Shown: positions 1-64,000 of the stretch, one piece after another
How positions within the stretch are numbered: position 1 is the first letter of the stretch
Layout of the letters: each line of letters opens with the position of its first letter
Source: Escherichia coli
GTDB lineage: Bacteria; Pseudomonadota; Gammaproteobacteria; Enterobacterales; Enterobacteriaceae
DNA length: 64,000 bases
Strand: one strand, 5' to 3'
Assembly: GCF_045037415.1 (NCBI RefSeq)
Contig: NZ_CP173438.1
Made by a program: the position numbers and the translations under genes
The notes under the pieces: generated by a model
What the model saw: only the letters and a program-made list of their open reading frames with translations
What the model was told of the DNA's origin: nothing
Databases searched by the model: none

Positions 1-1105
1 GACTGTAACGCACGGCGTTATCCAGCAAATTTCGCACCAACAAACTTAGCAATAGCGGTTGTCCGGTGCGTTTGATGCCGTTGGCATTGAGTGTCAGTCG
101 CACGTCAATGTTCGCCTGCTGCGCCGTGTGGTAAATATCCATCACCGACGATTGCAGGAGATCTTCAAGCGGGATCTCCGCGACGTCCTGAAGGTTATCC
201 AGTGAGTCCAGCCGCGATAGCGTGAGCAGTTGATCAACCAGACGAGTAGCGCGATCGATCCCGGAATGTAATTGGAGCAGCGCTTTTTTCCGCGCCTGCG
301 GATCATCGTCAGAGAGCTGAGCAACTTCGGTTTGCACTTTCAGCGCCGTTAACGGGCTACGAAGTTCGTGAGCTGCGTCGGAGGTAAAGCGTCGTTCACG
401 AACCATCATCGCATGTGTGCGGGCGAACAGTTGATTTAGCGACTCAACCAGTGGGCGCACTTCGCTGGGTACGCCCGTCGCGTTTAGTGGTTTTTCCGAG
501 TCTGGGTCACGCATACGTAGTGCCAGCGCCAGTTTGTTCAGCGGCGCGAGTTCACGACCCAGTAGCACCATCATGATGATTAACATAATCGGCAGTGCGA
601 CCAGCCACGGGATCAATTGTCCGGCAACAATCGCCAGCGCCATGTCTTCACGGTATTCCCATTCCTGACCCACAACGATGCGATATTTGCCATCAGGTGA
701 GGTCATCCAGACAAAACGCCAGGGATCGTCTTCACCGACCAGTTGCCCGTCAGCAAAACCTTCCCGCTGATAGCTATAGGGAATATCTTCTCCGTTATCG
801 CCATCGTTAAGGACCATTCTGCCGTCGTGGGTAAAGATGGCAAAAGTCAGCGCATCGTCATCAACATGACCGTGTTTTAATTTATTTGGCGTCTGTGCCA
901 TGCGATCCGCCGCGTTGATTTCGTTGAGATCGAGCGTACTTAACCGTTTGGCAAACAGCATCAGTTGGGTGTCGAACAACTCATCGACGTTATCCGTTGT
1001 TTGTTTCCAGGCGACAAAGCTGGAAAGCAGCCAGGTCACCGAGGCCAGAATTAAAAAGATTAGCGTCAGCCTGACTCGCAGACTAAGACGTTGGGTAAAT
1101 TTCAT
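1..1105 (-). CDS. qseC: Sensor histidine kinase QseC, N-terminal ~368 codons; the 3' end lies beyond the window start
   Basis: Minus-strand translation from ATG at 1105 reads [17 protein letters not shown]...; the H-box ...[13 protein letters not shown]... is readable around 340-400. Start overlaps the qseB stop (ATGA). Absent from the ORF track because no stop codon falls inside the window. Confidence 0.9.
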
Positions 1106-1761
1106 TTCTCACCTAATGTGTAGCCAATACCATGCACGGTACGAATAAAATCACTACCGAGTTTGCGTCGCAGATGATGCACATGCACTTCAACGGCATT
1201 ACTGGTGACCTCTTCGTCCCAGGTATACAGTTTCTCTTCAATCAGTTTGCGCGGCAGTACCCGACCAGCGTTACGCATCAGTAATTCCAGCAGGGCAAAT
1301 TCTTTTGGTTTCAGCGTTAAGGGTTCGCCAGCCAGCGTGGCGATACGTTTGCCGGGGTCGAGCATGACGTTGCCGTGGCGCAGCTCGTTGCTGGCCTGGC
1401 CGTTGGTTCGGCGCATCAGAGCTTCCAGCCTGGCGGCGACTTCTATCAACGCAAAAGGTTTACACAGATAATCGTCAGCTCCCAGACGCAGCCCTTCTAC
1501 ACGTTCCGCCAGCGCATCGCGCGCAGTCAGGATCAATACAGGCTCACGCTGACCTTTTTCTCGCCATTCGCGCAAAATATCGCGACCATCCATGCCTGGT
1601 AAGGTTAAATCCAGGATCACCGCATCATAAGGTGCGCTATATAGCGCCTCTTTTCCCTGACGACCTTGTGTAAACCAGTCGACGCTAAAACCCATTTTAC
1701 TAAGGCCCGTTTTGATGCCGTCGCCAATCAGCATGTCATCTTCTATCAGTAAAATTCGCAT
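1102..1761 (-). CDS. qseB: OmpR-family response regulator QseB
   Basis: 219-aa [23 protein letters not shown]... with receiver domain (DLTLPGMDG) and winged-helix C-terminus; stop overlaps the qseC start. Confidence 0.93.
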
Positions 1762-1912
1762 TTTTTCATCCCTGCGATAACCGTATTTGCTGCCAGTAAA
1801 CCGTGTTGTAACGCGCTCTGTACAGCATTAAATTTTATTTTTTTCCCTTAAGAAGTTGTTAAGGACTATCTTGTTAAATGCTCGGAAACAGACATTAAAG
1901 GGAGTAATAAAC
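1762..1912. promoter_or_regulatory. Divergent intergenic/promoter region between qseBC and ygiW
   Basis: Non-coding gap between divergently oriented qseB and ygiW; AGGGAG Shine-Dalgarno ahead of the ygiW ATG at 1913. No operator sites were mapped. Confidence 0.5.
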
Positions 1913-2305
1913 ATGAAAAAATTCGCAGCAGTAATCGCAGTAATGGCCCTGTGCAGTGCACCGGTTATGGCAGCAGAGCAGGGAGGTTTTTCTGGCCCAT
2001 CGGCAACGCAAAGTCAGGCCGGAGGATTCCAGGGGCCGAACGGCAGCGTAACGACTGTAGAAAGCGCAAAATCCCTGCGTGACGACACCTGGGTAACCCT
2101 ACGCGGCAATATCGTTGAACGCATCTCTGACGATCTCTACGTGTTCAAAGATGCCAGCGGTACTATCAATGTTGATATCGACCATAAACGCTGGAACGGC
2201 GTGACGGTGACGCCGAAAGATACGGTTGAGATTCAGGGTGAAGTCGATAAAGACTGGAACTCTGTTGAAATTGACGTCAAACAGATCCGCAAAGTAAATC
2301 CGTAA
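1913..2305 (+). CDS. ygiW: BOF/YgiW-family periplasmic OB-fold protein
   Basis: Track ORF 1856..2305; preferred start is the internal ATG at 1913 (MKKFAAVIAVMALCSAPVMA signal peptide) preceded by AGGGAG. Confidence 0.88.
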   Translation: MKKFAAVIAVMALCSAPVMAAEQGGFSGPSATQSQAGGFQGPNGSVTTVESAKSLRDDTWVTLRGNIVERISDDLYVFKDASGTINVDIDHKRWNGVTVTPKDTVEIQGEVDKDWNSVEIDVKQIRKVNP

Positions 2306-2357
2306 TTGTTACCGCTCCCGGGACGCGTTCCCGGGAATAATTTCGCAGGGAGGCAAA

Positions 2358-2840
2358 ATGACAAACCTGACACTGGATGTAAATATTATCGATTTCCCAT
2401 CAATCCCTGTGGCGATGTTGCCGCACCGCTGTAGCCCTGAGTTGCTCAACTACAGCGTGGCGAAATTTATCATGTGGCGTAAAGAGACGGGGCTTTCTCC
2501 TGTTAACCAAAGCCAGACTTTTGGCGTCGCCTGGGACGACCCTGCCACCACCGCACCAGATGCGTTTCGCTTTGATATCTGCGGCAGCGTTAGCGAACCG
2601 ATCCCCGATAATCGTTATGGCGTAAGTAATGGTGAACTTACCGGTGGACGTTATGCTGTGGCCCGCCATGTTGGCGAGCTGGACGATATTTCACACACGA
2701 TATGGGGCATCATTCGCCACTGGCTGCCTGCAAGCGGCGAGAAAATGCGTAAAGCACCGATTCTGTTTCACTACACCAATCTTGCCGAAGGGATGACAGA
2801 GCAGCGACTGGAAATGGATGTTTATGTACCGTTAGCGTGA
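2358..2840 (+). CDS. ygiV: GyrI-like domain protein YgiV
   Basis: 160-aa ORF MTNLTLDVNIIDFPSIPVAM..., matching my recollection of the YgiV sequence and length. Confidence 0.85.
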   Translation: MTNLTLDVNIIDFPSIPVAMLPHRCSPELLNYSVAKFIMWRKETGLSPVNQSQTFGVAWDDPATTAPDAFRFDICGSVSEPIPDNRYGVSNGELTGGRYAVARHVGELDDISHTIWGIIRHWLPASGEKMRKAPILFHYTNLAEGMTEQRLEMDVYVPLA

Positions 2841-2948
2841 TGGGGAATCTTTACCGGAGTGTGAGCCAAATCACTCGCGATAAGTTTGAGCAAACAATGC
2901 CACAGGCGTATTGTTGTCGGGCTTATAATTTCTCCGGTAAGGAATACC

Positions 2949-4556
2949 ATGTATACGCGAAATTTATTATGGCTGGTCAGCCTGGTAAGTGCGGCTCCTC
3001 TCTACGCTGCTGACGTTCCCGCCAACACACCGCTCGCCCCGCAACAAGTCTTTCGTTACAACAATCATAGCGACCCAGGCACGCTCGACCCGCAAAAGGT
3101 AGAGGAGAATACCGCCGCGCAGATTGTGCTGGATCTGTTTGAAGGTCTGGTATGGATGGACGGTGAAGGCCAGGTGCAGCCCGCTCAGGCTGAACGCTGG
3201 GAGATACTTGACGGCGGCAAGCGCTATATTTTCCATCTGCGTAGCGGTTTGCAGTGGTCAGACGGTCAGCCTCTGACGGCAGAGGATTTTGTCCTCGGCT
3301 GGCAGCGCGCGGTTGACCCGAAAACGGCAAGCCCTTTTGCTGGCTATCTGGCACAGGCGCACATTAACAATGCCGCGGCTATTGTTGCGGGTAAAGCAGA
3401 TGTTACATCGCTGGGTGTCAAAGCGATGGATGATCGTACTCTTGAAGTTACGCTTGAGCAGCCGGTTCCTTGGTTCACGACGATGCTCGCCTGGCCGACG
3501 CTGTTCCCGGTTCCTCATCATGTCATCGCTAAACATGGCGATAGCTGGAGTAAGCCAGAGAACATGGTTTACAACGGTGCCTTTGTGCTTGATAAATGGG
3601 TAGTTAACGAAAAGATTACTGCACGCAAAAATCCAAAGTACCGCGATGCGCAACATACAGTATTGCAACAGGTTGAGTATCTGGCGCTGGATAATTCGGT
3701 CACCGGCTATAACCGCTATCGCGCGGGAGAGGTCGATCTCACCTGGGTTCCGGCGCAGCAAATTCCCGCCATTGAAAAATCACTGCCTGGCGAGCTACGA
3801 ATTATCCCGCGTCTGAACAGCGAATATTACAACTTTAACCTTGAGAAACCGCCATTTAACGATGTGCGGGTGCGTCGGGCGCTATATCTTACGGTTGATC
3901 GACAGCTTATTGCGCAAAAGGTACTGGGGTTGAGAACGCCCGCAACCACGCTGACGCCGCCAGAGGTAAAAGGCTTTAGCGCGACGACGTTCGATGAACT
4001 GCAAAAGCCAATGAGTGAGCGCGTCGCGATGGCAAAAGTCTTGCTGAAACAGGCGGGATACGACGCCTCTCATCCGCTACGCTTTGAGCTGTTCTACAAC
4101 AAGTACGATCTGCATGAAAAGACCGCGATAGCGTTGTCTTCCGAATGGAAAAAATGGCTGGGTGCACAGGTGACGCTGCGCACAATGGAGTGGAAAACCT
4201 ATCTTGATGCCCGACGAGCCGGTGATTTTATGCTGTCTCGGCAGTCGTGGGATGCGACGTACAATGATGCCTCCAGCTTCCTGAACACGCTCAAAAGCGA
4301 TAGTGAAGAAAACGTCGGCCACTGGAAAAACGCGCAGTATGACGCCTTACTAAACCAGGCGGCACAAACGGCTGATGCAACAAAGCGTAATGCGCTGTAT
4401 CAGCAGGCAGAAGTGATCATCAACCAGCAGGCACCGCTGATTCCCATCTACTATCAGCCGTTAATCAAACTGCTTAAACCCTACGTTGGCGGTTTTCCGC
4501 TGCATAATCCCCAGGATTATGTCTACAGCAAAGAGTTGTATATCAAGGCACATTGA
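2949..4556 (+). CDS. ygiS: Periplasmic solute-binding protein (ABC family 5) YgiS
   Basis: Track ORF 2886..4556; preferred start ATG at 2949 (MYTRNLLWLVSLVSAAPLYA signal peptide). Oligopeptide-binding-protein-like sequence. Confidence 0.88.
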   Translation: MYTRNLLWLVSLVSAAPLYAADVPANTPLAPQQVFRYNNHSDPGTLDPQKVEENTAAQIVLDLFEGLVWMDGEGQVQPAQAERWEILDGGKRYIFHLRSGLQWSDGQPLTAEDFVLGWQRAVDPKTASPFAGYLAQAHINNAAAIVAGKADVTSLGVKAMDDRTLEVTLEQPVPWFTTMLAWPTLFPVPHHVIAKHGDSWSKPENMVYNGAFVLDKWVVNEKITARKNPKYRDAQHTVLQQVEYLALDNSVTGYNRYRAGEVDLTWVPAQQIPAIEKSLPGELRIIPRLNSEYYNFNLEKPPFNDVRVRRALYLTVDRQLIAQKVLGLRTPATTLTPPEVKGFSATTFDELQKPMSERVAMAKVLLKQAGYDASHPLRFELFYNKYDLHEKTAIALSSEWKKWLGAQVTLRTMEWKTYLDARRAGDFMLSRQSWDATYNDASSFLNTLKSDSEENVGHWKNAQYDALLNQAAQTADATKRNALYQQAEVIINQQAPLIPIYYQPLIKLLKPYVGGFPLHNPQDYVYSKELYIKAH

Positions 4557-4693
4557 TGCCTTTATCGCCGCCGGAGCACGTCCGGCGGCGCTATTCACGC
4601 TGATCTCCTGTGACTCGACGCGGCAGATAATGTAGTATCTCCGGCAATATTGCCCCTTTGAAGGCTGGCGAATAAGTTGAGGAATCAGAATTA

Positions 4694-6952
4694 ATGAGCG
4701 ATATGGCAGAGCGCCTTGCGCTACATGAATTTACGGAAAACGCCTACTTAAACTACTCCATGTACGTGATCATGGACCGTGCGTTGCCGTTTATTGGTGA
4801 TGGTCTGAAACCTGTTCAGCGCCGCATTGTGTATGCGATGTCTGAGCTGGGCCTGAATGCCAGCGCCAAATTTAAAAAATCGGCCCGTACCGTCGGTGAC
4901 GTACTGGGTAAATACCATCCGCACGGCGATATTGCCTGTTATGTAGCGATGGTCCTGATGGCGCAGCCGTTCTCTTACCGTTATCCGCTGGTTGATGGTC
5001 AGGGGAACTGGGGGGCGCCGGACGATCCGAAATCGTTCGCGGCAATGCGTTACACCGAATCCCGGTTGTCGAAATATTCCGAGCTGCTATTGAGCGAGCT
5101 GGGGCAGGGGACGGCTGACTGGGTGCCAAACTTCGACGGCACTTTGCAGGAGCCGAAAATGCTGCCTGCCCGTCTGCCAAACATTTTGCTTAACGGCACC
5201 ACCGGTATTGCCGTCGGCATGGCGACCGATATTCCACCGCATAACCTGCGTGAAGTGGCTCAGGCGGTAATTGCCTTAATCGACCAGCCGAAAACCACGC
5301 TCGATCAGCTGCTGGATATCGTGCAGGGGCCGGATTATCCGACTGAAGCGGAAATTATCACTTCGCGCGCCGAGATTCGTAAAATCTACGAGAACGGACG
5401 TGGTTCAGTGCGTATGCGCGCGGTTTGGAAGAAGGAAGATGGCGCGGTGGTTATCAGCGCATTGCCGCATCAGGTTTCAGGTGCGCGCGTACTGGAGCAA
5501 ATTGCTGCGCAAATGCGCAACAAAAAGCTGCCGATGGTTGACGATCTGCGCGATGAATCTGACCACGAGAACCCGACCCGTCTGGTGATTGTGCCGCGTT
5601 CCAACCGCGTGGATATGGATCAGGTGATGAACCACCTCTTTGCTACCACCGATCTGGAAAAGAGCTATCGCATTAACCTCAATATGATCGGTCTGGATGG
5701 TCGTCCGGCGGTGAAAAACCTGCTGGAAATCCTCTCCGAATGGCTGGTGTTCCGCCGCGATACCGTGCGCCGCCGACTGAACTATCGTCTGGAGAAAGTT
5801 CTCAAGCGCCTGCATATCCTCGAAGGTTTGCTGGTGGCGTTTCTCAATATCGACGAAGTGATTGAGATCATTCGTAATGAAGATGAACCGAAACCGGCGC
5901 TGATGTCGCGGTTTGGCCTTACGGAAACCCAGGCGGAAGCGATCCTCGAACTGAAACTGCGTCATCTTGCCAAACTGGAAGAGATGAAGATTCGCGGTGA
6001 GCAGAGTGAGCTGGAAAAAGAGCGCGACCAGTTGCAGGGCATTTTGGCTTCCGAGCGTAAAATGAATAACCTGCTGAAGAAAGAACTGCAGGCAGACGCG
6101 CAAGGCTACGGTGACGAACGTCGTTCGCCGTTGCATGAACGCGAAGAAGCGAAAGCGATGAGCGAGCACGACATGCTGCCGTCTGAACCTGTCACCATTG
6201 TGCTGTCGCAGATGGGCTGGGTACGCAGCGCTAAAGGCCATGATATCGACGCGCCGGGCCTGAATTATAAAGCGGGTGATAGCTTCAAAGCGGCGGTGAA
6301 AGGTAAGAGCAACCAACCGGTAGTGTTTGTTGATTCCACCGGTCGTAGCTATGCCATCGACCCGATTACGCTGCCGTCGGCGCGTGGTCAGGGCGAGCCG
6401 CTCACCGGCAAATTAACGTTGCCGCCTGGAGCGACCGTTGACCATATGCTGATGGAAAGCGACGATCAGAAACTGCTGATGGCTTCCGATGCGGGTTACG
6501 GTTTCGTCTGCACCTTTAACGATCTGGTGGCGCGTAACCGTGCAGGTAAGGCTTTGATCACCTTACCGGAAAATGCCCATGTTATGCCGCCGGTGGTGAT
6601 TGAAGATGCTTCCGATATGCTGCTGGCAATCACTCAGGCAGGCCGTATGTTGATGTTCCCGGTAAGCGATCTGCCGCAGCTGTCGAAGGGCAAAGGCAAC
6701 AAGATTATCAACATTCCATCGGCAGAAGCCGCGCGTGGCGAGGATGGCCTGGCGCAACTGTACGTTCTGCCGCCGCAAAGCACGCTGACCATTCATGTTG
6801 GGAAACGCAAAATTAAACTGCGTCCGGAAGAGCTACAGAAAGTCACTGGCGAACGTGGACGCCGCGGTACGTTGATGCGCGGTTTGCAGCGTATCGATCG
6901 TGTTGAGATCGACTCTCCTCGCCGTGCCAGCAGCGGTGATAGCGAAGAGTAA
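4694..6952 (+). CDS. parC: DNA topoisomerase IV subunit A
   Basis: 752-aa [35 protein letters not shown]... with the GyrA/ParC N-terminal motifs. Confidence 0.97.
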
Positions 6953-6993
6953 TATGCCGGGGAGGGCGCTGTTTCCTCCCGCTTGCAAGGAAC

Positions 6994-7023
6994 GCCGGAT
7001 GAAACGTTAAGTCGTCATCCGGC
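6994..7023. repeat. REP-like palindromic element downstream of parC
   Basis: GCCGGATGAAACGTTAAGTCGTCATCCGGC; the GCCGGATG...CATCCGGC arms resemble the REP consensus. Confidence 0.4.
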
Positions 7024-7186
7024 AGCGTATTCAATCCCCGGAAACGATAAAAATTCCCTTGAAACCGTTGTTTATTCATGCGTTGCGATTAACAATACGC
7101 TTTTCCAGAGAGCGGCTTTTAACAATGCCCTAACCTGATTTTCAGGTGACGTACAATGCCAGTCTCTCAGACCTTCAGAGGGTGTT

Positions 7187-7924
7187 ATGCTATATATCTT
7201 TCGTCTTATTATTACCGTGATTTACAGCATCTTAGTCTGTGTATTCGGCTCCATTTACTGCCTTTTCAGCCCGCGTAATCCGAAACATGTGGCCACCTTT
7301 GGGCATATGTTTGGTCGTCTTGCGCCGCTTTTCGGCCTGAAAGTGGAGTGCCGCAAACCTGCAGACGCTGAAAACTACGGCAATGCTATCTATATTGCTA
7401 ACCACCAGAACAATTATGACATGGTGACGGCATCGAACATTGTGCAGCCGCCGACAGTGACGGTAGGTAAAAAGAGTTTGCTGTGGATCCCCTTCTTCGG
7501 GCAGTTGTATTGGTTAACCGGCAACTTATTGATCGACAGAAACAATCGCACTAAAGCTCACGGCACTATTGCGGAAGTAGTGAATCACTTCAAAAAACGC
7601 CGTATTTCCATCTGGATGTTCCCGGAAGGAACCCGCAGCCGTGGTCGCGGCCTGCTGCCGTTCAAGACCGGGGCATTTCACGCGGCAATTGCGGCGGGCG
7701 TCCCGATTATACCCGTGTGCGTCTCTACAACTTCGAATAAGATTAATCTTAATCGGCTACACAACGGTCTGGTGATTGTCGAAATGCTGCCGCCAATTGA
7801 CGTCAGTCAGTATGGCAAAGATCAGGTTCGCGAGTTGGCTGCCCATTGTCGTTCGATAATGGAACAAAAAATCGCCGAGCTCGATAAAGAAGTCGCAGAA
7901 CGCGAAGCCGCCGGAAAAGTTTAA
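7187..7924 (+). CDS. plsC: 1-acyl-sn-glycerol-3-phosphate acyltransferase
   Basis: 245-aa ORF MLYIFRLIITVIYSILVCVF... with the acyltransferase HX4D motif (NHQNNYD) and FPEGTRS. Confidence 0.95.
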   Translation: MLYIFRLIITVIYSILVCVFGSIYCLFSPRNPKHVATFGHMFGRLAPLFGLKVECRKPADAENYGNAIYIANHQNNYDMVTASNIVQPPTVTVGKKSLLWIPFFGQLYWLTGNLLIDRNNRTKAHGTIAEVVNHFKKRRISIWMFPEGTRSRGRGLLPFKTGAFHAAIAAGVPIIPVCVSTTSNKINLNRLHNGLVIVEMLPPIDVSQYGKDQVRELAAHCRSIMEQKIAELDKEVAEREAAGKV

Positions 7925-7998
7925 GTCGGCAATCTGTATTTTTGCGGGGAACACTTTCCTGCACGGTATTACTTTAGCCAGTTTTACATGGAGCAAAT

Positions 7999-9411
7999 AT
8001 GTCACTCAGTCGGCGTCAGTTCATTCAGGCATCGGGGATTGCACTTTGTGCAGGCGCTGTTCCCCTGAAGGCCAGCGCAGCCGGGCAACAGCAACCGCTA
8101 CCCGTTCCGCCGCTGCTTGAATCTCGCCGTGGGCAACCGCTGTTTATGACTGTACAACGTGCGCACTGGTCATTTACGCCAGGGACACGCGCGTCGGTTT
8201 GGGGAATCAATGGTCGTTACCTGGGGCCGACTATCCGCGTCTGGAAGGGCGACGATGTTAAGCTTATTTACAGCAACCGCCTGACAGAAAATGTCTCAAT
8301 GACGGTGGCCGGGCTACAGGTACCTGGCCCGCTGATGGGCGGTCCGGCACGGATGATGTCGCCAAACGCTGACTGGGCACCCGTACTGCCCATTCGCCAG
8401 AACGCAGCTACTCTGTGGTATCACGCCAATACTCCCAACCGCACGGCTCAGCAGGTCTATAACGGCCTTGCCGGAATGTGGCTGGTGGAAGATGAAGTCA
8501 GTAAATCGCTGCCTATCCCCAACCATTATGGTGTGGATGATTTTCCTGTCATTATTCAGGATAAACGGCTGGATAACTTTGGTACGCCAGAATATAACGA
8601 ACCTGGAAGCGGCGGCTTTGTTGGCGATACGCTACTGGTTAACGGTGTACAAAGCCCGTACGTTGAAGTCTCGCGTGGCTGGGTGCGCTTGCGTCTGTTG
8701 AACGCGTCGAACTCTCGTCGCTATCAACTACAGATGAGCGATGGTCGCCCGTTACATGTGATTTCTGGCGATCAGGGATTCCTGCCCGCTCCTGTATCGG
8801 TGAAGCAACTTTCGCTGGCACCGGGCGAGCGTCGTGAGATTCTGGTGGATATGAGCAACGGTGATGAAGTGTCGATTACCTGTGGCGAAGCGGCGAGCAT
8901 TGTTGATCGTATTCGTGGCTTCTTTGAGCCATCCAGCATTCTGGTTTCTACGCTGGTGCTAACGCTGCGCCCAACCGGCCTTCTGCCGCTGGTCACAGAC
9001 AGTCTTCCGATGCGCTTGCTGCCAACTGAAATCATGGCCGGTTCGCCGATTCGAAGTCGTGATATCAGTCTGGGTGATGACCCGGGGATTAATGGGCAGT
9101 TGTGGGACGTCAACCGTATTGATGTTACTGCGCAGCAAGGAACGTGGGAACGCTGGACGGTGCGCGCGGACGAGCCGCAAGCGTTCCATATTGAAGGCGT
9201 GATGTTCCAGATCCGTAACGTGAATGGCGCGATGCCGTTCCCGGAAGACAGAGGCTGGAAAGATACCGTTTGGGTTGACGGACAAGTGGAGCTGCTTGTT
9301 TATTTCGGTCAGCCTTCCTGGGCGCACTTCCCGTTCTACTTCAACAGTCAGACGCTGGAAATGGCGGACCGTGGCTCGATTGGGCAACTGTTGGTCAATC
9401 CGGTACCGTAA
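7999..9411 (+). CDS. ftsP: Cell division protein FtsP (SufI), multicopper-oxidase fold, Tat-exported
   Basis: 470-aa ORF with twin-arginine signal MSLSRRQFIQASGIALCAGAVPLKASA. Confidence 0.95.
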   Translation: MSLSRRQFIQASGIALCAGAVPLKASAAGQQQPLPVPPLLESRRGQPLFMTVQRAHWSFTPGTRASVWGINGRYLGPTIRVWKGDDVKLIYSNRLTENVSMTVAGLQVPGPLMGGPARMMSPNADWAPVLPIRQNAATLWYHANTPNRTAQQVYNGLAGMWLVEDEVSKSLPIPNHYGVDDFPVIIQDKRLDNFGTPEYNEPGSGGFVGDTLLVNGVQSPYVEVSRGWVRLRLLNASNSRRYQLQMSDGRPLHVISGDQGFLPAPVSVKQLSLAPGERREILVDMSNGDEVSITCGEAASIVDRIRGFFEPSSILVSTLVLTLRPTGLLPLVTDSLPMRLLPTEIMAGSPIRSRDISLGDDPGINGQLWDVNRIDVTAQQGTWERWTVRADEPQAFHIEGVMFQIRNVNGAMPFPEDRGWKDTVWVDGQVELLVYFGQPSWAHFPFYFNSQTLEMADRGSIGQLLVNPVP

Positions 9412-9422
9412 TGGACCAATTC

Positions 9423-9448
9423 AATGCCCCACAGAGTGGTGGGGCATT
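9423..9448 (+). terminator. Stem-loop immediately downstream of ftsP (putative terminator)
   Basis: AATGCCCCAC-AGAGTG-GTGGGGCATT, perfect 10-bp inverted repeat 12 nt after the ftsP stop; no strong T-run follows. Confidence 0.5.
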
Positions 9449-9481
9449 GAAAATTACTCAGTATGCAGTCTTCATTGTGTA

Positions 9482-10786
9482 TCAGGTCGAAAATAATCCT
9501 GGCAGCATCAGACTAAGCTGCGGGAAATAACAAATAATTGCCATTACTACAAACAATGCCAGAAACATCGGCAGTAATGGTTTTATTGCCCTGTCGATAC
9601 TGACCTTACCAATGCTGCATCCCACAAACAGAATGGTGCCGACAGGTGGTGTGCAAAGGCCAATGGTTAAGTTGAAAACCATAATGATGCCGAAGTGAAT
9701 CGGATCAATCCCCAGATGCTGGGCGATCGGCAGGAAAATAGGTGTAAATATCAGGATCGCCGGCGTGATATCCATAAAGGTACCAACGATCAACAGAATG
9801 ATATTGATAATAAACAGAATGACCCATTTGTTATCCGAAACGCGGGTAATCAGTTCGTTGATCAACTCAGGAACATCAGCATTCGTCATGGCCCATGACA
9901 TCCCCATCGAGCAGCCTACCAGTAACAGAACAATTGAACTGGTTACTACCGAATCTAACAGAATATCATTGAGCTTCTTAAGAGTGATTTCCCGGTAAAT
10001 CATCGCCAGGGCTAAACTATAAATTACCGCAATTGCCGATGCTTCTGTAGGCGTAAATACCCCCGCGATAATACCGCCAATAATGATAAAAATAAGCATC
10101 AGGCTAGGAATTGATTCGCGGAATACCTGTAAAAACTGACGGTAATTAATGCGCTCGGCCACCGGATAATGGTGACGTCGGGCATAAAGTGCAGCTACAA
10201 ACATTAAGGCAACAGCGGTGAGGATGCCCGGCAGATATCCAGCTAAGAACAACGCAGCGACAGAAGTCCCGCCACTGGCAAGGGAATAAACAATCAACAC
10301 ATTGCTCGGTGGGATCATCAGGCCAATGGGGGCAGAGGCAATATTAACCGCTGCTGAAAACGCCGGATCATATCCCTCTTTTTCTTGCAGTGGTGACATA
10401 ATCCCACCTACCGCGGCGGCTGACGCAACGGCTGAACCTGAAATCGCACCAAACAGTGTATTCGCGAGGATATTACAATGAGCCAGTGAGCCAGGAAGAC
10501 GCCCAACTAATGCTTGCGCCAGGTTAACCAGTCGTCTGGCTATACCACCGGTATTCATAATGTTTCCGGCTAACACGAAGAAGGGAATGGCTAATAGCGT
10601 AAAGCCATCCAGCCCCACAGTCATCTTTTGCGAAATCACAGAAATGGCGGCATCGGGTGGTAAGGCAGTAATAATAGATAACAGCGAAGAAAGACCAATC
10701 GCAAAAGTAATTGGCACACCTATTGCCAGCATGACGGCAAAACTGCCAAATAAAATTAAGACGGGGTAGATATATTCAAAGTCCAT
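9482..10786 (-). CDS. TRAP transporter large permease (DctM family)
   Basis: Track ORF 9482..10828 starts at TTG; preferred start is ATG at 10786 (MDFEYIYPVLILFG...), preceded by GAGGG. Polytopic hydrophobic protein typical of DctM. Confidence 0.85.
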   Translation of the reverse strand: MDFEYIYPVLILFGSFAVMLAIGVPITFAIGLSSLLSIITALPPDAAISVISQKMTVGLDGFTLLAIPFFVLAGNIMNTGGIARRLVNLAQALVGRLPGSLAHCNILANTLFGAISGSAVASAAAVGGIMSPLQEKEGYDPAFSAAVNIASAPIGLMIPPSNVLIVYSLASGGTSVAALFLAGYLPGILTAVALMFVAALYARRHHYPVAERINYRQFLQVFRESIPSLMLIFIIIGGIIAGVFTPTEASAIAVIYSLALAMIYREITLKKLNDILLDSVVTSSIVLLLVGCSMGMSWAMTNADVPELINELITRVSDNKWVILFIINIILLIVGTFMDITPAILIFTPIFLPIAQHLGIDPIHFGIIMVFNLTIGLCTPPVGTILFVGCSIGKVSIDRAIKPLLPMFLALFVVMAIICYFPQLSLMLPGLFST

Positions 10787-10796
10787 ATTTCCCTCG

Positions 10797-11279
10797 TTAA
10801 TGAAAATTCCGTTTACGATAGTTGTCAATAATATTCATTACTGAATACCAGACCAGAATAAGCCCACTGACAGGCATAACCCAATATACTTTATCCATTG
10901 GCCATTTTAATACTGGAGAGATTTGTCCAACATGTTGTGCTTTTTCAACAACAATATTCCCGCCATAGATCATGAAAATAACCGCAAAGACCGTAATAAT
11001 AATTTGGATAAAACTGTCAAGCGTCAGAACAGATGCAGCCGGAAGTTTTTGAGCCAACAAATCAATGGCCAGATGTTTTTTTAACCCCGCAGTATATACA
11101 CCGCCAAGTAAAATCATCCACATAAATAAAATCTGGGTGAACTCATCAAGCACAGTGCTGGGAGCGTTAAAAATAAAACGTGCAATAACTTGCCAGGTTA
11201 CGCAGAACACCATAATGGCGAGAATAATGCAGCAACATCCGGCAAGGATCTTATTAAGAATATGAGTGAGTGTTCGCAT
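10797..11279 (-). CDS. TRAP transporter small permease (DctQ family)
   Basis: 160-aa, 4-TM-like protein immediately upstream of the large permease, the canonical Q-M order. Confidence 0.8.
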   Translation of the reverse strand: MRTLTHILNKILAGCCCIILAIMVFCVTWQVIARFIFNAPSTVLDEFTQILFMWMILLGGVYTAGLKKHLAIDLLAQKLPAASVLTLDSFIQIIITVFAVIFMIYGGNIVVEKAQHVGQISPVLKWPMDKVYWVMPVSGLILVWYSVMNIIDNYRKRNFH

Positions 11280-11320
11280 AAGTCTTCCATGAAAAGGCAG
11301 GAATTACCTGCCCATTAGGG

Positions 11321-12304
11321 TTACATACTTTCTACTAGCTCAAGGTTTTTGGCTGATTGTGCATCTTTCGCCTTGAATTCATCGTATAACGGTTTGACGC
11401 GTTCTTTGAAAGCGGATTTATCAACATCAACAACTGTTGCGTTCATCCCTTTCATTTTGTCGTAGGCTTCTTTTTCAGCCGCAGGCCAGATGACGTCCTT
11501 CATCTGCATCATTGACTCATCGGCTGCTTTTAATAATGCCGTGCGCTCTTTATCACCAAGTTTATTTAACACGTCGGTGCTGATAATTAACACATCAGGT
11601 ACCATGGTGTGTTCATCACGTGAATAGACTTTTGCGACTTCGGCGTGACGCATATCGGCATAGACAACGGTATTGTTCTCTCCGCCATCAACCACTCCTT
11701 GCTGAAGTGCGGTGTAGAGTTCGCCTTGCGCCATCGGGGTAGCGACACCACCGAGTGCTTTCATCATTGCAATGGCGCTGGGGCTTTGTTGAACCCTGAT
11801 TTTCATTCCCGCTAAATCTTCAGGTTTTGTAATCGGTTTATTGGAATAAAAACTTCTCGCACCGCCGTCATAGTACGTAATACCAACAAAACCTTTGCTT
11901 TCTGATGAATTAAGTATTTTTTTACCTAAATCACTTTGCAGAACACGATAATAGTGATCACGGTCGCGGAATAAGAACGGCAGACTGAAAAGGCTGTAAT
12001 CCGGAGCAAATGATTCTAGTGATGCAGCATTAACCTTAACCATCTGTAATGCACCGGAGTTCATTAATTCCAGTGATTCACGCTCATTACCTAATGTCGC
12101 ATTTGGGTAAATGCGAATAACTAATTCACCATTAGAATACTCTTTGGTTTTATCCGCTAAATAGCTTAATGCTTTATGGACAGCATGGCTTTTATCCTGA
12201 TTATGACTCAGTTTTAATGTTGTTTTTGCCAGTGTGGTATTAGATATTAATAAACAACTGGTTAACAGCATAAGCGATGCCGTCAGAGGACGAAGTGCTT
12301 TCAT
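11321..12304 (-). CDS. TRAP transporter substrate-binding protein (DctP family)
   Basis: 327-aa ORF with signal peptide MKALRPLTASLMLLTSCLLISNTTLA; DctP-like size and position ahead of the Q and M genes. Confidence 0.82.
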   Translation of the reverse strand: MKALRPLTASLMLLTSCLLISNTTLAKTTLKLSHNQDKSHAVHKALSYLADKTKEYSNGELVIRIYPNATLGNERESLELMNSGALQMVKVNAASLESFAPDYSLFSLPFLFRDRDHYYRVLQSDLGKKILNSSESKGFVGITYYDGGARSFYSNKPITKPEDLAGMKIRVQQSPSAIAMMKALGGVATPMAQGELYTALQQGVVDGGENNTVVYADMRHAEVAKVYSRDEHTMVPDVLIISTDVLNKLGDKERTALLKAADESMMQMKDVIWPAAEKEAYDKMKGMNATVVDVDKSAFKERVKPLYDEFKAKDAQSAKNLELVESM

Positions 12305-12376
12305 ATCCTGCTCCTGGTTAATATAACAGAAACGATAAATACAGCGCTTTTCTATCGTTATAATAAAAAATAGTGA

Positions 12377-13387
12377 TTAATTCTCTGCCAGATAATGGAA
12401 TATTCCTGCCGGAACCGGAATACCTTCCTGTTGGCATTTTTCTTTGTAGTGCATTTGCGGATCGTTCGGCGCTAACACTTTTTCGACACCAGGAGCCGGT
12501 TTAACGGCATGCAGCTCCGTGACCATTTTCGCCATAGTTTTTGCAAAAACAGGATTGCCGAGCTTTTTCGGATCGATGGCAATAACCAAACTTGCCAGCT
12601 TACGCATCTTGTCATAATCACCATACATGCGAACAATATGGTTGCCAAAATTCGCATTCATCAGCACGCCAGTCAGTGCATCAATAGCCAGTGCAATGCC
12701 TGAACCTTTGTGTTGGCCGAAAGGTAGCAGGTTTTCAATCTTATACGGATCAGTGGTGCCATAACCGTTTTTATCTATCGCCAGTCCTTCACCAATATGT
12801 TTTCCGGTTTCCTTTGCATGAAGTATTTTGCCGAAAGCCGTGGCACTGGTCGCCATATCAACAATCATCGGATGGCTGTTTTCCACCGGGAAACCAAAGG
12901 CGATGGGGTTAGTTCCCAAAAAGCGCTCGGCGCCGCCATGGGGAGCCACACAGGTATCGGTTTGCGTCATTACGATAGCAACCAACCCTTTGTTGGTGAT
13001 CATCTCTGCAAAATAAGATAACGCACCACAGTGAGACGTGTTTTTAACGCTAACAAAACCGAGACCCTCTTGCTGGGCCAGTTTAATAGCGTGCTCAGTG
13101 GCGCTAATTAATGCGGAATGCCCCATTCCGTCGTCAGAGTCGAGAATGGCCACTGACGGTGAAATTTGCTCAATGCTAAACTGCGGGGCTTTATTTAACC
13201 CTCCGGCAGCAAGGCGGGTGCAATAATGTTCGACACGCATAACACCATGTGAATGCACACCGGTAATATCGGCATGTACTAAAACATCTGTCACCTGTTG
13301 TGTGGTGTCGGTATCCAGCCCGGCGGTATGTAATTTGTGGTGCACCAGTGATTTTAAATTTTCTTCACTGACATAAACAGTTGTCAT
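12377..13387 (-). CDS. Ldh_2 family (malate/L-lactate/2,3-diketogulonate-type) NAD(P)H-dependent oxidoreductase
   Basis: 336-aa ORF with the Ldh_2 motifs SHGV.R, GTNPIAFG, VDMATSA, HKGSG; resembles YiaK/AllD-type enzymes. Confidence 0.75.
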   Translation of the reverse strand: MTTVYVSEENLKSLVHHKLHTAGLDTDTTQQVTDVLVHADITGVHSHGVMRVEHYCTRLAAGGLNKAPQFSIEQISPSVAILDSDDGMGHSALISATEHAIKLAQQEGLGFVSVKNTSHCGALSYFAEMITNKGLVAIVMTQTDTCVAPHGGAERFLGTNPIAFGFPVENSHPMIVDMATSATAFGKILHAKETGKHIGEGLAIDKNGYGTTDPYKIENLLPFGQHKGSGIALAIDALTGVLMNANFGNHIVRMYGDYDKMRKLASLVIAIDPKKLGNPVFAKTMAKMVTELHAVKPAPGVEKVLAPNDPQMHYKEKCQQEGIPVPAGIFHYLAEN

Positions 13388-13397
13388 ATTTGTTCCC

Positions 13398-14414
13398 TTA
13401 AAAAGTGATCACACCCTTGACCATATTTTTATTTTCTACAACGTTACGCTGGTAATCTTCGCCAACACTAAAGAAATTGAACGCCTGGTTTTTCATTAAA
13501 TTTTCGTGAATTTTATTGCTGCGCATCAGTTCAATCACCAACGCAAAATCTTCCCGTGTGGCATTGCGGCTGCTGAGTAACGTTGTCTCTTTTTTATGGA
13601 AGGTCGGATCGTCAATAACAAGTTCACCAATGTACAAACCGATGAAAACAATTTTGCCGCCATGACGAATAAGATTGACATCATGACTCATTGAAGCTTT
13701 ATTTCCCGTCGCATCCAGTACTACGCAAGCCAGTTCGCCTCCAAAGGCCTCACGAAGCGCGGCAATAAAATCTTCCTGTGTGGGATTGAAGGCATTAATC
13801 GCCAGATGATCCACAACGTGCTGGCGACGTTGACAGTCAATATCAGCAACAACAACATGTGCCCCTTTAGCCCGGGCGATGGCTGCGGTAGCCAGACCGA
13901 TTGGCCCAGCGCCAATCACCAGTACGTTTTGTTCAGCCTTGATCTCTGCCCGACGAACGGCATGTGCACCAATGGCGAAACATTCAACCAATGCTCCGGC
14001 ACTGTCGCTGACCTCGTCAGGGAGAGGCACAAGGTTGTCTTCACGTACCGCAAGGTACTCACTAAAACCCCCATCCTGATGCACGCCATACAGCGAAACA
14101 CGTTCGCAGCAGTTCGTTTTCTCTTCCCGACAGGCTGCGCACTCGCCACACGGAATGCATGGGATGACGGAATAGCGCTGGCCTGATTGTGCTGTTTGGC
14201 ACTGGCTGCCTCGCGAAACCGCTTCGGCGCATATTTCATGACCTAATACACGTGGGTAGCTAAAAAAAGGCTGTCTGCCGGCAAAAGCGTGAATATCAGT
14301 ACCACAAATACCCACAGCTTTTATTTTTAACAGCACTTCATTATCTGCTGGTGTGGGAATATCCTTTTCCACATATTCCATAACGCCAGGCTGCTGACAA
14401 ATTAATGTTTTCAT
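13398..14414 (-). CDS. Zinc-dependent medium-chain alcohol/polyol dehydrogenase
   Basis: 338-aa ORF with GHE and cysteine-cluster zinc motifs (CGTDIH, ...CGECAAC...) and Rossmann GAGPIG; start ATG overlaps the upstream stop (ATGA). Confidence 0.8.
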   Translation of the reverse strand: MKTLICQQPGVMEYVEKDIPTPADNEVLLKIKAVGICGTDIHAFAGRQPFFSYPRVLGHEICAEAVSRGSQCQTAQSGQRYSVIPCIPCGECAACREEKTNCCERVSLYGVHQDGGFSEYLAVREDNLVPLPDEVSDSAGALVECFAIGAHAVRRAEIKAEQNVLVIGAGPIGLATAAIARAKGAHVVVADIDCQRRQHVVDHLAINAFNPTQEDFIAALREAFGGELACVVLDATGNKASMSHDVNLIRHGGKIVFIGLYIGELVIDDPTFHKKETTLLSSRNATREDFALVIELMRSNKIHENLMKNQAFNFFSVGEDYQRNVVENKNMVKGVITF

Positions 14415-15883
14415 TTCTGCTCATCCGATAATAATTGGCTGATGGTGGCCTTGATGCCTTTGTTTTTTATATTTGCAAAGGCGATTTTTATTTCATTTAT
14501 AAATGGCTGATGGTTGCTTAAATCACCAAATATGGCGCTAAGGTGCAGTAATGCGAGCGCCTGTTGCCATGCGTCTTGTTGTTCCTTTATTAGCGCCTGA
14601 AATTGTTCATTCATTGGATCCGCGACAGACTGGCTTTTCTCAACAGCTTCAATGACATAATGCAACCAACCAGCAACGAGCAGTGACAGAACAGCATTGT
14701 TTTGTTTTTGCTGATGCAATTTCAGCCAGGGCGTCAGCGCACGCTGGGGAAGCTTTTGTGAACCGTCCATAGCGATTTGCCCGGTACGGTGTGCAACATT
14801 ACGGTTGCTAAAGCGTTCAATTAACAGGTCGGCGTATTCCTGGGCGTCGATATTTAAGTCTGGATTAAGTGTTCGGGCTTGTTCATTAATCATCAGTTGG
14901 CGGGTAATGGAACGAAAATCAGCGTCTTCCATGCATTGCCAGATAAATTCATAGCCAGCCAGTGAGCCGTTATAGGCCAGAAATGAATGGCCACCGTTTA
15001 ACATGCGTAACTTCATCTCTTCATAAGGCTGAACATTGCTGACAAACATCGCGCCTGCTTTATCCCATTGTGGTCGCCCATGCACAAAATTATCTTCAAT
15101 CACCCACTGACGAAATGATTCGCAGACGATCCCGCAGGGATCGGCATAACCGGTTTTAGTTTCCAGTAAGGCGAATTGCGATTCGGTCATTGCCGGAACA
15201 ATGCGATCGACCATCGTGCCTGGAAATGAGACATTTTCTTCGATCCACTGAGCCAGGGGCTGGTCCAGTTGTCGGGCAAAACCGAGAACGGCATTTCGCG
15301 TCAGATGCCCATTGTCTGGCAAGTTGTCGCAGGAGAGCACGCTAAAAGCGGCGAGCCCTGCCGCTTTACGTTGTTGCAAAGCACAGACGATCAAGCCAAT
15401 AGCCGACTGAGGCGCATCCGGGTTTTGTAGATCGTGTTTGATTAATCCATTGGTGAGATCAAGCGATCGCGTTTGCGAATCGAGACAATAGCCTTTCTCG
15501 GTGATGGTTAATGAAACGATTTTTACCTGAGGTTCAGTCAATTTCTGGATTGCTGCGGCAATGCCATCCACGGGGGTATGAATACCGCCAGTTACCGAAC
15601 GCACAAGGCGTGAGGTAGATTGCGATGCAGATGTTTCCACAACCGAAAACAGCCCATTTTGCGCATTTAAGTTTTCGATCAGTTGAGCATCACCAAACAG
15701 GTTGATCTCAAAGATCCCCCAGTGGGTGTCAGAAAGCTGATTAGTGAGATCCGTGTAGACAGCCTGGTGTCCGCGATGAAAAGCGCCAAAACCAATATGG
15801 ACAATATCTGCCTGTAACCCGCCCCGAGGCCAGGTGGTTACCTGATCATAGTGGGCGGCATCGATACTTTCGTTCCCTGACAT
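14411..15883 (-). CDS. Mannitol-dehydrogenase-family oxidoreductase (UxuB/UxaB-like mannonate/fructuronate-type)
   Basis: Track ORF 14411..15919 starts at TTG; preferred start is ATG at 15883 (MSGNES...) preceded by AGGAG. Strongly UxuB-like blocks: GFGAFHRGHQ, SLTITEKGY, SCDNLPDNG, TMVDRIVP, KLRMLNGGHS, QIAMDGSQKLPQR. Confidence 0.85.
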   Translation of the reverse strand: MSGNESIDAAHYDQVTTWPRGGLQADIVHIGFGAFHRGHQAVYTDLTNQLSDTHWGIFEINLFGDAQLIENLNAQNGLFSVVETSASQSTSRLVRSVTGGIHTPVDGIAAAIQKLTEPQVKIVSLTITEKGYCLDSQTRSLDLTNGLIKHDLQNPDAPQSAIGLIVCALQQRKAAGLAAFSVLSCDNLPDNGHLTRNAVLGFARQLDQPLAQWIEENVSFPGTMVDRIVPAMTESQFALLETKTGYADPCGIVCESFRQWVIEDNFVHGRPQWDKAGAMFVSNVQPYEEMKLRMLNGGHSFLAYNGSLAGYEFIWQCMEDADFRSITRQLMINEQARTLNPDLNIDAQEYADLLIERFSNRNVAHRTGQIAMDGSQKLPQRALTPWLKLHQQKQNNAVLSLLVAGWLHYVIEAVEKSQSVADPMNEQFQALIKEQQDAWQQALALLHLSAIFGDLSNHQPFINEIKIAFANIKNKGIKATISQLLSDEQK

Positions 15884-16205
15884 TATGCTCTTACTCCTGG
15901 TGGCTTGTGTGTATACCAATTTACATAATTCATTAGACCAAAAACAGAGAGATGCATCACGCTTGCAGAGAAAGGTAAAAGTACGAAACAGAACAACAAG
16001 GCGTTATTTATATCTGTATCAATGAGTTATATGAATAAAATGAAAGGAAAGTTTTTTAGAGGTCAGTTTTTAGGATAATTGCCGCTAATCTAAGATATCT
16101 GATGATAGTCGATTTATTAGACCAATTAAAAAGAGAGCGTGTACCAGTGGAGGGCGGAAGGCAGAGCCGGCGTTATTTTTTCCGCCAGCTCTGGACTAAT
16201 GAAGG

Positions 16206-16955
16206 TTAACGAGCGAAGAAAAAGTCATCAAAATCGCTGATGGAAGCGTCTTGTTTGAAGATTTTGATCAGTTCATTTTTGCTGTTTTCCAGATGTCTCC
16301 AGGACGCTTCCCTGGCGAGCTCTGAATCTTTCTGTTGCAGAGCCAGGAAAATAGCCCGGTGATCTTCCAGCCATTGCAGACGCAAATGCTTTTCATGCAG
16401 GTACTTGTAGTTAAGTTTCTTCCAGCGGGGGTTTTCTGTACGAACTGCCCGCCATAATTCAGCAGCTTGTTTGATGAGTACCCGATTTTGCGTCGCTTCG
16501 GCAATAATGCTATGAAATCGGTGATCCAGGTCTTCAAATTTATCACTTTCCGCAGCGATGGCTTTTTCCTGTAATCCAATGATTTTCTTCAACTCTTGTA
16601 ACTCGTTAAAGCTGATCTGGCTGGCAGCAAAACCGGTAATATTGCTCTCAATTACCTGACGTGCCTGTAACAGTTCAAACGGGCCAATTTCTGAATAGGG
16701 CATTAATGATTTCTGGTTGAGCTTATCGGTGGAGTCGACAAAGAAAATCCCTGACCCTTGCTTCACATTCAATACGCCTTTCAGTTCCAGCATAATGATG
16801 GCTTCACGAATGGTAGTTCGGCTGGTATTAAACCGCTCGCTCAGTTCACGTTCTGAAGGTAAGCGTTCTCCGGCCTTAAATACGCCTGAATACAGCAGCT
16901 CTTCAATCTGTAGACCAATATCGTAATAGCGGCGCTTTGTAATAACCTGTTCCAT
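16206..16955 (-). CDS. GntR/FadR-family transcriptional regulator
   Basis: 249-aa ORF with N-terminal GntR helix-turn-helix (LPSERELSERFNTSRTTIREAI) and an FCD-like C-terminal domain; sits upstream of the TRAP/dehydrogenase operon on the same strand. Confidence 0.8.
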   Translation of the reverse strand: MEQVITKRRYYDIGLQIEELLYSGVFKAGERLPSERELSERFNTSRTTIREAIIMLELKGVLNVKQGSGIFFVDSTDKLNQKSLMPYSEIGPFELLQARQVIESNITGFAASQISFNELQELKKIIGLQEKAIAAESDKFEDLDHRFHSIIAEATQNRVLIKQAAELWRAVRTENPRWKKLNYKYLHEKHLRLQWLEDHRAIFLALQQKDSELAREASWRHLENSKNELIKIFKQDASISDFDDFFFAR

Positions 16956-17206
16956 ACCTTGCCTTACTGTGGGTGTCCTCGGATAGCCGATCGACGTGCA
17001 ATATGATTTGAACGTTGCTGAGCGGCATAAATAGTAGCGGCAGTTGCCACGATACCGCCAGCCTTAAATGTGCTTGCCCAAGTCGGGCAGTGAAAAACCT
17101 CACCAGGGTATTTCGCCACCGTTCATCAACATCACTTCATTTCCGCGCGTGATACAGCGTATAATCCCCGGCCTTTGATTATTTTTTTACCATTTCTGGA
17201 AGCAAA

Positions 17207-19426
17207 ATGAGCTCTATCTCCCTGATCCAACCGGATCGCGACCTGTTCTCCTGGCCGCAGTACTGGGCCGCCTGTTTTGGACCGGCACCGTTTTTGCCGA
17301 TGTCACGTGAAGAGATGGATCAACTAGGCTGGGATAGCTGCGACATCATTTTGGTTACTGGCGACGCGTATGTCGATCACCCAAGCTTCGGGATGGCGAT
17401 TTGCGGTCGTATGCTGGAAGCGCAGGGCTTTCGCGTCGGGATCATCGCCCAGCCAGACTGGAGCAGTAAAGACGACTTTATGCGTCTGGGTAAACCGAAT
17501 CTGTTTTTCGGTGTTACTGCTGGCAACATGGACTCGATGATCAACCGCTATACCGCCGATCGCCGTTTACGTCATGACGATGCCTACACGCCAGATAATG
17601 TCGCGGGTAAGCGTCCGGATCGCGCCACACTGGTTTATACCCAACGTTGTAAAGAGGCGTGGAAAGATGTGCCGGTGATCCTCGGCGGTATTGAGGCCAG
17701 CCTGCGCCGTACCGCGCACTATGATTACTGGTCGGATACCGTGCGCCGTTCCGTGCTGGTGGATTCGAAAGCCGACATGCTGATGTTTGGTAACGGTGAG
17801 CGTCCGCTGGTGGAAGTGGCGCACCGTCTGGCGATGGGCGAGCCGATTAGTGAAATCCGCGATGTGCGTAATACCGCGATTATCGTAAAAGAGGCGTTGC
17901 CAGGCTGGAGCGGTGTGGATTCCACCCGTCTTGATACCCCTGGGAAAATCGACCCAATCCCGCATCCGTATGGCGAAGATTTGCCGTGCGCGGATAACAA
18001 ACCGGTAGCTCCGAAAAAGCAGGAAGCCAAATCTGTAACCGTGCAGCCACCACGCCCGAAACCGTGGGAAAAAACCTACGTGTTGCTGCCTTCTTTCGAG
18101 AAAGTGAAGGGCGATAAAGTGCTGTACGCCCATGCTTCGCGCATTCTGCACCACGAAACTAACCCAGGCTGCGCCCGCGCATTGATGCAAAAACATGGCG
18201 ACCGCTATGTATGGATCAACCCGCCTGCTATTCCGCTTTCTACCGAAGAGATGGATAGCGTCTTTGCGCTGCCGTACAAGCGCGTGCCGCATCCGGCTTA
18301 CGGTAATGCCCGAATTCCGGCTTACGAAATGATTCGTTTCTCGGTCAACATTATGCGTGGCTGCTTTGGCGGCTGCTCTTTCTGTTCTATTACCGAGCAC
18401 GAAGGGCGCATTATTCAGAGCCGTTCCGAAGATTCGATTATTAATGAGATCGAAGCGATCCGCGACACTGTTCCAGGTTTTACGGGCGTGATTTCCGATC
18501 TCGGTGGGCCTACTGCCAACATGTATATGTTGCGCTGCAAATCGCCACGCGCTGAGCAAACCTGCCGTCGTTTGTCGTGCGTTTATCCGGATATTTGTTC
18601 GCACATGGACACTAATCATGAACCGACCATCAATCTCTATCGCCGTGCGCGTGATCTGAAAGGCATTAAAAAGATCCTGATTGCCTCTGGTGTGCGTTAT
18701 GACATCGCTGTAGAAGATCCGCGCTATATCAAAGAGCTGGCGACCCATCACGTTGGCGGTTATCTGAAGATTGCCCCGGAACATACCGAAGAAGGGCCGT
18801 TATCGAAGATGATGAAGCCGGGCATGGGCAGCTATGACCGCTTTAAAGAGCTGTTCGATACTTACTCGAAACAGGCAGGTAAAGAACAGTATCTGATCCC
18901 GTATTTCATCTCCGCGCACCCGGGTACGCGTGATGAAGATATGGTGAATCTGGCGCTATGGCTGAAAAAGCATCGCTTCCGCCTCGACCAGGTGCAGAAC
19001 TTCTATCCGTCGCCGCTGGCTAACTCGACCACCATGTATTACACCGGCAAAAACCCGCTGGCGAAGATTGGTTATAAGAGTGAAGACGTCTTCGTGCCGA
19101 AGGGCGACAAACAGCGTCGTTTGCATAAAGCGTTGTTGCGTTACCACGATCCGGCAAACTGGCCGTTAATCCGCCAGGCGCTGGAAGCGATGGGCAAAAA
19201 GCATCTGATTGGCAGCCGTCGCGATTGCTTAGTGCCTGCGCCAACTATTGAAGAGATGCGTGAGGCTCGTCGCCAGAACCGCAATACCCGTCCGGCGTTG
19301 ACTAAACATACGCCGATGGCGACCCAGCGTCAGACGCCTGCTACGGCAAAAAAAGCGTCGTCTACGCAATCTCGCCTGCAGAATGCTGGTGCGAAGAAAC
19401 GCCCTAAAGCGGCGGTTGGACGTTAA
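17207..19426 (+). CDS. ygiQ: YgiQ-family radical SAM protein (UPF0313)
   Basis: 739-aa [23 protein letters not shown]... with radical-SAM cysteine motif (CFGGCSFC) and a basic C-terminal tail. Confidence 0.92.
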
Positions 19427-19431
19427 AAAAT

Positions 19432-19466
19432 ATCCCCGGTAACAGAATGCTGCCGGGGATTTTTTT
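19432..19466. terminator. Bidirectional rho-independent terminator between convergent ygiQ and yqhH
   Basis: ATCCCCGGTAACAGAATGCTGCCGGGGAT followed by TTTTTTT on the + strand and preceded by an A-run, so it also serves the minus-strand yqhH. Confidence 0.8.
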
Positions 19467-19467
19467 A

Positions 19468-19725
19468 TCATTCTGCGTACATACGCAAGCAGCGCAGGCA
19501 GTCGAAATAGTCCTGTGCATCAAGACGCGTATTGGCTCTGTTAGCTTCGGATTTGGCAGCATAGATTTGTGGGCGTAATGCTTTCATATCCTGCTCAAGC
19601 CGGGCGATTTTGGCATTTAATGTTTGCACATTGCTCGCCAGCTGATTGATCTTTTGCTCATTGACGCAGCCACTGAGCAAGCAGGTTGCCAGAACAACAG
19701 CTCCCACGGTGAAAATCGTTTTCAT
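19468..19725 (-). CDS. yqhH: Lpp-like outer-membrane lipoprotein YqhH
   Basis: 85-aa ORF with lipobox (LLSGC) and coiled-coil Lpp-like body. Confidence 0.85.
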
Positions 19726-19775
19726 ATAGTGTTCCCTTTTATTTATTGTTCCGGCTAATTGTTATTTAATTCAGC

Positions 19776-20702
19776 TCATTGTTTTAATCTGGCGGCGGTT
19801 TTTGCCTCAATCTGCTTAAGTAGGCTGCCGCTGTTCGGGCGGATAAAATCAGCGATTTCCCACTTACCTTCGCGCCGCTGTAAAATCAGTTCTTGCTCTT
19901 CGTTGTTGCCATTGGTCAGCGTAAAGCGAACATGAATGCGGGCGGAATCGGTGGTTTTCTCCAGGACTCGAATTTCATCAACGCGTGAAAATAACGACTC
20001 TTCGCCAAAACAGATCGGATTGTCGTAAATAAATTGCCGTTCTATTGGCATATCTTCATCGGGATTGTTGGCCGTCTTGAAGGTGGTTTTATAGAAGGCA
20101 TTGACCGCCTGGCGGTAAGAGTCGGAAACCACCCACGTCCACGGCCAGCTATAATCAGCAATATGTTCAAAGAGTTCGGCAACAAAGGCTTCCGGCTGTT
20201 CTTTTTGCAACGAAGCTATAGCGGCCAGTGTTTTTTCATTCTCGCTATTAACCGCTTGTAAGACGCTGCCATGATTGCTGACAATATCGTCAATGACCCA
20301 ACGACCATTTTCCGCCACCATTTTCAGTGTCTGCGAGGTCTTTTCTTTATCGTCTTGAAAGATACGAAAGCGCACAATGGCATCGGCATGATCGGCGTCA
20401 GTTTGGGTTATCGCTACGCTTTCTAACACCAGATCGCCAAAATCCTGACAATCACAAACCGGATCATAATCCAGCCAGCCAATATTGCCCGGCAGCGTAA
20501 GATTGTCGTTCAGGGTAAGCGCCTGTTGAATACGCGCAGAAGTTATCGCTCGCTCTCCGGTTTCACCAAAATAAGGGGCAGTGGCATCTGATTTATAGTT
20601 CTGATAAATATGCCGGACTGTTTGTTCTACGGTCTGTGAGGGGGGCTGTGCGTGTACGGTAAAACTTGCCAGGGCTGCTAAAAACAGAAGTATTATTTTC
20701 AT
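19776..20702 (-). CDS. yqhG: Periplasmic DUF3828-type protein YqhG
   Basis: 308-aa ORF with signal peptide MKIILLFLAALASFTVHA; matches my recollection of YqhG. Confidence 0.82.
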   Translation of the reverse strand: MKIILLFLAALASFTVHAQPPSQTVEQTVRHIYQNYKSDATAPYFGETGERAITSARIQQALTLNDNLTLPGNIGWLDYDPVCDCQDFGDLVLESVAITQTDADHADAIVRFRIFQDDKEKTSQTLKMVAENGRWVIDDIVSNHGSVLQAVNSENEKTLAAIASLQKEQPEAFVAELFEHIADYSWPWTWVVSDSYRQAVNAFYKTTFKTANNPDEDMPIERQFIYDNPICFGEESLFSRVDEIRVLEKTTDSARIHVRFTLTNGNNEEQELILQRREGKWEIADFIRPNSGSLLKQIEAKTAARLKQ

Positions 20703-20901
20703 CTGTTTTTCACCTCTCCGTTGCGTTTATCCCGGATATAGATGAGTTGTTCTTTTAAGAGCTTCCGGCTCTGCATGATGATGTCCTTATATTTGGCATT
20801 CCTGAACAAGGAAGAGTAGCAACGGGCGGGACGCGAGGGGAATAAATGATTTCTGAAAAGTCCGGTAGCGGAACATTACCGCCACCGGGAGAATTTGCAC
20901 G

Positions 20902-21729
20902 TTAGCCGCCGAACTGGTCAGGATCGGGACCGAGACGCTTGCCCTGATCGAGTTTTGCAATTTCGCCAAGTTCGTCTTTGTCGAGACGGAAATCCCAGAC
21001 ATCAAAGTTTTCGACAATGCGTGAAGGTGTGACCGATTTTGGGATCACCACCAGGCCGCTATCCAGATGCCAGCGGATAACAATCTGCGCAGGGGTTTTG
21101 CCGTATTTATCTGCCAGATCGCGAATGACTTTCTGATCGAAAACGCCTTTCCCTCCTTGCGCTAATGGGCTCCAGGATTCGGTCTGGATTTTGTGTGTCG
21201 CGTTCCAGGCATGTAGCTGGCGTTGTTGCATCAGCGGGTGAAGTTCGATCTGGTTTATCACAGGCGTCACGCCAGTTTCATCAATCAGGCGTTGCAGGTG
21301 ATGGATCTGGAAGTTGCACACGCCGATGCTTTTGATTAATCCCTCTTTTTGCAATTCGATCATGCCTTTCCATGCTTTGACATAATGGTCGATAGCGGGA
21401 ACGGGCCAGTGCATTAAATAGAGGTCGATATAATCAAGCTGGAGTTTTTTCAGGCTGTCGAGCAGGGCTTCGCGGGGGCGCTTGTGGTCGTCGTTCCACA
21501 GCTTAGTGGTGATGAACAGTTCTTCTCTGTTGACTGAGGCATTTTTCAGGGCTTTGCCGACACCTTCTTCGTTCTTGTAGGCCGCGGCGGTATCAATCGA
21601 GCGATAACCCACTTCTAACGCTTTTTGAATGGCGGTGATTACTTCCTCATTACTTGCTTGCCAGACGCCCAGTCCCAGCTGGGGCATGACATTGCCATCC
21701 TGTAGCTTAATAACGGTTGGATTAGCCAT
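20902..21729 (-). CDS. dkgA: 2,5-diketo-D-gluconate reductase A / methylglyoxal reductase (aldo-keto reductase)
   Basis: 275-aa ORF MANPTVIKLQDGNVMPQLGLGVWQ... with AKR catalytic tetrad context. Confidence 0.95.
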   Translation of the reverse strand: MANPTVIKLQDGNVMPQLGLGVWQASNEEVITAIQKALEVGYRSIDTAAAYKNEEGVGKALKNASVNREELFITTKLWNDDHKRPREALLDSLKKLQLDYIDLYLMHWPVPAIDHYVKAWKGMIELQKEGLIKSIGVCNFQIHHLQRLIDETGVTPVINQIELHPLMQQRQLHAWNATHKIQTESWSPLAQGGKGVFDQKVIRDLADKYGKTPAQIVIRWHLDSGLVVIPKSVTPSRIVENFDVWDFRLDKDELGEIAKLDQGKRLGPDPDQFGG

Positions 21730-21749
21730 ACGTTCCTCCTTTATATGAA

Positions 21750-21773
21750 CTCACCGGAGCAGGCTCCGGTGAG
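21750..21773 (-). other. Intercistronic stem-loop between yqhD and dkgA
   Basis: CTCACCGGAG-CAGG-CTCCGGTGAG, perfect 10-bp stem, directly upstream of the dkgA Shine-Dalgarno on the minus strand; possible partial terminator or processing site. Confidence 0.5.
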
Positions 21774-21833
21774 GTGTTGTGAACTTAAGTCTGGACGAAA
21801 TGCCCGAAAACGAAAGTTTGAGGCGTAAAAAGC

Positions 21834-22997
21834 TTAGCGGGCGGCTTCGTATATACGGCGGCTGACATCCAGCGTAATGTCATGATTTTCGCCCAGTTGG
21901 GTCATGCCGTGCTCTTCCAGTTTTTTCAGCAAAGCCGGGATGGAGCTGCCGTCCAGACCGTAGTCGGAGAGGTGGGTCAGCACGCCTAATTGCTCAAAGA
22001 AATTGCGGGTTGCGGCAATCGCGGCGTCAATACGCTCATCGTCTGAACCTTCAGTGATGTTCCAGACGCGTTCAGCATATTGCAGCAGCTTAGCGCGCTT
22101 GGTATCGCGTTTTTCATTCCACAGTGCAGGCAGGACGATAGCCAGTGTTTGCGCGTGATCCAGACCGTGCATCGCAGTCAGTTCGTGGCCCAGCATATGC
22201 GTTGCCCAGTCCTGCGGTACGCCAGCGCCGATCAAACCGTTCAGCGCCTGAGTCGCCGCCCACATGACGTTGGCGCGCACATCGTAGTTTTCTGGCTCTT
22301 TCAGGGCTTTCGGACCATCTTCGATCAGCGTCAGCAAAATGCCTTCTGCGAAACGGTCCTGAATTTTGGCATCAACCGGTTTGGTAACATACTGTTCCAC
22401 GGTGTGTACAAAGGCGTCCACTACGCCGTTAGCCACCTGACGCGGCGGCAGGGTGTAGGTATAAACCGGATCGAGCACGGCAAATACGGGCTGAACATGG
22501 GCAGAATGGAACGCCTGCTTGTCGCCTGTGGTTTTACGGGAGATCACCGCGCCTGCGTTGGATTCTGAACCGGTTGCTGGCAGCGTCAGCACACAGCCCA
22601 TCGGGATGGCGCTTTTAATCTCTTTACCGCCCGTTTGCAGAATGTGCCACGGATCGATATTTTCCGGATAGTTAGCCGCTGCGGCGATAAATTTGGTGCC
22701 GTCCAGTACAGAACCGCCGCCAACCGCCAGCAGGAACGTCACTTTCTGTTCGCGAACCAGTTTCACGGCGTTCATCAGCGTTTCATAAGCCGGGTTTGGT
22801 TCAATACCGCCAAATTCCAGTACGTCCATGCCTTTCAGGGCATCCAGAACTTGATCGAGAACGCCGGTTTTTTTCACGCTGCCGCCGCCGTAGGTAATCA
22901 ATACGCGAGCATCGTGAGGAATTTGTTCGCGTAAACCAGCGATTGCGCCTTTACCAAACAGAATGCGGGTTGGGGTGTGCAGATTAAAGTTGTTCAT
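21834..22997 (-). CDS. yqhD: NADPH-dependent aldehyde reductase (iron-containing ADH family)
   Basis: Track ORF 21834..23021; preferred start is ATG at 22997 ([22 protein letters not shown]...), giving 387 aa. Confidence 0.95.
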
Positions 22998-23133
22998 TAC
23001 TTGCTCCCTTTGCTGGGTCAATATGAGGGCAGAGATCGGTCTGCCTGATGTTTTTCATTGTGGTCGCCAGCGCCGTACCTCTCAATGCTCATTTCTGCCA
23101 ATGTCTTGCCTATTTCTCCAGAGTGCTGGAGAA
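22998..23133. promoter_or_regulatory. Divergent yqhD / yqhC promoter region
   Basis: Intergenic gap between divergent genes; contains inverted repeats (GGCAGA-N6-TCTGCC at ~23025-23042, TCTCCAG-AGTG-CTGGAGA at 23115-23132). No binding sites verified. Confidence 0.5.
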
Positions 23134-24090
23134 ATGCTACAAAATTGCGCACAATCAAATTGCCGCATTATTCCTAAGAAATTACGCGATATGAAACGTG
23201 AAGAGATTTGCCGCTTGCTGGCGGATAAAGTTAATAAACTGAAAAATAAAGAAAATAGTTTGTCAGAGCTGTTGCCCGATGTGCGTTTGTTGTATGGCGA
23301 GACGCCTTTCGCACGCACACCGGTGATGTACGAGCCTGGCATCATAATTCTCTTTTCCGGGCATAAAATCGGTTATATCAATGAACGCGTGTTTCGTTAT
23401 GATGCCAATGAATACCTGCTGCTGACGGTGCCGTTGCCGTTTGAGTGCGAAACCTATGCCACGTCAGAGGTGCCGCTGGCAGGGTTGCGTCTCAATGTCG
23501 ATATTTTGCAGTTACAGGAACTGTTGATGGACATTGGCGAAGATGAGCATTTCCAGCCGTCGATGGCAGCCAGCGGGATTAACTCTGCCACGTTATCAGA
23601 AGAGATTTTATGCGTGGCGGAGCGGTTACTCGACGTGATGGAGCGACCGCTGGATGCGCGTATTCTCGGCAAACAGATCATCCGCGAAATTCTGTACTAC
23701 GTGCTGACCGGACCTTGCGGCGGCGCGTTACTGGCACTGGTCAGCCGCCAGACTCACTTCAGCCTGATTAGTCGCGTGCTGAAACGGATTGAGAATAAAT
23801 ACACCGAAAACCTGAGCGTCGAGCAACTGGCGGCAGAAGCCAACATGAGCGTATCGGCGTTCCACCATAATTTTAAGTCTGTCACCAGCACCTCGCCGTT
23901 GCAGTATTTGAAGAATTACCGTCTGCATAAGGCGCGGATGATGATCATCCACGACGGCATGAAGGCCAGCGCGGCGGCGATGCGCGTCGGCTATGAAAGC
24001 GCATCGCAATTTAGCCGTGAGTTTAAACGTTACTTCGGTGTGACGCCGGGGGAAGATGCGGCAAGAATGCGGGCGATGCAGGGGAATTAA
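23134..24090 (+). CDS. yqhC: AraC-family transcriptional activator of yqhD-dkgA
   Basis: Track ORF 22963..24090; preferred start ATG at 23134 (MLQNCAQSN...), 318 aa with a C-terminal AraC HTH. Confidence 0.9.
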
Positions 24091-24129
24091 ATACGTTCCC
24101 GGTACAGCAACCGGGAACGGGGAAAATCG

Positions 24130-24789
24130 TCAGGCGTTACAGTATTTTTTTTTAATCACCACAAACAGCGTGCCCAACAAGCCAGCGGTTAACAAGGCAA
24201 TTGGCAGGATCATCAGGAACGTCATTACCTGATCTTCATGTCGTTTAACGAACGGAATCATACTTAAGGCATAGCCGAAACTGGTTACCACGCTGACCCA
24301 CAGCAATCCGCTTAACCAGTTGAAAAACTGGAAGCGGCGGTTTGGCAGACCGGAAATTCCCGCCATGGTTGGCAGCAGCGTACGGACAAATGCAAGAAAA
24401 CGTCCAGCCAGCAGCGCCAGCAGACCGTGGCGGTCAAACATGCAGGTGGCGCGCTGGTGATATTTAGCAGGAAGCTGTGCCAGCCAGCCTTTCACCGTTT
24501 TGGTATTCCCTAACCAGCGCCCCTGAATATAACTTAGCCAGCAGCCCAGACTTGCTGCGGCGGTCAGAATCGCAATCGTAGGCAGAAAATCCATAACCCC
24601 CTGGGCAATCAATGCGCCTGCCAGTATCAACAAGCTGTCGCCTGGCAAAAATGAGGCGGGCAGCAAGCCGTTTTCTAAAAACAGCGTGGCAAACATAACA
24701 AAGTAAACAACGCTAACAATATGAGGGTCCGCCAGCGCGGCAAAGTCGTGTTGCCAGAGCGCAGCGATGATATCTTGAATAACAGCCAT
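24130..24789 (-). CDS. yghB: DedA-family inner membrane protein YghB
   Basis: 219-aa [26 protein letters not shown]... typical of DedA/YghB. Confidence 0.9.
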
Positions 24790-24928
24790 GGACTTTCCTG
24801 TGGAACAGCGTTTAAGCCTTTATCTGCCTATTGTACTCCTGAATCGTCCGGGACGCCTTGATCCCGGACGCAACAATTTAAGACTTTTCACAATAAAATG
24901 TCTGCAAAATTGTCCAAAAGTGGCAATG

Positions 24929-26116
24929 TTATACAATTCGCGCAAAACCGGCGTCCAGATCGGCAATCAGATCGTCGACATCTTCCAGACCAATATGCAG
25001 GCGAATCAAGGTCCCGCTAAAATCGATCTTGCCTTGTGGGCGAATGGCGGCGATATGTTCTGGTTGATTTGCCAGGATCAACGATTCATACCCGCCCCAC
25101 GAGTAGGCCATGCTGAATAAACTGAAGTTATCCAGATAGTTCGCCAGCTCTTCATCATTGAGTTTTTTCTTAAGCACAAAGGAAAATAGCCCGCTGCTGC
25201 CTGTAAAGTCTCGTTTCCAGAATTCGTGGCCTTTACTGCCAGGCAGAGCAGGGTGGTTAACTCGCGCTACTTGGGGATGTTCTGCCAGCCATTCAGCCAC
25301 TTTCAGACTGCTTTCATGATGTTGGCGCAAACGCACACCTAATGTGCGCAGGCCACGGCTGGTTATATAGGCGGTATCGGCATCGACCATCTGGCCCATC
25401 AGATAGGCATTCTCTCGCAGCTGCTCCCAGCAACGGGCATTGCACACCGCAGTGCCAATCATCGCATCTGAATGCCCAACCAGATATTTGGTGGCGGCCT
25501 GAATAGAAACATCGATGCCAAAATCCAGCGCCTTAAACAGCACACCGGCTGCCCAGGTGTTGTCGATCATAATGATGGCATCCGGGACCACACTGCGTAC
25601 GGCGGCAACAATCGCCGGAACATCGTGGACTTCCATGGTGATGGAACCTGGCGATTCCAGAAACACGATTTTAGTGTTTGGCTGCAGATGCTTAACGATA
25701 TCGGCACCAATCAGCGGATCAAACCACGATGTCGTTACGCCCAGTTTGCTGAGGATTTTGCTACAGAAATCCTGACTCGGTTCATAGGCGGTGTTGGTCA
25801 TCAACACATGATCGCCCTGTTCGACAAAAGCAAGAATGGAATTAGCAACCGCTGCCGCCCCGCAGGGAAATAGCACACAGCCTGCGCCACCTTCCAGTTC
25901 ACACATCGCTTGTTGTAAGGAGAAATGGGTTAACGTTCCACGCCGTCCATAGAACAACTCGCCATTGGCGCGATTACGTGTCGCGTGTTTTTTGGCTTCT
26001 ACACTGTCAAAGACCAGCGAAGACGCGCGCTGAATCACGCTATTTACCGCACCGAGCGTGTATTTTTTGCTGCGTCCTGCATTCACCAGTTGAGTATCAA
26101 GCTTTTTGTCCGCCAT
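24929..26116 (-). CDS. metC: Cystathionine beta-lyase (PLP-dependent)
   Basis: Track ORF 24929..26251; preferred start ATG at 26116 ([19 protein letters not shown]...), 395 aa. Confidence 0.95.
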
Positions 26117-26367
26117 GTCGGGATTCCTGTTTTTATACGTCTGGATGTCTAAACTAGCATGAATATTCGCGGGCGCATCCTGAAGAATTGGCATAAAGCA
26201 GAAAATTTTCGCAAATGGCGTGCTGGTTACTTTTTTACTGCGTAAACGCAAGGAAAAGAAAGCAAAGGTACGGCAGTATGCAAATAGTAATGAGAACGAC
26301 TATCAATTCGACGTCGTTTTGATATTATTATGCACAGATTTTGTGACTTGCGTCCTGGAGATACACA

Positions 26368-27102
26368 GTGGGTAATAATTTAATGCAGACGGACCTCTCC
26401 GTCTGGGGTATGTATCAGCACGCCGATATTGTCGTTAAGTGCGTGATGATTGGGCTTATTTTGGCCTCCGTAGTCACCTGGGCAATCTTCTTCAGTAAGA
26501 GCGTGGAGTTCTTCAATCAGAAGCGTCGTCTTAAGCGCGAGCAGCAACTGCTGGCTGAAGCGCGTTCCTTAAACCAGGCCAACGATATCGCCGCTGATTT
26601 TGGTAGCAAAAGCTTGAGCCTGCATTTGCTCAATGAAGCGCAGAATGAGCTGGAACTGTCAGAAGGCAGCGACGATAACGAAGGTATTAAAGAACGTACC
26701 AGCTTCCGTCTGGAGCGTCGGGTCGCCGCAGTAGGTCGTCAAATGGGCCGTGGTAACGGCTATCTGGCAACCATCGGCGCGATTTCGCCGTTCGTTGGTC
26801 TGTTTGGTACGGTCTGGGGCATCATGAACAGCTTTATTGGTATCGCGCAAACGCAGACCACTAACCTGGCAGTCGTTGCGCCGGGTATTGCAGAAGCTCT
26901 GTTAGCAACGGCAATCGGCCTCGTGGCAGCGATTCCTGCGGTCGTTATCTATAACGTATTTGCACGCCAGATTGGCGGCTTTAAAGCGATGCTGGGTGAT
27001 GTTGCAGCGCAGGTATTGTTGCTGCAAAGCCGTGACCTGGATCTGGAAGCCAGCGCCGCTGCGCATCCGGTTCGTGTCGCACAAAAATTACGTGCAGGAT
27101 AA
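26368..27102 (+). CDS. exbB: Ton system proton-motive-force component ExbB
   Basis: 244-aa ORF MGNNLMQTDLSVWGMYQHADIVVK..., MotA/TolQ/ExbB family. Confidence 0.96.
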   Translation: MGNNLMQTDLSVWGMYQHADIVVKCVMIGLILASVVTWAIFFSKSVEFFNQKRRLKREQQLLAEARSLNQANDIAADFGSKSLSLHLLNEAQNELELSEGSDDNEGIKERTSFRLERRVAAVGRQMGRGNGYLATIGAISPFVGLFGTVWGIMNSFIGIAQTQTTNLAVVAPGIAEALLATAIGLVAAIPAVVIYNVFARQIGGFKAMLGDVAAQVLLLQSRDLDLEASAAAHPVRVAQKLRAG

Positions 27103-27108
27103 TGTCCG

Positions 27109-27534
27109 ATGGCGATGCATCTTAACGAAAACCTCGACGATAACGGCGAAATGCATGATATCAACGTGACGCCGTTTATCGACGTGATGTTGGTTTTGCT
27201 GATTATCTTTATGGTGGCGGCACCGTTAGCGACGGTAGATGTGAAGGTGAATTTGCCTGCTTCTACCAGCACGCCGCAGCCGCGCCCGGAAAAACCGGTT
27301 TATCTGTCGGTGAAAGCAGACAACTCGATGTTTATTGGTAACGATCCGGTCACCGATGAAACAATGATTACGGCGTTGAATGCGTTAACCGAAGGCAAGA
27401 AAGACACCACCATCTTCTTCCGTGCGGATAAAACTGTCGATTACGAGACGTTGATGAAGGTAATGGATACGCTGCATCAGGCGGGTTACCTGAAAATAGG
27501 TCTGGTCGGCGAAGAAACTGCGAAAGCGAAATAA
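27109..27534 (+). CDS. exbD: Ton system component ExbD
   Basis: 141-aa ORF MAMHLNENLDDNGEMHDINVTPFIDVMLVLLIIFMVAAP... Confidence 0.96.
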   Translation: MAMHLNENLDDNGEMHDINVTPFIDVMLVLLIIFMVAAPLATVDVKVNLPASTSTPQPRPEKPVYLSVKADNSMFIGNDPVTDETMITALNALTEGKKDTTIFFRADKTVDYETLMKVMDTLHQAGYLKIGLVGEETAKAK

Positions 27535-27539
27535 AAATG

Positions 27540-27574
27540 ATGCCCGGTTGCTTTTCACAACCGGGCATTTTTTT
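27540..27574. terminator. Bidirectional rho-independent terminator between exbD and yghA
   Basis: GCCCGGTTG-CTTTTCA-CAACCGGGC followed by a T-run; the minus-strand yghA stop abuts it. Confidence 0.8.
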
Positions 27575-28457
27575 AACCTAAATGCTCGCCGCCGCAGACA
27601 CCGTGCACTTCTGCGGTGACGTAGCTCGACTCCTGACTTGCCAGGTAAACATATACAGGGGCCAGCTCCGCCGGTTGCCCCGCACGCTTCATCGGCGTTT
27701 TCTGACCAAACTGCGGGATCTTATCCTGCGTTTGTCCGCCAGAAATTTGCAGTGCTGTCCAGATCGGGCCTGGCGCGACAATATTCACCCGAATACCTTT
27801 CTCCGCGACCTGTTTTGCCAGGCCACGGCTGTAGTTCAGAATTGCCGCCTTCGTAGCCGCATAGTCCAGTAAATGCGGGCTTGGCTGGTATGCCTGGATT
27901 GAGGAAGTGGTGATGATACTTGCACCTTTCGGTAGCAGGGGGATCGCTTCCTGGGTTAGCCAGAACAACGCGAAAACGTTAATGGCAAAGGTCTTTTGAA
28001 ACTGTTCGCTGGTGAGGTCTGCAATATCAGGAATGGCAACCTGTTTCCCGGCTACCAGCGCCATAATATCCAGCCCGCCTAACGCCTTGTGTGCTTCGTG
28101 AACCAGCGAACGGGCGAATTTCTCATCGCTTAAATCGCCTGGCAGCAGAACGGCTTTGCGTCCGCATTCTTCAATGATCTTTTTCACATCCTGAGCGTCT
28201 TCTTCTTCCACGGGAAGATAACTGATCGCCACGTCAGCCCCTTCACGCGCGTAAGCAATGGCGGCAGCGCGACCGATTCCGGAATCGCCCCCTGTCACCA
28301 GTGCTTTACGATCTTTCAGGCGACCGCTACCAACATAGGTTTTCTCGCCGCAATCCGGTACCGGTGTCATCTTCGCCTGGATGCCTGGCGTCGGTTGTTT
28401 CTGTTTGGGATATTCACCAGTGTAATACTGCGTGGTCGGGTCTTTTAAATGAGACAT
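27573..28457 (-). CDS. yghA: SDR-family NADP-dependent oxidoreductase YghA
   Basis: 294-aa ORF with Rossmann TGGDSGIGR and the SDR catalytic region. Confidence 0.9.
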
Positions 28458-28578
28458 CGTTTTTCTCCCTTCAGGTTCAACGTCCTTTAAGGGTAGACGC
28501 TCTCGATGCGTTGATAAGGGAACCAGGAAGATCCCTAACCCTCAGAATTATGCGACAAAGGTTTAACGTATATGTTGA

Positions 28579-29142
<564 letters not shown>

Positions 29143-29181
29143 TCTGATTCGGGCGCGGTTCTCGCGCCCGTTATTAACAGG

Positions 29182-30222
29182 TCATTTATCGGAAGACGCC
29201 TGCCACAAATTCAGCTCTCCATCGGCGATATGCTGATCAATCTGCGCCAGCTCCTCGGTGCTAAATGTCAGATTATTCAGCGCCTGCACGTTCTCCTCAA
29301 GTTGCTCCGCGCGGCTGGCACCAATCAATACCGACGTCACGCGATCATCTTTCAGCAACCAGCTTAACGCCATTTGCGCCATTGATTGTCCACGCTGCTG
29401 TGCCATTTCATTCAATAACCGCAGGCTGTTGAGGTTGGCTTCGGTGAGCATTTTCGGCGTCAGACCACGAACTTTATTCCCTTCACGATGCATCCGTGAA
29501 TCTTGCGGAATACCGTTGAGATATTTTCCGGTCAGCAATCCCTGTGCCAGTGGAGTAAAGGCAATGCAGCCCACGCCGTTATTTTGCAGGGTATCCAGCA
29601 GGCCGCTTTTATCCACCCAGCGGTTCAGTAAATTGTACGAAGGTTGATGAATTAACAGCGGAATTTTCCACTCGCGCAGCAACTCGACCATTTTTTGCGT
29701 CCGCTCTGGCGAGTAAGAGGAGATCCCGACATACAGCGCCTTACCGCTTTGTACAGCATGAGCCAGCGCAGAGGCGGTTTCTTCCATCGGCGTATTTTCA
29801 TCGACGCGATGAGAGTAAAAGATATCGACATACTCAAGCCCCATACGCTTCAGGCTTTGGTCGAGGCTGGCGAGCAGGTATTTACGTGAGCCGCCAGAGC
29901 CGTATGGGCCGGGCCACATATCGTATCCGGCTTTGGTAGAGATAATCAGTTCATCGCGATAAGCGGCAAAATCCTCGCGCAGCAGGCGACCAAAGTTCTC
30001 TTCTGCGCTTCCTGGAGGCGGCCCGTAGTTGTTGGCTAAATCAAAGTGCGTAATGCCTAAATCAAACGCTTTACGCAGGATCGCACGCTGTGATTCCAGC
30101 GCGTTAACGTGACCGAAATTGTGCCATAAACCGAGCGATAACGCGGGCAGGCGTAAACCACTTTTTCCGCAATAGCGGTACTGCATCTGCCCGTAACGTT
30201 CGGGATTCGCTAACCAGACCAT
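29182..30222 (-). CDS. gpr: L-glyceraldehyde 3-phosphate reductase (aldo-keto reductase, YghZ)
   Basis: 346-aa ORF MVWLANPERYGQMQYRYCGKSGLRLPALSLGLW... Confidence 0.93.
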   Translation of the reverse strand: MVWLANPERYGQMQYRYCGKSGLRLPALSLGLWHNFGHVNALESQRAILRKAFDLGITHFDLANNYGPPPGSAEENFGRLLREDFAAYRDELIISTKAGYDMWPGPYGSGGSRKYLLASLDQSLKRMGLEYVDIFYSHRVDENTPMEETASALAHAVQSGKALYVGISSYSPERTQKMVELLREWKIPLLIHQPSYNLLNRWVDKSGLLDTLQNNGVGCIAFTPLAQGLLTGKYLNGIPQDSRMHREGNKVRGLTPKMLTEANLNSLRLLNEMAQQRGQSMAQMALSWLLKDDRVTSVLIGASRAEQLEENVQALNNLTFSTEELAQIDQHIADGELNLWQASSDK

Positions 30223-30378
30223 GACCTCTCCTTTCCATCGTTCAATTTCGAAACAATGTTTCTAGTTTAGCGATTCGCCAGCGCGTATCCCGTAGTCTGG
30301 CTCACAGAGTGACGAAAAACTGGGCAAAAACACGCGCTTATGCTTTGCTTAAAAAAACACCAGTTGAGGAGTGCAACG

Positions 30379-31266
30379 ATGCCGCGTTTAACCGCCAAAG
30401 ATTTCCCACAAGAGTTGCTGGATTACTACGACTATTACGCTCACGGGAAAATCTCGAAACGTGAGTTCCTCAACCTTGCGGCGAAGTATGCGGTGGGCGG
30501 GATGACGGCATTAGCGCTGTTTGATTTGCTCAAGTCAAATTATGCGTTGGCGACTCAGGTAGAGTTTACCGACCCGGAAATTGTTGCTGAGTACATCACG
30601 TATCCCTCGCCAAATGGTCACGGCGAGGTACGGGGTTATCTGGTGAAGCCCGCAAAAATGAGCGGCAAAACGCCAGCCGTGGTAGTGGTGCATGAGAATC
30701 GAGGGCTGAATCCGTATATCGAAGATGTGACGCGGCGAGTGGCGAAGGCTGGGTACATCGCCCTGGCGCCAGACGGTTTAAGCTCAGTAGGTGGCTATCC
30801 TGGTAACGATGATAAAGGCCGCGAACTGCAACAGCAGGTTGATCCAACCAAACTGATGAATGATTTCTTTGCCGCAATTGAGTTTATGCAACGCTATCCG
30901 CAAGCGACAGGCAAAGTGGGTATTAGCGGATTTTGCTATGGCGGGGGCGTATCGAACGCGGCAGCAGTCGCGTATCCGGAACTGGCCTGCGCGGTGCCGT
31001 TTTATGGGCGTCAGGCACCCACTGCCGATGTGGCGAAGATTGAAGCGCCTTTACTGCTCCACTACGCTGAACTGGATAGCCGAATCAACGAGGGCTGGCC
31101 CGCTTACGAGGCGGCGTTGAAAGCCAATAATAAGGTCTATGAGGCGTATATATATCCGGGGGTTAATCACGGATTCCATAATGATTCCACGCCCCGTTAT
31201 GACAAATCTGCCGCCGATCTTGCCTGGCAAAGGACGCTGAAATGGTTCGATAAATATCTCTCCTGA
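30379..31266 (+). CDS. yghX: Dienelactone-hydrolase-family protein YghX, apparently intact
   Basis: Track ORF 30340..31266; preferred start ATG at 30379 (MPRLTAKDF...) preceded by GAGGA. Continuous ~295-aa alpha/beta hydrolase with nucleophile elbow GFCYGG. Confidence 0.8.
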   Translation: MPRLTAKDFPQELLDYYDYYAHGKISKREFLNLAAKYAVGGMTALALFDLLKSNYALATQVEFTDPEIVAEYITYPSPNGHGEVRGYLVKPAKMSGKTPAVVVVHENRGLNPYIEDVTRRVAKAGYIALAPDGLSSVGGYPGNDDKGRELQQQVDPTKLMNDFFAAIEFMQRYPQATGKVGISGFCYGGGVSNAAAVAYPELACAVPFYGRQAPTADVAKIEAPLLLHYAELDSRINEGWPAYEAALKANNKVYEAYIYPGVNHGFHNDSTPRYDKSAADLAWQRTLKWFDKYLS

Positions 31267-31384
31267 TGGGTTTATCTCTTACAGGATTACGTCTTAAACA
31301 AGCATGAAAAAATAGCGTGCGCAAATGTCGTTCTTTGCCTAAAATATCGCTATATATGACAATATATAGCGAATGAGGTGAACG

Positions 31385-31672
31385 ATGAATAACCATTTTG
31401 GTAAAGGCTTAATGGCGGGATTAAAAGCAACGCATGCCGACAGTGCGGTTAATGTGACAAAATTCTGTGCCGATTATAAACGCGGTTTTGTATTAGGCTA
31501 CTCACACCGGATGTACGAAAAGACCGGAGATCGCCAGCTTAGCGCCTGGGAAGCGGGTATTCTGACGCGCCGTTATGGACTGGATAAAGAGATGGTAATG
31601 GATTTCTTTCGTGAGAATAATTCCTGTTCTACGTTGCGCTTTTTTATGGCCGGTTATCGCCTAGAAAATTGA
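31385..31672 (+). CDS. yghW: DUF2623 protein YghW
   Basis: 95-aa [30 protein letters not shown]... Confidence 0.8.
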
Positions 31673-31860
31673 TCAAACATACGTATTATCTTGCTTTAAT
31701 TAATTACACTAATGCTTCTTCCCTTCGTTTTAGTGCCCCGCCGCAGTATCATGATATCGATAACCATAATAAATGTGTGGTAAATGGCGCATCGATCGCA
31801 TTATTGATTTTGCGATTGAGGCAAAATATATGCCAGGTCTTCGCAACGGAATAACTATAA
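31673..31860 (+). promoter_or_regulatory. Region upstream of hybO (hyb operon promoter/leader)
   Basis: AT-rich non-coding stretch directly upstream of the first hyb gene; no individual sites mapped. Confidence 0.45.
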
Positions 31861-32979
31861 ATGACTGGAGATAACACCCTCATCCATTCTCACGGCATTA
31901 ACCGTCGTGATTTCATGAAGCTTTGTGCAGCATTAGCCGCCACCATGGGGTTAAGTAGCAAAGCCGCTGCAGAGATGGTCGAATCGGTTACTAACCCGCA
32001 GCGTCCGCCAGTTATCTGGATTGGCGCGCAGGAGTGCACCGGTTGTACGGAATCTCTGCTTCGTGCAACGCATCCAACGGTAGAAAACCTCGTGCTGGAG
32101 ACTATCTCTCTGGAGTATCACGAAGTGCTTTCCGCCGCCTTCGGTCATCAGGTCGAAGAGAACAAACATAACGCTCTCGAGAAGTACAAAGGGCAGTATG
32201 TGTTAGTGGTGGATGGTTCCATCCCATTAAAAGATAACGGTATTTATTGCATGGTTGCCGGTGAGCCGATTGTGGATCACATCCGCAAAGCGGCGGAAGG
32301 CGCAGCAGCCATTATCGCTATCGGTTCCTGCTCTGCGTGGGGCGGTGTTGCCGCAGCTGGAGTTAACCCAACTGGCGCAGTCAGCCTGCAAGAAGTTCTA
32401 CCGGGCAAAACCGTTATCAATATTCCTGGCTGCCCGCCGAACCCGCACAACTTCCTGGCGACCGTTGCGCACATCATCACTTACGGCAAACCGCCGAAAC
32501 TGGATGACAAAAACCGTCCGACTTTCGCCTATGGTCGTCTGATTCACGAACACTGTGAACGTCGCCCGCACTTCGATGCTGGTCGTTTTGCCAAAGAGTT
32601 CGGTGATGAAGGCCACCGCGAAGGCTGGTGCCTGTACCACCTCGGCTGTAAAGGGCCAGAAACTTACGGCAACTGCTCAACGCTGCAATTCTGCGATGTT
32701 GGCGGCGTGTGGCCGGTAGCGATTGGTCACCCGTGCTATGGCTGTAACGAAGAAGGTATCGGCTTCCATAAAGGCATCCATCAGCTTGCCAACGTCGAAA
32801 ACCAGACTCCGCGTTCACAGAAACCGGACGTTAACGCTAAAGAAGGCGGCAACGTCTCGGCAGGCGCTATTGGTTTGCTCGGCGGAGTGGTTGGGCTGGT
32901 TGCCGGTGTCAGCGTGATGGCGGTGCGTGAACTGGGTCGTCAGCAAAAGAAAGATAACGCTGACTCACGGGGAGAATAA
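31861..32979 (+). CDS. hybO: Hydrogenase 2 small subunit, Tat-exported
   Basis: 372-aa ORF with twin-arginine signal ([18 protein letters not shown]) and [NiFe]-hydrogenase small-subunit cysteine clusters. Confidence 0.96.
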
Positions 32980-32981
32980 CC

Positions 32982-33968
32982 GTGAACAGACGTAATTTTA
33001 TTAAAGCAGCCTCCTGCGGGGCATTGCTGACGGGCGCGCTGCCGTCTGTCAGTCATGCGGCTGCTGAAAACCGCCCGCCAATTCCGGGATCGCTGGGGAT
33101 GTTGTACGACTCGACCTTGTGCGTAGGCTGTCAGGCTTGCGTCACCAAGTGTCAGGATATCAACTCCCCTGAACGTAACCCGCAAGGGGAACAGACCTGG
33201 TCGAACAACGACAAACTGTCGCCGTATACCAATAACATCATTCAGGTGTGGACCAGCGGCACAGGGGTCAACAAAGACCAGGAGGAGAATGGCTACGCGT
33301 ACATTAAGAAACAGTGTATGCACTGCGTCGATCCGAACTGTGTCTCTGTGTGCCCGGTCTCTGCGCTGAAAAAAGATCCGAAAACCGGCATTGTCCATTA
33401 CGACAAAGATGTGTGCACCGGCTGCCGTTACTGCATGGTCGCCTGCCCATACAACGTGCCGAAGTACGACTACAACAACCCGTTTGGTGCGCTGCATAAG
33501 TGCGAGTTGTGCAACCAGAAAGGTGTGGAACGTCTCGATAAAGGCGGTCTGCCTGGCTGCGTAGAAGTGTGCCCGGCGGGCGCGGTGATTTTTGGTACGC
33601 GTGAAGAGCTGATGGCGGAGGCGAAAAAACGTCTGGCGCTGAAGCCTGGCAGCGAATACCACTATCCGCGTCAGACGCTGAAATCTGGCGACACTTACCT
33701 GCATACGGTGCCGAAATATTATCCGCATCTGTACGGCGAGAAAGAGGGCGGCGGTACTCAGGTTCTGGTACTGACGGGTGTGCCTTATGAAAATCTCGAC
33801 CTGCCGAAACTGGACGATCTTTCTACCGGTGCGCGTTCCGAAAATATTCAACACACCCTGTATAAAGGCATGATGCTACCACTGGCTGTGCTGGCGGGCT
33901 TAACCGTGCTGGTTCGTCGCAACACCAAAAACGACCATCACGACGGAGGAGACGATCATGAGTCATGA
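32982..33968 (+). CDS. hybA: Hydrogenase 2 4Fe-4S ferredoxin-type subunit
   Basis: 328-aa ORF with Tat-like N-terminus and multiple CxxCxxCxxxCP ferredoxin motifs. Confidence 0.95.
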
Positions 33969-35136
33969 TCCACAACCGCTGGGCGGCAAAATCATCAGTA
34001 AACCGGTCATGATTTTTGGACCGTTAATCGTCATCTGTATGCTCCTGATTGTGAAGCGTCTGGTGTTCGGTCTGGGCTCTGTCTCTGACCTGAACGGCGG
34101 CTTCCCGTGGGGCGTGTGGATCGCGTTTGACCTGTTGATCGGCACCGGCTTTGCCTGTGGCGGCTGGGCGCTGGCGTGGGCGGTATACGTCTTTAACCGT
34201 GGGCAATACCATCCGCTGGTGCGTCCGGCGCTGTTGGCGAGTCTGTTTGGTTACTCACTAGGTGGCTTGTCGATCACTATCGACGTGGGTCGCTACTGGA
34301 ACCTGCCGTACTTCTACATTCCGGGTCACTTCAACGTGAACTCGGTACTGTTCGAGACGGCGGTCTGTATGACCATCTATATCGGCGTGATGGCACTGGA
34401 GTTTGCTCCGGCACTGTTTGAACGTCTGGGCTGGAAGGTGTCGCTACAGCGTCTGAACAAGGTGATGTTCTTCATCATCGCGCTCGGTGCGCTGCTGCCG
34501 ACCATGCACCAGTCTTCAATGGGGTCGCTGATGATCTCGGCGGGCTACAAGGTGCATCCGCTGTGGCAGAGCTATGAAATGTTGCCGCTGTTCTCGCTGC
34601 TGACGGCGTTCATCATGGGCTTCTCGATTGTCATCTTTGAAGGTTCACTGGTGCAGGCGGGTCTGCGTGGCAACGGTCCGGATGAAAAGAGCCTGTTCGT
34701 CAAGCTGACCAACACCATCAGTGTGTTGCTGGCGATTTTCATCGTGCTGCGCTTTGGCGAGCTTATCTATCGCGACAAGCTGTCGTTAGCGTTTGCCGGT
34801 GACTTCTACTCCGTGATGTTCTGGATTGAAGTCCTGCTGATGCTCTTCCCGCTGGTCGTTCTGCGTGTGGCGAAGCTGCGTAATGATTCCCGCATGCTGT
34901 TCCTGTCAGCACTGAGCGCACTGTTAGGTTGTGCAACCTGGCGTCTGACCTATTCGCTGGTGGCATTCAACCCGGGCGGCGGTTACGCCTACTTCCCGAC
35001 CTGGGAAGAACTGTTGATTTCTATTGGTTTTGTGGCTATTGAGATTTGCGCTTACATCGTACTCATTCGTCTACTGCCGATACTTCCTCCTTTAAAACAA
35101 AACGATCATAATCGTCATGAGGCGAGCAAAGCATGA
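33958..35136 (+). CDS. hybB: Hydrogenase 2 integral membrane subunit
   Basis: 392-aa polytopic membrane protein; start overlaps the hybA 3' end. Confidence 0.95.
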
Positions 35137-36836
35137 GCCAGAGAATTACTATTGATCCGGTAACCCGTATTGAGGGGCATTTACGCATCGATTGCGAAAT
35201 CGAAAATGGCGTCGTTTCGAAAGCATGGGCTTCCGGTACCATGTGGCGCGGCATGGAAGAGATCGTGAAAAACCGCGATCCGCGCGATGCATGGATGATT
35301 GTGCAACGTATCTGTGGCGTATGTACTACCACTCACGCGCTGTCTTCCGTTCGTGCGGCAGAAAGTGCGCTGAATATCGACGTTCCGGTTAACGCGCAAT
35401 ACATCCGTAACATCATTCTGGCTGCGCACACCACGCATGACCATATCGTTCATTTCTATCAGCTTTCGGCGCTGGACTGGGTGGACATCACTTCTGCACT
35501 GCAAGCTGACCCAACCAAAGCCTCTGAAATGCTGAAAGGCGTTTCGACCTGGCATCTGAACAGTCCGGAAGAGTTCACCAAAGTTCAGAACAAGATTAAA
35601 GATCTGGTTGCCAGCGGTCAGTTGGGTATTTTCGCCAATGGCTACTGGGGTCACCCGGCGATGAAACTGCCGCCGGAAGTGAACCTGATTGCGGTAGCGC
35701 ACTACCTGCAGGCGCTGGAGTGCCAGCGTGACGCTAACCGCGTCGTGGCGCTGCTGGGCGGTAAAACGCCGCACATTCAGAACCTGGCGGTAGGCGGGGT
35801 CGCTAACCCAATCAACCTCGACGGTTTGGGCGTGCTGAACCTTGAGCGCCTGATGTACATCAAGTCTTTCATCGACAAGCTGAGCGACTTTGTTGAACAG
35901 GTTTATAAGGTTGATACCGCAGTTATCGCCGCGTTCTACCCGGAATGGCTGACGCGCGGTAAAGGTGCGGTGAACTACCTGAGCGTGCCGGAATTCCCGA
36001 CCGACAGCAAAAACGGCAGCTTCCTGTTCCCGGGCGGCTACATTGAGAATGCGGATCTGTCCTCGTATCGTCCGATCACTTCTCATTCCGATGAATACCT
36101 GATCAAAGGCATTCAGGAAAGCGCGAAGCACTCCTGGTATAAAGACGAAGCGCCGCAGGCACCGTGGGAAGGTACCACCATTCCGGCTTACGACGGTTGG
36201 TCTGATGACGGTAAATATTCCTGGGTGAAATCGCCGACTTTCTACGGCAAAACGGTAGAAGTGGGTCCGCTGGCTAATATGCTGGTGAAACTGGCGGCAG
36301 GTCGCGAATCTACCCAGAACAAACTGAATGAAATCGTTGCGATTTATCAGAAACTGACTGGCAACACGCTGGAAGTGGCACAGCTGCACTCCACGCTGGG
36401 CCGTATTATTGGTCGTACCGTTCACTGCTGTGAATTGCAGGATATCCTGCAAAACCAATACAGTGCACTGATCACCAATATCGGCAAAGGCGATCACACC
36501 ACCTTTGTGAAGCCGAACATTCCGGCAACGGGTGAGTTCAAAGGTGTTGGCTTCCTCGAAGCGCCGCGCGGTATGCTCTCTCACTGGATGGTTATTAAAG
36601 ACGGTATCATCAGCAACTACCAGGCGGTTGTTCCATCAACCTGGAACTCTGGTCCGCGTAACTTCAATGATGACGTCGGTCCTTACGAGCAGTCGCTGGT
36701 GGGTACACCGGTTGCCGATCCGAATAAACCGCTGGAAGTGGTGCGTACCATTCACTCCTTCGACCCGTGCATGGCCTGTGCGGTACACGTAGTGGATGCC
36801 GACGGCAACGAAGTGGTTTCAGTGAAGGTTCTGTAA
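35133..36836 (+). CDS. hybC: Hydrogenase 2 large ([NiFe]) subunit
   Basis: 567-aa ORF with N-terminal RICGVCTTTH and C-terminal DPCMACAVH nickel-binding motifs. Confidence 0.97.
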   Translation: MSQRITIDPVTRIEGHLRIDCEIENGVVSKAWASGTMWRGMEEIVKNRDPRDAWMIVQRICGVCTTTHALSSVRAAESALNIDVPVNAQYIRNIILAAHTTHDHIVHFYQLSALDWVDITSALQADPTKASEMLKGVSTWHLNSPEEFTKVQNKIKDLVASGQLGIFANGYWGHPAMKLPPEVNLIAVAHYLQALECQRDANRVVALLGGKTPHIQNLAVGGVANPINLDGLGVLNLERLMYIKSFIDKLSDFVEQVYKVDTAVIAAFYPEWLTRGKGAVNYLSVPEFPTDSKNGSFLFPGGYIENADLSSYRPITSHSDEYLIKGIQESAKHSWYKDEAPQAPWEGTTIPAYDGWSDDGKYSWVKSPTFYGKTVEVGPLANMLVKLAAGRESTQNKLNEIVAIYQKLTGNTLEVAQLHSTLGRIIGRTVHCCELQDILQNQYSALITNIGKGDHTTFVKPNIPATGEFKGVGFLEAPRGMLSHWMVIKDGIISNYQAVVPSTWNSGPRNFNDDVGPYEQSLVGTPVADPNKPLEVVRTIHSFDPCMACAVHVVDADGNEVVSVKVL

Positions 36837-37330
36837 TGCGTATTTTAGTCTTAGGGGTCGGCAATATTTTGCTGACCGATGAAGCCATCGGTGTGCGGAT
36901 TGTTGAAGCGTTAGAGCAACGATACATTCTGCCGGATTATGTTGAGATCCTCGATGGCGGCACGGCGGGAATGGAGCTGCTTGGCGACATGGCAAATCGC
37001 GATCATCTGATTATTGCGGATGCCATTGTGTCGAAAAAGAACGCGCCGGGAACGATGATGATCCTGCGGGATGAAGAAGTTCCGGCGTTGTTTACCAACA
37101 AAATCTCTCCGCATCAGCTTGGCCTGGCCGACGTATTGTCGGCCCTGCGCTTCACCGGCGAGTTTCCGAAAAAGCTGACGCTGGTCGGTGTGATCCCGGA
37201 ATCGCTGGAGCCGCACATCGGCTTAACGCCGACGGTTGAAGCAATGATTGAACCTGCGCTTGAGCAGGTTCTGGCTGCGCTGCGCGAATCAGGCGTGGAA
37301 GCTATCCCACGGGAGGCGACTCATGACTGA
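36836..37330 (+). CDS. hybD: Hydrogenase 2 maturation endopeptidase
   Basis: Track ORF 36767..37330; preferred start ATG at 36836 overlapping the hybC stop (TAATG); MRILVLGVGNILLTDEAIG..., 164 aa. Confidence 0.93.
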   Translation: MRILVLGVGNILLTDEAIGVRIVEALEQRYILPDYVEILDGGTAGMELLGDMANRDHLIIADAIVSKKNAPGTMMILRDEEVPALFTNKISPHQLGLADVLSALRFTGEFPKKLTLVGVIPESLEPHIGLTPTVEAMIEPALEQVLAALRESGVEAIPREATHD

Positions 37331-37811
37331 AGAGATAGCAGGTTTCCAGACCTCCCCGAAGGCGCAAGTACAGGCAGCGTTTGAAGAAATTGCCCGGCGT
37401 TCGATGCACGATCTCTCTTTTCTGCATCCCTCAATGCCGGTGTATGTTTCTGACTTTACGCTGTTCGAAGGTCAGTGGACGGGGTGTGTGATCACCCCGT
37501 GGATGCTGAGTGCAGTTATCTTCCCCGGCCCGGATCAACTCTGGCCGCTGCGCAAAGTGAGTGAAAAAATTGGTCTGCAACTGCCGTATGGCACTATGAC
37601 CTTTACCGTTGGCGAACTGGACAGTGTTTCTCAATATCTCTCCTGTTCGCTGATGTCACCGCTTTCGCATAGCATGTCGATTGAAGAGGGCCAACGCCTG
37701 ACGGATGACTGCGCGCGGATGATCCTTTCGCTACCGGTCGCTAATCCGGATGTACCACACGCAGGGCGTCGCGCCCTGCTGTTTGGTCGCAGGAGTGGCG
37801 AAAATGCATGA
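37323..37811 (+). CDS. hybE: Hydrogenase 2-specific chaperone
   Basis: Track ORF 37248..37811; preferred start ATG at 37323 (MTEEIAGFQTSP...), 162 aa. Confidence 0.9.
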   Translation: MTEEIAGFQTSPKAQVQAAFEEIARRSMHDLSFLHPSMPVYVSDFTLFEGQWTGCVITPWMLSAVIFPGPDQLWPLRKVSEKIGLQLPYGTMTFTVGELDSVSQYLSCSLMSPLSHSMSIEEGQRLTDDCARMILSLPVANPDVPHAGRRALLFGRRSGENA

Positions 37812-38145
37812 GTTGTCGCTTTGCCAGAGCGCCGTTGAAATTATCCAACGGCAGGCGGAGCAGCACGATGTTAAGCGCGTCACCGCCGTGTGGCTGGAAA
37901 TTGGCGCGCTCTCCTGCGTTGAGGAGAGCGCCGTCCGTTTTAGTTTTGAAATTGTCTGCCACGGAACGGTGGCGCAAGGGTGCGATTTACATATCGTCTA
38001 TAAACCCGCCCAGGCCTGGTGCTGGGATTGCAGCCAGGTGGTGGAGATTCATCAGCACGATGCGCAGTGTCCGCTCTGTCATGGCGAGCGGTTGCGTGTC
38101 GATACCGGCGATTCGCTGATCGTCAAAAGTATTGAAGTTGAATAA
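37804..38145 (+). CDS. hybF: Hydrogenase nickel-incorporation protein (HypA paralog)
   Basis: Track ORF 37750..38145; preferred start ATG at 37804 (MHELSLCQSAVEII...), 113 aa with the C-terminal CxxC...CxxC zinc motif. Confidence 0.92.
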   Translation: MHELSLCQSAVEIIQRQAEQHDVKRVTAVWLEIGALSCVEESAVRFSFEIVCHGTVAQGCDLHIVYKPAQAWCWDCSQVVEIHQHDAQCPLCHGERLRVDTGDSLIVKSIEVE

Positions 38146-38157
38146 CTGGAGTTAACA

Positions 38158-38406
38158 ATGTGTATTGGCGTTCCAGGCCAGGTGCTGGCTGTCGGTGAAG
38201 ATATTCACCAGCTTGCGCAGGTTGAAGTATGTGGTATCAAGCGCGACGTGAATATCGCCCTGATTTGTGAAGGTAACCCTGCCGATCTGCTGGGCCAGTG
38301 GGTGCTGGTACACGTCGGATTTGCCATGAGCATCATCGACGAAGATGAAGCCAAAGCCACATTAGACGCACTGCGCCAAATGGATTACGACATTACCAGC
38401 GCGTGA
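38158..38406 (+). CDS. hybG: Hydrogenase maturation factor (HypC paralog)
   Basis: 82-aa ORF starting MCIGVPGQV..., the HypC-family N-terminal Cys signature. Confidence 0.93.
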
Positions 38407-38414
38407 TGATTAAA

Positions 38415-38447
38415 GCCGGATGCGGCGTAAATGCTTTATCCGGCTAC
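38415..38447. repeat. REP (repetitive extragenic palindrome) element downstream of hybG
   Basis: GCCGGATGCGGCGTAAATGCTTTATCCGGCTAC closely matches the enterobacterial REP consensus. Confidence 0.75.
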
Positions 38448-38475
38448 ATAGCGATAAGCCTGCCAATGTTGCGAC

Positions 38476-39342
38476 TTACCCCTGACGCTTATCTTCCGTA
38501 TTCGTCTCGAAATCACTGGCGTCATGGCGCTCATGCAACTGCTCGTTCAGCGGCCCGTTGGTGCGGTTAACAATACGCCCACGCTTCACCGCCGGACGTT
38601 CGCCCACTTCTTTCGCCCAGCGTTGCACGTGCTTATAACTGCCCGCATCCAGAAACTCTGCGGCATCATACACGCCGCCTAACACCACGTTGCCAAACCA
38701 CGGCCAGATCGCCATATCCGCAATGGTGTACTCATCGCCCGCAACAAACTTGTGCTGCGCCAGTTGCTTATCCAGCACGTCGAGCAGGCGCTTGGCTTCC
38801 ATGGTAAAGCGGTTGATGGCGTACTCAATTTTCACCGGCGCGTAATGGTAAAAGTGACCAAAACCACCGCCGAGGAACGGTGCCGCGCCCTGTAACCAGA
38901 ACAGCCAGTTCATCGTTTCAGTACGCTTTGCCAAATCCTGCGGCAGGAAGTAGCCAAATTTCTCCGCCAGATAAAGCAGAATCGATCCAGACTCAAACAC
39001 GCGGATCGGTGGATTATGGGTATGGTCGCGCAGCGCCGGGATCTTCGAGTTTGGGTTCACTTCGACAAAGCCGCTGGAGAATTGATCGCCATCGCCAATA
39101 CGAATCAGCCAGGCGTCGTACTCTGCACCAGTAACGCCCAGTGCCAGCAGCTCCTCAAGCATAATCGTTACTTTCTGACCGTTCGGCGTTCCCAGCGAAT
39201 AAAGTTGCAATGGATGTTTGCCCACCGGCAGCGTTTTTTCATGCGTCGGACCAGAAACCGGGCGATTGATACTGGCGAACGCGCCGCCAGCGGATTTATC
39301 CCACGTCCAGACTTTCGCGGGCTGATAAGTATTGTCTGTCAT
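38476..39342 (-). CDS. yghU: Nu-class glutathione S-transferase-like disulfide reductase YghU
   Basis: Track ORF 38476..39390; preferred start ATG at 39342 (MTDNTYQPAKVWTWDKSAGG...), 288 aa. Confidence 0.9.
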   Translation of the reverse strand: MTDNTYQPAKVWTWDKSAGGAFASINRPVSGPTHEKTLPVGKHPLQLYSLGTPNGQKVTIMLEELLALGVTGAEYDAWLIRIGDGDQFSSGFVEVNPNSKIPALRDHTHNPPIRVFESGSILLYLAEKFGYFLPQDLAKRTETMNWLFWLQGAAPFLGGGFGHFYHYAPVKIEYAINRFTMEAKRLLDVLDKQLAQHKFVAGDEYTIADMAIWPWFGNVVLGGVYDAAEFLDAGSYKHVQRWAKEVGERPAVKRGRIVNRTNGPLNEQLHERHDASDFETNTEDKRQG

Positions 39343-39546
39343 AGTGAGTTGCCTTCTGAGTGGTAGTGTTGAAGCAGTGTAGCAGGTCACTTGCTGTACA
39401 GAATGTGAATTTTTTAACCCTTTGCGCCAGCCGCTGCGATGAGGTGTATGATTAGTCTGACCTCTGTCCGGTTAATGTCGCTGAGCAGGTAATCAGAGCA
39501 CAACAATTACGCCAACTGCTTAGGTTGTATTGTTAAAGGTAAAGTG

Positions 39547-41406
39547 ATGAGCAAAGGAACGACCAGCCAGGATGCCCCGTTCGGGACATTATTGGGCTAC
39601 GCCCCAGGTGGGGTAGCAATCTACTCTTCAGATTACAGTTCTCTCGATCCGCAGGAATACGAAGATGACGCCGTATTCCGTAGCTATATCGACGATGAAT
39701 ATATGGGCCACAAATGGCAATGCGTTGAATTTGCTCGCCGTTTTCTCTTTCTGAACTACGGTGTAGTCTTCACTGACGTGGGTATGGCATGGGAGATTTT
39801 CTCACTGCGCTTCCTGCGTGAAGTGGTCAATGACAACATCCTGCCATTGCAGGCATTTCCTAACGGTTCGCCGCGTGCACCGGTAGCGGGGGCGCTTCTT
39901 ATCTGGGATAAAGGCGGTGAATTTAAAGACACTGGCCATGTCGCCATCATTACCCAATTGCATGGCAACAAAGTCCGTATTGCGGAACAGAACGTGATTC
40001 ATACCCCGTTGCCGCAAGGGCAACAGTGGACACGCGAGCTGGAGATGGTGGTCGAAAACGGCGGCTATACCCTGAAAGACACCTTCGATGACACCACTAT
40101 TCTGGGCTGGATGATCCAGACGGAAGATACCGAATACAGCTTGCCACAGCCGGAAATTGCAGGCGAACTGCTGAAAATCAGCGGGGCGCGTCTGGAAAAC
40201 AAAGGCCAGTTTGACGGTAAATGGCTGGATGAAAAAGATCCGCTGCAAAACGCCTATGTACAGGCCAACGGCCAGGTGATCAATCAGGATCCGTATCATT
40301 ACTACACCATTACCGAGAGTGCCGAGCAGGAGCTGATTAAAGCCACCAACGAGCTGCACCTGATGTATCTTCACGCCACCGACAAGGTGCTGAAAGATGA
40401 CAACCTGCTGGCGCTGTTTGACATTCCGAAAATCCTCTGGCCACGTTTGCGTCTCTCCTGGCAGCGTCGCCGTCATCATATGATCACTGGTCGTATGGAT
40501 TTCTGCATGGATGAACGTGGCCTGAAAGTCTACGAATACAACGCCGATTCTGCCTCCTGTCATACCGAAGCGGGCTTGATCCTCGAACGTTGGGCGGAGC
40601 AGGGCTATAAAGGCAACGGCTTCAATCCTGCGGAAGGACTGATTAACGAACTGGCTGGCGCGTGGAAACACAGTCGTGCACGTCCGTTTGTCCATATCAT
40701 GCAGGACAAAGATATCGAGGAAAACTATCACGCGCAGTTTATGGAGCAGGCGCTGCACCAGGCGGGCTTTGAAACGCGTATCTTGCGTGGGTTGGATGAA
40801 CTGGGCTGGGATGCTGCCGGGCAACTGATTGATGGGGAAGGGCGACTGGTTAACTGCGTATGGAAAACCTGGGCGTGGGAAACGGCATTTGATCAAATCC
40901 GCGAAGTGAGCGACCGTGAATTTGCCGCAGTGCCGATCCGTACCGGGCATCCACAAAATGAAGTGCGTCTTATCGACGTATTGCTGCGCCCGGAAGTGTT
41001 GGTTTTTGAGCCGCTATGGACGGTGATCCCCGGTAACAAAGCGATTCTGCCGATCCTCTGGTCTCTGTTCCCGCACCATCGTTATCTGTTGGATACTGAC
41101 TTCACCGTGAATGATGAGCTGGTGAAAACCGGTTATGCCGTTAAACCGATTGCCGGGCGCTGTGGTAGCAACATTGACCTGGTCAGCCATCATGAAGAGG
41201 TGCTTGATCAGACCAGTGGTAAATTTGCCGAACAGAAAAATATTTACCAGCAACTGTGGTGTTTGCCGAAAGTGGACGGTAAATACATTCAGGTATGTAC
41301 CTTCACCGTTGGCGGCAACTACGGTGGGACGTGTTTGCGCGGTGATGAATCACTGGTCATCAAAAAAGAGAGTGATATTGAACCGTTAATTGTGGTGAAA
41401 AAGTAA
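39547..41406 (+). CDS. gss: Bifunctional glutathionylspermidine synthetase/amidase
   Basis: Track ORF 39544 starts at GTG; ATG at 39547 gives MSKGTTSQDAPFGTLLGY..., 619 aa, N-terminal CHAP amidase plus C-terminal ATP-grasp synthetase. Confidence 0.95.
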   Translation: MSKGTTSQDAPFGTLLGYAPGGVAIYSSDYSSLDPQEYEDDAVFRSYIDDEYMGHKWQCVEFARRFLFLNYGVVFTDVGMAWEIFSLRFLREVVNDNILPLQAFPNGSPRAPVAGALLIWDKGGEFKDTGHVAIITQLHGNKVRIAEQNVIHTPLPQGQQWTRELEMVVENGGYTLKDTFDDTTILGWMIQTEDTEYSLPQPEIAGELLKISGARLENKGQFDGKWLDEKDPLQNAYVQANGQVINQDPYHYYTITESAEQELIKATNELHLMYLHATDKVLKDDNLLALFDIPKILWPRLRLSWQRRRHHMITGRMDFCMDERGLKVYEYNADSASCHTEAGLILERWAEQGYKGNGFNPAEGLINELAGAWKHSRARPFVHIMQDKDIEENYHAQFMEQALHQAGFETRILRGLDELGWDAAGQLIDGEGRLVNCVWKTWAWETAFDQIREVSDREFAAVPIRTGHPQNEVRLIDVLLRPEVLVFEPLWTVIPGNKAILPILWSLFPHHRYLLDTDFTVNDELVKTGYAVKPIAGRCGSNIDLVSHHEEVLDQTSGKFAEQKNIYQQLWCLPKVDGKYIQVCTFTVGGNYGGTCLRGDESLVIKKESDIEPLIVVKK

Positions 41407-41697
41407 TACATGTTGTAGCAACCCCGTACTGATTATGAAGAATAATCAGTACGGGGATTAATCAAAACATTCAATATTTATATATTCCAATATTTATTCA
41501 TTTTATATGTGAATATATTAACCAGCAGAATACCTGTGTTTTGATTATTTCTAAAGGTTTTGAATGAATGCTTATTGTCTGATACACAAGAAATAACACG
41601 CTTTTTATCGTTAAAAAATGATATTTCACTTTGCCCATGCCGTTAAAGTCACTGATAATGCGTCCGTTCGTAAATTCAAAATGGCGTAATCTAATAT

Positions 41698-43197
41698 ATG
41701 CTAAATTTATTTGTTGGCCTTGATATATACACAGGGCTTTTGTTATTACTTGCTCTGGCATTTGTGTTGTTCTACGAAGCAATCAATGGTTTTCATGACA
41801 CGGCGAATGCGGTGGCAACCGTTATTTATACTCGTGCCATGCAACCACAACTTGCTGTGGTGATGGCGGCATTTTTTAATTTTTTTGGCGTGTTATTGGG
41901 CGGACTTAGCGTTGCCTATGCCATTGTCCATATGTTACCAACCGATTTGTTGCTGAATATGGGGTCAACTCACGGCCTGGCGATGGTCTTTTCCATGCTG
42001 CTGGCGGCGATTATCTGGAACCTGGGAACGTGGTTCTTTGGTTTACCGGCCTCCAGTTCGCACACCTTGATTGGTGCGATTATCGGCATCGGTTTAACCA
42101 ACGCGCTGTTAACCGGCTCATCGGTGATGGATGCGTTAAACCTGCGTGAAGTGACCAAAATTTTCTCCTCGCTGATTGTTTCCCCTATCGTCGGCCTGGT
42201 CATTGCGGGTGGTCTGATTTTCCTGCTGCGCCGTTTCTGGAGCGGGACGAAAAAGCGTGACCGTATTCACCGCATTCCGGAAGATCGCAAAAAGAAAAAA
42301 GGCAAACGTAAGCCGCCATTCTGGACGCGTATTGCGCTGATTGTTTCCGCTGCGGGCGTGGCGTTTTCGCACGGCGCTAACGACGGGCAGAAAGGGATCG
42401 GCCTGGTAATGCTGGTACTGGTGGGGATTGCCCCTGCTGGCTTCGTCGTCAATATGAACGCGTCCGGCTATGAAATTACCCGTACCCGCGATGCCGTCAC
42501 CAACTTCGAACACTACCTGCAACAGCATCCTGAACTGCCGCAGAAGTTGATTGCGATGGAACCTCCATTGCCTGCGGCATCGACTGATGGCGCGCAAGTG
42601 ACGGAGTTTCACTGTCATCCGGCAAATACCTTTGATGCGATTGCGCGCGTTAAAACGATGCTGCCAGGCAATATGGAAAGCTACGAGCCGTTAAGCGTGA
42701 GTCAGCGCAGCCAGCTGCGCCGCATTATGCTGTGCATCTCTGATACTTCCGCGAAGCTGGCGAAACTGCCAGGCGTCAGTAAAGAAGACCAGAACCTGCT
42801 GAAAAAACTGCGCAGCGATATGTTAAGCACCATTGAGTACGCACCGGTATGGATCATCATGGCAGTAGCACTGGCGCTCGGCATTGGCACCATGATTGGC
42901 TGGCGTCGTGTAGCGATGACCATCGGTGAGAAGATTGGTAAGCGCGGCATGACGTATGCGCAAGGCATGGCGGCACAAATGACGGCGGCAGTGTCTATCG
43001 GCCTTGCCAGTTATATTGGGATGCCCGTCTCCACAACACACGTACTCTCATCTGCCGTAGCAGGAACGATGGTGGTGGACGGCGGTGGGTTACAGCGTAA
43101 AACGGTAACCAGCATCCTGATGGCGTGGGTGTTTACTTTACCGGCGGCGATTTTTCTTTCTGGTGGGTTGTACTGGATAGCATTGCAGTTGATTTAA
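41698..43197 (+). CDS. pitB: Low-affinity inorganic phosphate transporter (PiT family)
   Basis: 499-aa [44 protein letters not shown]... with the PiT GANDGQK signature. Confidence 0.95.
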
Positions 43198-43245
43198 CCT
43201 TCCTGAAAATGCCCGGTCCTGGCGATCGGGCATTTCCATTTTTGA

Positions 43246-43938
43246 CTAGTGATAACCACGCGCGGTCATAAAATCCGTAATCGCTTTTTCTGCATCAATC
43301 AGCACCTTTTCCAGTGGCTGATTAGCATCGATATCAACCAGTTGTGCACCGCCAAAGGTTAACTGTGGCGTTATGGCAATCTTCCTCGCCAGCGATTCCC
43401 GTTTATGGTCGGGTTTACGCGCGCAGGCAACTTCAAGGTCAACATTGAGTTTGATGACCAGATCAGGTTTATGGCTCGCCATCCAGTGAAACGCTTTACG
43501 TTCCTGGCTTGCCAGCCATGAGACAAAACGACCACCTTCAATGTTAGGTGGGAACACTGTACCATCGTAAGCGCCAGGAATTTGGTCCTGAGGATAACGG
43601 TCGGTTAGAACAATTAACCCGCGACGACGACAGGCAAGCATATGACGAAAGCGCAGTAAGCGACGGGCGACAAACGCTGTAATTACCAGCGCCGGAACTG
43701 GTCCTGGCAATTTTTTTGCTGTTTTCACCTGATTTCGTTCAATTGTTTTATGTAAGGATTTTCCCATCAACGGTAATTTTGTCACTGAACGACCGACATT
43801 TCCGGCCTGTTTTCCTAAATGAACTCTTTCGGCAGCACCATATTTTTCGACAACGGTAATGAGATGTTCACACACCGTTGACTTGCCTGAACCATCGCTA
43901 CCAATAACGGCAATTAATGGAGGTGTTATTGACTGCAT
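43246..43938 (-). CDS. yghT: P-loop nucleotide/nucleoside-kinase-like protein YghT
   Basis: 230-aa ORF with Walker [10 protein letters not shown], a TDRYPQ motif and a lid-like ARKPDH block; paralogous to the two following genes. Confidence 0.85.
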
Positions 43939-44111
43939 GAATATATCCTTTAATTTAAATATCCATTAAAAATATTTATTTGGTTAATATGTTTTTATGA
44001 AAGCGTAATTCAGGTCAATGTCACAATTAACCATTGTCACAATAAGGTTGAACGGATATTCTGAGCACGGACCACGTAATATTCAATACATTATTTGCTG
44101 CCGGGTTTTTC

Positions 44112-44825
44112 GTGAATCAACGTAATATGTCAATAATTAATTCCACGCCAGTGCGTGTTATTGCCATTGTAGGATGTGATGGTTCAGGTAAATCGACCCT
44201 CACGGCAAGCCTGGTAAATGAACTGGCAGCAACAATGCCAACAGAACACATTTATCTCGGGCAATCGTCCGGGCGAATTGGCGAATGGATTTCACAGCTC
44301 CCTGTTATTGGCGCACCTTTTGGGCGTTATCTGCGAAGTAAAGCGGCACATGTGCACGAAAAGCCCTCCACACCGCCTGGCAATATGACTGCGCTGGTTA
44401 TCTATCTGCTTTCCTGCTGGCGGGCGTATAAGTTTCGCAAAATGTTGTGTAAAAGCCAGCAAGGCTATCTGCTCATCACCGACCGCTACCCGCAGGTTGA
44501 AGTGCCGGGTTTTCGCTTTGATGGCCCGCAATTGGCAAAAACCACGGGCGGTAACGGTTGGATAAAAATGTTAAGGCAGCGCGAGCTGAAGCTGTACCAA
44601 TGGATGGCATCTTATTTGCCCGTATTGTTGATTCGTCTTGGCATTGATGAACAAACCGCGTTTGCGCGTAAACCTGACCACCAACTGGCGGCGTTACAGG
44701 AAAAAATCGCCGTTACGCCGCAACTGACATTTAATGGCGCCAGGATCCTTGAACTGGATGGTCGGCAACCAGCCGATGAAATTCTGCAAGCGTCACTACG
44801 CGCAATTCAAGCTGCGCTTTCCTGA
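44112..44825 (+). CDS. yghS: P-loop kinase-like protein YghS
   Basis: 237-aa ORF starting at GTG (44112); Walker A GCDGSGKST, TDRYPQ, ARKPDH. Confidence 0.85.
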   Translation: MNQRNMSIINSTPVRVIAIVGCDGSGKSTLTASLVNELAATMPTEHIYLGQSSGRIGEWISQLPVIGAPFGRYLRSKAAHVHEKPSTPPGNMTALVIYLLSCWRAYKFRKMLCKSQQGYLLITDRYPQVEVPGFRFDGPQLAKTTGGNGWIKMLRQRELKLYQWMASYLPVLLIRLGIDEQTAFARKPDHQLAALQEKIAVTPQLTFNGARILELDGRQPADEILQASLRAIQAALS

Positions 44826-44856
44826 TCACCAAAATGGATAGGGGATGATTTAACGA

Positions 44857-45630
44857 ATGGACGCACTACAAACACAAACTGTTAATAGTACAACCGCGCC
44901 GCAGCCCAACTACATTCCGGGGCTGATTGCGGTGGTCGGGTGTGATGGCACCGGTAAATCCACACTGACCACCGACCTCGTGAAATCGCTGCAACAACAC
45001 TGGCAAACCGAGCGGCGCTATCTGGGGCTGCTCTCGGGCGAAGACGGCGACAAAATCAAACGATTGCCGTTGGTTGGCGTCTGGCTCGAAAGGCGACTGG
45101 CGGCCAAATCATCGAAAACCCAAAGCATGAAAACCCAAAGCATGAAAACCAAATCTCCAGCGCTATGGGCGGCGGTGATTATGTACTGCTTCTCGCTGCG
45201 AAGAATGGCGAATCTACGCAAGGTTCAGCGACTGGCGCAAAGTGGCGTTCTGGTGGTCAGCGATCGCTTCCCGCAGGCTGAAATTTCGGGCTTTTATTAT
45301 GACGGACCGGGGATCGGCGTCGAACGTGCGACCGGGAAAATCAGCATGTTTCTGGCGCAGCGCGAACGGCGTTTATACCAAAAAATGGCGCAATACCGTC
45401 CTGAATTAATCATTCGTTTGGGGATTGATATTGATACTGCCATCTCCCGCAAGCCTGACCATGACTATGCCGAGCTGCAGGACAAAATCGGCGTCATGTC
45501 GACGATTGGCTATAACGGCACAAAAATTCTTGAGATTGATTCCAGAGCGCCCTACAGCGAAGTGCTGGAACAGGCACAGAAGGCGGTTTCTCTGGTTGCC
45601 ATCGTTTCTGACCGCCGAAGTTTAACTTAA
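44857..45630 (+). CDS. yghR: P-loop kinase-like protein YghR (carries an internal 5-aa tandem repeat)
   Basis: 257-aa ORF MDALQTQTVNSTTAPQPNYIPGLIAVVGCDGTGKST...; SDRFPQ and SRKPDH motifs. Confidence 0.85.
   Translation: MDALQTQTVNSTTAPQPNYIPGLIAVVGCDGTGKSTLTTDLVKSLQQHWQTERRYLGLLSGEDGDKIKRLPLVGVWLERRLAAKSSKTQSMKTQSMKTKSPALWAAVIMYCFSLRRMANLRKVQRLAQSGVLVVSDRFPQAEISGFYYDGPGIGVERATGKISMFLAQRERRLYQKMAQYRPELIIRLGIDIDTAISRKPDHDYAELQDKIGVMSTIGYNGTKILEIDSRAPYSEVLEQAQKAVSLVAIVSDRRSLT
45115..45150 (+). repeat. In-frame 15-bp tandem duplication inside yghR
   Basis: AAAACCCAAAGCATG occurs twice in tandem, followed by a partial third copy (AAAACC), encoding ...KTQSMKTQSMKTKS... Confidence 0.9.
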
Positions 45631-45675
45631 GGCTGGCGGGATACTTTTTACTATCAACGATAAGGTCAGGCTGAA

Positions 45676-47025
45676 TTGGCGGGTTTTAACATCAAACATT
45701 GGTTTGCAGATGGCGCGTTTCGCACCATTATTCGCAATAGCGCCTGGTTAGGCTCCAGTAATGTCGTGAGCGCTTTACTGGGTCTGTTGGCGCTCTCGTG
45801 TGCCGGTAAAGGGATGACGCCCGCCATGTTTGGCGTACTGGTGATTGTACAATCGTACGCCAAGTCGATCAGCGATTTTATTAAGTTTCAGATATGGCAG
45901 CTGGTGGTTCAGTACGGAACACCAGCATTAACCAACAATAATCCGCAGCAATTCCGCAATGTCGTCTCATTTTCCTTCTCGCTGGATATCGTCAGCGGCG
46001 CGGTGGCGATTGTCGGCGGCATTGCCTTACTCCCTTTTCTTTCCCATTCATTAGGTCTGGATGACCAAAGCTTTTGGCTGGCAGCGCTGTATTGCACGCT
46101 CATTCCTTCAATGGCTTCCTCCACGCCGACCGGCATTCTGCGTGCGGTAGATCGCTTCGATCTAATTGCTGTACAGCAAGCGACGAAACCTTTTCTGCGC
46201 GCAGCGGGGAGCGTCGTAGCCTGGTATTTTGACTTTGGTTTTGCGGGTTTTGTTATTGCCTGGTACGTGTCGAATCTGGTTGGCGGCACCATGTACTGGT
46301 GGTTTGCCGCGCGCGAATTACGCCGCAGAAATATCCATAACGCCTTCAAATTGAATCTGTTTGAGTCTGCCCGACACATTAAAGGCGCGTGGAGTTTTGT
46401 CTGGTCAACCAACATTGCCCACTCCATCTGGTCGGCGCGTAACTCGTGCAGCACAGTGCTGGTGGGGATCGTGTTAGGACCCGCTGCCGCCGGGTTATTT
46501 AAAATCGCCATGACATTCTTCGACGCCGCCGGAACGCCAGCGGGTTTACTGGGCAAAAGTTTTTACCCAGAGGTGATGCGTTTAGATCCGCGCACCACCA
46601 GACCGTGGTTGTTAGGCGTGAAGTCAGGTTTACTGGCGGGCGGAATTGGTATTCTGGTGGCGCTCGCGGTGTTGATCGTCGGCAAGCCGCTTATTTCGCT
46701 GGTGTTTGGCGTTAAGTATCTCGAAGCGTATGACCTGATTCAGGTGATGCTGGGCGCAATTGTGATTTCGATGCTGGGCTTCCCACAGGAGTCATTGCTA
46801 TTGATGGCGGGAAAACAGCGCGCTTTTCTCGTGGCGCAAACCATCGCCTCAATCGGCTACATCGTATTGCTGTTCATGTTCTGTCATCTGTTTGGCGTGC
46901 TGGGAGCAGCGTTTGCTTATTTCGGTGGGCAATGTCTGGATGTGGTGCTCTCGTTAATTCCGACCTTAAAGGCATTTTTTCAGCGCCATTCCTTGCTTTA
47001 TAACGCAGCCGGAGAGAAATCCTGA
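45676..47025 (+). CDS. yghQ: MOP-superfamily (Wzx-like) polytopic membrane protein YghQ; start uncertain
   Basis: 449-aa track ORF beginning at TTG 45676 with AAGG 9 nt upstream; highly hydrophobic multi-TM protein. Stop overlaps the start of the next gene (TGATG). Confidence 0.75.
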   Translation: MAGFNIKHWFADGAFRTIIRNSAWLGSSNVVSALLGLLALSCAGKGMTPAMFGVLVIVQSYAKSISDFIKFQIWQLVVQYGTPALTNNNPQQFRNVVSFSFSLDIVSGAVAIVGGIALLPFLSHSLGLDDQSFWLAALYCTLIPSMASSTPTGILRAVDRFDLIAVQQATKPFLRAAGSVVAWYFDFGFAGFVIAWYVSNLVGGTMYWWFAARELRRRNIHNAFKLNLFESARHIKGAWSFVWSTNIAHSIWSARNSCSTVLVGIVLGPAAAGLFKIAMTFFDAAGTPAGLLGKSFYPEVMRLDPRTTRPWLLGVKSGLLAGGIGILVALAVLIVGKPLISLVFGVKYLEAYDLIQVMLGAIVISMLGFPQESLLLMAGKQRAFLVAQTIASIGYIVLLFMFCHLFGVLGAAFAYFGGQCLDVVLSLIPTLKAFFQRHSLLYNAAGEKS

Positions 47026-47849
47026 TGATGAGAAAATATTTCCCGCTTGAGGCGAGCGAGCGTTTATTTGTTGCAGTTGAAGAAGATGATGTCGTTGATG
47101 CACAGGTCAGTTTGCCGCCGACTATCGCACTAAGTTGTACCACCGAAATCATCCATGATAATTACGCGTTATGCCTGCAATTCTGGCTCAATGGCGTCAA
47201 TCGCCAGGAGTTACTGCGTTTAATATGCAAACAGGCCAAAGGCGATGAGCTGACTGCTGATGAGCGCAAACAATTTAAATACATGCGAGCGCGCTACAAG
47301 CACCTGCGTTTTGCGCAACGGCTGTATTTAAAGAAGCATCAGGCCGGATTTTTATTCGGCAAAACGACCGTTTTTTTGGGGCGTTTTCAGGACGGTTTTC
47401 GTAACGGTAAGAAAAATATTGTGTCGTATTACGGCAACTTGTTACGGGTTTATTTAAGCTCTCCGGTCTGGTCGTTGGTGAACTATTCATTACGCCATAG
47501 CCAGTTAGAAAGCGTAAGCGGTTTTATTGCCTATCGGCAAAAGCAAATGCATACCCTGAAAGAGATAATTGCCAAACCGCGACTCACCGGCAGGGAATTT
47601 CATGATGTGCGAAAAATCATCAGCCAGCAGGTTTCTTATTACGACACCTTAAGATCGCTTGATCCTGAAAATAAAGAGGCGTTACAGATTTCCCGCTTCC
47701 TCGCCGCCATTAATGGCCTGATGGGGGATAAACACGACGACATGGTGGCGGATGATATGGAAAACCGCCAGTCGTATGATGCACCGGTGGCGCTGGATAG
47801 CGATATTCGCCAGCGCTTAGAGCTGCTGATTTCGCGTTTTCCGCTATAA
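47025..47849 (+). CDS. Hypothetical soluble protein, no recognisable family
   Basis: 274-aa ORF MMRKYFPLEASERLFVAVEEDD...; coding assignment rests on length, coupling to yghQ (1-nt overlap) and operon context. Confidence 0.6.
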   Translation: MMRKYFPLEASERLFVAVEEDDVVDAQVSLPPTIALSCTTEIIHDNYALCLQFWLNGVNRQELLRLICKQAKGDELTADERKQFKYMRARYKHLRFAQRLYLKKHQAGFLFGKTTVFLGRFQDGFRNGKKNIVSYYGNLLRVYLSSPVWSLVNYSLRHSQLESVSGFIAYRQKQMHTLKEIIAKPRLTGREFHDVRKIISQQVSYYDTLRSLDPENKEALQISRFLAAINGLMGDKHDDMVADDMENRQSYDAPVALDSDIRQRLELLISRFPL

Positions 47850-47857
47850 CCGGAGCA

Positions 47858-48421
47858 ATGATGTCATCTCGTTTGATTATTGCGCTGATTATCATGCTCT
47901 TAGCCCAGGGTGTGCAGGCACACAATTTTGTCACTGGCAAAACGGTTACCCCCGTTTATATCCAGGAAGGCGGCGAGCTGCTTCTGAATAGCGACGACGA
48001 AATTCACTACCAAAAGTGGAACAGCACACAGCTGGCGGGAAAAGTCCGCATTATCCAGTATATCGCCGGGCGTAAGTCGGCGAAGAAAAAGAACTCACTG
48101 TTAATTAAAGCGGTTGAAGCGGCAAACTTTCCGCAGGATCGTTTTCAGCCCACCACCATTGTGAACACCGATGATGCCATCTTTGGTACTGGCTATTTTG
48201 TCGTTGGCAAAATCGAAAAAAATAAACGCCGCTATCCGTGGGCGCAATTCGTTATTGACGGCAATGGACTGGGACGCGTTGCCTGGCGGTTGCCGGAGCA
48301 GAGTTCAACCATTCTGGTGCTGAATAAAGACGGGCAAATTCAGTGGGCAAAGGACGGCAGCCTGACGCCGGAAGAGGTAGATCATGTCATTGCGCTGGCG
48401 CAGAAACTGATCAATGAATAA
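47858..48421 (+). CDS. YtfJ-family periplasmic protein
   Basis: 187-aa ORF with signal peptide MMSSRLIIALIIMLLAQGVQA and GGAG Shine-Dalgarno; body resembles my recollection of YtfJ (QKWNS..LAGKVR..QYIAGR, TTIVNTDDAI, LNKDG..QWAKDG.LTPEEV). Confidence 0.65.
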   Translation: MMSSRLIIALIIMLLAQGVQAHNFVTGKTVTPVYIQEGGELLLNSDDEIHYQKWNSTQLAGKVRIIQYIAGRKSAKKKNSLLIKAVEAANFPQDRFQPTTIVNTDDAIFGTGYFVVGKIEKNKRRYPWAQFVIDGNGLGRVAWRLPEQSSTILVLNKDGQIQWAKDGSLTPEEVDHVIALAQKLINE

Positions 48422-48451
48422 AAAATTCAAAGGATTGAGGGTGTTAGTGAG

Positions 48452-49522
48452 ATGAAGCTGGTTGAACACTACATCATGCGTGGTACGCGCCGTCTGGTGC
48501 TGATTATCGTCGGTTTTCTGATCTTTATTTTCGCCAGCTACTCCGCACAGCGTTATCTGACCGAAGCGGCAAATGGGACCTTAGCTCTTGATGTTGTGCT
48601 GGATATCGTTTTCTACAAAGTGCTGATTGCACTGGAGATGTTGTTACCTGTTGGTCTGTATGTGTCAGTTGGCGTGACGCTAGGGCAGATGTATACCGAC
48701 TCGGAAATTACCGCTATCTCTGCGGCGGGGGGCAATCCGGGACGCTTGTACAAAGCCGTTCTTTATCTGGCGATACCGCTAAGTATTTTTGTCACCCTTC
48801 TGTCGATGTATGGTCGGCCGTGGGCTTATGCGCAGATTTATCAACTGGAGCAACAGTCGCAGTCGGAGCTGGATGTTCGCCAGTTGCGGGCAAAGAAATT
48901 TAACACTAACGATAACGGACGAATGATCCTTTCGCAGACGGTTGATCAGGATAATAATCGCCTGACTGACGCGCTGATTTATACTTCTACTGCCAATCGA
49001 ACCCGCATTTTCCGCGCCCGTTCGGTTGATGTGGTTGACCCATCACCTGAGAAACCGACCGTTATGTTGCATAACGGGACCGCCTATCTTCTCGATCATC
49101 AGGGGCGTGACGACAACGAACAGATCTACCGTAATCTGCAATTACATCTGAATCCGCTGGATCAAAGCCCTAACGTCAAACGCAAAGCAAAATCGGTCAC
49201 GGAGCTGGCGCGCTCAGCCTTTCCTGCCGATCATGCCGAACTGCAATGGCGACAAAGCCGTGGCCTGACAGCATTGTTGATGGCGCTGCTGGCCATTTCA
49301 TTAAGTCGGGTAAAACCGCGGCAAGGGCGATTTTCAACGTTATTGCCACTGACATTGCTGTTTGTTGCCATTTTTTATGGCGGCGACGTCTGCCGTACGC
49401 TGGTGGCTAACGGTGCGATTCCCCTCATTCCTGGTTTGTGGTTAGTACCCGGACTCATGCTAATGGGCCTGCTGATGCTGGTCGCACGCGACTTCTCTTT
49501 GCTGCAGAAATTTTCCCGATGA
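48452..49522 (+). CDS. LptF/LptG-family (YjgP/YjgQ) permease paralog
   Basis: 356-aa ORF: three N-terminal TM segments, a central soluble domain and C-terminal TM segments, the architecture of LPS-export permeases. Confidence 0.75.
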   Translation: MKLVEHYIMRGTRRLVLIIVGFLIFIFASYSAQRYLTEAANGTLALDVVLDIVFYKVLIALEMLLPVGLYVSVGVTLGQMYTDSEITAISAAGGNPGRLYKAVLYLAIPLSIFVTLLSMYGRPWAYAQIYQLEQQSQSELDVRQLRAKKFNTNDNGRMILSQTVDQDNNRLTDALIYTSTANRTRIFRARSVDVVDPSPEKPTVMLHNGTAYLLDHQGRDDNEQIYRNLQLHLNPLDQSPNVKRKAKSVTELARSAFPADHAELQWRQSRGLTALLMALLAISLSRVKPRQGRFSTLLPLTLLFVAIFYGGDVCRTLVANGAIPLIPGLWLVPGLMLMGLLMLVARDFSLLQKFSR

Positions 49523-50598
49523 ATGTTTTCAGTCGCTATTTAATCCGTCATCTCTTTCTCGGTTTTGCCGCCGCCGCAGGGCTATTGCTGCCGCTTTTTA
49601 CCACCTTCAACCTGATTAACGAACTGGATGATGTCAGCCCGGGCGGTTATCGCTGGACTCAGGCGGTGCTGGTGGTGCTGATGACCTTACCGCGTACACT
49701 GGTCGAACTTTCGCCGTTTATCGCATTATTGGGAGGGATTGTTGGCCTGGGGCAGTTATCGAAAAACAGTGAGCTTACCGCCATTCGCAGCACTGGGTTT
49801 TCTATCTTCCGTATTGCACTGGTGGCGCTGGTTGCCGGGATATTGTGGACTGTTTCGTTAGGCGCGATAGATGAGTGGGTGGCGTCGCCATTGCAGCAAC
49901 AGGCGCTGCAAATCAAATCGACTGCCACCGCGTTGGGGGAGGACGATGACATTACCGGCAATATGCTTTGGGCCAGGCGCGGTAATGAATTTGTGACGGT
50001 GAAATCGCTGAACGAGCAGGGCCAGCCTGTGGGCGTGGAGATATTTCATTATCGCGACGATCTCTCGCTCGAATCCTACATTTTTGCACGCAGTGCCTCC
50101 ATTGAAGACGACAAAACGTGGATCCTGCATGGTGTGAATCATAAAAAATGGTTGAATGGCAAAGAAACGCTGGAAACATCAGATAATCTTGCCTGGCAAT
50201 CGGCCTTCACCAGTATGGATCTTGAAGAGTTATCGATGCCGGGGAATACTTTTTCTGTCCGTCAGCTTAATCATTACATCCATTATTTGCAGGAAACCGG
50301 ACAACCCAGCAGCGAATACCGCCTTGCACTGTGGGAAAAACTGGGGCAACCGATCCTGACCCTGGCGATGATTTTGCTGGCTGTGCCGTTCACCTTTAGC
50401 GCCCCGCGCTCGCCAGGGATGGGTAGCCGTCTCGCTGTAGGCGTCATCGTTGGCTTACTCACCTGGATCAGCTATCAAATCATGGTCAATCTGGGATTGT
50501 TATTTGCGTTGAGCGCACCTGTTACCGCGCTCGGTTTACCGGTAGCGTTTGTGTTGGTGGCGTTGAGCCTGGTGTATTGGTATGACAGACAACATTAA
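49519..50598 (+). CDS. LptF/LptG-family (YjgP/YjgQ) permease paralog, LptG-like
   Basis: Track ORF 49438..50598; preferred start ATG at 49519 (MNVFSRYLIRHLFLGFAAAAGLLLPLFTTFNLINELDDV...) overlapping the upstream stop (ATGA). The N-terminus and LSKNSELTAIRSTGFS block parallel E. coli LptG. Confidence 0.78.
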   Translation: MNVFSRYLIRHLFLGFAAAAGLLLPLFTTFNLINELDDVSPGGYRWTQAVLVVLMTLPRTLVELSPFIALLGGIVGLGQLSKNSELTAIRSTGFSIFRIALVALVAGILWTVSLGAIDEWVASPLQQQALQIKSTATALGEDDDITGNMLWARRGNEFVTVKSLNEQGQPVGVEIFHYRDDLSLESYIFARSASIEDDKTWILHGVNHKKWLNGKETLETSDNLAWQSAFTSMDLEELSMPGNTFSVRQLNHYIHYLQETGQPSSEYRLALWEKLGQPILTLAMILLAVPFTFSAPRSPGMGSRLAVGVIVGLLTWISYQIMVNLGLLFALSAPVTALGLPVAFVLVALSLVYWYDRQH

Positions 50599-50632
50599 AC
50601 CCGCCGTGGCGCAACACCACAGCGGGCTCACA
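50599..50632. terminator. Stem-loop between the convergent LptG-like gene and the AOS-like gene
   Basis: CCCGCCGTGG-CGCAACA-CCACAGCGGG, imperfect 10-bp inverted repeat filling the 34-bp gap between two convergent stop codons. Confidence 0.45.
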
Positions 50633-51805
50633 TTACTGCTTCAGAGTAGCAAATGCCTGAATGATGGCATCGATTTGCTCACGACTGTGGGCAGCGTTTA
50701 CGCTACAGCGCAGCAGAGTGATGCCTGCAGGCGCGGCAGGTGGCAGGATAAGATTCACATAAACGCCCAGCGAAATAAGCTCGCGCCAGATGCGTAAACC
50801 TTCCTCTTTCGAACCGATTATTACTGGCACTACCGGGCTAATATGTGAACTTAACTCATAACCCAGTTTTTGCAGACCGTCATACAGATGGTTGGCGTTA
50901 TCCATCAGTTTTTGCCGCAGCTCTGGTTGTGTGGCAATGGTTCTTAACGACGAGCGCACGGTCGCAATGCAGGACGGAGAAGGAGAGGCGGTAAAAATAT
51001 ACGGGCGGCTGCCGTAGCGCAGCACTTCCATCGCTTCCGAACCGACAGCAAAACCGCCAATCGAGGCCAGACTTTTACTGAAAGTACCAACGATAATATC
51101 CACATCATCTTCAACGCCAACGGCTTCAGCCAGTCCGCGCCCCGTTGCGCCTAACACGCCAAACGAATGCGCTTCATCGACAATCAAATAACCACCGAGA
51201 CGACGTTTGATATCAACAATTTCCGCTAACGGCGCAACGTCACCGAGCATGCTGTAGATGCCCTCAACGATGATAATCGCCTCTTTCGCCCGTTCACCGA
51301 GGCGAACCATGCGCCGTTCCAGATCTTTAGCATCGTTATGGCGGAAACGAATAATTTCTGCGCCACCGAGAGAACAGGCGTCATAAATACTGGCGTGGCT
51401 GTCGGCATCCAGTAACACCACGGCGTTATGGTCGGCAAGTGCGCTGATGACGCCTAAATTAGCGGTATAACCGGTTGAAAAAACGATAGCGGTAGGGCGA
51501 TTGAAAAACTCGGCAATCTCTTTCTCTAACGCCAGGTGCGGCGCATAACTGCCGTTTGCCATACGAGAACCGGTGGTGCCGGTGCCTTGGGCCGCTAACG
51601 CTGCCTGACCTTCGGCGATGGCATCATGATTAAAGGTTAAACCGAGATAATTATTGGTCCCGGCCAGAATCACTTTTTTATTGCCGATCCGACCTTCGGT
51701 GGCGGAATACACTTCATCAATACAGGTGCCAAACGGTGTTAACCCGTTGTCACTAAATTGCAGTCGCTCGCCAGCAAGGCGCGCATATTTATCGTATAGC
51801 CCCAT
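50633..51805 (-). CDS. PLP-dependent alpha-oxoamine synthase (serine palmitoyltransferase / BioF / Kbl family)
   Basis: 390-aa ORF with VDEAHSFG and the PLP-lysine block GTFSKS; start ATG overlaps the ACP stop (TAATG). Confidence 0.85.
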   Translation of the reverse strand: MGLYDKYARLAGERLQFSDNGLTPFGTCIDEVYSATEGRIGNKKVILAGTNNYLGLTFNHDAIAEGQAALAAQGTGTTGSRMANGSYAPHLALEKEIAEFFNRPTAIVFSTGYTANLGVISALADHNAVVLLDADSHASIYDACSLGGAEIIRFRHNDAKDLERRMVRLGERAKEAIIIVEGIYSMLGDVAPLAEIVDIKRRLGGYLIVDEAHSFGVLGATGRGLAEAVGVEDDVDIIVGTFSKSLASIGGFAVGSEAMEVLRYGSRPYIFTASPSPSCIATVRSSLRTIATQPELRQKLMDNANHLYDGLQKLGYELSSHISPVVPVIIGSKEEGLRIWRELISLGVYVNLILPPAAPAGITLLRCSVNAAHSREQIDAIIQAFATLKQ

Positions 51806-52053
51806 TATTTATTCTCCAGCCATGGAAGTAGAGTTTCCATTAATTGCGCAGGGGTTTTGACATCCAGCAGAATATTAATAGGAATGGAAATATCGAATCT
51901 GTCTTCCAGCATCATTAAGAGATCCATCACTTTGATCGACTCCAGGCCAAGATCGTTGACGAGATCGCTGTCGGGCTTAATTTCCACACCGTTTTCGACC
52001 AAATCCTGTAAACAGGAAAGGATGTAATCCATTACTATTTCACGATTTACCAT
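51805..52053 (-). CDS. Acyl carrier protein
   Basis: 82-aa acidic protein with a phosphopantetheine-attachment-like DLGLESI motif. Confidence 0.75.
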   Translation of the reverse strand: MVNREIVMDYILSCLQDLVENGVEIKPDSDLVNDLGLESIKVMDLLMMLEDRFDISIPINILLDVKTPAQLMETLLPWLENK

Positions 52054-52084
52054 AGAAACGTTAACACACCTTTAAACAAGACAA

Positions 52085-52999
52085 TCAAAATAGCCCGTTG
52101 CGTAATGCGTGTTCCAGGCTAATCCCGGGAAACCAATTAATATCTTCAGAAATACGGTTATTACTTGCCGACCAGTCGGCATGGGTTAATTCACGGATTT
52201 TCGAACGAGTCAGCATCGGTTCTTTACCCGCCAGACGGCTCAACGCGGTACTGATATCCGCAAGGCAGGTGAGTAGCGGCAGAGGAATACCGACCATCCG
52301 CACGGAACCACAGCGGACATCGGCAACAAGCTGTTGGACACGTTGCCAGTCATAGCCTCCGGCGACGCCATCGCATAATTCATAGGTTTGCGTCTGTACA
52401 GTTTCGGCGCTTAACCACTGACCCACTGCTTGCGCAAAATCGGTGACGTGCAGGAAAGAGAGCTGTGTCTCTGGCGTGCCAAGTCGTGGCAGCAGACCGC
52501 GCAGCATCCAGTCAAACAGCGGTTTTAACTCTTTATCGCCGGGACCATACACGGCTGTCGGGCGAAAAACGCCCAACGTAATTGCGTCAGCCATTGCAGT
52601 CAGCTGTTGTTCGGCGACGTGTTTGGAATTTGCGTACCAGGAGAGTTCGGGATGGCGCGCCGCCAGCGAAGAGATAAACAGAAATCGTTGGCAAAAGCCG
52701 CTCTCTTTTGCCGCTTGCATCAGGCGCAGGCTGCCGTCAACGTTGCAGCGGGTAAAAATCTCTTCTTTGTGCCCGCGCACTTGCCCGGCGCAATGGACCA
52801 CCGCGCTGGCTCCGGTAACCAGTTCGCTAAGCGAATGTGTATCTTCCAGCGAACCGCGCACCCAAGTGAGATTATCATTGACGTGAGCGCGGGCAGTACG
52901 CGTCAATGCGCGAACGTGAAAGCCGCGGGCGAGCAGGTTATCAATAATATATTTACCGATAAACCCGGTAGCGCCCGTCACCGCGACAGTTTGATTCAT
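52085..52999 (-). CDS. NAD(P)-dependent epimerase/dehydratase-family (extended SDR) reductase
   Basis: 304-aa ORF with Rossmann VTGATGFIG and catalytic YxxxK (YANSK); start ATG overlaps the upstream stop (ATGA). Confidence 0.82.
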   Translation of the reverse strand: MNQTVAVTGATGFIGKYIIDNLLARGFHVRALTRTARAHVNDNLTWVRGSLEDTHSLSELVTGASAVVHCAGQVRGHKEEIFTRCNVDGSLRLMQAAKESGFCQRFLFISSLAARHPELSWYANSKHVAEQQLTAMADAITLGVFRPTAVYGPGDKELKPLFDWMLRGLLPRLGTPETQLSFLHVTDFAQAVGQWLSAETVQTQTYELCDGVAGGYDWQRVQQLVADVRCGSVRMVGIPLPLLTCLADISTALSRLAGKEPMLTRSKIRELTHADWSASNNRISEDINWFPGISLEHALRNGLF

Positions 53000-54744
53000 G
53001 CCAGGGACTCCTGCACATGAAGACTGGCAGCATAAGCCTTCTGATAACGTTTTTTCGCTTCCGCACGGGCAGGCTTGCCGGAGGATGTTCGGGGAATACT
53101 GTGGGGCGGCAACAGATCGATATCCGCGGTAACGCCAAATTCGCTTTGGATCCGTGCTGCCAGCGCGTGGATAAGCTGCCCGCGACGTTCTTCATCGCTG
53201 ATCCGACACTGGATCTGCAAAATGATTTTTTCCTGGGCGGTAACAAAAGCAATCGCATCGCCAGAATGAATTTCCGGTTCCTGTTCCGCAATATATTCAA
53301 TATCCTGCGGCCAGATATTACGGCCACGAATAATAATCAGATCTTTAATGCGTCCGGTGACATACAGATAACCGTCCAGCAGATAACCGAGGTCGCCGGT
53401 GTCTAACCAGCCCGTCGCGGCAATCTCGTCTTGTGAAATCTGGTCGCCAAAGTAACCGCTCATCAGGCTAGGGCCGGAGATGCAAATATGGCCTACCACA
53501 CGTTCCGCGACAGGTATACCTGCTTCATTGCGGATTTCAATGCCATGTTCCGGCAACGCTTTACCGCAGTTGACGAAAGTCGATACGGCGCGTGTTTCAG
53601 CACCCGGCGCGACGGCTTTACCCTGGTATTCGAGGATGTCGCGATCCACTTCGTTAACCACAACCCCGGAAGCTTCATCAGAGAAGCTGACAGCCAGCGC
53701 ATTTTCTGCCAGTCCGTAGCACGGCATGAAAGTTTTATCGTCAAAGTTGACCTGACGGAAACATTCAGCGAATTGATGGAGTTGTTCTGCGGAGATGGGT
53801 TCTGCACCAATACCAGCGACGCGCCAGCAGGAAAGATCCAGTTCAGCGAGATCTTTTTCATTCACGCGGCGCTGGCACAATTCATAGCCAAACGGCGGCG
53901 CAACGGAAACGGTGCCGCGATTTTTACTGATCAATTTAAGCCATTGCAGAGGACGCATGGCAAAATCCTGAGTGCGCAAATAATCTACTGAAAGCTGCGT
54001 GGCGACGGGGGTCAGGAGAAAGCCGACCAGTCCCATATCATGGTAGAAAGGCAGCCAGGAGACGCAGCGGTCGCCAGGGCGTAATTTAATCCCATCGTGG
54101 CTTATAGCACGTAGATTAGCCATCACTTCGCGGTGAGTAATGATAACGCCACGGGGAAAACGGGTGCTGCCGGAGGTGTACTGGAGGTAGGCGATATCGT
54201 TTGGAACTGGACGTTGAAGCGCAACATCGGCTTCCGGTAATGCCTTAAACCAGGCGTGGCTTAAAACATGTAATTCGGGATTGTTATGCGTCGCGGCATT
54301 GACCAGTGGCAACCACTCATCACCAGTGATAATGGCTGCGGGCTGGCAACTTGCCAGTAACCCCTGCAGTTTGGCGCTCCAGGAATCCCGCTGACCGACG
54401 CCCATTGGAATCGCCAACGGGACGGCGACTAAGCCGGCATACTGGCAGGCAAAAAAAGCCTCTACAAACCCGCTACTCGTTTCGGCAATCAGTGCCACGC
54501 GATCGCCTTTTTTCAGGTTCAGCGATAACAACCGCTTCGCACCAGCTTCGGCACGCGCTTTTAACGTCTGATATTCCAGTTGATCTTCAAGTTGGCAACG
54601 TCTGTCATAAAAATTCATTCCAGCGCTACTCAGAGCGGCATAGTCCAAAGCATCAACCAGCGTTGGAAAATCGGCATAGCGCATAGGTAGGGAATGCGTA
54701 AAGATTTTATTAGACATATACACCACGAAAAAATTGGATATCAA
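52996..54744 (-). CDS. Fatty acyl-AMP ligase / acyl-ACP synthetase (AMP-dependent synthetase family); start uncertain
   Basis: Track ORF starts at TTG 54744; an in-frame ATG at 54717 (MSNKIF...) is the alternative. AMP-binding core YTSGSTRFPRGV and a C-terminal ...SGKPAR... block. Confidence 0.82.
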   Translation of the reverse strand: MISNFFVVYMSNKIFTHSLPMRYADFPTLVDALDYAALSSAGMNFYDRRCQLEDQLEYQTLKARAEAGAKRLLSLNLKKGDRVALIAETSSGFVEAFFACQYAGLVAVPLAIPMGVGQRDSWSAKLQGLLASCQPAAIITGDEWLPLVNAATHNNPELHVLSHAWFKALPEADVALQRPVPNDIAYLQYTSGSTRFPRGVIITHREVMANLRAISHDGIKLRPGDRCVSWLPFYHDMGLVGFLLTPVATQLSVDYLRTQDFAMRPLQWLKLISKNRGTVSVAPPFGYELCQRRVNEKDLAELDLSCWRVAGIGAEPISAEQLHQFAECFRQVNFDDKTFMPCYGLAENALAVSFSDEASGVVVNEVDRDILEYQGKAVAPGAETRAVSTFVNCGKALPEHGIEIRNEAGIPVAERVVGHICISGPSLMSGYFGDQISQDEIAATGWLDTGDLGYLLDGYLYVTGRIKDLIIIRGRNIWPQDIEYIAEQEPEIHSGDAIAFVTAQEKIILQIQCRISDEERRGQLIHALAARIQSEFGVTADIDLLPPHSIPRTSSGKPARAEAKKRYQKAYAASLHVQESLA

Positions 54745-55087
54745 AAATAAAATGACAATAATGCGGTGGATTATATAGGCATAAAAGATAAATGAGATAG
54801 TATTTTCATCGGTGCGATATTGAACATTGATTTAAATAATAGGTTTTGTTTTGTTGTTTTTATTGTGAATGATATTTGATTTATGAATGTATTAAGAATG
54901 AACCTTGTCTGACCGCATTAAATCGCTAAAAGGCATTGTGGCGCTTCTTCGTTGGCTGTGATCTTATCGTAATCATTAATAAATAATATTTATTCTTATT
55001 TTGTATTCATGGTGTTGATTATTAAGATGCCGTTCGTTGCTGTTGCAACCTGTTTTTCATCGTTAATTATTTGTTATCCACAGAGAT
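54745..55087. promoter_or_regulatory. AT-rich divergent intergenic region between the lipid-synthesis operon and yghO
   Basis: ~340 bp of visibly AT-rich sequence with A/T tracts (e.g. TTTTGTTTTGTTGTTTTTATTGTGAATGATATTTGATTTATGAATG) between two divergent starts. Confidence 0.4.
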
Positions 55088-56230
55088 ATGGAATGCGATC
55101 TGCTGATGATTAAAATTGAAAAAGTAATTAATAAAAATGACCTTAAGGCATTTATCGCTTTTCCGTCATCACTTTATCCCGACGATCCAAACTGGATACC
55201 CCCTTTATTCATTGAACGCAACGAGCATTTGTCTGCGAAAAATCCGGGGACGGACCATATCATCTGGCAGGCGTGGGTGGCAAAAAAAGCGGGGCAGATA
55301 GTTGGGCGTATTACCGCGCAAATAGATACCTTGCACCGCGAGCGTTACGGCAAAGATACCGGTCATTTCGGCATGATTGACGCCATTGATGATCCGCAGG
55401 TTTTTGCCGCGTTGTTTGGCGCAGCGGAAGCGTGGTTGAAGTCACAAGGTGCAAGTAAGATCAGCGGTCCTTTCAGCCTGAATATCAATCAGGAAAGCGG
55501 ATTACTGATTGAAGGTTTCGATACACCACCCTGTGCGATGATGCCGCACGGTAAACCGTGGTATGCCGCGCATATTGAACAATTGGGTTATCACAAAGGC
55601 ATTGATTTACTGGCGTGGTGGATGCAGCGAACCGATCTCACTTTCTCTCCGGCGCTAAAAAAACTGATGGATCAGGTGCGTAAGAAGGTGACCATTCGCT
55701 GCATCAATCGCCAGCGGTTTGCCGAAGAGATGCAGATCCTGCGTGAGATTTTCAATTCTGGCTGGCAGCACAACTGGGGATTTGTGCCGTTTACCGAACA
55801 TGAATTCGCGACCATGGGCGACCAACTTAAATATCTGGTGCCGGACGATATGATCTACATCGCTGAGATTGATTCTGCACCCTGCGCGTTTATTGTCGGC
55901 TTGCCAAACATCAACGAGGCGATTGCCGATCTGAACGGATCGCTCTTTCCCTTCGGCTGGGCAAAATTGCTGTGGCGTTTAAAAGTCAGCGGTGTGCGAA
56001 CTGCGCGAGTACCGCTGATGGGCGTGCGGGACGAGTATCAGTTCAGCCGCATCGGCCCGGTGATTGCGTTGTTATTGATTGAAGCCTTACGCGATCCGTT
56101 TGCCCGCCGGAAGATCGATGCGCTGGAGATGTCATGGATCCTCGAAACCAATACAGGCATGAATAACATGCTGGAACGCATTGGGGCGGAGCCGTACAAG
56201 CGTTACCGATTGTATGAAAAGCAGATTTGA
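55088..56230 (+). CDS. yghO: GNAT-like acyltransferase-family protein YghO, apparently intact
   Basis: 380-aa continuous ORF MECDLLMIKIEKVINKNDLKAF... (alternative start ATG at 55106). I recall K-12 yghO being annotated as a pseudogene. Confidence 0.7.
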   Translation: MECDLLMIKIEKVINKNDLKAFIAFPSSLYPDDPNWIPPLFIERNEHLSAKNPGTDHIIWQAWVAKKAGQIVGRITAQIDTLHRERYGKDTGHFGMIDAIDDPQVFAALFGAAEAWLKSQGASKISGPFSLNINQESGLLIEGFDTPPCAMMPHGKPWYAAHIEQLGYHKGIDLLAWWMQRTDLTFSPALKKLMDQVRKKVTIRCINRQRFAEEMQILREIFNSGWQHNWGFVPFTEHEFATMGDQLKYLVPDDMIYIAEIDSAPCAFIVGLPNINEAIADLNGSLFPFGWAKLLWRLKVSGVRTARVPLMGVRDEYQFSRIGPVIALLLIEALRDPFARRKIDALEMSWILETNTGMNNMLERIGAEPYKRYRLYEKQI

Positions 56231-56236
56231 TGGCAG

Positions 56237-57001
56237 TCACCCCTGCTTCATCTCCAGCGGCACCGCCGAGCGAATCAAATGGTGGCCTTCCAGCTCGATA
56301 TCGTGGAGATTCTTTTTCACGGTCCGCACATGATCGCGTGCTGCGCGCTGGGCGACGTGCGGCAGCCGCTGCAACACCGCGTTGTAGATCCGCGCATGCT
56401 GGCGATCGATCTGCTTTTTTTGCTGTGGTCGATGGTAGAGATTATTTACGCTGGCAAACACCGAATTAAACATCAGGTCGGTCAATGATTGCAGCGTAAA
56501 CTCCAGCACCTGATTGTGAGAAGCCTGACAAATGGCGAGATGGAAAGCGTGATCCAACTGCGCATGTTCGATCAGCGAAATCTCTTTGTTGTTCTCACTG
56601 GCGGCGAGCATTTTTTCATAACAGCGGGTTATCACAACAAAATCAGCCTGGGTTCCCAGCGTTGCCGCCAGCCTTGCCGATTCGCCCTCCAGTAATGCGC
56701 GAACGTCGAGCAGATCGTACAGCGTTCGCGGCTGCGTACTGAACAGATGGATCAGCGGGCTGGTGTCCTGCACCCGATTAAGCCGTGCGACACGAGAATC
56801 GCGACCCTGCGCCGTTTCAATAATCCCGCGCCCGCGCAGCACGGTCAGCCCTTCACGCAGTGCGGAGCGTGAGAAGCCGAGCTTTTCACACAGTCGACGT
56901 TCCGAGGGAAGCGGCTGACCGACCTTCAGTACGCCGTCGATAATTAACCGTTCGATACTCTCTGCAACCACTTCGCAAATAGGGCGACGTTCATCTTTCA
57001 T
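56237..57001 (-). CDS. glcC: GntR/FadR-family glycolate-responsive activator
   Basis: Track ORF 56237..57061; preferred start ATG at 57001 (MKDERRPICEVVAESIERLI...), 254 aa. Confidence 0.93.
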   Translation of the reverse strand: MKDERRPICEVVAESIERLIIDGVLKVGQPLPSERRLCEKLGFSRSALREGLTVLRGRGIIETAQGRDSRVARLNRVQDTSPLIHLFSTQPRTLYDLLDVRALLEGESARLAATLGTQADFVVITRCYEKMLAASENNKEISLIEHAQLDHAFHLAICQASHNQVLEFTLQSLTDLMFNSVFASVNNLYHRPQQKKQIDRQHARIYNAVLQRLPHVAQRAARDHVRTVKKNLHDIELEGHHLIRSAVPLEMKQG

Positions 57002-57251
57002 TCCCGGACCTCGTGCACAGGTAGGACCAATTTTTCTGTTCTTAACTCGCAAAACACGCACATCACGTAAGTGATTATGTTACATCAATTTAACATTAAG
57101 TTAACCAAGACAAGGTCACAGAGCTGGAAAAAAAATGGTCTGACCGGTAGCTAAAGAGATAGACGAAAACGAAAAGCCCGCTTAATAACTGTTCACAGAA
57201 GCAGCGCGAAAAAATCAGCTGCCACACAACACAACAAAGCGAAGCCTACTC
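57002..57251. promoter_or_regulatory. Divergent glcC / glcD promoter region
   Basis: Intergenic gap between divergent glcC and glcD; individual sites not mapped. Confidence 0.5.
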
Positions 57252-58751
57252 ATGAGCATCTTGTACGAAGAGCGTCTTGATGGCGCTTTACCCGATGTCG
57301 ACCGCACATCGGTACTGATGGCACTGCGTGAGCATGTCCCTGGACTTGAGATCCTGCATACCGATGAGGAGATCATTCCTTACGAGTGTGACGGGTTGAG
57401 CGCGTATCGCACGCGTCCATTACTGGTTGTTCTGCCTAAGCAGATGGAACAGGTGACGGCGATTCTGGCTGTCTGCCACCGCCTGCGTGTACCGGTGGTG
57501 ACCCGTGGTGCAGGCACCGGGCTTTCTGGTGGCGCGCTGCCGCTGGAAAAAGGTGTGTTGTTGGTGATGGCGCGCTTTAAAGAGATCCTCGACATTAACC
57601 CCGTTGGTCGCCGTGCGCGCGTGCAGCCGGGCGTGCGTAACCTGGCGATCTCCCAGGCCGTTGCGCCGCATAATCTCTATTACGCGCCGGATCCGTCCTC
57701 ACAAATCGCCTGTTCGATTGGCGGCAATGTGGCGGAAAATGCCGGTGGCGTTCACTGCCTGAAATATGGTCTAACCGTACATAACCTGCTGAAAATTGAA
57801 GTGCAAACGCTGGATGGCGAGGCGCTGACGCTGGGATCGGACGCGCTGGATTCGCCTGGTTTTGACCTGCTGGCGCTGTTTACCGGATCGGAAGGTATGC
57901 TCGGCGTGACCACCGAAGTGACGTTAAAACTGCTGCCGAAGCCGCCCGTGGCGCGGGTGCTGTTAGCCAGCTTTGACTCGGTAGAAAAAGCCGGACTTGC
58001 GGTTGGTGACATCATCGCCAATGGCATTATCCCCGGCGGGCTGGAGATGATGGATAACCTGTCGATCCGCGCTGCGGAAGATTTTATACATGCCGGTTAT
58101 CCCGTCGATGCCGAAGCGATTTTATTGTGCGAGCTGGACGGCGTGGAGTCTGACGTACAGGAAGACTGCGAGCGGGTTAACGACATCTTGTTGAAAGCGG
58201 GCGCGACTGACGTCCGTCTGGCACAGGACGAAGCAGAGCGCGTACGTTTCTGGGCCGGCCGCAAGAACGCATTCCCGGCAGTGGGGCGCATTTCCCCGGA
58301 TTACTACTGTATGGATGGCACCATCCCACGCCGCGCGCTGCCTGGCGTACTGGAAGGCATTGCCCGTTTATCGCAGCAATATGATTTACGCGTTGCCAAC
58401 GTCTTTCATGCCGGAGACGGCAACATGCACCCGTTAATCCTTTTCGATGCCAACGAACCCGGTGAATTTGCCCGCGCGGAAGAGCTGGGCGGGAAGATCC
58501 TCGAACTCTGCGTTGAAGTTGGCGGCAGCATCAGTGGGGAACATGGCATTGGGCGCGAAAAAATCAATCAAATGTGCGCCCAGTTCAACAGCGATGAAAT
58601 CACGACCTTCCATGCGGTCAAGGCGGCGTTTGACCCCGATGGTTTGCTGAACCCTGGGAAAAACATTCCCACGCTACACCGCTGTGCTGAATTTGGTGCC
58701 ATGCATGTGCATCACGGTCATTTACCTTTCCCTGAACTGGAGCGTTTCTGA
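57252..58751 (+). CDS. glcD: Glycolate oxidase FAD-binding subunit
   Basis: 499-aa ORF MSILYEERLDGALPDVDRTSVLMALREHVPG... Confidence 0.96.
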   Translation: MSILYEERLDGALPDVDRTSVLMALREHVPGLEILHTDEEIIPYECDGLSAYRTRPLLVVLPKQMEQVTAILAVCHRLRVPVVTRGAGTGLSGGALPLEKGVLLVMARFKEILDINPVGRRARVQPGVRNLAISQAVAPHNLYYAPDPSSQIACSIGGNVAENAGGVHCLKYGLTVHNLLKIEVQTLDGEALTLGSDALDSPGFDLLALFTGSEGMLGVTTEVTLKLLPKPPVARVLLASFDSVEKAGLAVGDIIANGIIPGGLEMMDNLSIRAAEDFIHAGYPVDAEAILLCELDGVESDVQEDCERVNDILLKAGATDVRLAQDEAERVRFWAGRKNAFPAVGRISPDYYCMDGTIPRRALPGVLEGIARLSQQYDLRVANVFHAGDGNMHPLILFDANEPGEFARAEELGGKILELCVEVGGSISGEHGIGREKINQMCAQFNSDEITTFHAVKAAFDPDGLLNPGKNIPTLHRCAEFGAMHVHHGHLPFPELERF

Positions 58752-59803
58752 TGCTACGCGAGTGTGATTACAGCCAGGCGCTGCTGGAGCAGGTGAATCA
58801 GGCGATTAGCGATAAAACGCCGCTGGTGATTCAGGGCAGCAATAGCAAAGCCTTTTTAGGTCGTCCTGTCACCGGGCAAACGCTGGATGTGCGTTGTCAT
58901 CGCGGCATTGTTAATTACGACCCGACCGAGCTGGTGATAACCGCTCGTGCCGGAACGCCGCTGGTGGCGATTGAAGCGGCGCTGGAGAGCGCCGGGCAAA
59001 TGCTCCCCTGCGAGCCGCCACATTATGGTGAAGAAGCTACCTGGGGCGGGATGATCGCCTGCGGGCTGGCGGGGCCGCGTCGCCCGTGGAGTGGTTCGGT
59101 CCGCGATTTTGTCCTCGGCACGCGCATCATTACCGGCACTGGAAAACATCTGCGTTTTGGTGGTGAAGTGATGAAAAACGTTGCCGGATACGATCTCTCA
59201 CGGTTAATGGCCGGAAGCTACGGTTGTCTGGGTGTGCTCACTGAAATCTCGATGAAAGTGTTACCGCGACCACGCGCCACCCTGAGTCTGCGTCGGGAAA
59301 TCAGCCTGCAAGAAGCCATGAATGAAATCGCCCAGTGGCAACTCCAGCCATTACCCATTAGTGGCTTATGTTACTTCGACAATGCGTTGTGGATCCGCCT
59401 TGAGGGCGGCGAAGGATCGGTAAAAGCAGCGCGTGAACTGCTGGGGGGCGAAGAGGTTGCGGGTCAGTTCTGGCAGCAATTGCGTGAACAACAACTGCCG
59501 TTCTTCTCGTTACCAGGTACCTTATGGCGCATTTCCTTACCCAGCGATGCGCCGATGATGGATTTACCCGGCGAGCAACTGATCGACTGGGGCGGGGCGT
59601 TACGCTGGCTGAAATCGACAGCCGATGACAATCAAATCCATCGCATTGCCCGCAACGCTGGCGGTCATGCGACCCGCTTTAGTGCCGGAGATGGTGGTTT
59701 TGCCCCGCTACCGGCTCCTTTATTCCGCTATCACCAGCAGCTTAAACAGCAGCTCGACCCTTGCGGCGTGTTTAATCCCGGTCGCATGTACGCGGAGCTT
59801 TAA
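58751..59803 (+). CDS. glcE: Glycolate oxidase FAD-binding subunit GlcE
   Basis: 350-aa ORF MLRECDYSQALLEQVNQAISDKTPLVIQGSNSKAF...; start overlaps the glcD stop. Confidence 0.95.
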   Translation: MLRECDYSQALLEQVNQAISDKTPLVIQGSNSKAFLGRPVTGQTLDVRCHRGIVNYDPTELVITARAGTPLVAIEAALESAGQMLPCEPPHYGEEATWGGMIACGLAGPRRPWSGSVRDFVLGTRIITGTGKHLRFGGEVMKNVAGYDLSRLMAGSYGCLGVLTEISMKVLPRPRATLSLRREISLQEAMNEIAQWQLQPLPISGLCYFDNALWIRLEGGEGSVKAARELLGGEEVAGQFWQQLREQQLPFFSLPGTLWRISLPSDAPMMDLPGEQLIDWGGALRWLKSTADDNQIHRIARNAGGHATRFSAGDGGFAPLPAPLFRYHQQLKQQLDPCGVFNPGRMYAEL

Positions 59804-59813
59804 GGAGCAGGCT

Positions 59814-61037
59814 ATGCAAACCCAATTAACCGAAGAGATGCGGCAGAACGCGCGGGCGCTGGAAGCCGACAGCATCCTGCGCGCCTGTGTTCACTGCGGA
59901 TTTTGTACCGCAACCTGCCCAACCTATCAGCTCCTGGGCGATGAACTGGACGGGCCGCGCGGGCGCATCTATCTGATTAAACAGGTGCTGGAAGGCAACG
60001 ACGTCACGCTTAAAACACAGGAGCATCTCGATCGCTGTCTCACTTGCCGCAATTGTGAAACCACCTGTCCTTCTGGTGTGCGCTATCACAATTTGCTGGA
60101 TATCGGGCGTGATATTGTCGAGCAGAAAGTGAAACGCCCACTGCCGGAGCGAATGCTGCGCGAAGGATTGCGCCAGGTAGTGCCGCGTCCGGCGGTCTTC
60201 CGTGCGCTGACGCAGGTAGGGCTGGTGCTGCGACCGTTTTTACCGGAACAGGTCAGAGCAAAACTGCCTGCTGAAACGGTGAAAGCTAAACCGCGTCCAC
60301 CGCTGCGCCATAAGCGTCGGGTTTTAATGCTGGAAGGCTGCGCCCAGCCTACGCTTTCGCCCAACACCAACGCGGCAACTGCGCGAGTGCTGGATCGTCT
60401 GGGGATCAGCGTCATGCCAGCTAACGAAGCAGGCTGTTGTGGCGCGGTGGACTATCATCTTAATGCGCAAGAGAAAGGGTTAGCGCGGGCGCGCAATAAT
60501 ATTGATGCCTGGTGGCCCGCGATTGAAGCAGGTGCCGAGGCTATTTTGCAGACTGCCAGCGGCTGCGGCGCGTTTGTCAAAGAGTATGGGCAGATGCTGA
60601 AAAACGATGCGTTGTATGCCGATAAAGCGCGTCAGGTCAGTGAGCTGGCGGTCGATTTAGTCGAACTTCTGCGCGAGGAACCGCTGGAAAAACTGGCAAT
60701 TCGCGGCGATAAAAAACTGGCCTTCCACTGCCCGTGTACCCTACAACATGCGCAAAAGCTGAACGGCGAAGTGGAAAAAGTGTTGCTTCGTCTTGGATTT
60801 ACCTTAACGGACGTTCCCGACAGCCATCTGTGCTGCGGTTCAGCGGGAACATATGCGTTAACGCATCCCGATCTGGCGCGCCAGCTGCGGGATAACAAAA
60901 TGAATGCGCTGGAAAGCGGCAAACCGGAAATGATCGTCACCGCCAACATTGGTTGCCAGACGCATCTGGCGAGCGCCGGTCGTACCTCTGTGCGTCACTG
61001 GATTGAAATTGTAGAACAAGCCCTTGAAAAGGAATAA
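59814..61037 (+). CDS. glcF: Glycolate oxidase iron-sulfur subunit
   Basis: Track ORF 59625..61037; preferred start ATG at 59814 (MQTQLTEEMRQNARALEAD...), 407 aa with two CxxCxxCxxxCP clusters. Confidence 0.95.
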   Translation: MQTQLTEEMRQNARALEADSILRACVHCGFCTATCPTYQLLGDELDGPRGRIYLIKQVLEGNDVTLKTQEHLDRCLTCRNCETTCPSGVRYHNLLDIGRDIVEQKVKRPLPERMLREGLRQVVPRPAVFRALTQVGLVLRPFLPEQVRAKLPAETVKAKPRPPLRHKRRVLMLEGCAQPTLSPNTNAATARVLDRLGISVMPANEAGCCGAVDYHLNAQEKGLARARNNIDAWWPAIEAGAEAILQTASGCGAFVKEYGQMLKNDALYADKARQVSELAVDLVELLREEPLEKLAIRGDKKLAFHCPCTLQHAQKLNGEVEKVLLRLGFTLTDVPDSHLCCGSAGTYALTHPDLARQLRDNKMNALESGKPEMIVTANIGCQTHLASAGRTSVRHWIEIVEQALEKE

Positions 61038-61041
61038 CAAA

Positions 61042-61446
61042 ATGAAAACTAAAGTCATTCTTAGCCAGCAAATGGCGAGTGCAATTATTGCCGCAGGTCA
61101 GGAAGAGGCGCAGAAAAATAACTGGTCTGTTTCCATTGCTGTTGCCGATGACGGCGGTCATCTGCTGGCGTTAAGTCGCATGGACGATTGCGCGCCGATT
61201 GCGGCTTACATCGCCCAGGAGAAAGCGCGTACCGCCGCGCTGGGGCGTCGTGAAACTAAGGGCTATGAAGAGATGGTGAACAACGGACGTACCGCGTTCG
61301 TGACTGCGCCGTTACTGACGTCGCTGGAAGGCGGCGTACCGGTTGTTGTGGATGGGCAAATTATTGGTGCCGTGGGCGTTTCTGGTTTAACCGGAGCACA
61401 GGATGCGCAGGTCGCGAAAGCGGCAGCAGCGGTGTTGGCGAAATAA
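61042..61446 (+). CDS. glcG: GlcG (heme-binding-like, DUF336) protein
   Basis: Track ORF 61024..61446; preferred start ATG at 61042 (MKTKVILSQQMASAII...), 134 aa. Confidence 0.9.
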   Translation: MKTKVILSQQMASAIIAAGQEEAQKNNWSVSIAVADDGGHLLALSRMDDCAPIAAYIAQEKARTAALGRRETKGYEEMVNNGRTAFVTAPLLTSLEGGVPVVVDGQIIGAVGVSGLTGAQDAQVAKAAAAVLAK

Positions 61447-61467
61447 GCGAAAACGAGGAGATAAATA

Positions 61468-63639
61468 ATGAGTGAAACCATAACCCAGGGCCGTTTACGC
61501 ATTGACGCCAATTTTAAACGTTTTGTGGATGAAGAAGTTTTGCCGGGAACAGGGGTGGACGCTGCGGCGTTCTGGCGCAATTTTGATGAGATCGTTCACG
61601 ATCTGGCACCAGAAAATCGTCAGTTGCTGGCAGAACGCGATCGCATTCAGGCGGCGCTTGATGAGTGGCATCGCAGCAATCCGGGGCCGGTTAAAGATAA
61701 AGCGGCCTATAAATCTTTCCTGCGTGAACTGGGCTACCTGGTGCCACAACCGGATCGCGTGACGGTGGAAACCACGGGCATTGACAGCGAAATCACCAGC
61801 CAGGCGGGGCCACAGCTGGTGGTTCCGGCAATGAACGCCCGCTACGCGCTGAACGCGGCGAACGCTCGCTGGGGCTCACTGTACGATGCGTTATACGGCA
61901 GCGACATCATCCCGCAGGAAGGGGCGATGGTCAGCGGCTACGATCCGCAGCGCGGTGAGCAGGTTATCGCCTGGGTTCGGTGTTTCCTCGATGAATCACT
62001 ACCGCTGGAAAACGGCAGCTATCAGGATGTGGTGGCGTTTAAGGTGGTTGATAAACAATTACACATCCAGTTGAAAAATGGTAAAGAAACCACGTTACGC
62101 ACCCCGGCGCAGTTTGTCGGTTACCGTGGCAATGCCGCTGCGCCGTCCTGCATTTTGCTGAAAAATAACGGCCTGCATATTGAGCTGCAAATCGATGCCA
62201 ACGGGCGGATTGGCAAAGACGATCCGGCGCATATCAACGATGTTATCGTCGAAGCGGCCATCAGTACCATTCTCGACTGCGAAGATTCGGTCGCGGCGGT
62301 TGATGCGGAAGATAAAATCCTGCTGTACCGCAACCTGCTGGGCCTGATGCAGGGGACTCTGCAAGAGAAAATGGAAAAAAACGGTCGGCAAATCGTGCGT
62401 AAACTGAATGACGATCGTCATTACACCGCCGCCGATGGCTCTGAAATTTCTCTGCACGGACGCTCGCTGCTGTTTATCCGCAACGTGGGTCATTTGATGA
62501 CCATTCCTGTGATTTGGGACAGCGAAGGCAATGAAATCCCGGAAGGCATTCTTGATGGCGTCATGACTGGCGCTATTGCCCTCTATGATTTAAAAGTGCA
62601 GAAAAACTCGCGCACTGGCAGCGTCTATATTGTGAAACCGAAAATGCACGGTCCGCAGGAAGTGGCGTTCGCCAACAAACTGTTTACCCGCATTGAGACA
62701 ATGCTCGGTATGGCACCGAATACCCTGAAAATGGGCATTATGGATGAAGAACGCCGAACCTCGCTGAACTTGCGTAGCTGTATTGCTCAGGCGCGCAACC
62801 GCGTGGCGTTCATCAATACCGGTTTCCTCGACCGTACCGGCGATGAGATGCATTCGGTGATGGAAGCTGGCCCGATGCTGCGTAAAAACCAGATGAAATC
62901 GACGCCGTGGATCAAAGCCTACGAGCGTAATAATGTGCTTTCCGGTCTGTTCTGTGGGCTGCGCGGTAAAGCGCAAATCGGTAAAGGCATGTGGGCAATG
63001 CCGGACCTGATGGCAGACATGTACAGCCAGAAGGGCGACCAACTGCGTGCCGGGGCAAACACAGCCTGGGTTCCGTCACCAACCGCTGCTACGCTCCATG
63101 TGCTGCACTACCACCAAACCAACGTACAGAGCGTGCAGGCCAACATTGCCCAGAGCGAGTTCAATGCTGAATTTGAACCGCTGCTGGACGATCTGTTGAC
63201 CATTCCGGTTGCTGAAAACGCTAACTGGTCGGTGGAAGAGATCCAACAAGAGCTGGATAACAACGTGCAGGGGATTCTGGGGTACGTGGTGCGTTGGGTG
63301 GAGCAGGGGATTGGTTGTTCAAAAGTGCCGGATATTCACAACGTGGCGCTGATGGAAGACCGCGCAACGCTGCGTATCTCCAGCCAGCATATCGCCAATT
63401 GGTTACGTCACGGTATTCTGACCAAAGAACAGGTGCAGGCGTCGCTGGAGAATATGGCGAAAGTGGTTGATCAGCAAAACGCTGGCGATCCGGCTTATCG
63501 TCCGATGGCGGGGAATTTCGCTAACTCGTGTGCTTTTAAAGCTGCCAGCGATTTAATCTTCCTCGGCGTGAAACAGCCAAACGGCTATACCGAACCGTTA
63601 TTACACGCCTGGCGTTTACGCGAAAAAGAAAGTCATTAA
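61468..63639 (+). CDS. glcB: Malate synthase G
   Basis: 723-aa [34 protein letters not shown]... Confidence 0.97.
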
Positions 63640-63651
63640 TAGCGTCAAAAA

Positions 63652-63679
63652 AGCCCCGGCAAGTTTTATTGTCGGGGCT
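63652..63679 (+). terminator. Weak stem-loop downstream of glcB
   Basis: AGCCCCG-(14-nt loop)-CGGGGCT about 12 nt after the glcB stop; large loop and no T-run, so only a tentative terminator. Confidence 0.3.
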
Positions 63680-64000
63680 ATGATAGTAACTGCGGTAGTA
63701 CATTTATCCCGGAAATAACCGGAGCGATTATCAGGGTTTAACAATATTAAATACCCGTAGCGCATTACTAGCGGGCCTAAAACAACAATATGGACATCTT
63801 AACGATACTCTGCGCCTGCGTGTGCGGAACAGAAACCCTTACCCGATATACTTGTTATGCCAGAGGTAGCAATTGCGTTAGCAGCGTACTGTTGCTGTAA
63901 AGTATAACGCCTATATTTTACAGTTCAGTCCTCTTTTGCTTATTACAACCTTAAGTATATCAAGCATATAAAGATAATAAGAGACTGAACAATATGGTTA

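Follow-up and report, generated by a model that had tools for sequence, protein, structure and literature searches.

Genomic Context of the yqhD-yqhC Region

The stretch of the E. coli chromosome analyzed here, 64,000 nucleotides long and hereafter called the window, contains the gene order dkgA, yqhD, yqhC, yghB and metC. The gene yqhC lies on the plus strand, occupying 23191..24090 when read from its conserved start, and encodes a regulator of the AraC family with 299 amino acids and the domains AraC_N and HTH_18; the other genes lie on the minus strand, among them dkgA (20902-21729) and yqhD (21834-22997), the latter coding for an NADPH-dependent aldehyde reductase and being the divergent target gene. 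Pfam models recognize in YqhC the AraC_N domain (6.9e-40; from residue 47 on in the long form, which has 318 amino acids), together with HTH_18 and HTH_AraC, and NCBIfam holds no model specific for YqhC. YqhC and YqhD constitute the main inducible switch for aldehyde detoxification in E. coli, responding to compounds such as glyoxal, furfural and glutaraldehyde, and the yqhD promoter is in use in aldehyde biosensors.

The segment 22900-23300 was matched in 5412 of 5426 complete E. coli genomes, with 90-100% identity. For wider comparison we used 80 species-level loci of Enterobacteriaceae, from which an alignment of 81 sequences was built; yqhD is divergent from yqhC in all 80 loci, and the distance between the yqhD ATG and the yqhC ATG equivalent to 23191 ranges from 171 to 200 nt, mostly 190-198. 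PGAP annotates nothing over 23076-23165 in E. coli records. The yqhD promoter (23057..23085, minus strand) is given in section 19 of PMC6115493, which cites Lee et al. 2010, as TTGAGA/CACAAT with start at C 23050; in the window its -35 is at 23085..23080 and its -10 at 23062..23057, and it is invariant in our alignment. A practical observation concerns the Keio deletion of yqhC (strain JW5849), which takes away part of the N-terminus of yqhD, the Keio forward primer ending in sequence internal to yqhD (PMC8262776, Table 2).

The Palindrome Upstream of yqhC

Within the spacer lies a perfect 24-bp palindrome, ATTTCTCCAG-AGTG-CTGGAGAAAT (23112..23135, with no strand assigned), the arms of which (23112-23121 and 23126-23135) are 10 nt long, 100% complementary and separated by a 4-nt loop. 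An earlier note on this DNA had pointed out the inverted repeat TCTCCAG/CTGGAGA at 23115-23132, which we confirm as the inner part of this longer 10+4+10 structure. The same note had the repeat ending 2 nt before an ATG, a distance that has to be corrected: the 7-nt version stops 1 nt short of ATG 23134-23136, and the full 10-nt 3' arm takes in the A and T of this codon.

The repeat search found a single copy of the 24-mer in the window, and 100 shuffles gave 0 matches even when 3 mismatches were allowed. A count of perfect inverted repeats in the window, with a minimum arm of 10 nt and a loop of 3-10 nt, gave 15 hits at nine loci, against about 0.8 hits expected from a first-order Markov model, an enrichment of approximately twenty-fold. 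Two other repeats of this kind, at 21750-21773 in the gap between dkgA and yqhD and at 24094-24119 in that between yqhC and yghB, are by their position probably intrinsic terminators.

The possibility that the palindrome itself is an intrinsic terminator was discarded, for its stem is followed by GCTACAAAATTG and the terminator scan does not list it. It is no dispersed repeat either (REP/BIME or the end of an IS), having one copy in the window and, among the 5412 of 5426 complete genomes matched, a median of one place per E. coli genome. Rfam 15 shows no family on the palindrome, the only match in the region being a chance-level one to a snoRNA at 23028-23071 (12 bits vs. a gathering score of 45). 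In the 80 species of Enterobacteriaceae both arms lie inside conserved blocks.

The palindrome is not new. A "24-bp palindrome consisting of two 10-bp repeating units" is mentioned in PMC10991953 as a predicted YqhC binding site, and the same 24-bp palindrome is presented in PMC6115493 as a putative YqhC site, both papers citing Lee et al. 2010. As these two citing papers describe it, the palindrome of Lee et al. 2010 consists of two 10-bp units with a 4-bp spacer, adjoins a 'SoxS-like' box upstream of the TTGAGA/CACAAT promoter of yqhD and was proposed as the binding sequence of YqhC; since locus, length and structure match, it is the same object as the palindrome of the window, which is hence already known. 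What the present analysis adds to PMC6115493 and PMC10991953 is the unequal conservation of the arms, the reading as a direct repeat and the issue of the start codon.

The Start Codon of yqhC

The repeat had been placed by the earlier note in the ribosome-binding region of yqhC. This premise is weak, for it rests on the ATG at 23134..23136 (plus strand), which is the start of yqhC in the curated record of K-12 MG1655 only (NP_417483.2, 318 amino acids) and is not conserved. In every other E. coli record inspected, the start given by PGAP is 23191 (299 amino acids). Across the 80 species ATG 23191 is invariant, and ATG 23134 is confined to Escherichia and two species of Klebsiella. The 57-nt extension between the two codons (19 codons, 23134-23190) is interrupted by in-frame stops in the majority of genera and in one genome of the E. 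coli clade (L003); its substitutions within Escherichia are few and mostly non-synonymous, with one stop, that of L003. A GGAG motif stands only 2 nt from ATG 23134, and in most genera another is found 9 nt upstream of ATG 23191. The invariance of the latter codon, the starts chosen by PGAP and the stops in the extension together indicate that the conserved start of yqhC is 23191, with the palindrome 56 nt upstream of it. The curated K-12 start is probably 19 codons too long.

As an observation in its own right, Escherichia, Citrobacter and Salmonella have no GGAG before the conserved yqhC ATG, E. coli showing AAGAAA at 23177-23182; these genera form the same clade that possesses the CAATGT motif described below and the more perfect versions of the palindrome.

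Conservation and Pairing of the Two Arms

The aligned sequences share a gap-free conserved block at 23079-23134, where the loop (23121-23125) alone varies freely. The core of the 3' arm, CTGGAGAAA (23126..23134, plus strand), is invariant in all 81 sequences, with 2.0 bits at 23126-23133. The 5' arm is less constrained, the information content falling to 1.12 bits at 23118 and 0.63 bits at 23121; the C at 23118 is replaced by A in 24 of the 81 sequences and 23121 is altered in 32, in both cases without compensation. Uncompensated changes are encountered even among E. coli: of the 922 genomes with 95-99% identity over 23076-23165, three were sampled, and each has C in place of T at 23115, a substitution that makes the stem less stable (-9.8 instead of -14.3 kcal/mol). 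The inner part of the palindrome, CAG/CTG, is free on one side only. The equal constraint on both half-sites that characterizes a symmetric operator is thus not observed, the 3' arm being invariant and the 5' arm variable. Moreover, 15 bp separate the centres of the conserved cores TTTCTCC and GGAGAAA, which face opposite sides of the helix, so that the binding of one dimer to both would be awkward.

Compensatory change was sought at each of the ten base pairs in the alignment of 81 sequences, and none was detected beyond chance: 83.8% of the cells are paired, compared with 83.7% in shuffled alignments, and pairing as high as that observed was reached in 127 of 500 shuffles. Double changes occur at one pair only, the outermost and least conserved. 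The hairpin is nevertheless stable, with -14.3 kcal/mol for the E. coli stem alone, which is present in both the MFE and the centroid folds of 23100-23200, and it can fold in every species (median -10.9 kcal/mol). Judging from the alignment, this ability follows incidentally from two conserved blocks of sequence, with no selection for pairing.

These data bear on the simplest alternative to a functional palindrome, namely that the two arms are reverse complements by accident and that the perfect 10+4+10 form is specific to one lineage. All ten pairs are found in just 8 of the 81 sequences and eight pairs in 40, and the outermost pair exists only through a T at 23135 that is specific to Escherichia; against an accident speaks the 7-bp complementary core TTTCTCC/GGAGAAA, which is retained in 57 of the 81.

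A Tandem Direct Repeat with a Period of 21 bp

The strongest internal similarity of the conserved block is a direct one. The best direct pair in the profile-profile comparison is that of 23086 with 23107, at an offset of 21, and it defines two boxes on the plus strand. Box 1, TGCTCATTTCTGCCA (23086..23100), is the proximal copy and begins directly beside the -35 element TTGAGA of yqhD (23085..23080); box 2, TGCCTATTTCTCCAG (23107..23121), is the distal copy in this 21-bp period and holds the 5' arm of the palindrome, its TTGCC, TTTCT and C being invariant in the 81 sequences. Box 1 is probably the 'SoxS-like' box of the literature. Secondary peaks at offsets of 10-11 bp suggest that each repeat unit contains two subsites.

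The homologous-protein search gave only close relatives among Enterobacteriaceae, and distant homologues of YqhC were retrieved from a representative search. The motif CTCAATGCAC.ATTCCTGCC.GATGTC.TTGCCyAwTyCTsC is present on unrelated contigs upstream of homologues with 45-57% identity (L087, L088, L089, L091, L093 and L094). A clean 21-bp direct repeat is seen in L091, where the two TTTGCC..ATTCT boxes TTTGCCGAATTCT and TTTGCCTGATTCT are 21 nt apart, and in L087 TTGAAG-17-CACAAT comes after the boxes and ahead of a gene for Fe-ADH. The corresponding sequences are CTCAATGCACGATCGTGCGGAAGCCTTGCCCAATCCTCC in L088 and ATTCCTGCCGATGTCTTGCCTAATCCTGC in L093; in the latter TGGAGAAAA occurs at the same 21-nt distance from TTGCC, and its 5' side, AATCCTGC, cannot pair with it. 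Because this box architecture recurs at distant homologues, we regard the 5' arm as the core of a distal operator half-site. The tandem operator formed by boxes 1 and 2 appears, from these comparisons, to be an ancient hallmark of the YqhC family that has been kept down to 45% protein identity.

Candidate Promoters of yqhC

The 3' arm repeats the box core TTTCTCC in inverted orientation and contains the hexamer TGGAGA (23127-23132), the putative -35 of yqhC. Exactly 17 nt 3' of it the various species present CACAAT or CACACT; in the window the putative -10 is CACAAT at 23150..23155 (plus strand), of which C1, A2 and T6 are invariant. At 23162, G is found in 91% of the alignment and is likely to be the start of the yqhC transcript. 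In a sigma-70 weight-matrix scan, which recovered the known yqhD promoter as a control (mean score 10.1), TGGAGA(23127)-17-CACAAT(23150) ranks at the top of the plus strand, with a score of 6.4 in E. coli and a mean of 5.6 over the 81 aligned species sequences. In L093, TGGAGAAAA is followed by TACTCT 17 nt on. The conservation of the two hexamers, their top rank in the scan and the spacing retained in L093 indicate that the 3' arm behaves as the -35 region of yqhC.

Another pair, TTGCCT-17-GAGAAA, was considered on the ground that TTGCCT is followed by a -10 of the form TATAAA or TACAAT in L091 and L092; it was rejected, scoring 2.7 vs. 5.6 in Enterobacteriaceae and having a -10 without the final T. 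No mapped start of yqhC transcription was found in the supplements of Kim et al. 2012, Cappable-seq and SMRT-Cappable-seq, which were searched by gene name and coordinate prefix.

A different candidate lies upstream of the palindrome. The extended -10-like element TGcCAATGT (23096..23104, plus strand) would direct a start near 23111, so that the RNA would have the palindrome at its 5' end. It coincides with the sensitive stretch seen in the Reg-Seq study (PMC7567609), in which 22975-23135 was mutated and position 0 corresponds to MG1655 3155262, or 23090 of the window. The only sensitive stretch of the yqhC reporter was 0..+20 (23090-23110), and in LB it was +9..+13 (23099-23103), that is CAATG (PMC7567609); the latter fits the extended -10 and a start near 23111. 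CAATGT is present in 22 of the 81 species sequences and absent from the other 59. TGnCAATGT tends to accompany a perfect 9-bp repeat (15/22 vs. 7/59 species), an association confounded by shared ancestry.

Published Data on Binding and Expression

We presume that the strongest ChIP-exo peak of YqhC falls at about 23026-23056, within the core promoter of yqhD and at least 56 bp from the palindrome, taking the offset of NC_000913.2 to be +1978. In EMSA experiments YqhC shifted a probe that spans 22998-23148, as deduced by mapping the primers to the window, and did not shift the negative control 22886-23025 (PMC8262776), while gSELEX gave a single YqhC peak in the yqhC-yqhD spacer (PMC8249747). 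YqhC also affects its own expression: gain-of-function alleles of yqhC raise both yqhC mRNA and a GFP reporter of the yqhC promoter (PMC8262776). A GFP fusion from this work was made exactly at ATG 23134, as shown by its mapped primers, so that it ends at 23133 without CACAAT, and it was still expressed (PMC8262776). In E. coli, then, at least part of the transcription must begin before the palindrome, and, considering also the Reg-Seq results, some probably runs into it.

The Reg-Seq data further list no repressor-type feature at any place in the mutated yqhC region and show no activator- or repressor-like signature on the palindrome (+22..+45) in any of the growth conditions, none of which included aldehyde stress, and its mutations were not accompanied by a drop in RNA level (PMC7567609); the mutated region ends at 23135, which leaves the palindrome at its edge and the proposed -10 outside. 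GlaR is listed as a regulator of yqhC (PMC7567609) and negative control of yqhC by cAMP-CRP has been reported (PMC5297802), in both cases without a mapped site. Separately, the -10 and -35 elements of yqhD form on the opposite strand (23057-23086) a weak rightward promoter-like pair, TTGTGG ... CTCAAT, which lies fully over the yqhD promoter; precisely these two stretches, -43..-26 and -9..+5, are labelled as the -35 and -10 of yqhC in the LB experiment of Reg-Seq.

Interpretation of the Palindrome

With a probability that we set slightly above one half (about 55%), the palindrome combines, at the level of DNA, a distal YqhC half-site, the -35 of yqhC and an inverted third copy of the box core in one composite control element. 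The 5' arm, ATTTCTCC(AG), would be the core of box 2 and hence of the distal copy in the tandem direct repeat with the 21-bp period, and a YqhC dimer sitting on boxes 1 and 2 would activate yqhD-dkgA. The 3' arm CTGGAGAAA would supply the TGGAGA hexamer to a yqhC promoter starting near 23162, and the inverted core that it carries may allow YqhC, bound at or beside it, to influence its own promoter. This composite reading draws on computed features, namely the conservation pattern, the direct repeat, the lack of covariation and the non-conserved ATG, and on the published evidence that YqhC binds a fragment with these sites and regulates its own gene; from these we infer which bases YqhC would contact, where the yqhC transcript would start and what sign the autoregulation would have. 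The autoregulatory YqhC operator that the earlier note had envisaged agrees broadly with the evidence: the palindrome does lie in the binding region and self-regulation is published, but its conservation is unlike that of a symmetric operator and corresponds to a direct-repeat half-site plus the -35 of yqhC.

Accidental symmetry of the half-site and the -35 region is possible, if unlikely. It has in its favor that the conservation of each arm has a separate explanation, in addition to the scarcity of complete pairing reported above, and it leaves without account not only the retention of the 7-bp core but also the recurrence of the inverted third core in L093, a hint that the likeness of the two arms may itself be of use.

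Rather doubtful is the proposal that the palindrome works as RNA, folding into a hairpin in the leader or at the 5' terminus of the yqhC mRNA in Escherichia and close relatives, with transcription starting near 23111 from TGcCAATGT. Such a hairpin could stabilise the mRNA, bury the GGAG-AUG of 23128-23136 and suppress the N-terminally extended frame. The stability of the stem in both predicted folds, the restriction of the Reg-Seq sensitive stretch to 23090-23110 (CAATG in LB), the expression of the GFP fusion with nothing downstream of 23133 and the co-occurrence of TGnCAATGT with the 9-bp repeat all agree with it, the last being weakened by common ancestry. Yet the 81 sequences contain no compensatory change and pair no more than shuffles, uncompensated substitutions reach into E. 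coli, and the 59 of the 81 species without CAATGT still have an invariant 3' arm. Mutation of the palindrome brought no drop of RNA in Reg-Seq, and Rfam has no matching family. The hairpin occluding the ribosome-binding site, which the earlier note had offered as its second option, fails on two counts, for the ATG that it would occlude is not the conserved start and its pairing shows no compensation.

A combination of functions seems improbable to us: as DNA, the palindrome would serve as distal YqhC half-site and -35 of yqhC, and in Escherichia, Citrobacter and Salmonella it would also form a 5'-terminal RNA hairpin, transcribed from the TGcCAATGT promoter, that silences the spurious SD-AUG of Escherichia and stabilises the message.

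Very improbable is a symmetric operator at which a dimeric protein different from YqhC (an unidentified repressor, GlaR or CRP) would use the two arms as equivalent half-sites; this would suit the perfect palindrome of E. coli and the reported effects of GlaR and cAMP-CRP, but is opposed by the unequal conservation of the arms with CAG/CTG free on one side, the 15-bp separation of the conserved cores, the direct repeat common to distant homologues that already accounts for the 5' arm and the lack of a repressor signature in Reg-Seq. The palindrome is also unlike the CRP consensus, which counts against a CRP site.

Comparison with Known Systems

Dimeric activators of the AraC/XylS family, such as XylS at Pm, AraC at I1-I2 and RhaS, use operators that are tandem direct repeats. 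The region upstream of yqhD shares with these operators the two repeats of approximately 15 bp with a 21-bp period and a proximal repeat that adjoins the -35 of the promoter to be activated; its regulator is the product of the neighbouring, divergent gene and has, in common with those activators, an N-terminal domain for sensing and dimerisation and a C-terminal domain with a double HTH. It differs from them in the repeat TGCnyATTyCTsC, which is specific to the YqhC family, and in the inverted third core lying over the regulator's own -35.

The marboxes of MarA, SoxS and Rob are single asymmetric sites of about 20 bp that are bound by monomers. YqhC has the same type of DNA-binding domain as these proteins, and the GCAC found in box 1 of most genera is also a feature of the marbox element RE1. 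A marbox proper was rejected, however, for the YqhC site consists of two phased copies and its regulator possesses a dimerisation and sensing domain; the E. coli sequence, moreover, fits the marbox consensus only in part. With leader hairpins that sequester ribosome-binding sites, such as translational operators and RNA thermometers, the palindrome shares a stable stem that includes GGAG and part of an AUG. It departs from them in that this AUG is not the conserved start, which is 23191, in the lack of covariation and of an Rfam match, and in the putative nature of the transcription of its stem.

For those who engineer or mutate these promoters, the gain would consist in the bases of the operator, which would belong to a phased direct repeat and not to the palindrome as such, the place of the yqhC promoter and the real ATG. 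The points on operator, promoter and start codon would correct the annotation of K-12 and alter no general principle.

The Second Inverted Repeat in the yqhD Leader

The second repeat reported by the earlier note, GGCAGA-N6-TCTGCC, is real but was placed at 23025-23042, and its arms are located instead at 23028-23033 and 23040-23045. On the minus strand this element (23028..23045) would fold into a hairpin covering approximately +5 to +23 of the yqhD leader. Folding species by species recovers the hairpin at the same place in 78 species, which have 62 different sequences (mean folding z -2.36), and in one genome of the E. coli clade (L011) double compensatory changes have converted GGCAGA/TCTGCC to GACAGG/CCTGTC. 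A U-rich tail follows in 65 of the 78 species, which makes the hairpin resemble a terminator or attenuator, or else a 5' stabiliser; Escherichia is without a U-run on the minus strand. The assignment of the hairpin to the minus strand is tentative, since the plus-strand version folds better in 56 of the 81 sequences. The minus-strand leader also shows the conserved pattern ACCCAC...AAGGGA (23038-23046 and 22999-23012), the CCC of which could base-pair with GGG in the Shine-Dalgarno sequence of yqhD, and RNAalifold predicts, without covariation, two pairs of this kind.

Follow-up and report, generated by a model that had tools for sequence, protein, structure and literature searches.

An uninterrupted yghX reading frame of the dienelactone hydrolase family in Escherichia coli and its frameshifted counterpart in K-12

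The yghX locus and its coding sequence

The stretch of Escherichia coli DNA analyzed here (the window, 64,000 nucleotides in all) carries yghX on its plus strand, with gpr lying divergently upstream and yghW and the hyb operon lying downstream. In a six-frame list of open reading frames, the longest frame at this locus begins with ATG at 30340, ends at 31266, and specifies 308 amino acids, which recovers exactly the coordinates of the uninterrupted yghX frame described in a first-pass annotation of this DNA. The length given in that annotation, roughly 295 to 308 codons, brackets the truth; 295 is the better figure, the probable start being 30379 rather than 30340.

30340 to 31266, plus strand: longest open reading frame, 308 codons, from the open reading frame list
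30366 to 30371, plus strand: Shine-Dalgarno sequence GAGGAG, read from the sequence, 7 nt upstream of the ATG at 30379
30379 to 31266, plus strand: yghX coding sequence from its probable true start, as in the RefSeq annotation of identical sequence, with an ATG shared with K-12 yqhI

We favored 30379 as the start because the Shine-Dalgarno sequence, the RefSeq coding sequence, and the start of the K-12 small-protein gene yqhI all coincide there. The 308-codon version starting at 30340 was rejected: it lacks a Shine-Dalgarno sequence, the protein is 295 amino acids long in most of its named public copies, and 30379 corresponds to the start of yqhI, for which there is experimental support. In strain 4/1-1, RefSeq annotates yghX as a coding sequence of 888 nt (295 codons plus a stop; WP_001296414.1, "YghX family hydrolase"), and positions 30200 to 31400 of the window are 100% identical to that strain and also, among several genomes, to an O25b:H4-ST131 strain. 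A match to this 1,201-bp stretch was present in 5,425 of 5,426 complete E. coli genomes. At least 1,000 public contigs encode exactly the same 295-amino-acid YghX.

We looked for a stop codon or frameshift inside 30379 to 31266 and found none. A promoter scan of positions 30150 to 31450 returned no sigma-70-like site 5' of yghX above the shuffle expectation. That the frame is open by chance was ruled out by its matches to the Pfam DLH family, NCBIfam NF041440, and PDB entry 4ZV9. We are therefore highly confident that 30379 to 31266 is an intact, wild-type yghX encoding a 58-residue N-terminal leader followed by a catalytic domain with the dienelactone hydrolase fold. The gene belongs to the core genome, and its allele in the window is the common one, which makes the finding ordinary.

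Several features of the surrounding DNA were recorded along the way. In the spacer between yghX and yghW, positions 31347 to 31372 form a perfect 11-bp inverted repeat, TCGCTATATAT-GACA-ATATATAGCGA, that ends 12 nt before the yghW ATG (31385), just upstream of the yghW Shine-Dalgarno sequence. This repeat was flagged on the minus strand by a terminator scan and resembles an operator or a hairpin. In Citrobacter koseri, yghX and yghW are separated by a gene for a methyl-accepting chemotaxis protein (5105 to 6745 of the contig), which is not so in E. coli. The spacer between yghA and exbD contains, in K-12, 233 bp that have no counterpart in the window (at 27535/27536), probably an intergenic repeat element.

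Farther from yghX, the gene content of two intervals (about 10200 to 16955 and about 44850 to 51400) was read by collinearity with the annotation of strain 4/1-1, to which the former aligns at 99.5% identity with no gaps. That interval contains a TRAP transporter (three genes), an Ldh-family oxidoreductase, a Zn-alcohol dehydrogenase, and a mannitol-dehydrogenase-family gene, along with a GntR regulator adjoining ygiQ, and it looks like a sugar-acid utilization cluster. The latter interval, 3' of yghS, holds two hypothetical genes, a gene for an "LPS biosynthesis protein," a YtfJ-family gene, lptF, lptG, and a serine palmitoyltransferase gene (spt), the last of which is unusual for E. coli. 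The essential lptF/lptG pair is normally located elsewhere, and the pair seen here may be a second copy.

Fold, catalytic residues, and likely chemistry

The first-pass annotation had assigned the protein to the dienelactone hydrolase family, and on this point Pfam, NCBIfam, and structure agree. YghX matches Pfam DLH (PF01738) over the full length of the profile (1 to 217 of 217; E=3.6e-47; 161.2 bits against a gathering cutoff of 21) and the NCBIfam model "YghX family hydrolase" (NF041440) over profile positions 1 to 292 of 292, with 579.9 bits against a curated cutoff of 460. Residues 59 to 294 are covered at 97% identity (E=3e-159) by PDB 4ZV9, the structure of the E. coli O157:H7 Sakai orthologue, which is titled "uncharacterized protein." An AlphaFold2 model of YghX (mean pLDDT, 96.6) superimposes on 4ZV9 with an rmsd of 1.0 Å and on ClcD from Pseudomonas (1DIN) with a TM score of 0.85 (ClcD-normalized) and an rmsd of 2.3 Å.

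Nothing different in kind separates the window gene from the orthologue behind 4ZV9, which is the same gene in the same neighborhood (gpr divergent from yghX, then yghW and hyb). Compared with the K-12 allele (frame repaired) and the O157 allele, the window protein shows five to seven amino acid differences; S53P, T118A, S183T, Y229F, and S234T distinguish it from both, and V69F and S135N are further differences from O157 only.

Catalytic residues were placed by a HMMER alignment to a ClcD variant, and their conservation was counted over 30 diverse relatives.

30553 to 31263, plus strand: alpha/beta-hydrolase (DLH) catalytic domain, residues 59 to 295, from Pfam, equivalence to 4ZV9, and the AlphaFold2 model
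30694 to 30696, plus strand: Glu106, aligned with ClcD Glu36; E in 24 of 30 relatives
30928 to 30945, plus strand: GFCYGG nucleophile elbow, residues 184 to 189, a G-x-C-x-G motif in the ClcD alignment
30934 to 30936, plus strand: Cys186 codon, aligned with ClcD position 123; C in 28 of 30
31075 to 31077, plus strand: Asp233, catalytic acid, aligned with ClcD Asp171; D in 30 of 30
31168 to 31170, plus strand: His264, catalytic base, aligned with ClcD His202; H in 28 of 30

The GFCYGG motif had already been picked out as resembling a nucleophile elbow, and the position of Cys186 opposite ClcD residue 123 bears this out. Aligned in this way, YghX is a cysteine hydrolase of the dienelactone hydrolase fold with a Cys186-His264-Asp233 triad and Glu106. 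By analogy with ClcD, attack by Cys186 would produce a covalent acyl-cysteine intermediate, and YghX would hydrolyze an ester, thioester, or lactone bond.

The resemblance to ClcD (Pseudomonas knackmussii, PDB 1DIN, EC 3.1.1.45) extends to the alpha/beta-hydrolase fold, the G-x-C-x-G elbow, the triad, and the equivalents of Glu36 and Arg81. The two proteins share only about 25% identity, however, and ClcD has no counterpart of the 58-residue leader. They also differ at the carboxylate-binding pair of ClcD-type EC 3.1.1.45 enzymes, which is incomplete in YghX: the Arg81 equivalent is kept as Arg148, but Arg206 is replaced by Asn268, which lies within an H-N-D motif conserved in the family. Because of this replacement, the substrate of YghX is probably not a dienelactone, and the protein is probably not a strict dienelactone hydrolase. 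Nor does yghX belong to a chlorocatechol operon of the ClcD type, as its neighbors gpr, yghW, and the hyb operon include no (chloro)catechol pathway.

Searches of the literature on yghX, on 4ZV9, and on dienelactone hydrolases combined with the twin-arginine pathway found no functional, localization, or substrate study of YghX. In the only assay that came to light, purified EcoDLH (4ZV9) had no detectable activity on two phosphotriester substrates (bioRxiv 10.1101/2025.10.30.685675), a negative that is uninformative about the native substrate. A role as a cPHB polymerase was once suggested, with the GXCXG motif as its sole basis (PMC3709699). Where we call YghX functional, we infer this from purifying selection on the gene together with its conserved catalytic residues.

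The K-12 allele, its frequency, and its ancestry

In the MG1655 annotation, yghX (b4658) is a pseudogene, with a 47-amino-acid coding sequence, yqhI (b4755), at its 5' end. The first-pass annotation had described the K-12 gene as a frameshifted pseudogene, which is correct as far as the status goes, but there are two lesions (of 2 bp and 1 bp) rather than one. It had also proposed an alignment with the K-12 region as a check, which would have refuted the proposal had the K-12 allele been identical in frame. In that alignment the K-12 allele is frameshifted: it differs from the window gene by 52 substitutions and the two lesions.

30487 to 30489, plus strand: codon 37 (TAT), intact in the window; in K-12 a 2-bp deletion shifts the frame and yields the 47-amino-acid YqhI
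30847 to 30849, plus strand: codon 157 (ACC), intact in the window; in K-12 a 1-bp deletion, the second lesion

The window gene has neither deletion and hence is not the pseudogene allele. Since the K-12 deletions total 3 bp, the frame is regained past codon 157, and the 120 codons in between are out of frame and stop-rich. Translation of the K-12 locus from the shared ATG gives MPRLTAKDFPQELLDYYDYYAHGKISKREFLNLAAK, then CGRRDDGISVV, then a stop. YqhI (NC_000913.3, 3147597 to 3147740) is thus made up of 36 residues of the YghX leader (window positions 30379 to 30486) and 11 out-of-frame residues, 47 in total. The yghX/yqhI locus of K-12 is orthologous to yghX of the window, has its start codon in common with it, and encodes in YqhI a translated remnant of the YghX N terminus. 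YqhI has been detected in K-12 by chromosomal SPA tagging (PMC6001520), which implies that the yghX promoter and ribosome-binding site still work in that strain. Given that YqhI begins with the N-terminal residues of YghX, the Pfam domain PF23678 ("YqhI-like") represents the leader with which YghX-family proteins start.

Allele frequencies in complete E. coli genomes were obtained with allele-specific probes of 39 to 41 nt that had no 28-mer in common across the indel. At codon 157, the intact form was present in 4,221 genomes and the K-12-type form in 1,199, accounting for 5,420 of the 5,425 genomes with the locus. The K-12-type 2-bp deletion at codon 37 was present in 1,248 genomes; here three 39- to 41-mers cover 4861 of 5425 genomes (2782 + 1248 + 831), the remainder carrying other nearby SNPs. 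K-12-type lesions therefore occur in about 22 to 23% of the 5,426 complete genomes, and about 77% are intact at the lesion sites. PGAP likewise flags further genomes that carry the K-12 allele as "frameshifted." One strain, JKHS006 (NZ_CP147065.1, 680 to 1565), has only the 2-bp deletion in a gene otherwise identical to that of K-12, and some 45 to 50 genomes seem to be of the same type. This allele, together with the excess of genomes carrying the 2-bp deletion (1,248) over those carrying the 1-bp deletion (1,199), suggests a stepwise decay that began with the 2-bp deletion and continued with the 1-bp deletion on an already dead gene.

Outside the species, C. koseri has an intact 295-amino-acid orthologue (91% identity) in the same gene context as E. 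coli, exbBD...gpr<>yghX...yghW-hybOA, and E. fergusonii has an intact orthologue of 295 amino acids as well. Orthologues of 294 to 298 amino acids are found across E. fergusonii, Pseudescherichia, Enterobacter, Kosakonia, and Leclercia, and a search of outgroup orthologues for the K-12 deletions found none. The pN/pS of the window gene was 0.039 against K-12 (lesion codons skipped), 0.053 against O157, and 0.084 against C. koseri, all as raw values, the Jukes-Cantor dS against C. koseri being saturated (pS 0.78). Because the outgroups are intact and pN/pS lies between 0.04 and 0.08, these comparisons identify the intact form of yghX as ancestral and under strong purifying selection and the K-12 allele as derived and recent.

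The opposite polarity, in which the frameshifted form came first and the window regained an open frame by secondary repair, is refuted by the outgroup comparison, and we consider it next to impossible. At both lesion sites C. koseri and O157 carry the same bases as the window, full-length orthologues of 294 to 298 amino acids are widespread in the Enterobacteriaceae, and the intermediate with the 2-bp deletion exists in JKHS006, otherwise identical to K-12; nothing was found in favor of such a repair. It could also be argued that the gene, though open in the window, is dispensable or already nonfunctional throughout the species, with K-12 simply further along in its decay. The frameshifted allele in about 22 to 23% of complete genomes does imply that loss of yghX is tolerated, the K-12 pseudogene is in routine use as a neutral integration site in strain engineering (PMC7677707), and the gene has no known phenotype or substrate. 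Against this, pN/pS is low both between intact alleles and toward C. koseri, the catalytic residues are intact, and 295-amino-acid orthologues have been retained across the Enterobacteriaceae. Moreover, the frameshifted genomes have the same two lesions in common, which makes a single lineage event likelier than repeated decay. On balance, we regard species-wide loss of function as improbable and retain the view of a selected, ancestral gene that probably decayed in one lineage.

The window allele itself is diverged and B2-like: it stands 4 to 5% from the K-12 sequence (pS 0.19), whereas O157-type and K-12 alleles are separated by only 14 substitutions. It has kept the ancestral state, but the K-12 sequence does not descend directly from it. 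The first-pass description of a "functional ancestral allele" consequently holds for the intact state, which is shared with C. koseri, E. fergusonii, and about 77% of genomes, and it does not hold as a statement of direct descent; its "functional" part is based on the purifying selection and the conserved catalytic residues noted above.

The N-terminal leader and the standing of YqhI

The catalytic domain is preceded by 58 residues that are absent from the 4ZV9 crystal construct, which begins directly after A-L-A58.

30379 to 30552, plus strand: N-terminal leader, residues 1 to 58, of which residues 1 to 36 match Pfam PF23678 ("YqhI-like"); A-L-A precedes T59
30454 to 30471, plus strand: S-K-R-E-F-L, residues 26 to 31, a KR variant of the twin-arginine box in the family alignment

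Across 30 relatives (35 to 68% identity), the leader follows the consensus LYDxYxH-x4-RRxFL, then an Ala/Gly/Thr-rich stretch, then A-x-A, with Ala at -3 in 18 of 30 and at -1 in 23 of 30. Among family representatives with an N terminus, the box reads RR in 55 of 73 and KR in 15 of 73, the latter including E. coli and its closest relatives; the other 3 of 73 have different pairs. We think it somewhat probable, from these conserved features, that the leader is a twin-arginine translocation (Tat)-type signal, in which RRxFL takes a KR form and A-x-A marks the cleavage site, and that the folded enzyme is periplasmic. The predicted leader would then be cleaved after Ala58, and mature YghX, starting at T59, would reside in the periplasm. 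The literature searches turned up no export experiment on YghX. Tat signal peptides with a natural KR variant do exist, for example in Salmonella TtrB. They resemble the YghX leader in having Lys-Arg in place of Arg-Arg within S-x-R-x-F-L, in the moderate hydrophobicity of the h-region, and in ending with A-x-A; the YghX leader is unlike them in its unusually conserved LYDxYxH n-region and in that its export is only predicted.

A competing possibility, to which we give appreciable weight while doubting it, is that the enzyme is intact and functional but cytoplasmic, with the "YqhI-like" region forming a folded three-helix appendage such as a cap or an interaction module. The AlphaFold2 model shows three defined helices within residues 1 to 58 (residues 11 to 21, 27 to 37, and 44 to 51; pLDDT 92 to 95), and helices of such high pLDDT, combined with a conserved LYDxYxH upstream of the RR/KR box, would be unusual for a cleaved signal peptide; pLDDT is, however, a local measure, which limits the weight of these helices. 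E. coli YghX reads S-K-R-E-F-L-N, which departs from the two-arginine pattern S/T-R-R-x-F-L-K, and its uncharged h-region spans 12 residues (12 to 28 in relatives) where the threshold was at least 13. Tat-signal HMMs from Pfam and NCBIfam, run on the first 60 to 70 residues with E values up to 10, gave no match for the E. coli leader; on three RR homologues they gave only subthreshold hits to two (UCR_Fe-S_N, E=0.0096; formate_TAT, E=0.023), too weak a response for these models to serve as a test. At short range, the leader has also evolved no faster than the rest of the protein: E. coli and C. koseri differ at 4 of its 58 residues and at 24 of 237 in the mature part. The family as a whole points the other way: mean identity to E. 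coli over the 30 relatives is 32% for the leader and 46% for the mature domain, which folds and crystallizes without the leader, and distant relatives keep the RRxFL box, the Ala/Gly/Thr-rich h-region, and the small residues at -3 and -1.

If the Tat-type signal is preferred, a broader picture can be drawn, which we put forward tentatively and with slightly less than even confidence. The YghX family would comprise Tat-exported periplasmic cysteine hydrolases, with a KR variant in the enterobacterial members and a LYDxYxH n-region, and YqhI of K-12 would be the mere, still translated stump of an export leader rather than a gene in its own right. In that case the conserved n-region might dock a dedicated partner or proofreading factor, despite the enzyme's lack of a cofactor.

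The family model, the RefSeq annotation, the crystal structure, the pseudogene status in K-12, and YqhI are all already on record. What is mildly new is only that the "YqhI-like" Pfam domain is read here as a conserved leader of the Tat type and K-12 YqhI as its translated remnant. The catalogued K-12 protein YqhI is best read as the N-terminal remnant of YghX, and the value of this is mainly one of annotation hygiene. At yghX the K-12 reference is the exception, its double frameshift being present in roughly a fifth of complete genomes, and K-12 results that use yghX as a neutral site say nothing about the role of the gene in natural isolates. Most E. coli, the B2-like strain of the window included, keep a constrained hydrolase gene with a solved structure.

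Follow-up and report, generated by a model that had tools for sequence, protein, structure and literature searches.

What do yghT, yghS and yghR do, three genes that have long stood without an assigned function in the best-studied of all bacteria, and what ties them to the lipid genes beside which they lie? In E. coli K-12 each is annotated as a 'putative ATP-binding protein', and in RefSeq they go under the names dTMP kinase, for which the evidence is thin, or nucleoside/nucleotide kinase family protein. The literature searched mentions yghR, yghS and yghT only in knockout lists without a phenotype and in one FlhDC SELEX site; it contains no biochemical or lipidomic data on these genes or on the head group of the E. 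coli sphingolipid, and gives no description of that head group or of the enzymes responsible for it. The window analysed here is a stretch of 64,000 nucleotides of the E. coli chromosome (several complete genomes match positions 43000–46000 at 100% identity), and its relevant features are collected in Table 1. The comparison set comprised 79 loci from species other than E. coli, in which spt was counted within 10 kb of the kinase genes.

Table 1. Features of the yghT–yghO region, with window coordinates.
Feature	Position	Strand	Assignment and basis
yghT	43246–43938	minus	230 aa; P-loop kinase, thymidylate-kinase fold; paralogue group T
yghT–yghS spacer	43939–44111		AT-rich, divergent intergenic region; promoters in both directions presumed
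yghS	44112–44825	plus	237 aa; P-loop kinase, thymidylate-kinase fold; paralogue group S
yghR	44857–45630	plus	257 aa; P-loop kinase, thymidylate-kinase fold; paralogue group R
yghQ	45676–47025	plus	449 aa; MOP/Wzx-type flippase (NCBIfam MOP flippase match); directly after yghR
274-aa protein	47025–47849	plus	no annotation; all-alpha, CHAD-like
YtfJ-family periplasmic protein	47858–48421	plus	TIGR01626, 216 bits; paralogue within the locus
lptF2	48452–49522	plus	LptF-like permease (annotation); candidate sphingolipid transporter subunit
lptG2	49519–50598	plus	LptG-like permease (annotation)
spt	50633–51805	minus	serine palmitoyltransferase (annotation); first sphingolipid synthesis step
acpR	51805–52053	minus	specialised acyl carrier protein (annotation; PMC9386255)
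cerR/epi	52085–52999	minus	NAD-dependent reductase, ceramide pathway (annotation; PMC9386255)
aasR	52996–54684	minus	specialised acyl-ACP synthetase (annotation; PMC9386255)
yghO	55088–56230	plus	N-acyltransferase, candidate bacterial ceramide synthase (annotation)

The initial annotation described yghT, yghS and yghR as three tandem paralogues. They are true paralogues, with similarity far above chance: BLASTP aligns YghR with YghS at 43% identity (E 6e-60), YghT with YghS at 37% (E 2e-53) and YghR with YghT at 33% (E 6e-46). The word 'tandem' needs a small correction: yghT points away from yghS–yghR and is transcribed in the opposite direction, an arrangement that is kept in other genera. 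A promoter scan of the yghT–yghS spacer returned a single plus-strand match of sigma-70 type, at 44034–44062, and matches were no more numerous than in shuffled sequence. The window differs from K-12 in an extra 15-bp tandem duplication in yghR, which places KTQSM twice in the protein, and in a full-length yghQ, which is truncated by IS5 in K-12.

All three proteins carry the motifs from which the initial annotation had argued for a kinase: a Walker A sequence of the form GxDGxGKST with an acidic third position (GSDGSGKST, GCDGSGKST or GCDGTGKST among the paralogues), a (T/S)DR(Y/F)PQ motif (TDRYPQ in two, SDRFPQ in one) and an (A/S)RKPDH block (ARKPDH in two, SRKPDH in one). In profile alignments the last two coincide with the DRY motif and the lid of thymidylate kinases, canonical members of which the family profile matches at E 2e-10; YghT, YghS and YghR have a thymidylate-kinase fold in which the catalytic motifs are intact in all three. 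Within each of the orthologue groups T, S and R, conservation reaches at least 90% for the Walker A motif, the DRx arginine, a YDG motif and the RKPDH lid, and each group has in addition its own conserved segment at residues ~45–90, which corresponds to the acceptor-binding side of thymidylate kinase.

None of LSGGQ, LSGG or SGGQ occurs in any of the three proteins and the ABC matches in Pfam and NCBIfam span the P-loop only, so that with the signature motif absent and a kinase fold with a lid present an ABC ATPase identity is ruled out, as had been claimed. It is very improbable, more generally, that the three are not kinases at all and serve instead to power or gate the flippase or LptF2/LptG2, as ATPases or as regulators, or make up a phage-defence NTPase set. 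The P-loop, the transporters alongside and the lack of an LptB copy in the sphingolipid locus itself could be read in that way. However, the lid and the DRx motif belong to a kinase, the LptF2 and LptG2 proteins of Caulobacter use the housekeeping LptB, MOP flippases are not driven by ATP, and a phage-defence identity was rejected since the PADLOC matches are at the level of the P-loop only (E of at least 1.6e-4).

A fold and a DRY motif shared with thymidylate kinase, together with the RefSeq names, might instead indicate extra dTMP or NMP kinases, or enzymes that make a soluble precursor of a lipid head group, as the Caulobacter pathway requires soluble activated precursors such as CDP-glycerate. 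We regard this as highly unlikely. The whole-protein scores against the thymidylate kinase model TIGR00041 (25.9, 25.1 and 31.2 bits) amount to a third of its curated cut-off of 83.25, and a Pfam search with YghS returned nothing significant, PF02223 (Thymidylate_kin) reaching E 0.025 over residues 21–63, the P-loop only. Where Tmk has the stretch running from the P-loop helix to the DRY motif, each paralogue group has a sequence of its own. Moreover, the essential tmk of E. coli is located elsewhere in the genome, no nucleotide-metabolism gene was found among the neighbours in the 79 loci, and a transferase able to join a soluble precursor to ceramide is missing from the E. coli locus. YghT, YghS and YghR thus differ from Tmk also in being three long-separated copies set in a membrane-lipid context instead of one of nucleotide metabolism.

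That context is the sphingolipid locus of E. coli. The flippase gene yghQ adjoins the kinases, as the initial annotation had noted, and the lipid genes that it placed nearby (spt, the acyl carrier protein, the epimerase/reductase, the fatty acyl-AMP ligase and yghO) lie 5–10 kb downstream. The E. coli Spt enzyme has been characterised and yghO, given as 'aca ... yghO ECD_02850', is needed for dihydroceramide synthesis (PMC9386255), while a role has been described for the Caulobacter LptF2 homologue (bioRxiv 10.64898/2026.04.12.717747). An intact locus for sphingolipid synthesis and export is present in about three-quarters of the complete genomes of E. coli. K-12 retains yghRST and has the spt block deleted, a pattern found in at least 600 E. 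coli genomes, which indicates that loss of the lipid is not promptly followed by loss of the kinases. All open reading frames from pitB to glcC are accounted for, and NCBIfam, the RefSeq annotation and a YegS probe identify among them no diacylglycerol (DAG)-kinase-type enzyme, no CDP-alcohol transferase and no nucleotidyltransferase. Judged by enzyme class, the locus therefore appears to lack the head-group genes used by Caulobacter.

Across bacteria the three kinases have remained distinct. The T, S and R orthologues each share 50–75% identity with the corresponding E. coli protein, whereas paralogues share 33–43%, and this pattern is found in Enterobacterales, Dyella, Rhodanobacter, Luteibacter, Methylotenera, Rhodocyclaceae and one Myxococcales MAG, so that Enterobacterales, Xanthomonadales, Betaproteobacteria and other lineages have their own orthologues of each kinase. 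The three are ancient and deeply orthologous and have been kept apart over a very long time, as judged from these sequences. The most widely distributed is yghT, present in all 79 loci at 50–95% identity. Natural fusion proteins of the S-R and T-X kinds were also found.

Linkage to the lipid genes is persistent too. An spt gene lies within 10 kb of the yghT orthologue in 50 of the 79 loci and is present in 36 of the 43 full-length loci with all three kinases, and the kinase–spt linkage persists although the genes are ordered in at least five different ways. The gene that accompanies the kinases most closely is that for the CHAD-like 274-aa protein (58 loci); cerR/epi occurs in 48 loci, the MOP flippase in 47, lptG2 in 39, lptF2 in 38 and the YtfJ-family gene in 38, all of enteric type. 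Fifteen loci carry an OlsC/LpxO-like acyl hydroxylase. Outside the enterics two PAP2 phosphatases occur in 20 and 14 loci (Pfam PAP2, E 9e-15), and an LmtA-like methyltransferase gene lies directly upstream of yghT in nine, its match of 110 bits being well short of the family cut-off of 325. The association with lipid genes that the initial annotation proposed is strong across genera in these 79 loci; neither of the two outcomes named beforehand as speaking against it, a clear assignment to a nucleotide-metabolism family or an absence of co-occurrence with the lipid genes, was found. The three genes are candidate accessory genes of the proteobacterial sphingolipid locus, their linkage with spt, acpR, cerR and aasR being maintained across genera and through rearrangements.

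The exceptions to this linkage could point to a different substrate. Kinases without spt within 10 kb occur in loci of the Halioglobus type, which contain LptF/G/A-like genes, a weakly LpxE-like PAP2 gene and the LmtA-like methyltransferase, and in loci with only a yghT-like gene, which contain GT4, a NodU-like carbamoyltransferase and PAP2 phosphatases. In Novosphingobium resinovorum a compact kinase–kinase–yghQ–CHAD-like operon, its YghQ 51% identical, lies away from spt. More distant relatives are located in Wzx/Wzy/GT4 polysaccharide loci, which shows that the superfamily is not specific to sphingolipids, and some are fused to GT4 or to a Wzx flippase domain, the latter placing the kinase at the membrane. 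The usual cargo of MOP flippases is undecaprenyl-diphosphate-linked. The kinases might accordingly act on another lipid-linked substrate exported by the MOP flippase, for example lipid A/LPS or a glycan or donor carried on undecaprenyl phosphate, with the sphingolipid genes adjacent since both products go to the outer membrane. We consider this distinctly unlikely for the E. coli-type locus, which has no glycosyltransferase or sugar-nucleotide gene and in which the link to spt survives several rearrangements. The polysaccharide-type relatives, furthermore, form a separate subfamily in which an NTP_transf_5-like partner replaces the CHAD-like one. This domain, 49% identical to a separate open reading frame in a polysaccharide locus, is a different partner; the possibility that the 274-aa protein corresponds to it, as the N-terminal domain of the distant kinase homologues, was rejected (BLASTP E 1.4, hhalign probability 0.5%).

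The gene for the 274-aa protein had been passed over in the initial annotation. The model of this protein consists of two four-helix bundles with conserved basic patches, an arrangement resembling the CHAD structures 6qv5, 3e0s and 6rn5 that serve as reference here, and on the strength of this model the protein probably binds phosphate-rich anions. The likeness to CHAD is at the level of the fold only. Membership at the level of sequence was rejected: Pfam gave nothing significant and left the CHAD model (PF05235) unmatched, a sequence search of the PDB gave no match, and hhalign found none to the CHAD-containing E. coli protein YgiF. In a Foldseek comparison with the PDB the best TM-score, to 6qv5, was 0.45 (E 0.31, not significant).

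A CHAD-like companion recalls the PPK3 system of Sulfolobus, a heteromeric polyphosphate kinase in which the thymidylate-kinase paralogues cPPK3 (Saci_2019) and rPPK3 (Saci_2020) share an operon with the CHAD protein Saci_2021, and from which bacterial members have been predicted on the basis of 'several dTMPK paralogues plus CHAD' (PMC12995831). CHAD domains bind polyphosphate specifically (bioRxiv 10.1101/567040). Both systems combine at least two co-operonic paralogues of the thymidylate-kinase superfamily, YghT, YghS and YghR being three adjacent ones instead of two; fused paralogues exist, and pitB or pstB is nearby in some enterics (PstB in five loci, ~6–7 kb away). A hetero-oligomer of the paralogues could by analogy make polyphosphate or take phosphoryl groups from it while the CHAD-like protein binds the polymer, in which case the link to lipids would be indirect, through the supply of phosphate or energy or through polyphosphate as donor for lipid phosphorylation. 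Several observations make this explanation, the strongest of the alternatives, possible but unlikely. The family profile matches canonical thymidylate kinases better than it does 2plr, a proxy for PPK3 that it aligns over the P-loop only (E 1.8e-4). PPK1 and PPX are already present in E. coli. PPX, SixA, NUDIX and PstSC are absent from the gene clusters common to at least five of the 79 loci, the companions of YghT, YghS and YghR being the flippase, Lpt-like permeases, PAP2 phosphatases and sphingolipid genes, and the partner is CHAD-like by fold only. The regulatory PPK3 subunit, finally, has lost the arginine of the DRx motif (PMC12995831), whereas this catalytic arginine is kept in groups T, S and R, so that there is no obvious dead regulatory subunit among them.

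A thymidylate-kinase fold in proteins that travel with sphingolipid genes makes phosphorylation of the lipid head group the most likely function. We therefore propose, giving about as much weight to the proposal as to its being wrong, that YghT, YghS and YghR together with the CHAD-like protein and YghQ form, in the E. coli-type locus, a module that phosphorylates the head group of an anionic sphingolipid. That the three kinases are non-redundant cytoplasmic phosphotransferases, recruited from nucleotide chemistry into a lipid pathway, is a view we hold with similarly moderate confidence. Which lipid is phosphorylated, how many times and in what order, and what the CHAD-like protein contributes are matters of inference. 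In the scheme that we propose, Spt, AcpR, AasR and YghO, with CerR, would build ceramide or oxo-ceramide in the inner leaflet, and the three kinases would phosphorylate it with ATP, either at different positions or in sequence from hydroxyl to phosphate to di- or triphosphate with one step each, possibly as a hetero-complex. The CHAD-like protein would bind either the head group or a donor, both rich in phosphate, after which YghQ would flip the anionic lipid and LptF2/LptG2 would pass it to the outer membrane. The reductase CerR of Caulobacter is periplasmic (PMC11087976), which would leave a cytoplasmic kinase with either oxidised ceramide or lipid that has been flipped back as its substrate.

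In Caulobacter crescentus the ceramide kinase is CpgB (CCNA_01218), a member of the DAG-kinase/LCB5 family with a GGDG motif (PMC10331486). The module proposed here would resemble it in providing a soluble cytoplasmic ATP-dependent kinase of a sphingolipid locus that starts an anionic head group. Homology to CpgB is, however, ruled out by family and fold, YghS being a P-loop protein of the thymidylate-kinase fold, and the function, if shared, would be convergent. A YegS probe of the 79 loci, a weak proxy for CpgB, picked up only yegS itself, on one Serratia contig, and a single weak match (L025:6392–7453); in the E. coli-type loci it revealed no gene of DAG-kinase type. A further analogy is that with LpxK, LpxE/LpxF and LmtA in the lipid A system, where a cytoplasmic P-loop kinase phosphorylates an outer-membrane lipid that periplasmic PAP2 phosphatases or a membrane methyltransferase then edit. 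In the non-enteric loci the kinases have PAP2 and LmtA-like genes beside them, whose products might trim or methylate the phosphate there, as occurs on lipid A. The likeness proposed is one of logic; the LmtA-like match is below its cut-off and the LpxE-like match is weak.

An extension of the head-group phosphorylation proposal, which we regard as rather unlikely, is that the kinases build an oligo- or polyphosphate head group on (oxo)ceramide, giving a lipid of the outer membrane of most E. coli, although not K-12, and of many Proteobacteria. Each kinase would then add one step, or the three would act as a PPK3-like hetero-complex, while the divergent CHAD protein holds the chain, the Wzx-type flippase flips the lipid and LptF2/LptG2 export it.

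This analysis names four candidate head-group genes, those of the three kinases and of the CHAD-like protein, in a module conserved over several proteobacterial classes. If head-group phosphorylation proves to be its function, the module would provide a second, unrelated and hence convergent class of bacterial ceramide kinase, and another exaptation of the thymidylate-kinase fold beside PPK3. Its product would be a new anionic lipid of the outer membrane, with relevance to polymyxin binding and envelope stability, roles that have been shown for the phosphosphingolipids of Caulobacter, and should the head group indeed be an oligophosphate, it would be the first lipid-anchored one.

The three kinase-like genes yghT, yghS and yghR occupy the coordinates that the initial annotation had given them, and their products are, as it had claimed, paralogous (BLASTP E 2e-53, 6e-60 and 6e-46; 33-43% identity), with Walker A, DR(Y/F)PQ and RKPDH motifs that are invariant among the three. 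The description as three tandem genes holds for yghS and yghR on the plus strand but not for yghT, which is divergent on the minus strand. The ABC signature is absent from all three proteins, which are thus not ABC ATPases, and a role as transport ATPases or defence proteins is disfavoured by the fold, the absent motifs and the PADLOC result. The suspected thymidylate or deoxynucleoside kinase-like fold was recovered with a 58-sequence family profile, which matches thymidylate kinases in the PDB at E 2e-10 over the P-loop, the helix preceding the DRY motif and the lid. NCBIfam dTMP-kinase matches are weak (25-31 bits, where the curated cut-off is 83.25), a Pfam search with YghS gave no significant match, and the AlphaFold model of YghS is confident (pLDDT 88.6, pTM 0.85). 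Taken together, these results make YghT, YghS and YghR members of the thymidylate kinase superfamily that fall below the threshold of the dTMP kinase family itself, and the RefSeq product name 'dTMP kinase' over-reaches; the K-12 record names the genes with the product 'putative ATP-binding protein'. Kinases of nucleotides or of a soluble precursor are likewise disfavoured, given the low scores and a locus without any transferase. Walker A, the DRx arginine, YDG and RKPDH are at least 90% conserved in each of the T, S and R groups, while residues 45-90 hold a conserved segment peculiar to each, on the side where the acceptor binds in thymidylate kinase. Intact active sites with group-specific acceptor sides argue, at the level of sequence, for three active enzymes that differ in substrate or step.

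When 1.84 billion representatives were searched exhaustively with the profile, 2194 relatives emerged at E <= 1e-3, many of them of about 500 aa with an N-terminal domain of about 250 aa, weakly matching NTP_transf_5, ahead of the kinase domain; two proteins of this type bear a further fusion, one with a Wzx flippase and the other with a GT4 glycosyltransferase. Polysaccharide loci of the Wzx/Wzy type are where these distant relatives reside, mostly accompanied by a second paralogous kinase; together with loci lacking spt (serine palmitoyltransferase), they favour a rival reading in which the kinases act on a lipid-linked substrate of another kind, for example LPS or a glycan linked to undecaprenyl. 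A scan at one genome per species yielded 79 loci around YghT orthologues, a non-random sample of the best-scoring relatives, which were compared by tblastn and all-against-all clustering of ORFs. Separate orthologues exist for each of T, S and R; their identity to the corresponding E. coli protein is 50-75%, as against 33-43% between paralogues, and the divergent layout is retained in Enterobacterales, Dyella, Rhodanobacter, Luteibacter, Methylotenera, Rhodocyclaceae, several gammaproteobacterial MAGs and one Myxococcales MAG. Thus the triplication is old and all three copies have been maintained. Three related proteins (P0121, P0122 and P0124) join S-like and R-like domains, or a T-like and a second kinase domain, in single polypeptides and hint at a possible physical complex, although as metagenome gene calls they could be frameshift artefacts. 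Some loci (L029, 'Martelella alba', and L025, a 'Pseudomonas sp.' MAG) and proteins (P0005 and P0030) whose labels point to an alphaproteobacterium, to Pseudomonas, to Klebsiella pneumoniae or to Acinetobacter have sequences of enteric type, with 67-97% identity to E. coli, an indication that the records are mislabelled or contaminated, or that transfer was recent.

In the E. coli chromosome studied here, to which several complete genomes are 100% identical over 43000-46000, gss, pitB and yghT are followed by a plus-strand run of yghS, yghR, yghQ, an unannotated gene for a 274-aa protein, a ytfJ paralogue and lptF-like and lptG-like genes, with intergenic gaps of -4 to 45 bp. A convergent minus-strand block of spt, acyl carrier protein (acpR), NAD-dependent reductase (cerR) and fatty acyl-AMP ligase (aasR) comes next, then yghO and glcC. 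In K-12 an IS5-bounded deletion (element IS5LO) runs from about codon 355-356 of yghQ into a truncated yghO and removes the 274-aa gene, the ytfJ paralogue, lptF2, lptG2, spt, acpR, cerR and aasR, so that K-12 retains the three kinase genes without everything up to yghO; at least 600 further E. coli genomes likewise have yghRST and lack the spt block, yghRST being present in about 630 more E. coli genomes than the spt block. The 15-bp unit AAAACCCAAAGCATG within yghR is present in two copies here and one in K-12, so that a poorly conserved YghR loop reads KTQSM twice and the protein has 257 aa rather than the 252 aa of K-12. Insertions of IS1 or the IS5-like ISKpn26 interrupt the yghT-yghR stretch in several otherwise identical E. 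coli genomes, marking it as a recurrent insertion target. The yghT-yghS spacer is very AT-rich, and genomic SELEX placed an FlhDC binding site in it in K-12 (PMC9962212).

Features of the kinase locus and its relatives (L handles denote loci from other genomes around kinase orthologues)
Feature	Position	Strand	Remark
yghT	window 43246-43938	-	
yghT-yghS spacer	window 43939-44111		
yghS	window 44112-44825	+	
yghR	window 44857-45630	+	
15-bp repeat	window 45112-45141		within yghR
yghQ	window 45676-47025	+	MOP/Wzx-type flippase
274-aa gene	window 47025-47849	+	
Stretches compared for K-12 deletion	window 46741-55300; L002:147-2409		L002 is K-12
LmtA-like methyltransferase	L055:9111-9977; L070:9093-9977; L074:9234-9977; L062:9234-9974		five others
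LptA-like gene	L048:6152-6766; L051:9905-10441; L070:5493-6029; L073:7628-8158; L074:5386-6006		
~119-aa ORF	L057:7639-7998; L039:7629-7988		15 others
Kinase-kinase-yghQ-CHAD-like operon	L090:12242-15828		Novosphingobium resinovorum pSA1, 1.76-Mb replicon
YegS-like ORF	L025:6392-7453		between lptG2 and yghS

The proposed co-occurrence with the lipid genes extends well beyond E. coli. Fifty of the 79 loci have spt no more than 10 kb away, with five or more gene orders represented, many of the remaining loci being short contigs and spt elsewhere in a genome falling outside the 10-kb neighbourhoods scanned; among full-length loci with all three kinases the count is 36 of 43. By chance alone, a position in a 4-5 Mb genome would be this close about 0.4% of the time. 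The most constant companion, ahead of spt, is the 274-aa gene (58/79), with a MOP flippase in 47 loci and LptF2/LptG2 in 38-39. Outside the enterics, the kinases are flanked by two PAP2 phosphatase families (Pfam PAP2 E 9e-15), one in 20 loci and the other in 14; 15 loci have an OlsC/LpxO-like acyl hydroxylase, and in nine the yghT orthologue is preceded, at a distance of 24-27 bp, by the end of a membrane methyltransferase gene resembling LmtA, the lipid A 1-phosphate O-methyltransferase (E 1e-31, short of the family cut-off). Five Halioglobus-type loci carry an LptA-like gene beside LptF/G-like genes and the kinase triad; spt was not found within 10 kb, making these putative sphingolipid loci at most, and a 2026 preprint states that sphingolipid loci had yielded no LptA duplicate. 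After yghO, 17 enteric loci (Serratia, Pantoea, Rosenbergiella and others) share a conserved ORF of about 119 aa that has no NCBIfam match and that the E. coli arrangement lacks. In Novosphingobium resinovorum, of a sphingolipid-producing genus, a compact operon distant from spt holds two kinases, yghQ (51% identical) and a copy of the 274-aa gene (40% identical). It is flanked by iron-uptake genes and, on the opposite strand, a PmrB/QseC-like sensor kinase, and the stretch is unannotated in the plasmid gene table.

The 274-aa protein has no Pfam match. Its alignment presents two repeated blocks of invariant basic (Arg, Lys) and His residues (RARYKHLRFA ... LGxxQDAFRN and EFHDVRKIIS ... INGLMGxxHDEMV), and its all-helical, very confident model (pLDDT 95.5) resembles the CHAD polyphosphate-binding domain. 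As CHAD domains are two four-helix bundles that bind polyphosphate specifically (bioRxiv 10.1101/567040), we term the modelled partner CHAD-like with moderate confidence. Thymidylate-kinase-fold paralogues and a CHAD protein also make up PPK3, a Sulfolobus polyphosphate kinase (PMC12995831), and YghT/S/R might form a comparable enzyme. However, the arginine missing from the regulatory PPK3 subunit is present in all three Ygh groups, the conserved neighbours are lipid genes rather than PPX, SixA or Pst genes, and the family profile prefers canonical thymidylate kinases. In a hybrid scheme, polyphosphate may be the donor, or an oligophosphate chain may form the lipid head group.

Of the five known ceramide genes in this E. 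coli locus, biochemical characterization covers spt, acpR and aasR, and the roles of yghO and the reductase were assigned by orthology (PMC9386255). In Caulobacter, LptF2/G2 homologues are implicated in sphingolipid export (bioRxiv 10.64898/2026.04.12.717747), for which a flippase is predicted, and the anionic head group involves the DAG-kinase-type ceramide kinase CpgB (PMC10331486) with CDP-alcohol-type and nucleotidyltransferase enzymes. By contrast, NCBIfam, RefSeq annotation and a YegS probe found none of these head-group classes in the E. coli locus, where only yghT, yghS, yghR and the CHAD-like gene are still without a role. The sole ORF in the 79 loci resembling YegS (26% over 121 aa, E 0.004) is by sequence possibly a CpgB-like kinase alongside the triad. 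Clues that locate the kinase reaction at a membrane lipid with later phosphate editing come from the flippase, Lpt-like permease, PAP2, methyltransferase and acyl hydroxylase companions, from the relative that is joined to a Wzx flippase and from the possible natural S-R and T-X fusions. Fold, motifs, orthology and linkage are direct results; for substrate, step order and partner role we infer, giving the whole about an even chance of being right, that YghT/S/R would phosphorylate the (oxo)ceramide head group, each at its own position or one step after another, that binding of the phosphate-rich product, or of a donor, would fall to the CHAD-like protein, and that YghQ and LptF2G2 would export the phosphorylated lipid. 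Because the Caulobacter reductase is periplasmic (PMC11087976), oxidized ceramide may have to serve as the substrate of a cytoplasmic kinase. Neither the yghRST genes nor the core sphingolipid locus of E. coli is new; what has no precedent in the literature searched is the grouping of yghRST, the CHAD-like gene and yghQ as a conserved module for the head group. Like PPK3, YghT/S/R would be enzymes of the thymidylate kinase superfamily exapted, as a set, to an acceptor other than a nucleotide.

Follow-up and report, generated by a model that had tools for sequence, protein, structure and literature searches.

The yghR gene of Escherichia coli contains a low-copy, in-frame coding tandem repeat with a 15-bp unit, which occurs in one to four perfect copies. 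The repeat has very probably been made, and subsequently changed, by replication slippage (slipped-strand mispairing). The reading frame is kept in every case; hence, the outcome is a protein length polymorphism rather than an on/off switch. Alleles with more than one unit descend from a single duplication, and unit number varies even between members of one clone, ST131.

The repeat was recognised in a window of 64,000 nucleotides, by which the whole stretch of DNA analysed is meant; features are listed in Table 1. An exact 15-bp duplication of AAAACCCAAAGCATG in yghR (45115–45129 and again 45130–45144) is followed by AAAACC (45145–45150). The first-pass annotation, made from the sequence alone, had described a 15-bp in-frame, head-to-tail duplication with a partial third unit, and this is what is seen at 45114–45150 (two units plus 7 bp). 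Tandem Repeats Finder (TRF) calls the repeat at 45104–45150, with a period of 15, 3.1 copies and 93% matches; its count includes a degenerate, older copy upstream. The tract lies within the yghR ORF reading ...AAKSSKTQSMKTQSMKTKSPALW..., and it encodes the peptide KTQSM-KTQSM-KTKS; the translation spanning the repeat is ...LAAKSSKTQSMKTQSMKTKSPALW.... No second exact tandem duplication with a unit of 10–30 bp is present in the 64-kb window, and an exact 15+15 repeat is expected by chance about 6e-5 times in 64 kb (our own estimate, 64,000 x 4^-15).

Table 1. Features of the yghR region in the window. Coordinates marked ~ were transferred from aligned loci.
Feature	Position	Strand	Remarks
yghS	44112–44825	+	yghR paralog directly upstream; without the repeat at the equivalent position (translation, annotation)
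yghR ORF, 2-unit allele	44857–45630	+	257 aa, thymidylate-kinase-like P-loop protein
P-loop codons GCDGTGKST	44938–44964	+	residues 28–36
Degenerate old upstream copy, CCAAATCATCG...	45104–45114	+	codes AKSS; counted in the 3.1 copies of TRF
Exact period-15 tract	45114–45150	+	37 bp, two full units plus 7 bp
Unit 1, AAAACCCAAAGCATG	45115–45129	+	codes KTQSM, residues 87–91
Unit 2, AAAACCCAAAGCATG	45130–45144	+	codes KTQSM, residues 92–96; extra copy relative to K-12
Microhomology GAAAACC, copy 3	45144–45150	+	other copies 45114–45120 and 45129–45135; from alignment of 1-, 2- and 3-unit alleles
yghQ-like flippase ('lipopolysaccharide biosynthesis protein')	45676–47025		from RefSeq records of matching loci
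lptF/lptG paralogs (second copies)	~48452–50598		
spt, serine palmitoyltransferase	~50633–51805		
aasR, fatty acyl-AMP ligase	~52996–54684		
yghO	~55088–56230		

Matching genes are named in RefSeq as 'yghR: nucleoside/nucleotide kinase family protein', 'ATP-binding protein YghR' or 'hypothetical protein', in agreement with the gene identity given at first pass. The yghR gene of K-12 (strain KLY) has one unit, spans 759 bp and encodes 252 aa; on alignment, it is shorter than the gene in the window by exactly one 15-bp unit. The first-pass annotation had set the 257 aa of the window against roughly 252 aa for K-12, and the difference is indeed exactly one 5-aa unit. The papers found on yghR call the protein an uncharacterised ATP-binding protein, and in none of them is the repeat mentioned.

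YghR scores 26.2 bits against the Pfam model PF02223 (Thymidylate_kin), below the cut-off of 27, and 31.2 bits against TIGR00041, far below the cut-off of 83.25. AlphaFold2 models of the 2-unit and 1-unit proteins are of moderate quality (pTM 0.74, mean pLDDT 75–76). All top 50 matches in a Foldseek search of the PDB with the YghR model are thymidylate kinases (E 9e-8 to 7e-6, TMt 0.5–0.67); the best matches of the models have E values of about 1e-7, TM scores of 0.6–0.66 normalised on the target, and 13–17% identity. The models thus predict a thymidylate kinase fold with a P-loop. Like thymidylate kinases (PF02223/TIGR00041), YghR has the P-loop GxxGxGKS/T and an invariant D-R pair (DRF, residues 136–138), which we take to occupy the place of the DR(Y/H/F) motif of dTMP kinases. 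Unlike them, it falls below the cut-offs of both family models, is only 13–17% identical to the solved structures matched, and has a long, conserved linker containing KTQSM; this linker is a predicted coil, and it could not be matched to any element named in thymidylate kinase structures.

The repeat in both models forms a low-pLDDT coil between a short helix (residues 73–82) and a long helix (residues 103–128; numbering of the 2-unit protein). An alignment of 32 orthologs, drawn from Escherichia, Citrobacter, Pseudocitrobacter, Shimwellia, Erwinia, Pantoea, Serratia, Sodalis and Kosakonia, places the KTQSM linker among the best conserved parts of YghR. The conserved linker segment reads RRLAAKSSKTQSM..K.PALWAAL; its AAKSSKTQSM portion is conserved across Enterobacterales, and K, Q and M of the pentapeptide are invariant in all 32 sequences. 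In the P-loop, G28, D30 and G31 through T36 are invariant, while C29 varies and is replaced by S in some orthologs. None of the 31 other aligned orthologs has an insertion or deletion in the linker, and YghR of other Escherichia species, for example E. whittamii, has 252 aa. The repeat had been placed at first pass inside a loop of a P-loop protein. The P-loop is present and the coil appears in both models, but this is not a sloppy loop; it is a strongly conserved linker free of indels in the orthologs. The duplication thus repeats a conserved motif within a linker of otherwise fixed length. Since a tandem duplication keeps the native context at both ends of the linker, this may explain why the insertion is tolerated.

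Directly downstream of the three kinase-like genes yghT-yghS-yghR, an intact gene cluster occupies positions 45676–56230 of the window (coordinates beyond 47025 were transferred from aligned loci). In addition to the genes in Table 1, it comprises genes for a YtfJ-family protein, an acyl carrier protein (acpR) and an epimerase/dehydratase (epi). The genes spt-acpR-epi-aasR-yghO make up the cluster for dihydroceramide that has been characterised in E. coli BL21 (PMC9386255). In K-12, yghQ is truncated and adjoins an IS5.

The distribution of unit numbers was determined by a megablast search of 5,426 complete E. coli genomes with the yghR ORF of the window. The gene is present in 4,624 of these; approximately 4,180 carry one unit, 436 carry two and five carry three. 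Multi-unit alleles were recognised with a 36-nt query that can seed in no allele of fewer than two units (441 genomes matched). A synthetic query, namely the exact 1-unit version of the window allele, gave a 100% match in 15 genomes, including IAI39, CE10, VR50, M1/5 and A1.S1.18; 789-bp spans in four genomes surfaced in the same search. With a full-length 3-unit query, 3-unit alleles were found in 2017_APHA, p11A, p11B, 998 and OW849064 (n = 5), and direct inspection revealed three perfect units and a 262-aa protein. One of the yghR matches, which includes the 2-unit junction, comes from a record that is labelled a plasmid.

Exact sequences on two protein backgrounds were also looked up more widely, in a collection of some 15 billion proteins. 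On the background of the window protein, contigs with one unit and contigs with two units each number at least 1,000, those with three units 106 and those with four units 2; on the JJ1886-type background, there are 870 contigs with two units and 131 with three. Alleles with zero or five units are absent from both backgrounds in this collection. At the DNA level, the 4-unit alleles, including that of assembly GCA_050189685.1, consist of four perfect units and show no mismatch to the window allele; likewise, no mismatch separates the JJ1886-type 3-unit allele from JJ1886, in the gene or in its flanks. The alleles form a series of 759, 774, 789 and 804 bp, encoding 252, 257, 262 and 267 aa with one, two, three and four perfect units, respectively; all are full-length and in frame. 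Copy number changes by whole units only. Cluster members of 255 and 256 aa were considered as partial-unit variants and rejected, being start-site variants or carriers of unrelated indels. Counting units over yghR alleles, as proposed at first pass, therefore reveals genuine variation between one and four perfect units, and the two-copy arrangement is not common to all alleles.

The founding duplication can be traced to a single haplotype. Among the 441 multi-unit genomes, 436 match the window at 99% identity or more across the 116 bp that surround the repeat, and the other five are those with three units; K-12-type alleles, by comparison, differ from the window at 4 of 71 flanking bases. As multi-unit alleles share their immediate flanks, they go back to one initial duplication on a single haplotype. 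In K-12 and M1/5, the 1-unit allele reads GAAAACC-CAAAGCAT-GAAAACC, and thus already contains 7-bp direct repeats, 15 bp apart. Short direct repeats that bracket a unit are a textbook substrate for slippage or microhomology-mediated tandem duplication, and slippage depends on the length of the repeated tract. This length grows with the number of units, from 22 bp to 37 and then 52 bp. A single founding duplication among about 4,600 genomes and, after it, several changes within a clone would fit such a dependence on tract length.

Variation between close relatives was examined in 42 kb of flanking DNA (window 21857–64000). Relative to the window, which has two units, p11A (three units) has 0 substitutions in these flanks and A1.S1.18 (one unit) has 2. 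Since local identity can result from recombination, clonality was also checked at an unlinked region (dnaA-gyrB-...-uhp), which lies at a distance of about 760 kb. In this region, p11A, A1.S1.18, JJ1886 and 2017_APHA differ by 0–3 SNPs in 27–40 kb, and hence belong to one clone. This clone is ST131, because JJ1886 is a reference ST131 strain, and the record of 2017_APHA is labelled O25b:H4-ST131. One, two and three units thus occur within ST131, the 1-unit case being represented by one imperfect assembly; variation within lineages, which the first-pass annotation had put forward as a check, is seen in ST131 relatives that are 0–3 SNPs apart over tens of kilobases. The assembly in question, A1.S1.18, is the sole ST131 genome with one unit. 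It has annotated frameshifts in the core genes hybA, yghO, uhpT, rnpA and yidJ, and differs from the window by 1-bp deletions at 33369 and 55246 and by a 13-bp insertion at 28529. These imperfections weaken the single example of a contraction from two units to one within ST131.

The idea that all genomes with the local haplotype of the window are ST131 was rejected, as typing at the dnaA locus places M1/5 (one unit), 998 (three units) and CU39ES-1 (two units) elsewhere, at 0.5–1.2% divergence from ST131. Because these three belong to other lineages, identity of the local haplotype is no proof of clonality. The yghR region of M1/5 and 998 is almost SNP-free relative to 2017_APHA, and this near-identity despite genome divergence indicates that the region has also been exchanged between lineages. 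A core of about 30 kb (about 30.5–60 kb of the window) is SNP-free among ST131, M1/5 and 998, at a divergence of about 1.1% at the dnaA locus; differences among them are clustered in patches at 21.8–30.5 kb and 60–64 kb. The flanks of VR50 differ by 415 SNPs, and only the core is shared with this genome. The segment around yghR is thus horizontally shared, with clear recombination boundaries.

Three types of DNA background can be distinguished for alleles with three units: window-type (p11A, p11B), JJ1886-type, and a flank haplotype designated 'P' (2017_APHA, 998, OW849064); the 4-unit allele is found on window-type DNA. The duplication is retained in JJ1886-type alleles (about 51 complete genomes, 870 contigs), in which 14 clustered SNPs at positions 459–647 of yghR (window ~45315–45503) give the K-12-type residues Q176, E193 and K216. 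This pattern marks a recombination breakpoint inside JJ1886 yghR, downstream of the repeat. The 'P' haplotype (flanks equivalent to window 26000–46000) carries three units in the genomes named or one unit in M1/5, and its combination with two units was not found among the 5,426 complete genomes. The 'P' group was at one stage regarded as an independent step from two to three units; this was dropped because no 2-unit 'P' form exists there, and independence is now drawn from the window-type and JJ1886-type backgrounds. From the backgrounds of the 3- and 4-unit alleles, at least three unit gains can be deduced after the founding duplication, together with one probable loss (A1.S1.18). The haplotypes also differ further along. 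Just past the 3' end of the window, window-type DNA (p11A, where the region is 43971–46789 of the extracted locus, and A1.S1.18) has an IS4 after glcA, with truncated gspK and gspL, and in this glcA-side region the 'P' haplotype has an intact sslE where window-type DNA has the truncated gspK/gspL. The arrangement on window-type DNA is a lineage-specific disruption of the sslE/type II secretion region.

The course of events that best accounts for these data would begin with the ancestral 1-unit allele, in which GAAAACC occurs twice, 15 bp apart. One misalignment between the two copies would duplicate the intervening 15 bp and so create the 2-unit allele, a step taken a single time, on the haplotype that is typical of ST131 today. 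With the repeated tract extended from 22 to 37 bp, whole units could then have been gained (two to three, three to four) several times on otherwise identical DNA, and one was probably lost again (two to one), also on otherwise identical DNA. Some alleles have in addition passed from lineage to lineage through homologous recombination. Each added unit puts a further KTQSM into the flexible but sequence-conserved linker that joins two helices. Unit number varies only within the allele lineage in which the duplication is already present, and it changes at a low rate, as most clonal relatives have an identical number of units. The term 'slipped-strand-type micro-variable site', used at first pass, is thus apt as far as variability is concerned (one to four units), while slippage is deduced from the alleles, and the variation is slow and restricted to duplication-bearing DNA. 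Unit number itself we assume to be nearly neutral, with the 2-unit allele probably common because ST131 is common. Two observations sit less comfortably with this scheme. The identical 1- and 3-unit haplotypes of M1/5 and 998 mean that some of the differences within ST131 could be recombination imports that left no SNP trace, and the occurrence of the 'P' haplotype with three units or one, but never two, is contrary to a simple stepwise model.

Both observations lend some weight to an account in which homologous recombination has mainly moved pre-existing 1-, 2- and 3-unit alleles between lineages, with only two or three slippage events ever. It would be favoured by the roughly 30 kb around yghR without SNPs among ST131, M1/5 and 998, by the common 3-unit haplotype of 998 (not ST131) and 2017_APHA (ST131), which differ by at most 1 SNP in 42 kb, by the breakpoint inside JJ1886 yghR, and by the two units of CU39ES-1, which is not ST131 either. 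What it has to accommodate, however, is the presence of three units on three backgrounds plus a 4-unit allele, each of which needs either its own gain or an improbably precise short import. Moreover, traceless donors are rare; among about 4,600 genomes, there are the 15 with the exact 1-unit allele and 3 with the P-type 3-unit allele. A predominant role for recombination is thus possible, but on balance rather unlikely. An artefact of sequencing or assembly, in turn, is hardly credible. Assemblers can collapse or expand short tandem repeats, but nothing specific suggests that this happened here, and 436 complete genomes, all independent, have an identical 2-unit tract, which is also on at least 1,000 contigs; three units are found in five genomes and on more than 200 contigs.

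Slippage may also be accepted as the mechanism and a biological role sought for its products. One such proposal holds that unit number is functional, in that YghR activity is tuned or lost as the KTQSM linker is lengthened, and that selection has favoured two units in the pandemic ST131. The invariance of K, Q and M and the fixed linker length in 31 orthologs from many genera speak for it, as do the position of yghR next to the characterised dihydroceramide biosynthesis cluster (PMC9386255) and the near-fixation of the 2-unit allele in a very successful clone. The same features count against near-neutrality; three invariant residues are duplicated and no indel is seen in other genera, so that the insertion might impair or alter YghR. 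Nevertheless, clonal hitch-hiking fully explains the frequency of the 2-unit allele, and this clone also retains gains to three and four units and a likely loss to one, so that the exact number seems to be weakly constrained. The linker is disordered in both AlphaFold2 models, and in the papers found YghR is called an 'uncharacterized ATP-binding protein'. Selection on unit number is accordingly improbable. Slightly more so is its most explicit form, in which the KTQSM count would set the length of a conserved, substrate-contacting linker in a protein encoded beside the dihydroceramide cluster, and the 2-unit form would change or disable an envelope-lipid modification and be selected in ST131, the repeat acting as a slow tuning knob. 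A phase-variable contingency locus that switches yghR on and off might come to mind for a perfect tandem repeat of varying copy number in a coding region. The unit of 15 bp is, however, a multiple of three, with the alleles of 252, 257, 262 and 267 aa all full-length and in frame; there are at most four units, multi-unit genomes nearly always have exactly two (436 of 441), and clonal relatives mostly have one count. Such switching is therefore exceedingly improbable, and slippage that produces in-frame length variants of presumably little consequence is the preferred reading.

The yghR repeat closely resembles low-copy coding VNTRs, such as the in-frame MLVA loci of E. coli. As in these, perfect units are arranged head to tail and differ by whole units among close relatives, the ancestral allele has short direct repeats bracketing the unit, and instability sets in only once a first duplication has lengthened the tract. 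Four features by which VNTRs are recognised are found here, namely perfect head-to-tail copies, whole-unit differences, variation between close relatives and bracketing microhomology. Compared with typical coding VNTRs, the yghR repeat has only one to four units and a low rate of change, and its unit is a conserved motif, not a low-complexity spacer. Judged by the allele ranges of the 15-bp loci CVN003 and CVN004, the repeat appears to be distinct from the standard generic MLVA loci of E. coli (CVN001–CVN017); these two have alleles of 0 or 5–10 in ST131 and others, against 1–4 for yghR. With the contingency loci of Haemophilus, Neisseria and Campylobacter it has a mechanism in common, slippage in a repeat inside an ORF, but frameshifts and on/off switching are absent, and copy number and rate are far lower. 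The alleles of 252–267 aa include no frameshift, and there is no long hypermutable tract with mixed counts.

In the alleles compared, there is no sign of a regulatory or switching role for the repeat, which is a previously unreported example of a well-known and ordinary kind of polymorphism. Taken at face value, it is a small case of the birth of a coding tandem repeat, in which one rare, microhomology-mediated duplication makes a stable site changeable. The unit count is also a cheap marker of the ST131-associated yghR haplotype, with 3- and 4-unit variants marking sub-lineages. Finally, the proteins of 252, 257, 262 and 267 aa constitute a natural allelic series in a conserved linker of the kinase-like YghR, and this series could be useful for finding the function of the protein.

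Follow-up and report, generated by a model that had tools for sequence, protein, structure and literature searches.

A probable sphingolipid locus of Escherichia coli: ceramide synthesis and export genes with a conserved accessory module

What does the gene block between yghQ and yghO of Escherichia coli do, and where does it end? The interval 45676-56230 of a 64,000-nucleotide stretch of the chromosome (the window) had been interpreted, from its letters alone, as ceramide-type synthesis linked with a flippase and an exporter of the LptF/G type. This is supported gene by gene, and the interval is very probably the E. coli sphingolipid locus, combining inner-membrane ceramide synthesis with an export path of its own to the outer membrane. 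Every gene lies where this sequence-only reading had placed it (Table 1), with yghT, yghS and yghR upstream and glcC downstream, and a 100%-identical genome is annotated in RefSeq with the same gene set. Overlaps of 1-4 nt join yghQ to the 274-aa gene, lptF2 to lptG2, spt to acpR and the SDR gene to aasR, an arrangement resembling that of translationally coupled operons. The hairpin between the convergent operons is the probable shared terminator of both, and the divergent intergenic region presumably holds promoters that serve yghO on one side and the synthesis operon on the other.

Table 1. Features of the locus and its surroundings, in window coordinates.
Feature	Positions	Strand	Basis or remark
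yghT, thymidylate-kinase-fold P-loop kinase, paralogue 1	43246-43938	-	Outside the interval of the sequence-only reading
yghS, thymidylate-kinase-fold P-loop kinase, paralogue 2	44112-44825	+	Probable first gene of the plus-strand operon
yghR, thymidylate-kinase-fold P-loop kinase, paralogue 3	44857-45630	+	
yghQ, MOP/Wzx-type (Polysacc_synt) flippase	45676-47025	+	Pfam PF01943, E 5.8e-9
274-aa protein, divergent CHAD fold, cytoplasmic	47025-47849	+	Fold of polyphosphate-binding domains
YtfJ-family periplasmic protein	47858-48421	+	TIGR01626, 216 bits (cut-off 151)
IS5-replaced interval in K-12-type genomes	46745-55127		Alignment to a K-12-type genome
lptF2, diverged sphingolipid-type LptF paralogue	48452-49522	+	TIGR04407, 316 bits (cut-off 230)
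lptG2, diverged LptG paralogue	49519-50598	+	TIGR04408, 306 bits (cut-off 240); 4-nt overlap with lptF2
Hairpin, 16 pairs, GC-rich	50596-50630		Between convergent operons; fills the 35-nt gap
spt, serine palmitoyltransferase	50633-51805	-	NF047599, 600 bits (cut-off 500)
acpR, specialised acyl carrier protein	51805-52053	-	ACP models; 100% identical to E. coli B AcpR
cerR/epi, extended-SDR reductase (ceramide or 3-oxo-sphinganine reductase homologue)	52085-52999	-	Epimerase-family matches only
aasR, acyl-AcpR synthetase (FAAL family)	52996-54684	-	NF006624, 868 bits (cut-off 600)
Divergent intergenic region, AT-rich, ~40% GC	54685-55087		Composition; missing in K-12
yghO, bCerS-type N-acyltransferase (bacterial ceramide synthase homologue)	55088-56230	+	Match to the CC_1154-position gene of locus L035

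The five-gene ceramide core recurs in the same arrangement in at least 30 loci, including one from Caulobacteraceae (L035). Its alpha-oxoamine synthase, earlier described as serine-palmitoyltransferase-like and already named spt by PGAP, passes the Spt equivalog cut-off and scores below the NCBIfam cut-offs for BioF (334 versus 426) and Kbl (298 versus 460). The protein is 99.5% identical to Spt of E. coli B, which converts serine and acyl-AcpR to 3-oxo-sphinganine in vitro and in vivo (PMC9386255). In the same strain AcpR carries 4'-phosphopantetheine and is acylated by AasR, which acts on AcpR and not on CoA (PMC9386255). The AasR studied here is 98.2% identical to that enzyme, and its assignment as a fatty acyl-AMP ligase/acyl-ACP synthetase is borne out by the family model, the longer ORF reported previously being due to an upstream TTG at 54744. 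The SDR gene always lies between aasR and acpR in the loci compared, and its product is 34% identical to that of the gene at the CerR position of L035. YghO, divergent from aasR in every locus compared, matched no Pfam or NCBIfam model; it is 42% identical to the L035 gene at the CC_1154 position, which the profile of its family detects at 508 bits. The parallel drawn earlier with the Caulobacter set (Spt, ACP, synthetase, CerR and bCerS) is thus matched by the same five-gene core in L035.

An earlier, uncertain suggestion that homologous E. coli genes had appeared in the sphingolipid literature proved right: ECD_02850-ECD_02854 of BL21(DE3) (yghO/aca, aasR, epi, acpR and spt) are the same locus, with proteins 95-100% identical (PMC9386255). 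Padilla-Gomez et al. (2022) characterised AcpR, AasR and Spt biochemically, and assigned yghO (listed as aca, the orthologue of CC_1154) as the ceramide N-acyltransferase and epi (ECD_02852) as the reductase orthologue (PMC9386255). That study is confined to the five synthesis genes, leaving aside yghQ, the 274-aa and ytfJ-like genes, lptF2/lptG2 and yghT/S/R, and does not identify the native end product. As shown for the near-identical E. coli B proteins, AasR would load a fatty acid on AcpR and Spt would join acyl-AcpR and serine to give 3-oxo-sphinganine; by orthology to Caulobacter, YghO would N-acylate the base and the SDR would reduce the 3-keto group, yielding dihydroceramide.

The export genes also have Caulobacter counterparts. 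In L035 the ORF immediately upstream of aasR reaches 564 bits with the enterobacterial YghQ profile. It occupies the position of CC_1166, a member of the same InterPro family that shows cofitness with sphingolipid genes and has been proposed as the sphingolipid flippase of Caulobacter (PMC11324152, including its S1 Text); judged by profile and position, YghQ is the counterpart of CC_1166. The LptF/LptG-like pair was likewise correctly recognised in the sequence-only reading: both proteins are full-length, are retained in the spt loci of enterobacteria, Pseudomonas and Stutzerimonas, can be aligned over their whole length with the solved LptF and LptG of the canonical LptB2FGC complex and pass the NCBIfam equivalog cut-offs. 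Unlike the canonical components, they are old, diverged paralogues (only 92 and 146 bits, respectively, against E. coli/Shigella LptF and LptG), whose genes lie in a sphingolipid locus without a neighbouring lptB or lptC. The PGAP names 'lptF' and 'lptG' are misleading. LptF2/LptG2 and a YghQ-type flippase have been placed in sphingolipid export by a paper of 2024 and a preprint of 2026 (PMC11324152; bioRxiv 10.64898/2026.04.12.717747), the latter reporting the role of Caulobacter LptF2, the Caulobacter genetics and the LptB interaction. By orthology to Caulobacter, YghQ would flip the lipid across the inner membrane, and LptF2/LptG2 with the housekeeping ATPase LptB would extract it into the Lpt bridge towards the outer membrane. 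The export module, described earlier as uncharacterised, has already been proposed, and tested in Caulobacter, in these two reports.

The three kinases had been taken as a boundary of the locus, but they travel with spt in at least nine other enterobacterial genera, in Pseudomonas and in Luteibacter (yghT co-occurs with spt in 24 enterobacterial loci and in the latter two genera), and hence belong to it. By contrast, none of the loci outside Escherichia has glcC next to it, and most of them lack pitB as well. The yghT/S/R genes have stayed even where the accessory blocks have changed position relative to the core, as in Sodalis, Serratia, Mangrovibacter, Rosenbergiella and Pantoea. Judged by gene neighbourhood, the conserved unit is therefore 13 genes rather than the 10 recognised earlier. 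YghT keeps the Walker A, DR[YF]PQ and RKPDH motifs, and the catalytic motifs are kept in all three kinases. Against the dTMP kinase equivalog (cut-off 83 bits) YghT scores 26 bits and the three together span 25-31. Their dTMP-binding region has diverged from that of Tmk and is poorly predicted (pLDDT 51-60 in the acceptor-binding region of the model), and, in distinction to Tmk and other NMP kinases, they are three anciently separated paralogues inside lipid loci; in Sphingobium and Luteibacter each of the three has its own best match. They are not PPK2 enzymes.

The 274-aa protein, previously left without an assignment, has a CHAD fold and belongs to a family with conserved basic and histidine residues. 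CHAD domains bind polyphosphate and are associated with polyphosphate metabolism (PMC6537752); since the E. coli sequence has no Pfam CHAD match at any threshold, and only a minority of family members reach that model, polyphosphate binding by this protein would be an extrapolation. Compared with known CHAD proteins (Pfam PF05235; Ricinus RcCHAD 6qv5, Chlorobium CtCHAD 3e0s, Streptomyces PptA 6rn5 and E. coli YgiF), its gene adjoins a flippase in a lipid locus and has no neighbouring CYTH/TTM enzyme or polyphosphate kinase. The YtfJ-family protein has a signal peptide (judged by eye) and zero cysteines; its gene always stands beside the CHAD-like gene in enterobacterial loci and was not found in those of Pseudomonas, Luteibacter and Sphingomonadales.

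Comparison with CC_1152-CC_1168 of Caulobacter crescentus, comprising the ceramide core, the CpgABC head-group genes, LptC2/F2/G2 and the CC_1166 flippase (PMC11324152; PMC11087976; bioRxiv 10.64898/2026.04.12.717747), shows what the two loci share: the five-gene core, the MOP flippase type, the LptF2/LptG2 pair and the lack of a dedicated LptB. The E. coli UTI89 locus is already drawn beside that of Caulobacter in Fig. 2B of the preprint (bioRxiv 10.64898/2026.04.12.717747). The E. coli locus lacks CpgB (an LCB5-type ceramide kinase), CpgC (Tam41-like), CpgA (a CDP-alcohol transferase), the CC_1152/1153 nucleotidyltransferases and LptC2, and no CpgB or CpgC homologue was found in enterobacterial loci; conversely, no thymidylate-kinase-fold kinase, CHAD-fold or YtfJ-family protein was found in L035. 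Given the missing CpgABC genes and the different accessory set, the E. coli head group is probably not ceramide phosphoglycerate. We propose, with conserved gene neighbourhood and predicted folds as the entire basis for this extension, that yghT/S/R, the CHAD-fold protein and the YtfJ-like protein belong to the functional unit and replace the CpgABC enzymes. A more tentative suggestion is a role for the module in making or handling a ceramide head group that is anionic and rich in phosphate: the kinases would add at least one phosphate at the cytoplasmic face, possibly by phosphorylating a phosphomonoester as thymidylate kinase does dTMP, and the group so formed would be bound by the CHAD-like protein ahead of the flipping step by YghQ.

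The neighbourhoods outside the Enterobacterales bear on this proposal in both directions. Sphingobium and Sphingomonas share one gene order for the kinases, a YghQ-type flippase and a CHAD-like gene, and in Oecophyllibacter these genes are clustered. In Sphingobium cloacae, Sphingomonas gellani and Oecophyllibacter the module lies away from spt, none of spt, yghO and cerR being located within 10 kb of it, and near glycosyltransferases (of the GT4 type, directly adjoining, in Oecophyllibacter and Sphingobium cloacae). The module could therefore serve a different envelope glycolipid, with the kinases, YghQ and the CHAD-like protein phosphorylating and flipping, for example, a polyprenyl-linked or glycolipid intermediate, or acting in a polyphosphate-linked system, and not on ceramide. 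The usual cargo of MOP flippases, polyprenyl-diphosphate-linked glycans (classically undecaprenyl-diphosphate), would suit such a system, as would the polyphosphate link of CHAD proteins. We consider it rather unlikely, because Luteibacter has the kinases, core genes, YghQ and two CHAD-like genes in a single cluster, all read in one direction, the shuffled enterobacterial blocks never leave the locus, and CC_1166 is cofit with sphingolipid genes. In Pseudomonas, two YghRST-type kinases directly follow spt and an MsbA-like, lipid-type ABC flippase and precede a CptA-type phosphoethanolamine transferase; a metagenomic member of the family adjoins two PAP2 lipid-phosphate phosphatases. Moreover, the module-bearing genomes belong to organisms that are known or predicted to produce sphingolipids, and in Sphingomonadales the genes for these lipids lie dispersed (PMC11324152). 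That the product is not a ceramide at all, the synthase using a non-serine amino acid to form a capnine/sulfonolipid-like or an alanine- or glycine-derived base, is very improbable: relaxed amino-acid specificity has been described for Spt enzymes (PMC9386255; PMC10196870), but the near-identical E. coli B enzyme uses L-serine (PMC9386255), and the synthase passes the Spt equivalog cut-off inside a conserved ceramide gene set.

A different doubt, to which we give somewhat less than an even chance, is that the intact genes yield no meaningful sphingolipid under ordinary conditions, being used in a niche (host gut, stress or phosphate limitation) or being lost. The IS5-disrupted remnant expected in K-12 was confirmed by alignment: a 1,194-bp IS5 replaces 8,383 bp. 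The replacement takes away the last quarter of yghQ, eight complete genes and the presumed divergent promoter region, and it cuts 13 codons from the start of yghO, with no obvious defect. Among 5426 complete E. coli genomes, 4063 contain at least 80% of the locus and about a quarter do not. No report of a sphingolipid from unmodified E. coli was found in the literature, and empty-vector BL21 gave no 3-oxo-sphinganine on TLC, the product appearing only when AcpR, AasR and Spt were overexpressed (PMC9386255). For these reasons the pathway may be silent or conditional. Against this doubt, all 13 ORFs are complete and of conserved length both in 75% of E. coli genomes and, at 50-88% protein identity, in at least nine other enterobacterial genera, which indicates purifying selection; no gene of the locus is degenerate, since every gene family has intact ORFs of consistent length in other genera. 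The 2022 experiments also gave sphinganine- and ceramide-like spots, formed 'possibly by intrinsic enzymes' (PMC9386255), which suggests chromosomal expression of cerR and yghO. Silence of the locus would be a regulatory matter and would not conflict with a function in making and exporting ceramide.

The ceramide synthesis and export reading is thus correct but already in the literature, and the explanation as a whole is likely to hold, its phosphate head-group part being less probable than not. What the present analysis adds is the 13-gene unit, the co-travel of yghT/S/R with spt, the CHAD fold of the 274-aa protein, the recurrent module and the missing Caulobacter head-group genes. For E. 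coli, this places five conserved genes beyond the published assignments: three kinases, a CHAD-fold (polyphosphate-binding-type) protein and a YtfJ-family periplasmic protein.

The arrangement described in the sequence-only reading for the interval between the yghRST kinases and glcC, two convergent operons with a divergent yghO, was borne out exactly, and a 100%-identical E. coli genome is annotated in the same way in RefSeq. Neighbouring genes of the locus share overlaps of 1-4 nt, and the 35-nt gap between the convergent operons is occupied by a 16-pair hairpin. With gaps of only 31 and 45 nt (yghS/yghR and yghR/yghQ, respectively) and a promoter-like sequence ahead of yghS, the plus-strand operon seems to begin at yghS. 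A consensus promoter scan returned 15 sites versus 16.5 in shuffled sequence, i.e. no excess, and therefore nothing is claimed for promoter sites beyond their position.

Genes of the yghQ-to-yghO interval (window coordinates)
Feature	Coordinates	Strand	Placement
yghQ-like gene	45676-47025	+	plus-strand operon
274-aa ORF	47025-47849	+	plus-strand operon
YtfJ-family gene	47858-48421	+	plus-strand operon
LptF-like gene	48452-49522	+	plus-strand operon
LptG-like gene	49519-50598	+	plus-strand operon, end converges on spt operon
spt	50633-51805	-	minus-strand operon
ACP gene (acpR)	51805-52053	-	minus-strand operon
extended-SDR gene (cerR)	52085-52999	-	minus-strand operon
fatty acyl-AMP ligase gene (aasR)	52996-54684	-	minus-strand operon
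yghO	55088-56230	+	divergent from minus-strand operon

The statement of the sequence-only reading that K-12 keeps only an IS5-disrupted remnant of this region proved right. In the alignment to a K-12-type genome, a 1,194-bp IS5 stands in place of window 46745-55127 (8,383 bp); eight genes are missing entirely, together with the end of yghQ, yghO codons 1-13 and the control region between the divergent genes. Of the 5426 complete E. coli genomes, 4063 carry at least 80% of the locus, and 672 show no match to it whatsoever. Further deletion states within the species comprise yghO only (14% coverage), the first 149 bp only and the left 56% of the locus; since these exist besides the K-12-type remnant, the locus has been lost more than once.

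For the comparison across genera, spt loci were fetched from one genome per species and all E. coli locus proteins were scored against them. This analysis revealed the complete set of 13 genes (yghT, yghS, yghR, yghQ, the 274-aa gene, the ytfJ-like gene, lptF2, lptG2, spt, acpR, cerR, aasR and yghO) in 24 loci, belonging to Escherichia, Citrobacter, Pseudocitrobacter, Hafnia, Sodalis, Serratia, Mangrovibacter, Pluralibacter, Rosenbergiella and Pantoea. Every gene family of the locus consists of intact ORFs of constant length across genera. The divergence of yghO from aasR-cerR-acpR-spt is a fixed arrangement in these loci, and the other genes form three accessory blocks: (i) yghT with yghS-yghR, (ii) yghQ with the 274-aa and ytfJ-like genes and (iii) lptF2-lptG2. 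These blocks change side of the core between genera and are never absent from the locus; such shuffling with retention argues for function rather than inherited order. Beyond Escherichia, glcC never adjoins the locus and pitB does so only sometimes. The yghRST genes, taken earlier for a border, stay with the core throughout and therefore belong to the locus. A 12-pair hairpin with a T-rich run at 43207-43235, just past pitB and ahead of the yghT end, is probably a terminator marking the left edge of the conserved unit.

The five-gene rhodobacterial ceramide core (aasR-cerR-acpR-spt and the bCerS gene) is complete, with acpR directly upstream of spt, and its order and orientation are identical in enterobacterial, Pseudomonas, Stutzerimonas, Luteibacter and Caulobacteraceae loci. 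The alpha-oxoamine synthase is of the Spt type: it reached 600 bits against the proteobacterial Spt equivalog NF047599 (NCBIfam, cut-off 500) and fell below the cut-offs of the sister models BioF (334, cut-off 426) and Kbl (298, cut-off 460), so that the grouping with BioF or Kbl named beforehand as contrary evidence fails on model cut-offs. Likewise, the ligase is of the fatty acyl-AMP type, as proposed (868 bits versus a cut-off of 600). YghO, for which no Pfam or NCBIfam model matches, is 42% identical to the protein encoded at the CC_1154 position of a Caulobacteraceae locus (L035), on which its profile reached 508 bits, and, judged from sequence, is a homologue of the bCerS-type N-acyltransferase. 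Serratia sp. M24T3 carries, besides a full locus, a second spt-acpR pair on a second contig (79% and 69% identity), with no other locus genes nearby.

Padilla-Gomez et al. (2022) described the same locus in E. coli BL21(DE3) as genes ECD_02850-02854 (PMC9386255). In that work AcpR bears 4'-phosphopantetheine, AasR acylates AcpR and not CoA, and E. coli B Spt favours acyl-AcpR and forms 3-oxo-sphinganine with L-serine; yghO and the epimerase-family gene are listed as orthologues of the Caulobacter N-acyltransferase (CC_1154) and reductase (PMC9386255). No 3-oxo-sphinganine was found in empty-vector BL21 cells, and ceramide-like spots appeared only upon overexpression of AcpR, AasR and Spt, 'possibly by intrinsic enzymes' (PMC9386255). 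Between the window and E. coli B, protein identity is 95-100% (Spt 99.5%, AcpR 100%, AasR 98.2%, YghO 100%), and the gene name spt is already in place in the PGAP annotation. As regards export, Olea-Ozuna et al. (2024) put forward Caulobacter LptC2/F2/G2, together with CC_1166, 'a potential flippase', as the proteins that carry sphingolipids to the outer membrane (PMC11324152). Uchendu, Isom and Klein reported that loss of lptF2, lptG2 and lptC2 is tolerated only in cells that do not make sphingolipid or do not give it its anionic head group, that Caulobacter LptF2 and LptG2 form a complex which binds the housekeeping LptB, and, in the legend of Figure 2B, named the E. coli UTI89 sphingolipid operons (bioRxiv 10.64898/2026.04.12.717747).

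It is very probable that this is a ceramide synthesis and export locus. The central interpretation of the sequence-only reading was thus right, and none of the outcomes it had named as speaking against it was encountered on testing; since the synthesis genes and the export idea are both published, it is also already known. The ceramide genes and Lpt-type export of E. coli are in print, and for this reason the finding as first written matters little. What has gone unreported is the conserved module of kinases, CHAD-like protein and flippase, and the natural product of E. coli. A literature search returned no sphingolipid reported from unmodified E. coli; in a transcriptome paper on E. coli 83972, the sphingolipid mentions proved to be KEGG labels for lacZ and melA only. 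Five conserved genes of the locus, for which no published role was found, cannot be revealed by the standard laboratory strain because IS5 has deleted most of the locus there.

The LptF/G-like genes are not degenerate. On curated models LptF2 reached 316 bits (cut-off 230) and LptG2 306 bits (cut-off 240), both align over their full length to solved LptF/G (residues 4-353 and 3-351, respectively), and their ORFs are intact across genera. Versus E. coli/Shigella LptF and LptG the scores were 92 bits (LptF2) and 146 bits (LptG2), and the two genes are judged to be old paralogues, not decayed copies. By analogy they would be of the sphingolipid type, given their place in an spt locus and no adjacent lptB; complex formation, use of LptB and a sphingolipid-dependent need have been demonstrated for the Caulobacter proteins only. 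The PGAP symbols lptF/lptG on these paralogues (48452-50598) look misleading, as if they were the essential LPS genes. YghQ matches Pfam PF01943 (Polysacc_synt, E 5.8e-9), and the enterobacterial YghQ profile gave 564 bits for the L035 ORF lying immediately upstream of aasR, at the CC_1166 position; YghQ is predicted to be a MOP/Wzx flippase of the CC_1166 type. The YtfJ-like protein scored 216 bits on TIGR01626 (cut-off 151).

YghR, YghS and YghT reach only 25-31 bits on the dTMP kinase equivalog TIGR00041 (cut-off 83), and YghS and YghT should not be filed as dTMP kinases despite their thymidylate-kinase-like fold; the PGAP name 'dTMP kinase' (genes within 43246-45630) looks misleading. Two other assignments were rejected: PPK2 polyphosphate kinase, with no PF03976 match and not the closest structural neighbour, and homology to CpgB, which is of the LCB5/DAG-kinase type as opposed to the thymidylate-kinase fold of YghR/S/T. 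In the window strain, YghR (44857-45630) has a five-residue tandem repeat (KTQSM KTQSM) near residues 88-98, which is missing in E. coli B and other genera (five gap positions versus E. coli B, an insertion in the family alignment). Head-group enzymes of Caulobacter are an LCB5-type kinase, a Tam41-like protein, a CDP-alcohol transferase and nucleotidyltransferases. These were absent from all enterobacterial loci searched, and with them the CpgABC-type ceramide phosphoglycerate pathway; homologues of CpgB and of the Tam41-like CpgC were found in Pseudomonas and Caulobacteraceae loci.

The 274-aa protein, called unknown in the sequence-only reading, has a predicted fold of two four-helix bundles, as in the CHAD domain. 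Only the fold comparison worked: neither the CHAD-like profile nor the YtfJ-like protein found a meaningful sequence match among solved structures. The E. coli 274-aa protein has no PF05235 match even at E<=10; 22 of the 82 family members match at E<=0.1 and 3 of the 82 at E<=0.001. CHAD domains are established polyphosphate-binding modules with conserved His/Arg around a basic pore (PMC6537752). The E. coli family retains H193, R196 and K197 and, in the symmetric half, R88, K92 and R95, which resemble the His/Arg contact residues of CtCHAD (PMC6537752), and the protein has a pI of 9.2. None of the papers searched mentions CHAD domains together with sphingolipids. Fusion partners gave no functional clue, as the long family members are duplicated in tandem and carry no further domain that could be recognised, and the neighbourhoods of three distant metagenomic members were uninformative (contigs of 1-2 kb). 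Tandem self-fusions comprise double CHAD-like proteins of 564-659 aa (P0005, P0134) and double kinases of ~435 aa (P0151, P0152), which hints that each family acts as a dimer or pseudo-dimer.

Parts of the module recur in other genera. Luteibacter rhizovicinus has yghT, yghS-yghR, a hydroxylase gene, aasR-cerR-acpR-spt, yghQ and two CHAD-like genes. The hydroxylase gene (L066, 2553-3311; Asp_Arg_Hydrox, PF05118), between the kinases and aasR, possibly encodes a lipid hydroxylase; the CHAD-like genes are tandem paralogues behind yghQ (9063-10840), and an RND efflux system lies between the cluster and yghO. In Sphingobium cloacae, YghQ and then a CHAD-like gene follow three kinases, each of which finds its best match in a different one of the E. 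coli paralogues; the triplication is therefore ancient. In Sphingomonas gellani two kinases, YghQ and a CHAD-like gene are found, and in Oecophyllibacter a fused double kinase adjoins a CHAD-like gene, with two YghQ-like genes at most 6 kb away. Pseudomonas loci differ, with the order spt, MsbA-like ABC flippase, two YghRST-type kinases and CptA-type phosphoethanolamine transferase (849 bits, cut-off 404), with CpgB-/CpgC-like genes adjoining lptG2 and no YghQ, CHAD-like or YtfJ-like genes. The MsbA-like transporter stands in for the enterobacterial MOP flippase in Pseudomonas-type loci (L030, 11267-16480; also L027 and L031; L024 is incomplete). A metagenomic kinase adjoins two PAP2 lipid-phosphate phosphatases. 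The phosphoethanolamine transferase and the PAP2 phosphatases fit lipid-phosphate chemistry without proving it.

In the proposed mechanism, AasR would load a fatty acid onto AcpR and Spt would join acyl-AcpR and serine to 3-oxo-sphinganine, steps demonstrated for near-identical proteins. Going by orthology, YghO would N-acylate the product and the SDR would reduce it, yielding dihydroceramide, which YghQ would flip and which LptF2G2, powered by LptB, would extract and pass over the Lpt bridge to the outer membrane. Neighbourhood and fold point to YghT, YghS and YghR as candidates for phosphorylation of the head group, where, by analogy with thymidylate kinase, a phosphomonoester may be converted to a diphosphate (the acceptor region is poorly predicted in the kinase model); the CHAD-like protein may bind the phosphate-rich group and the YtfJ-like protein may act in the periplasm. 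A phosphate-rich ceramide head group is a tentative reading, held with less than even confidence.

The kinase/CHAD/flippase module might instead serve another envelope lipid, since in three alphaproteobacterial genomes it is not beside spt and in two of the three it lies near glycosyltransferases; in the 24 full enterobacterial loci it stays with the ceramide core. The locus may also be silent under laboratory conditions, and K-12 lives without it. The most far-reaching version of the proposal is less likely than not. It would assign to Enterobacteria, Luteibacter, Sphingomonadales and some Acetobacteraceae a common and hitherto unrecognised head-group and handling module for bacterial sphingolipids, consisting of two or three anciently diverged lipid kinases of thymidylate-kinase fold, a MOP flippase and a CHAD-fold protein for a phosphate-rich group. 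The E. coli version would convert ceramide to a multiply phosphorylated, anionic (pyro-/oligophosphate-type) sphingolipid, delivered by LptF2G2 to the outer membrane, i.e. a new envelope lipid class made by most natural isolates and missed as K-12 is without the genes.

Three quarters of complete E. coli genomes have an intact 13-gene lipid locus without a reported natural product. If phosphate decoration of ceramide is true, E. coli would possess an additional anionic outer-membrane lipid, and this would matter for polymyxin binding, the stability of the outer membrane and recognition by the host, much as CPG2 does in Caulobacter. The CHAD domain would then have a role outside polyphosphate granules, and YghQ would supply a candidate sphingolipid flippase, a component that the field still counted as missing in 2024.
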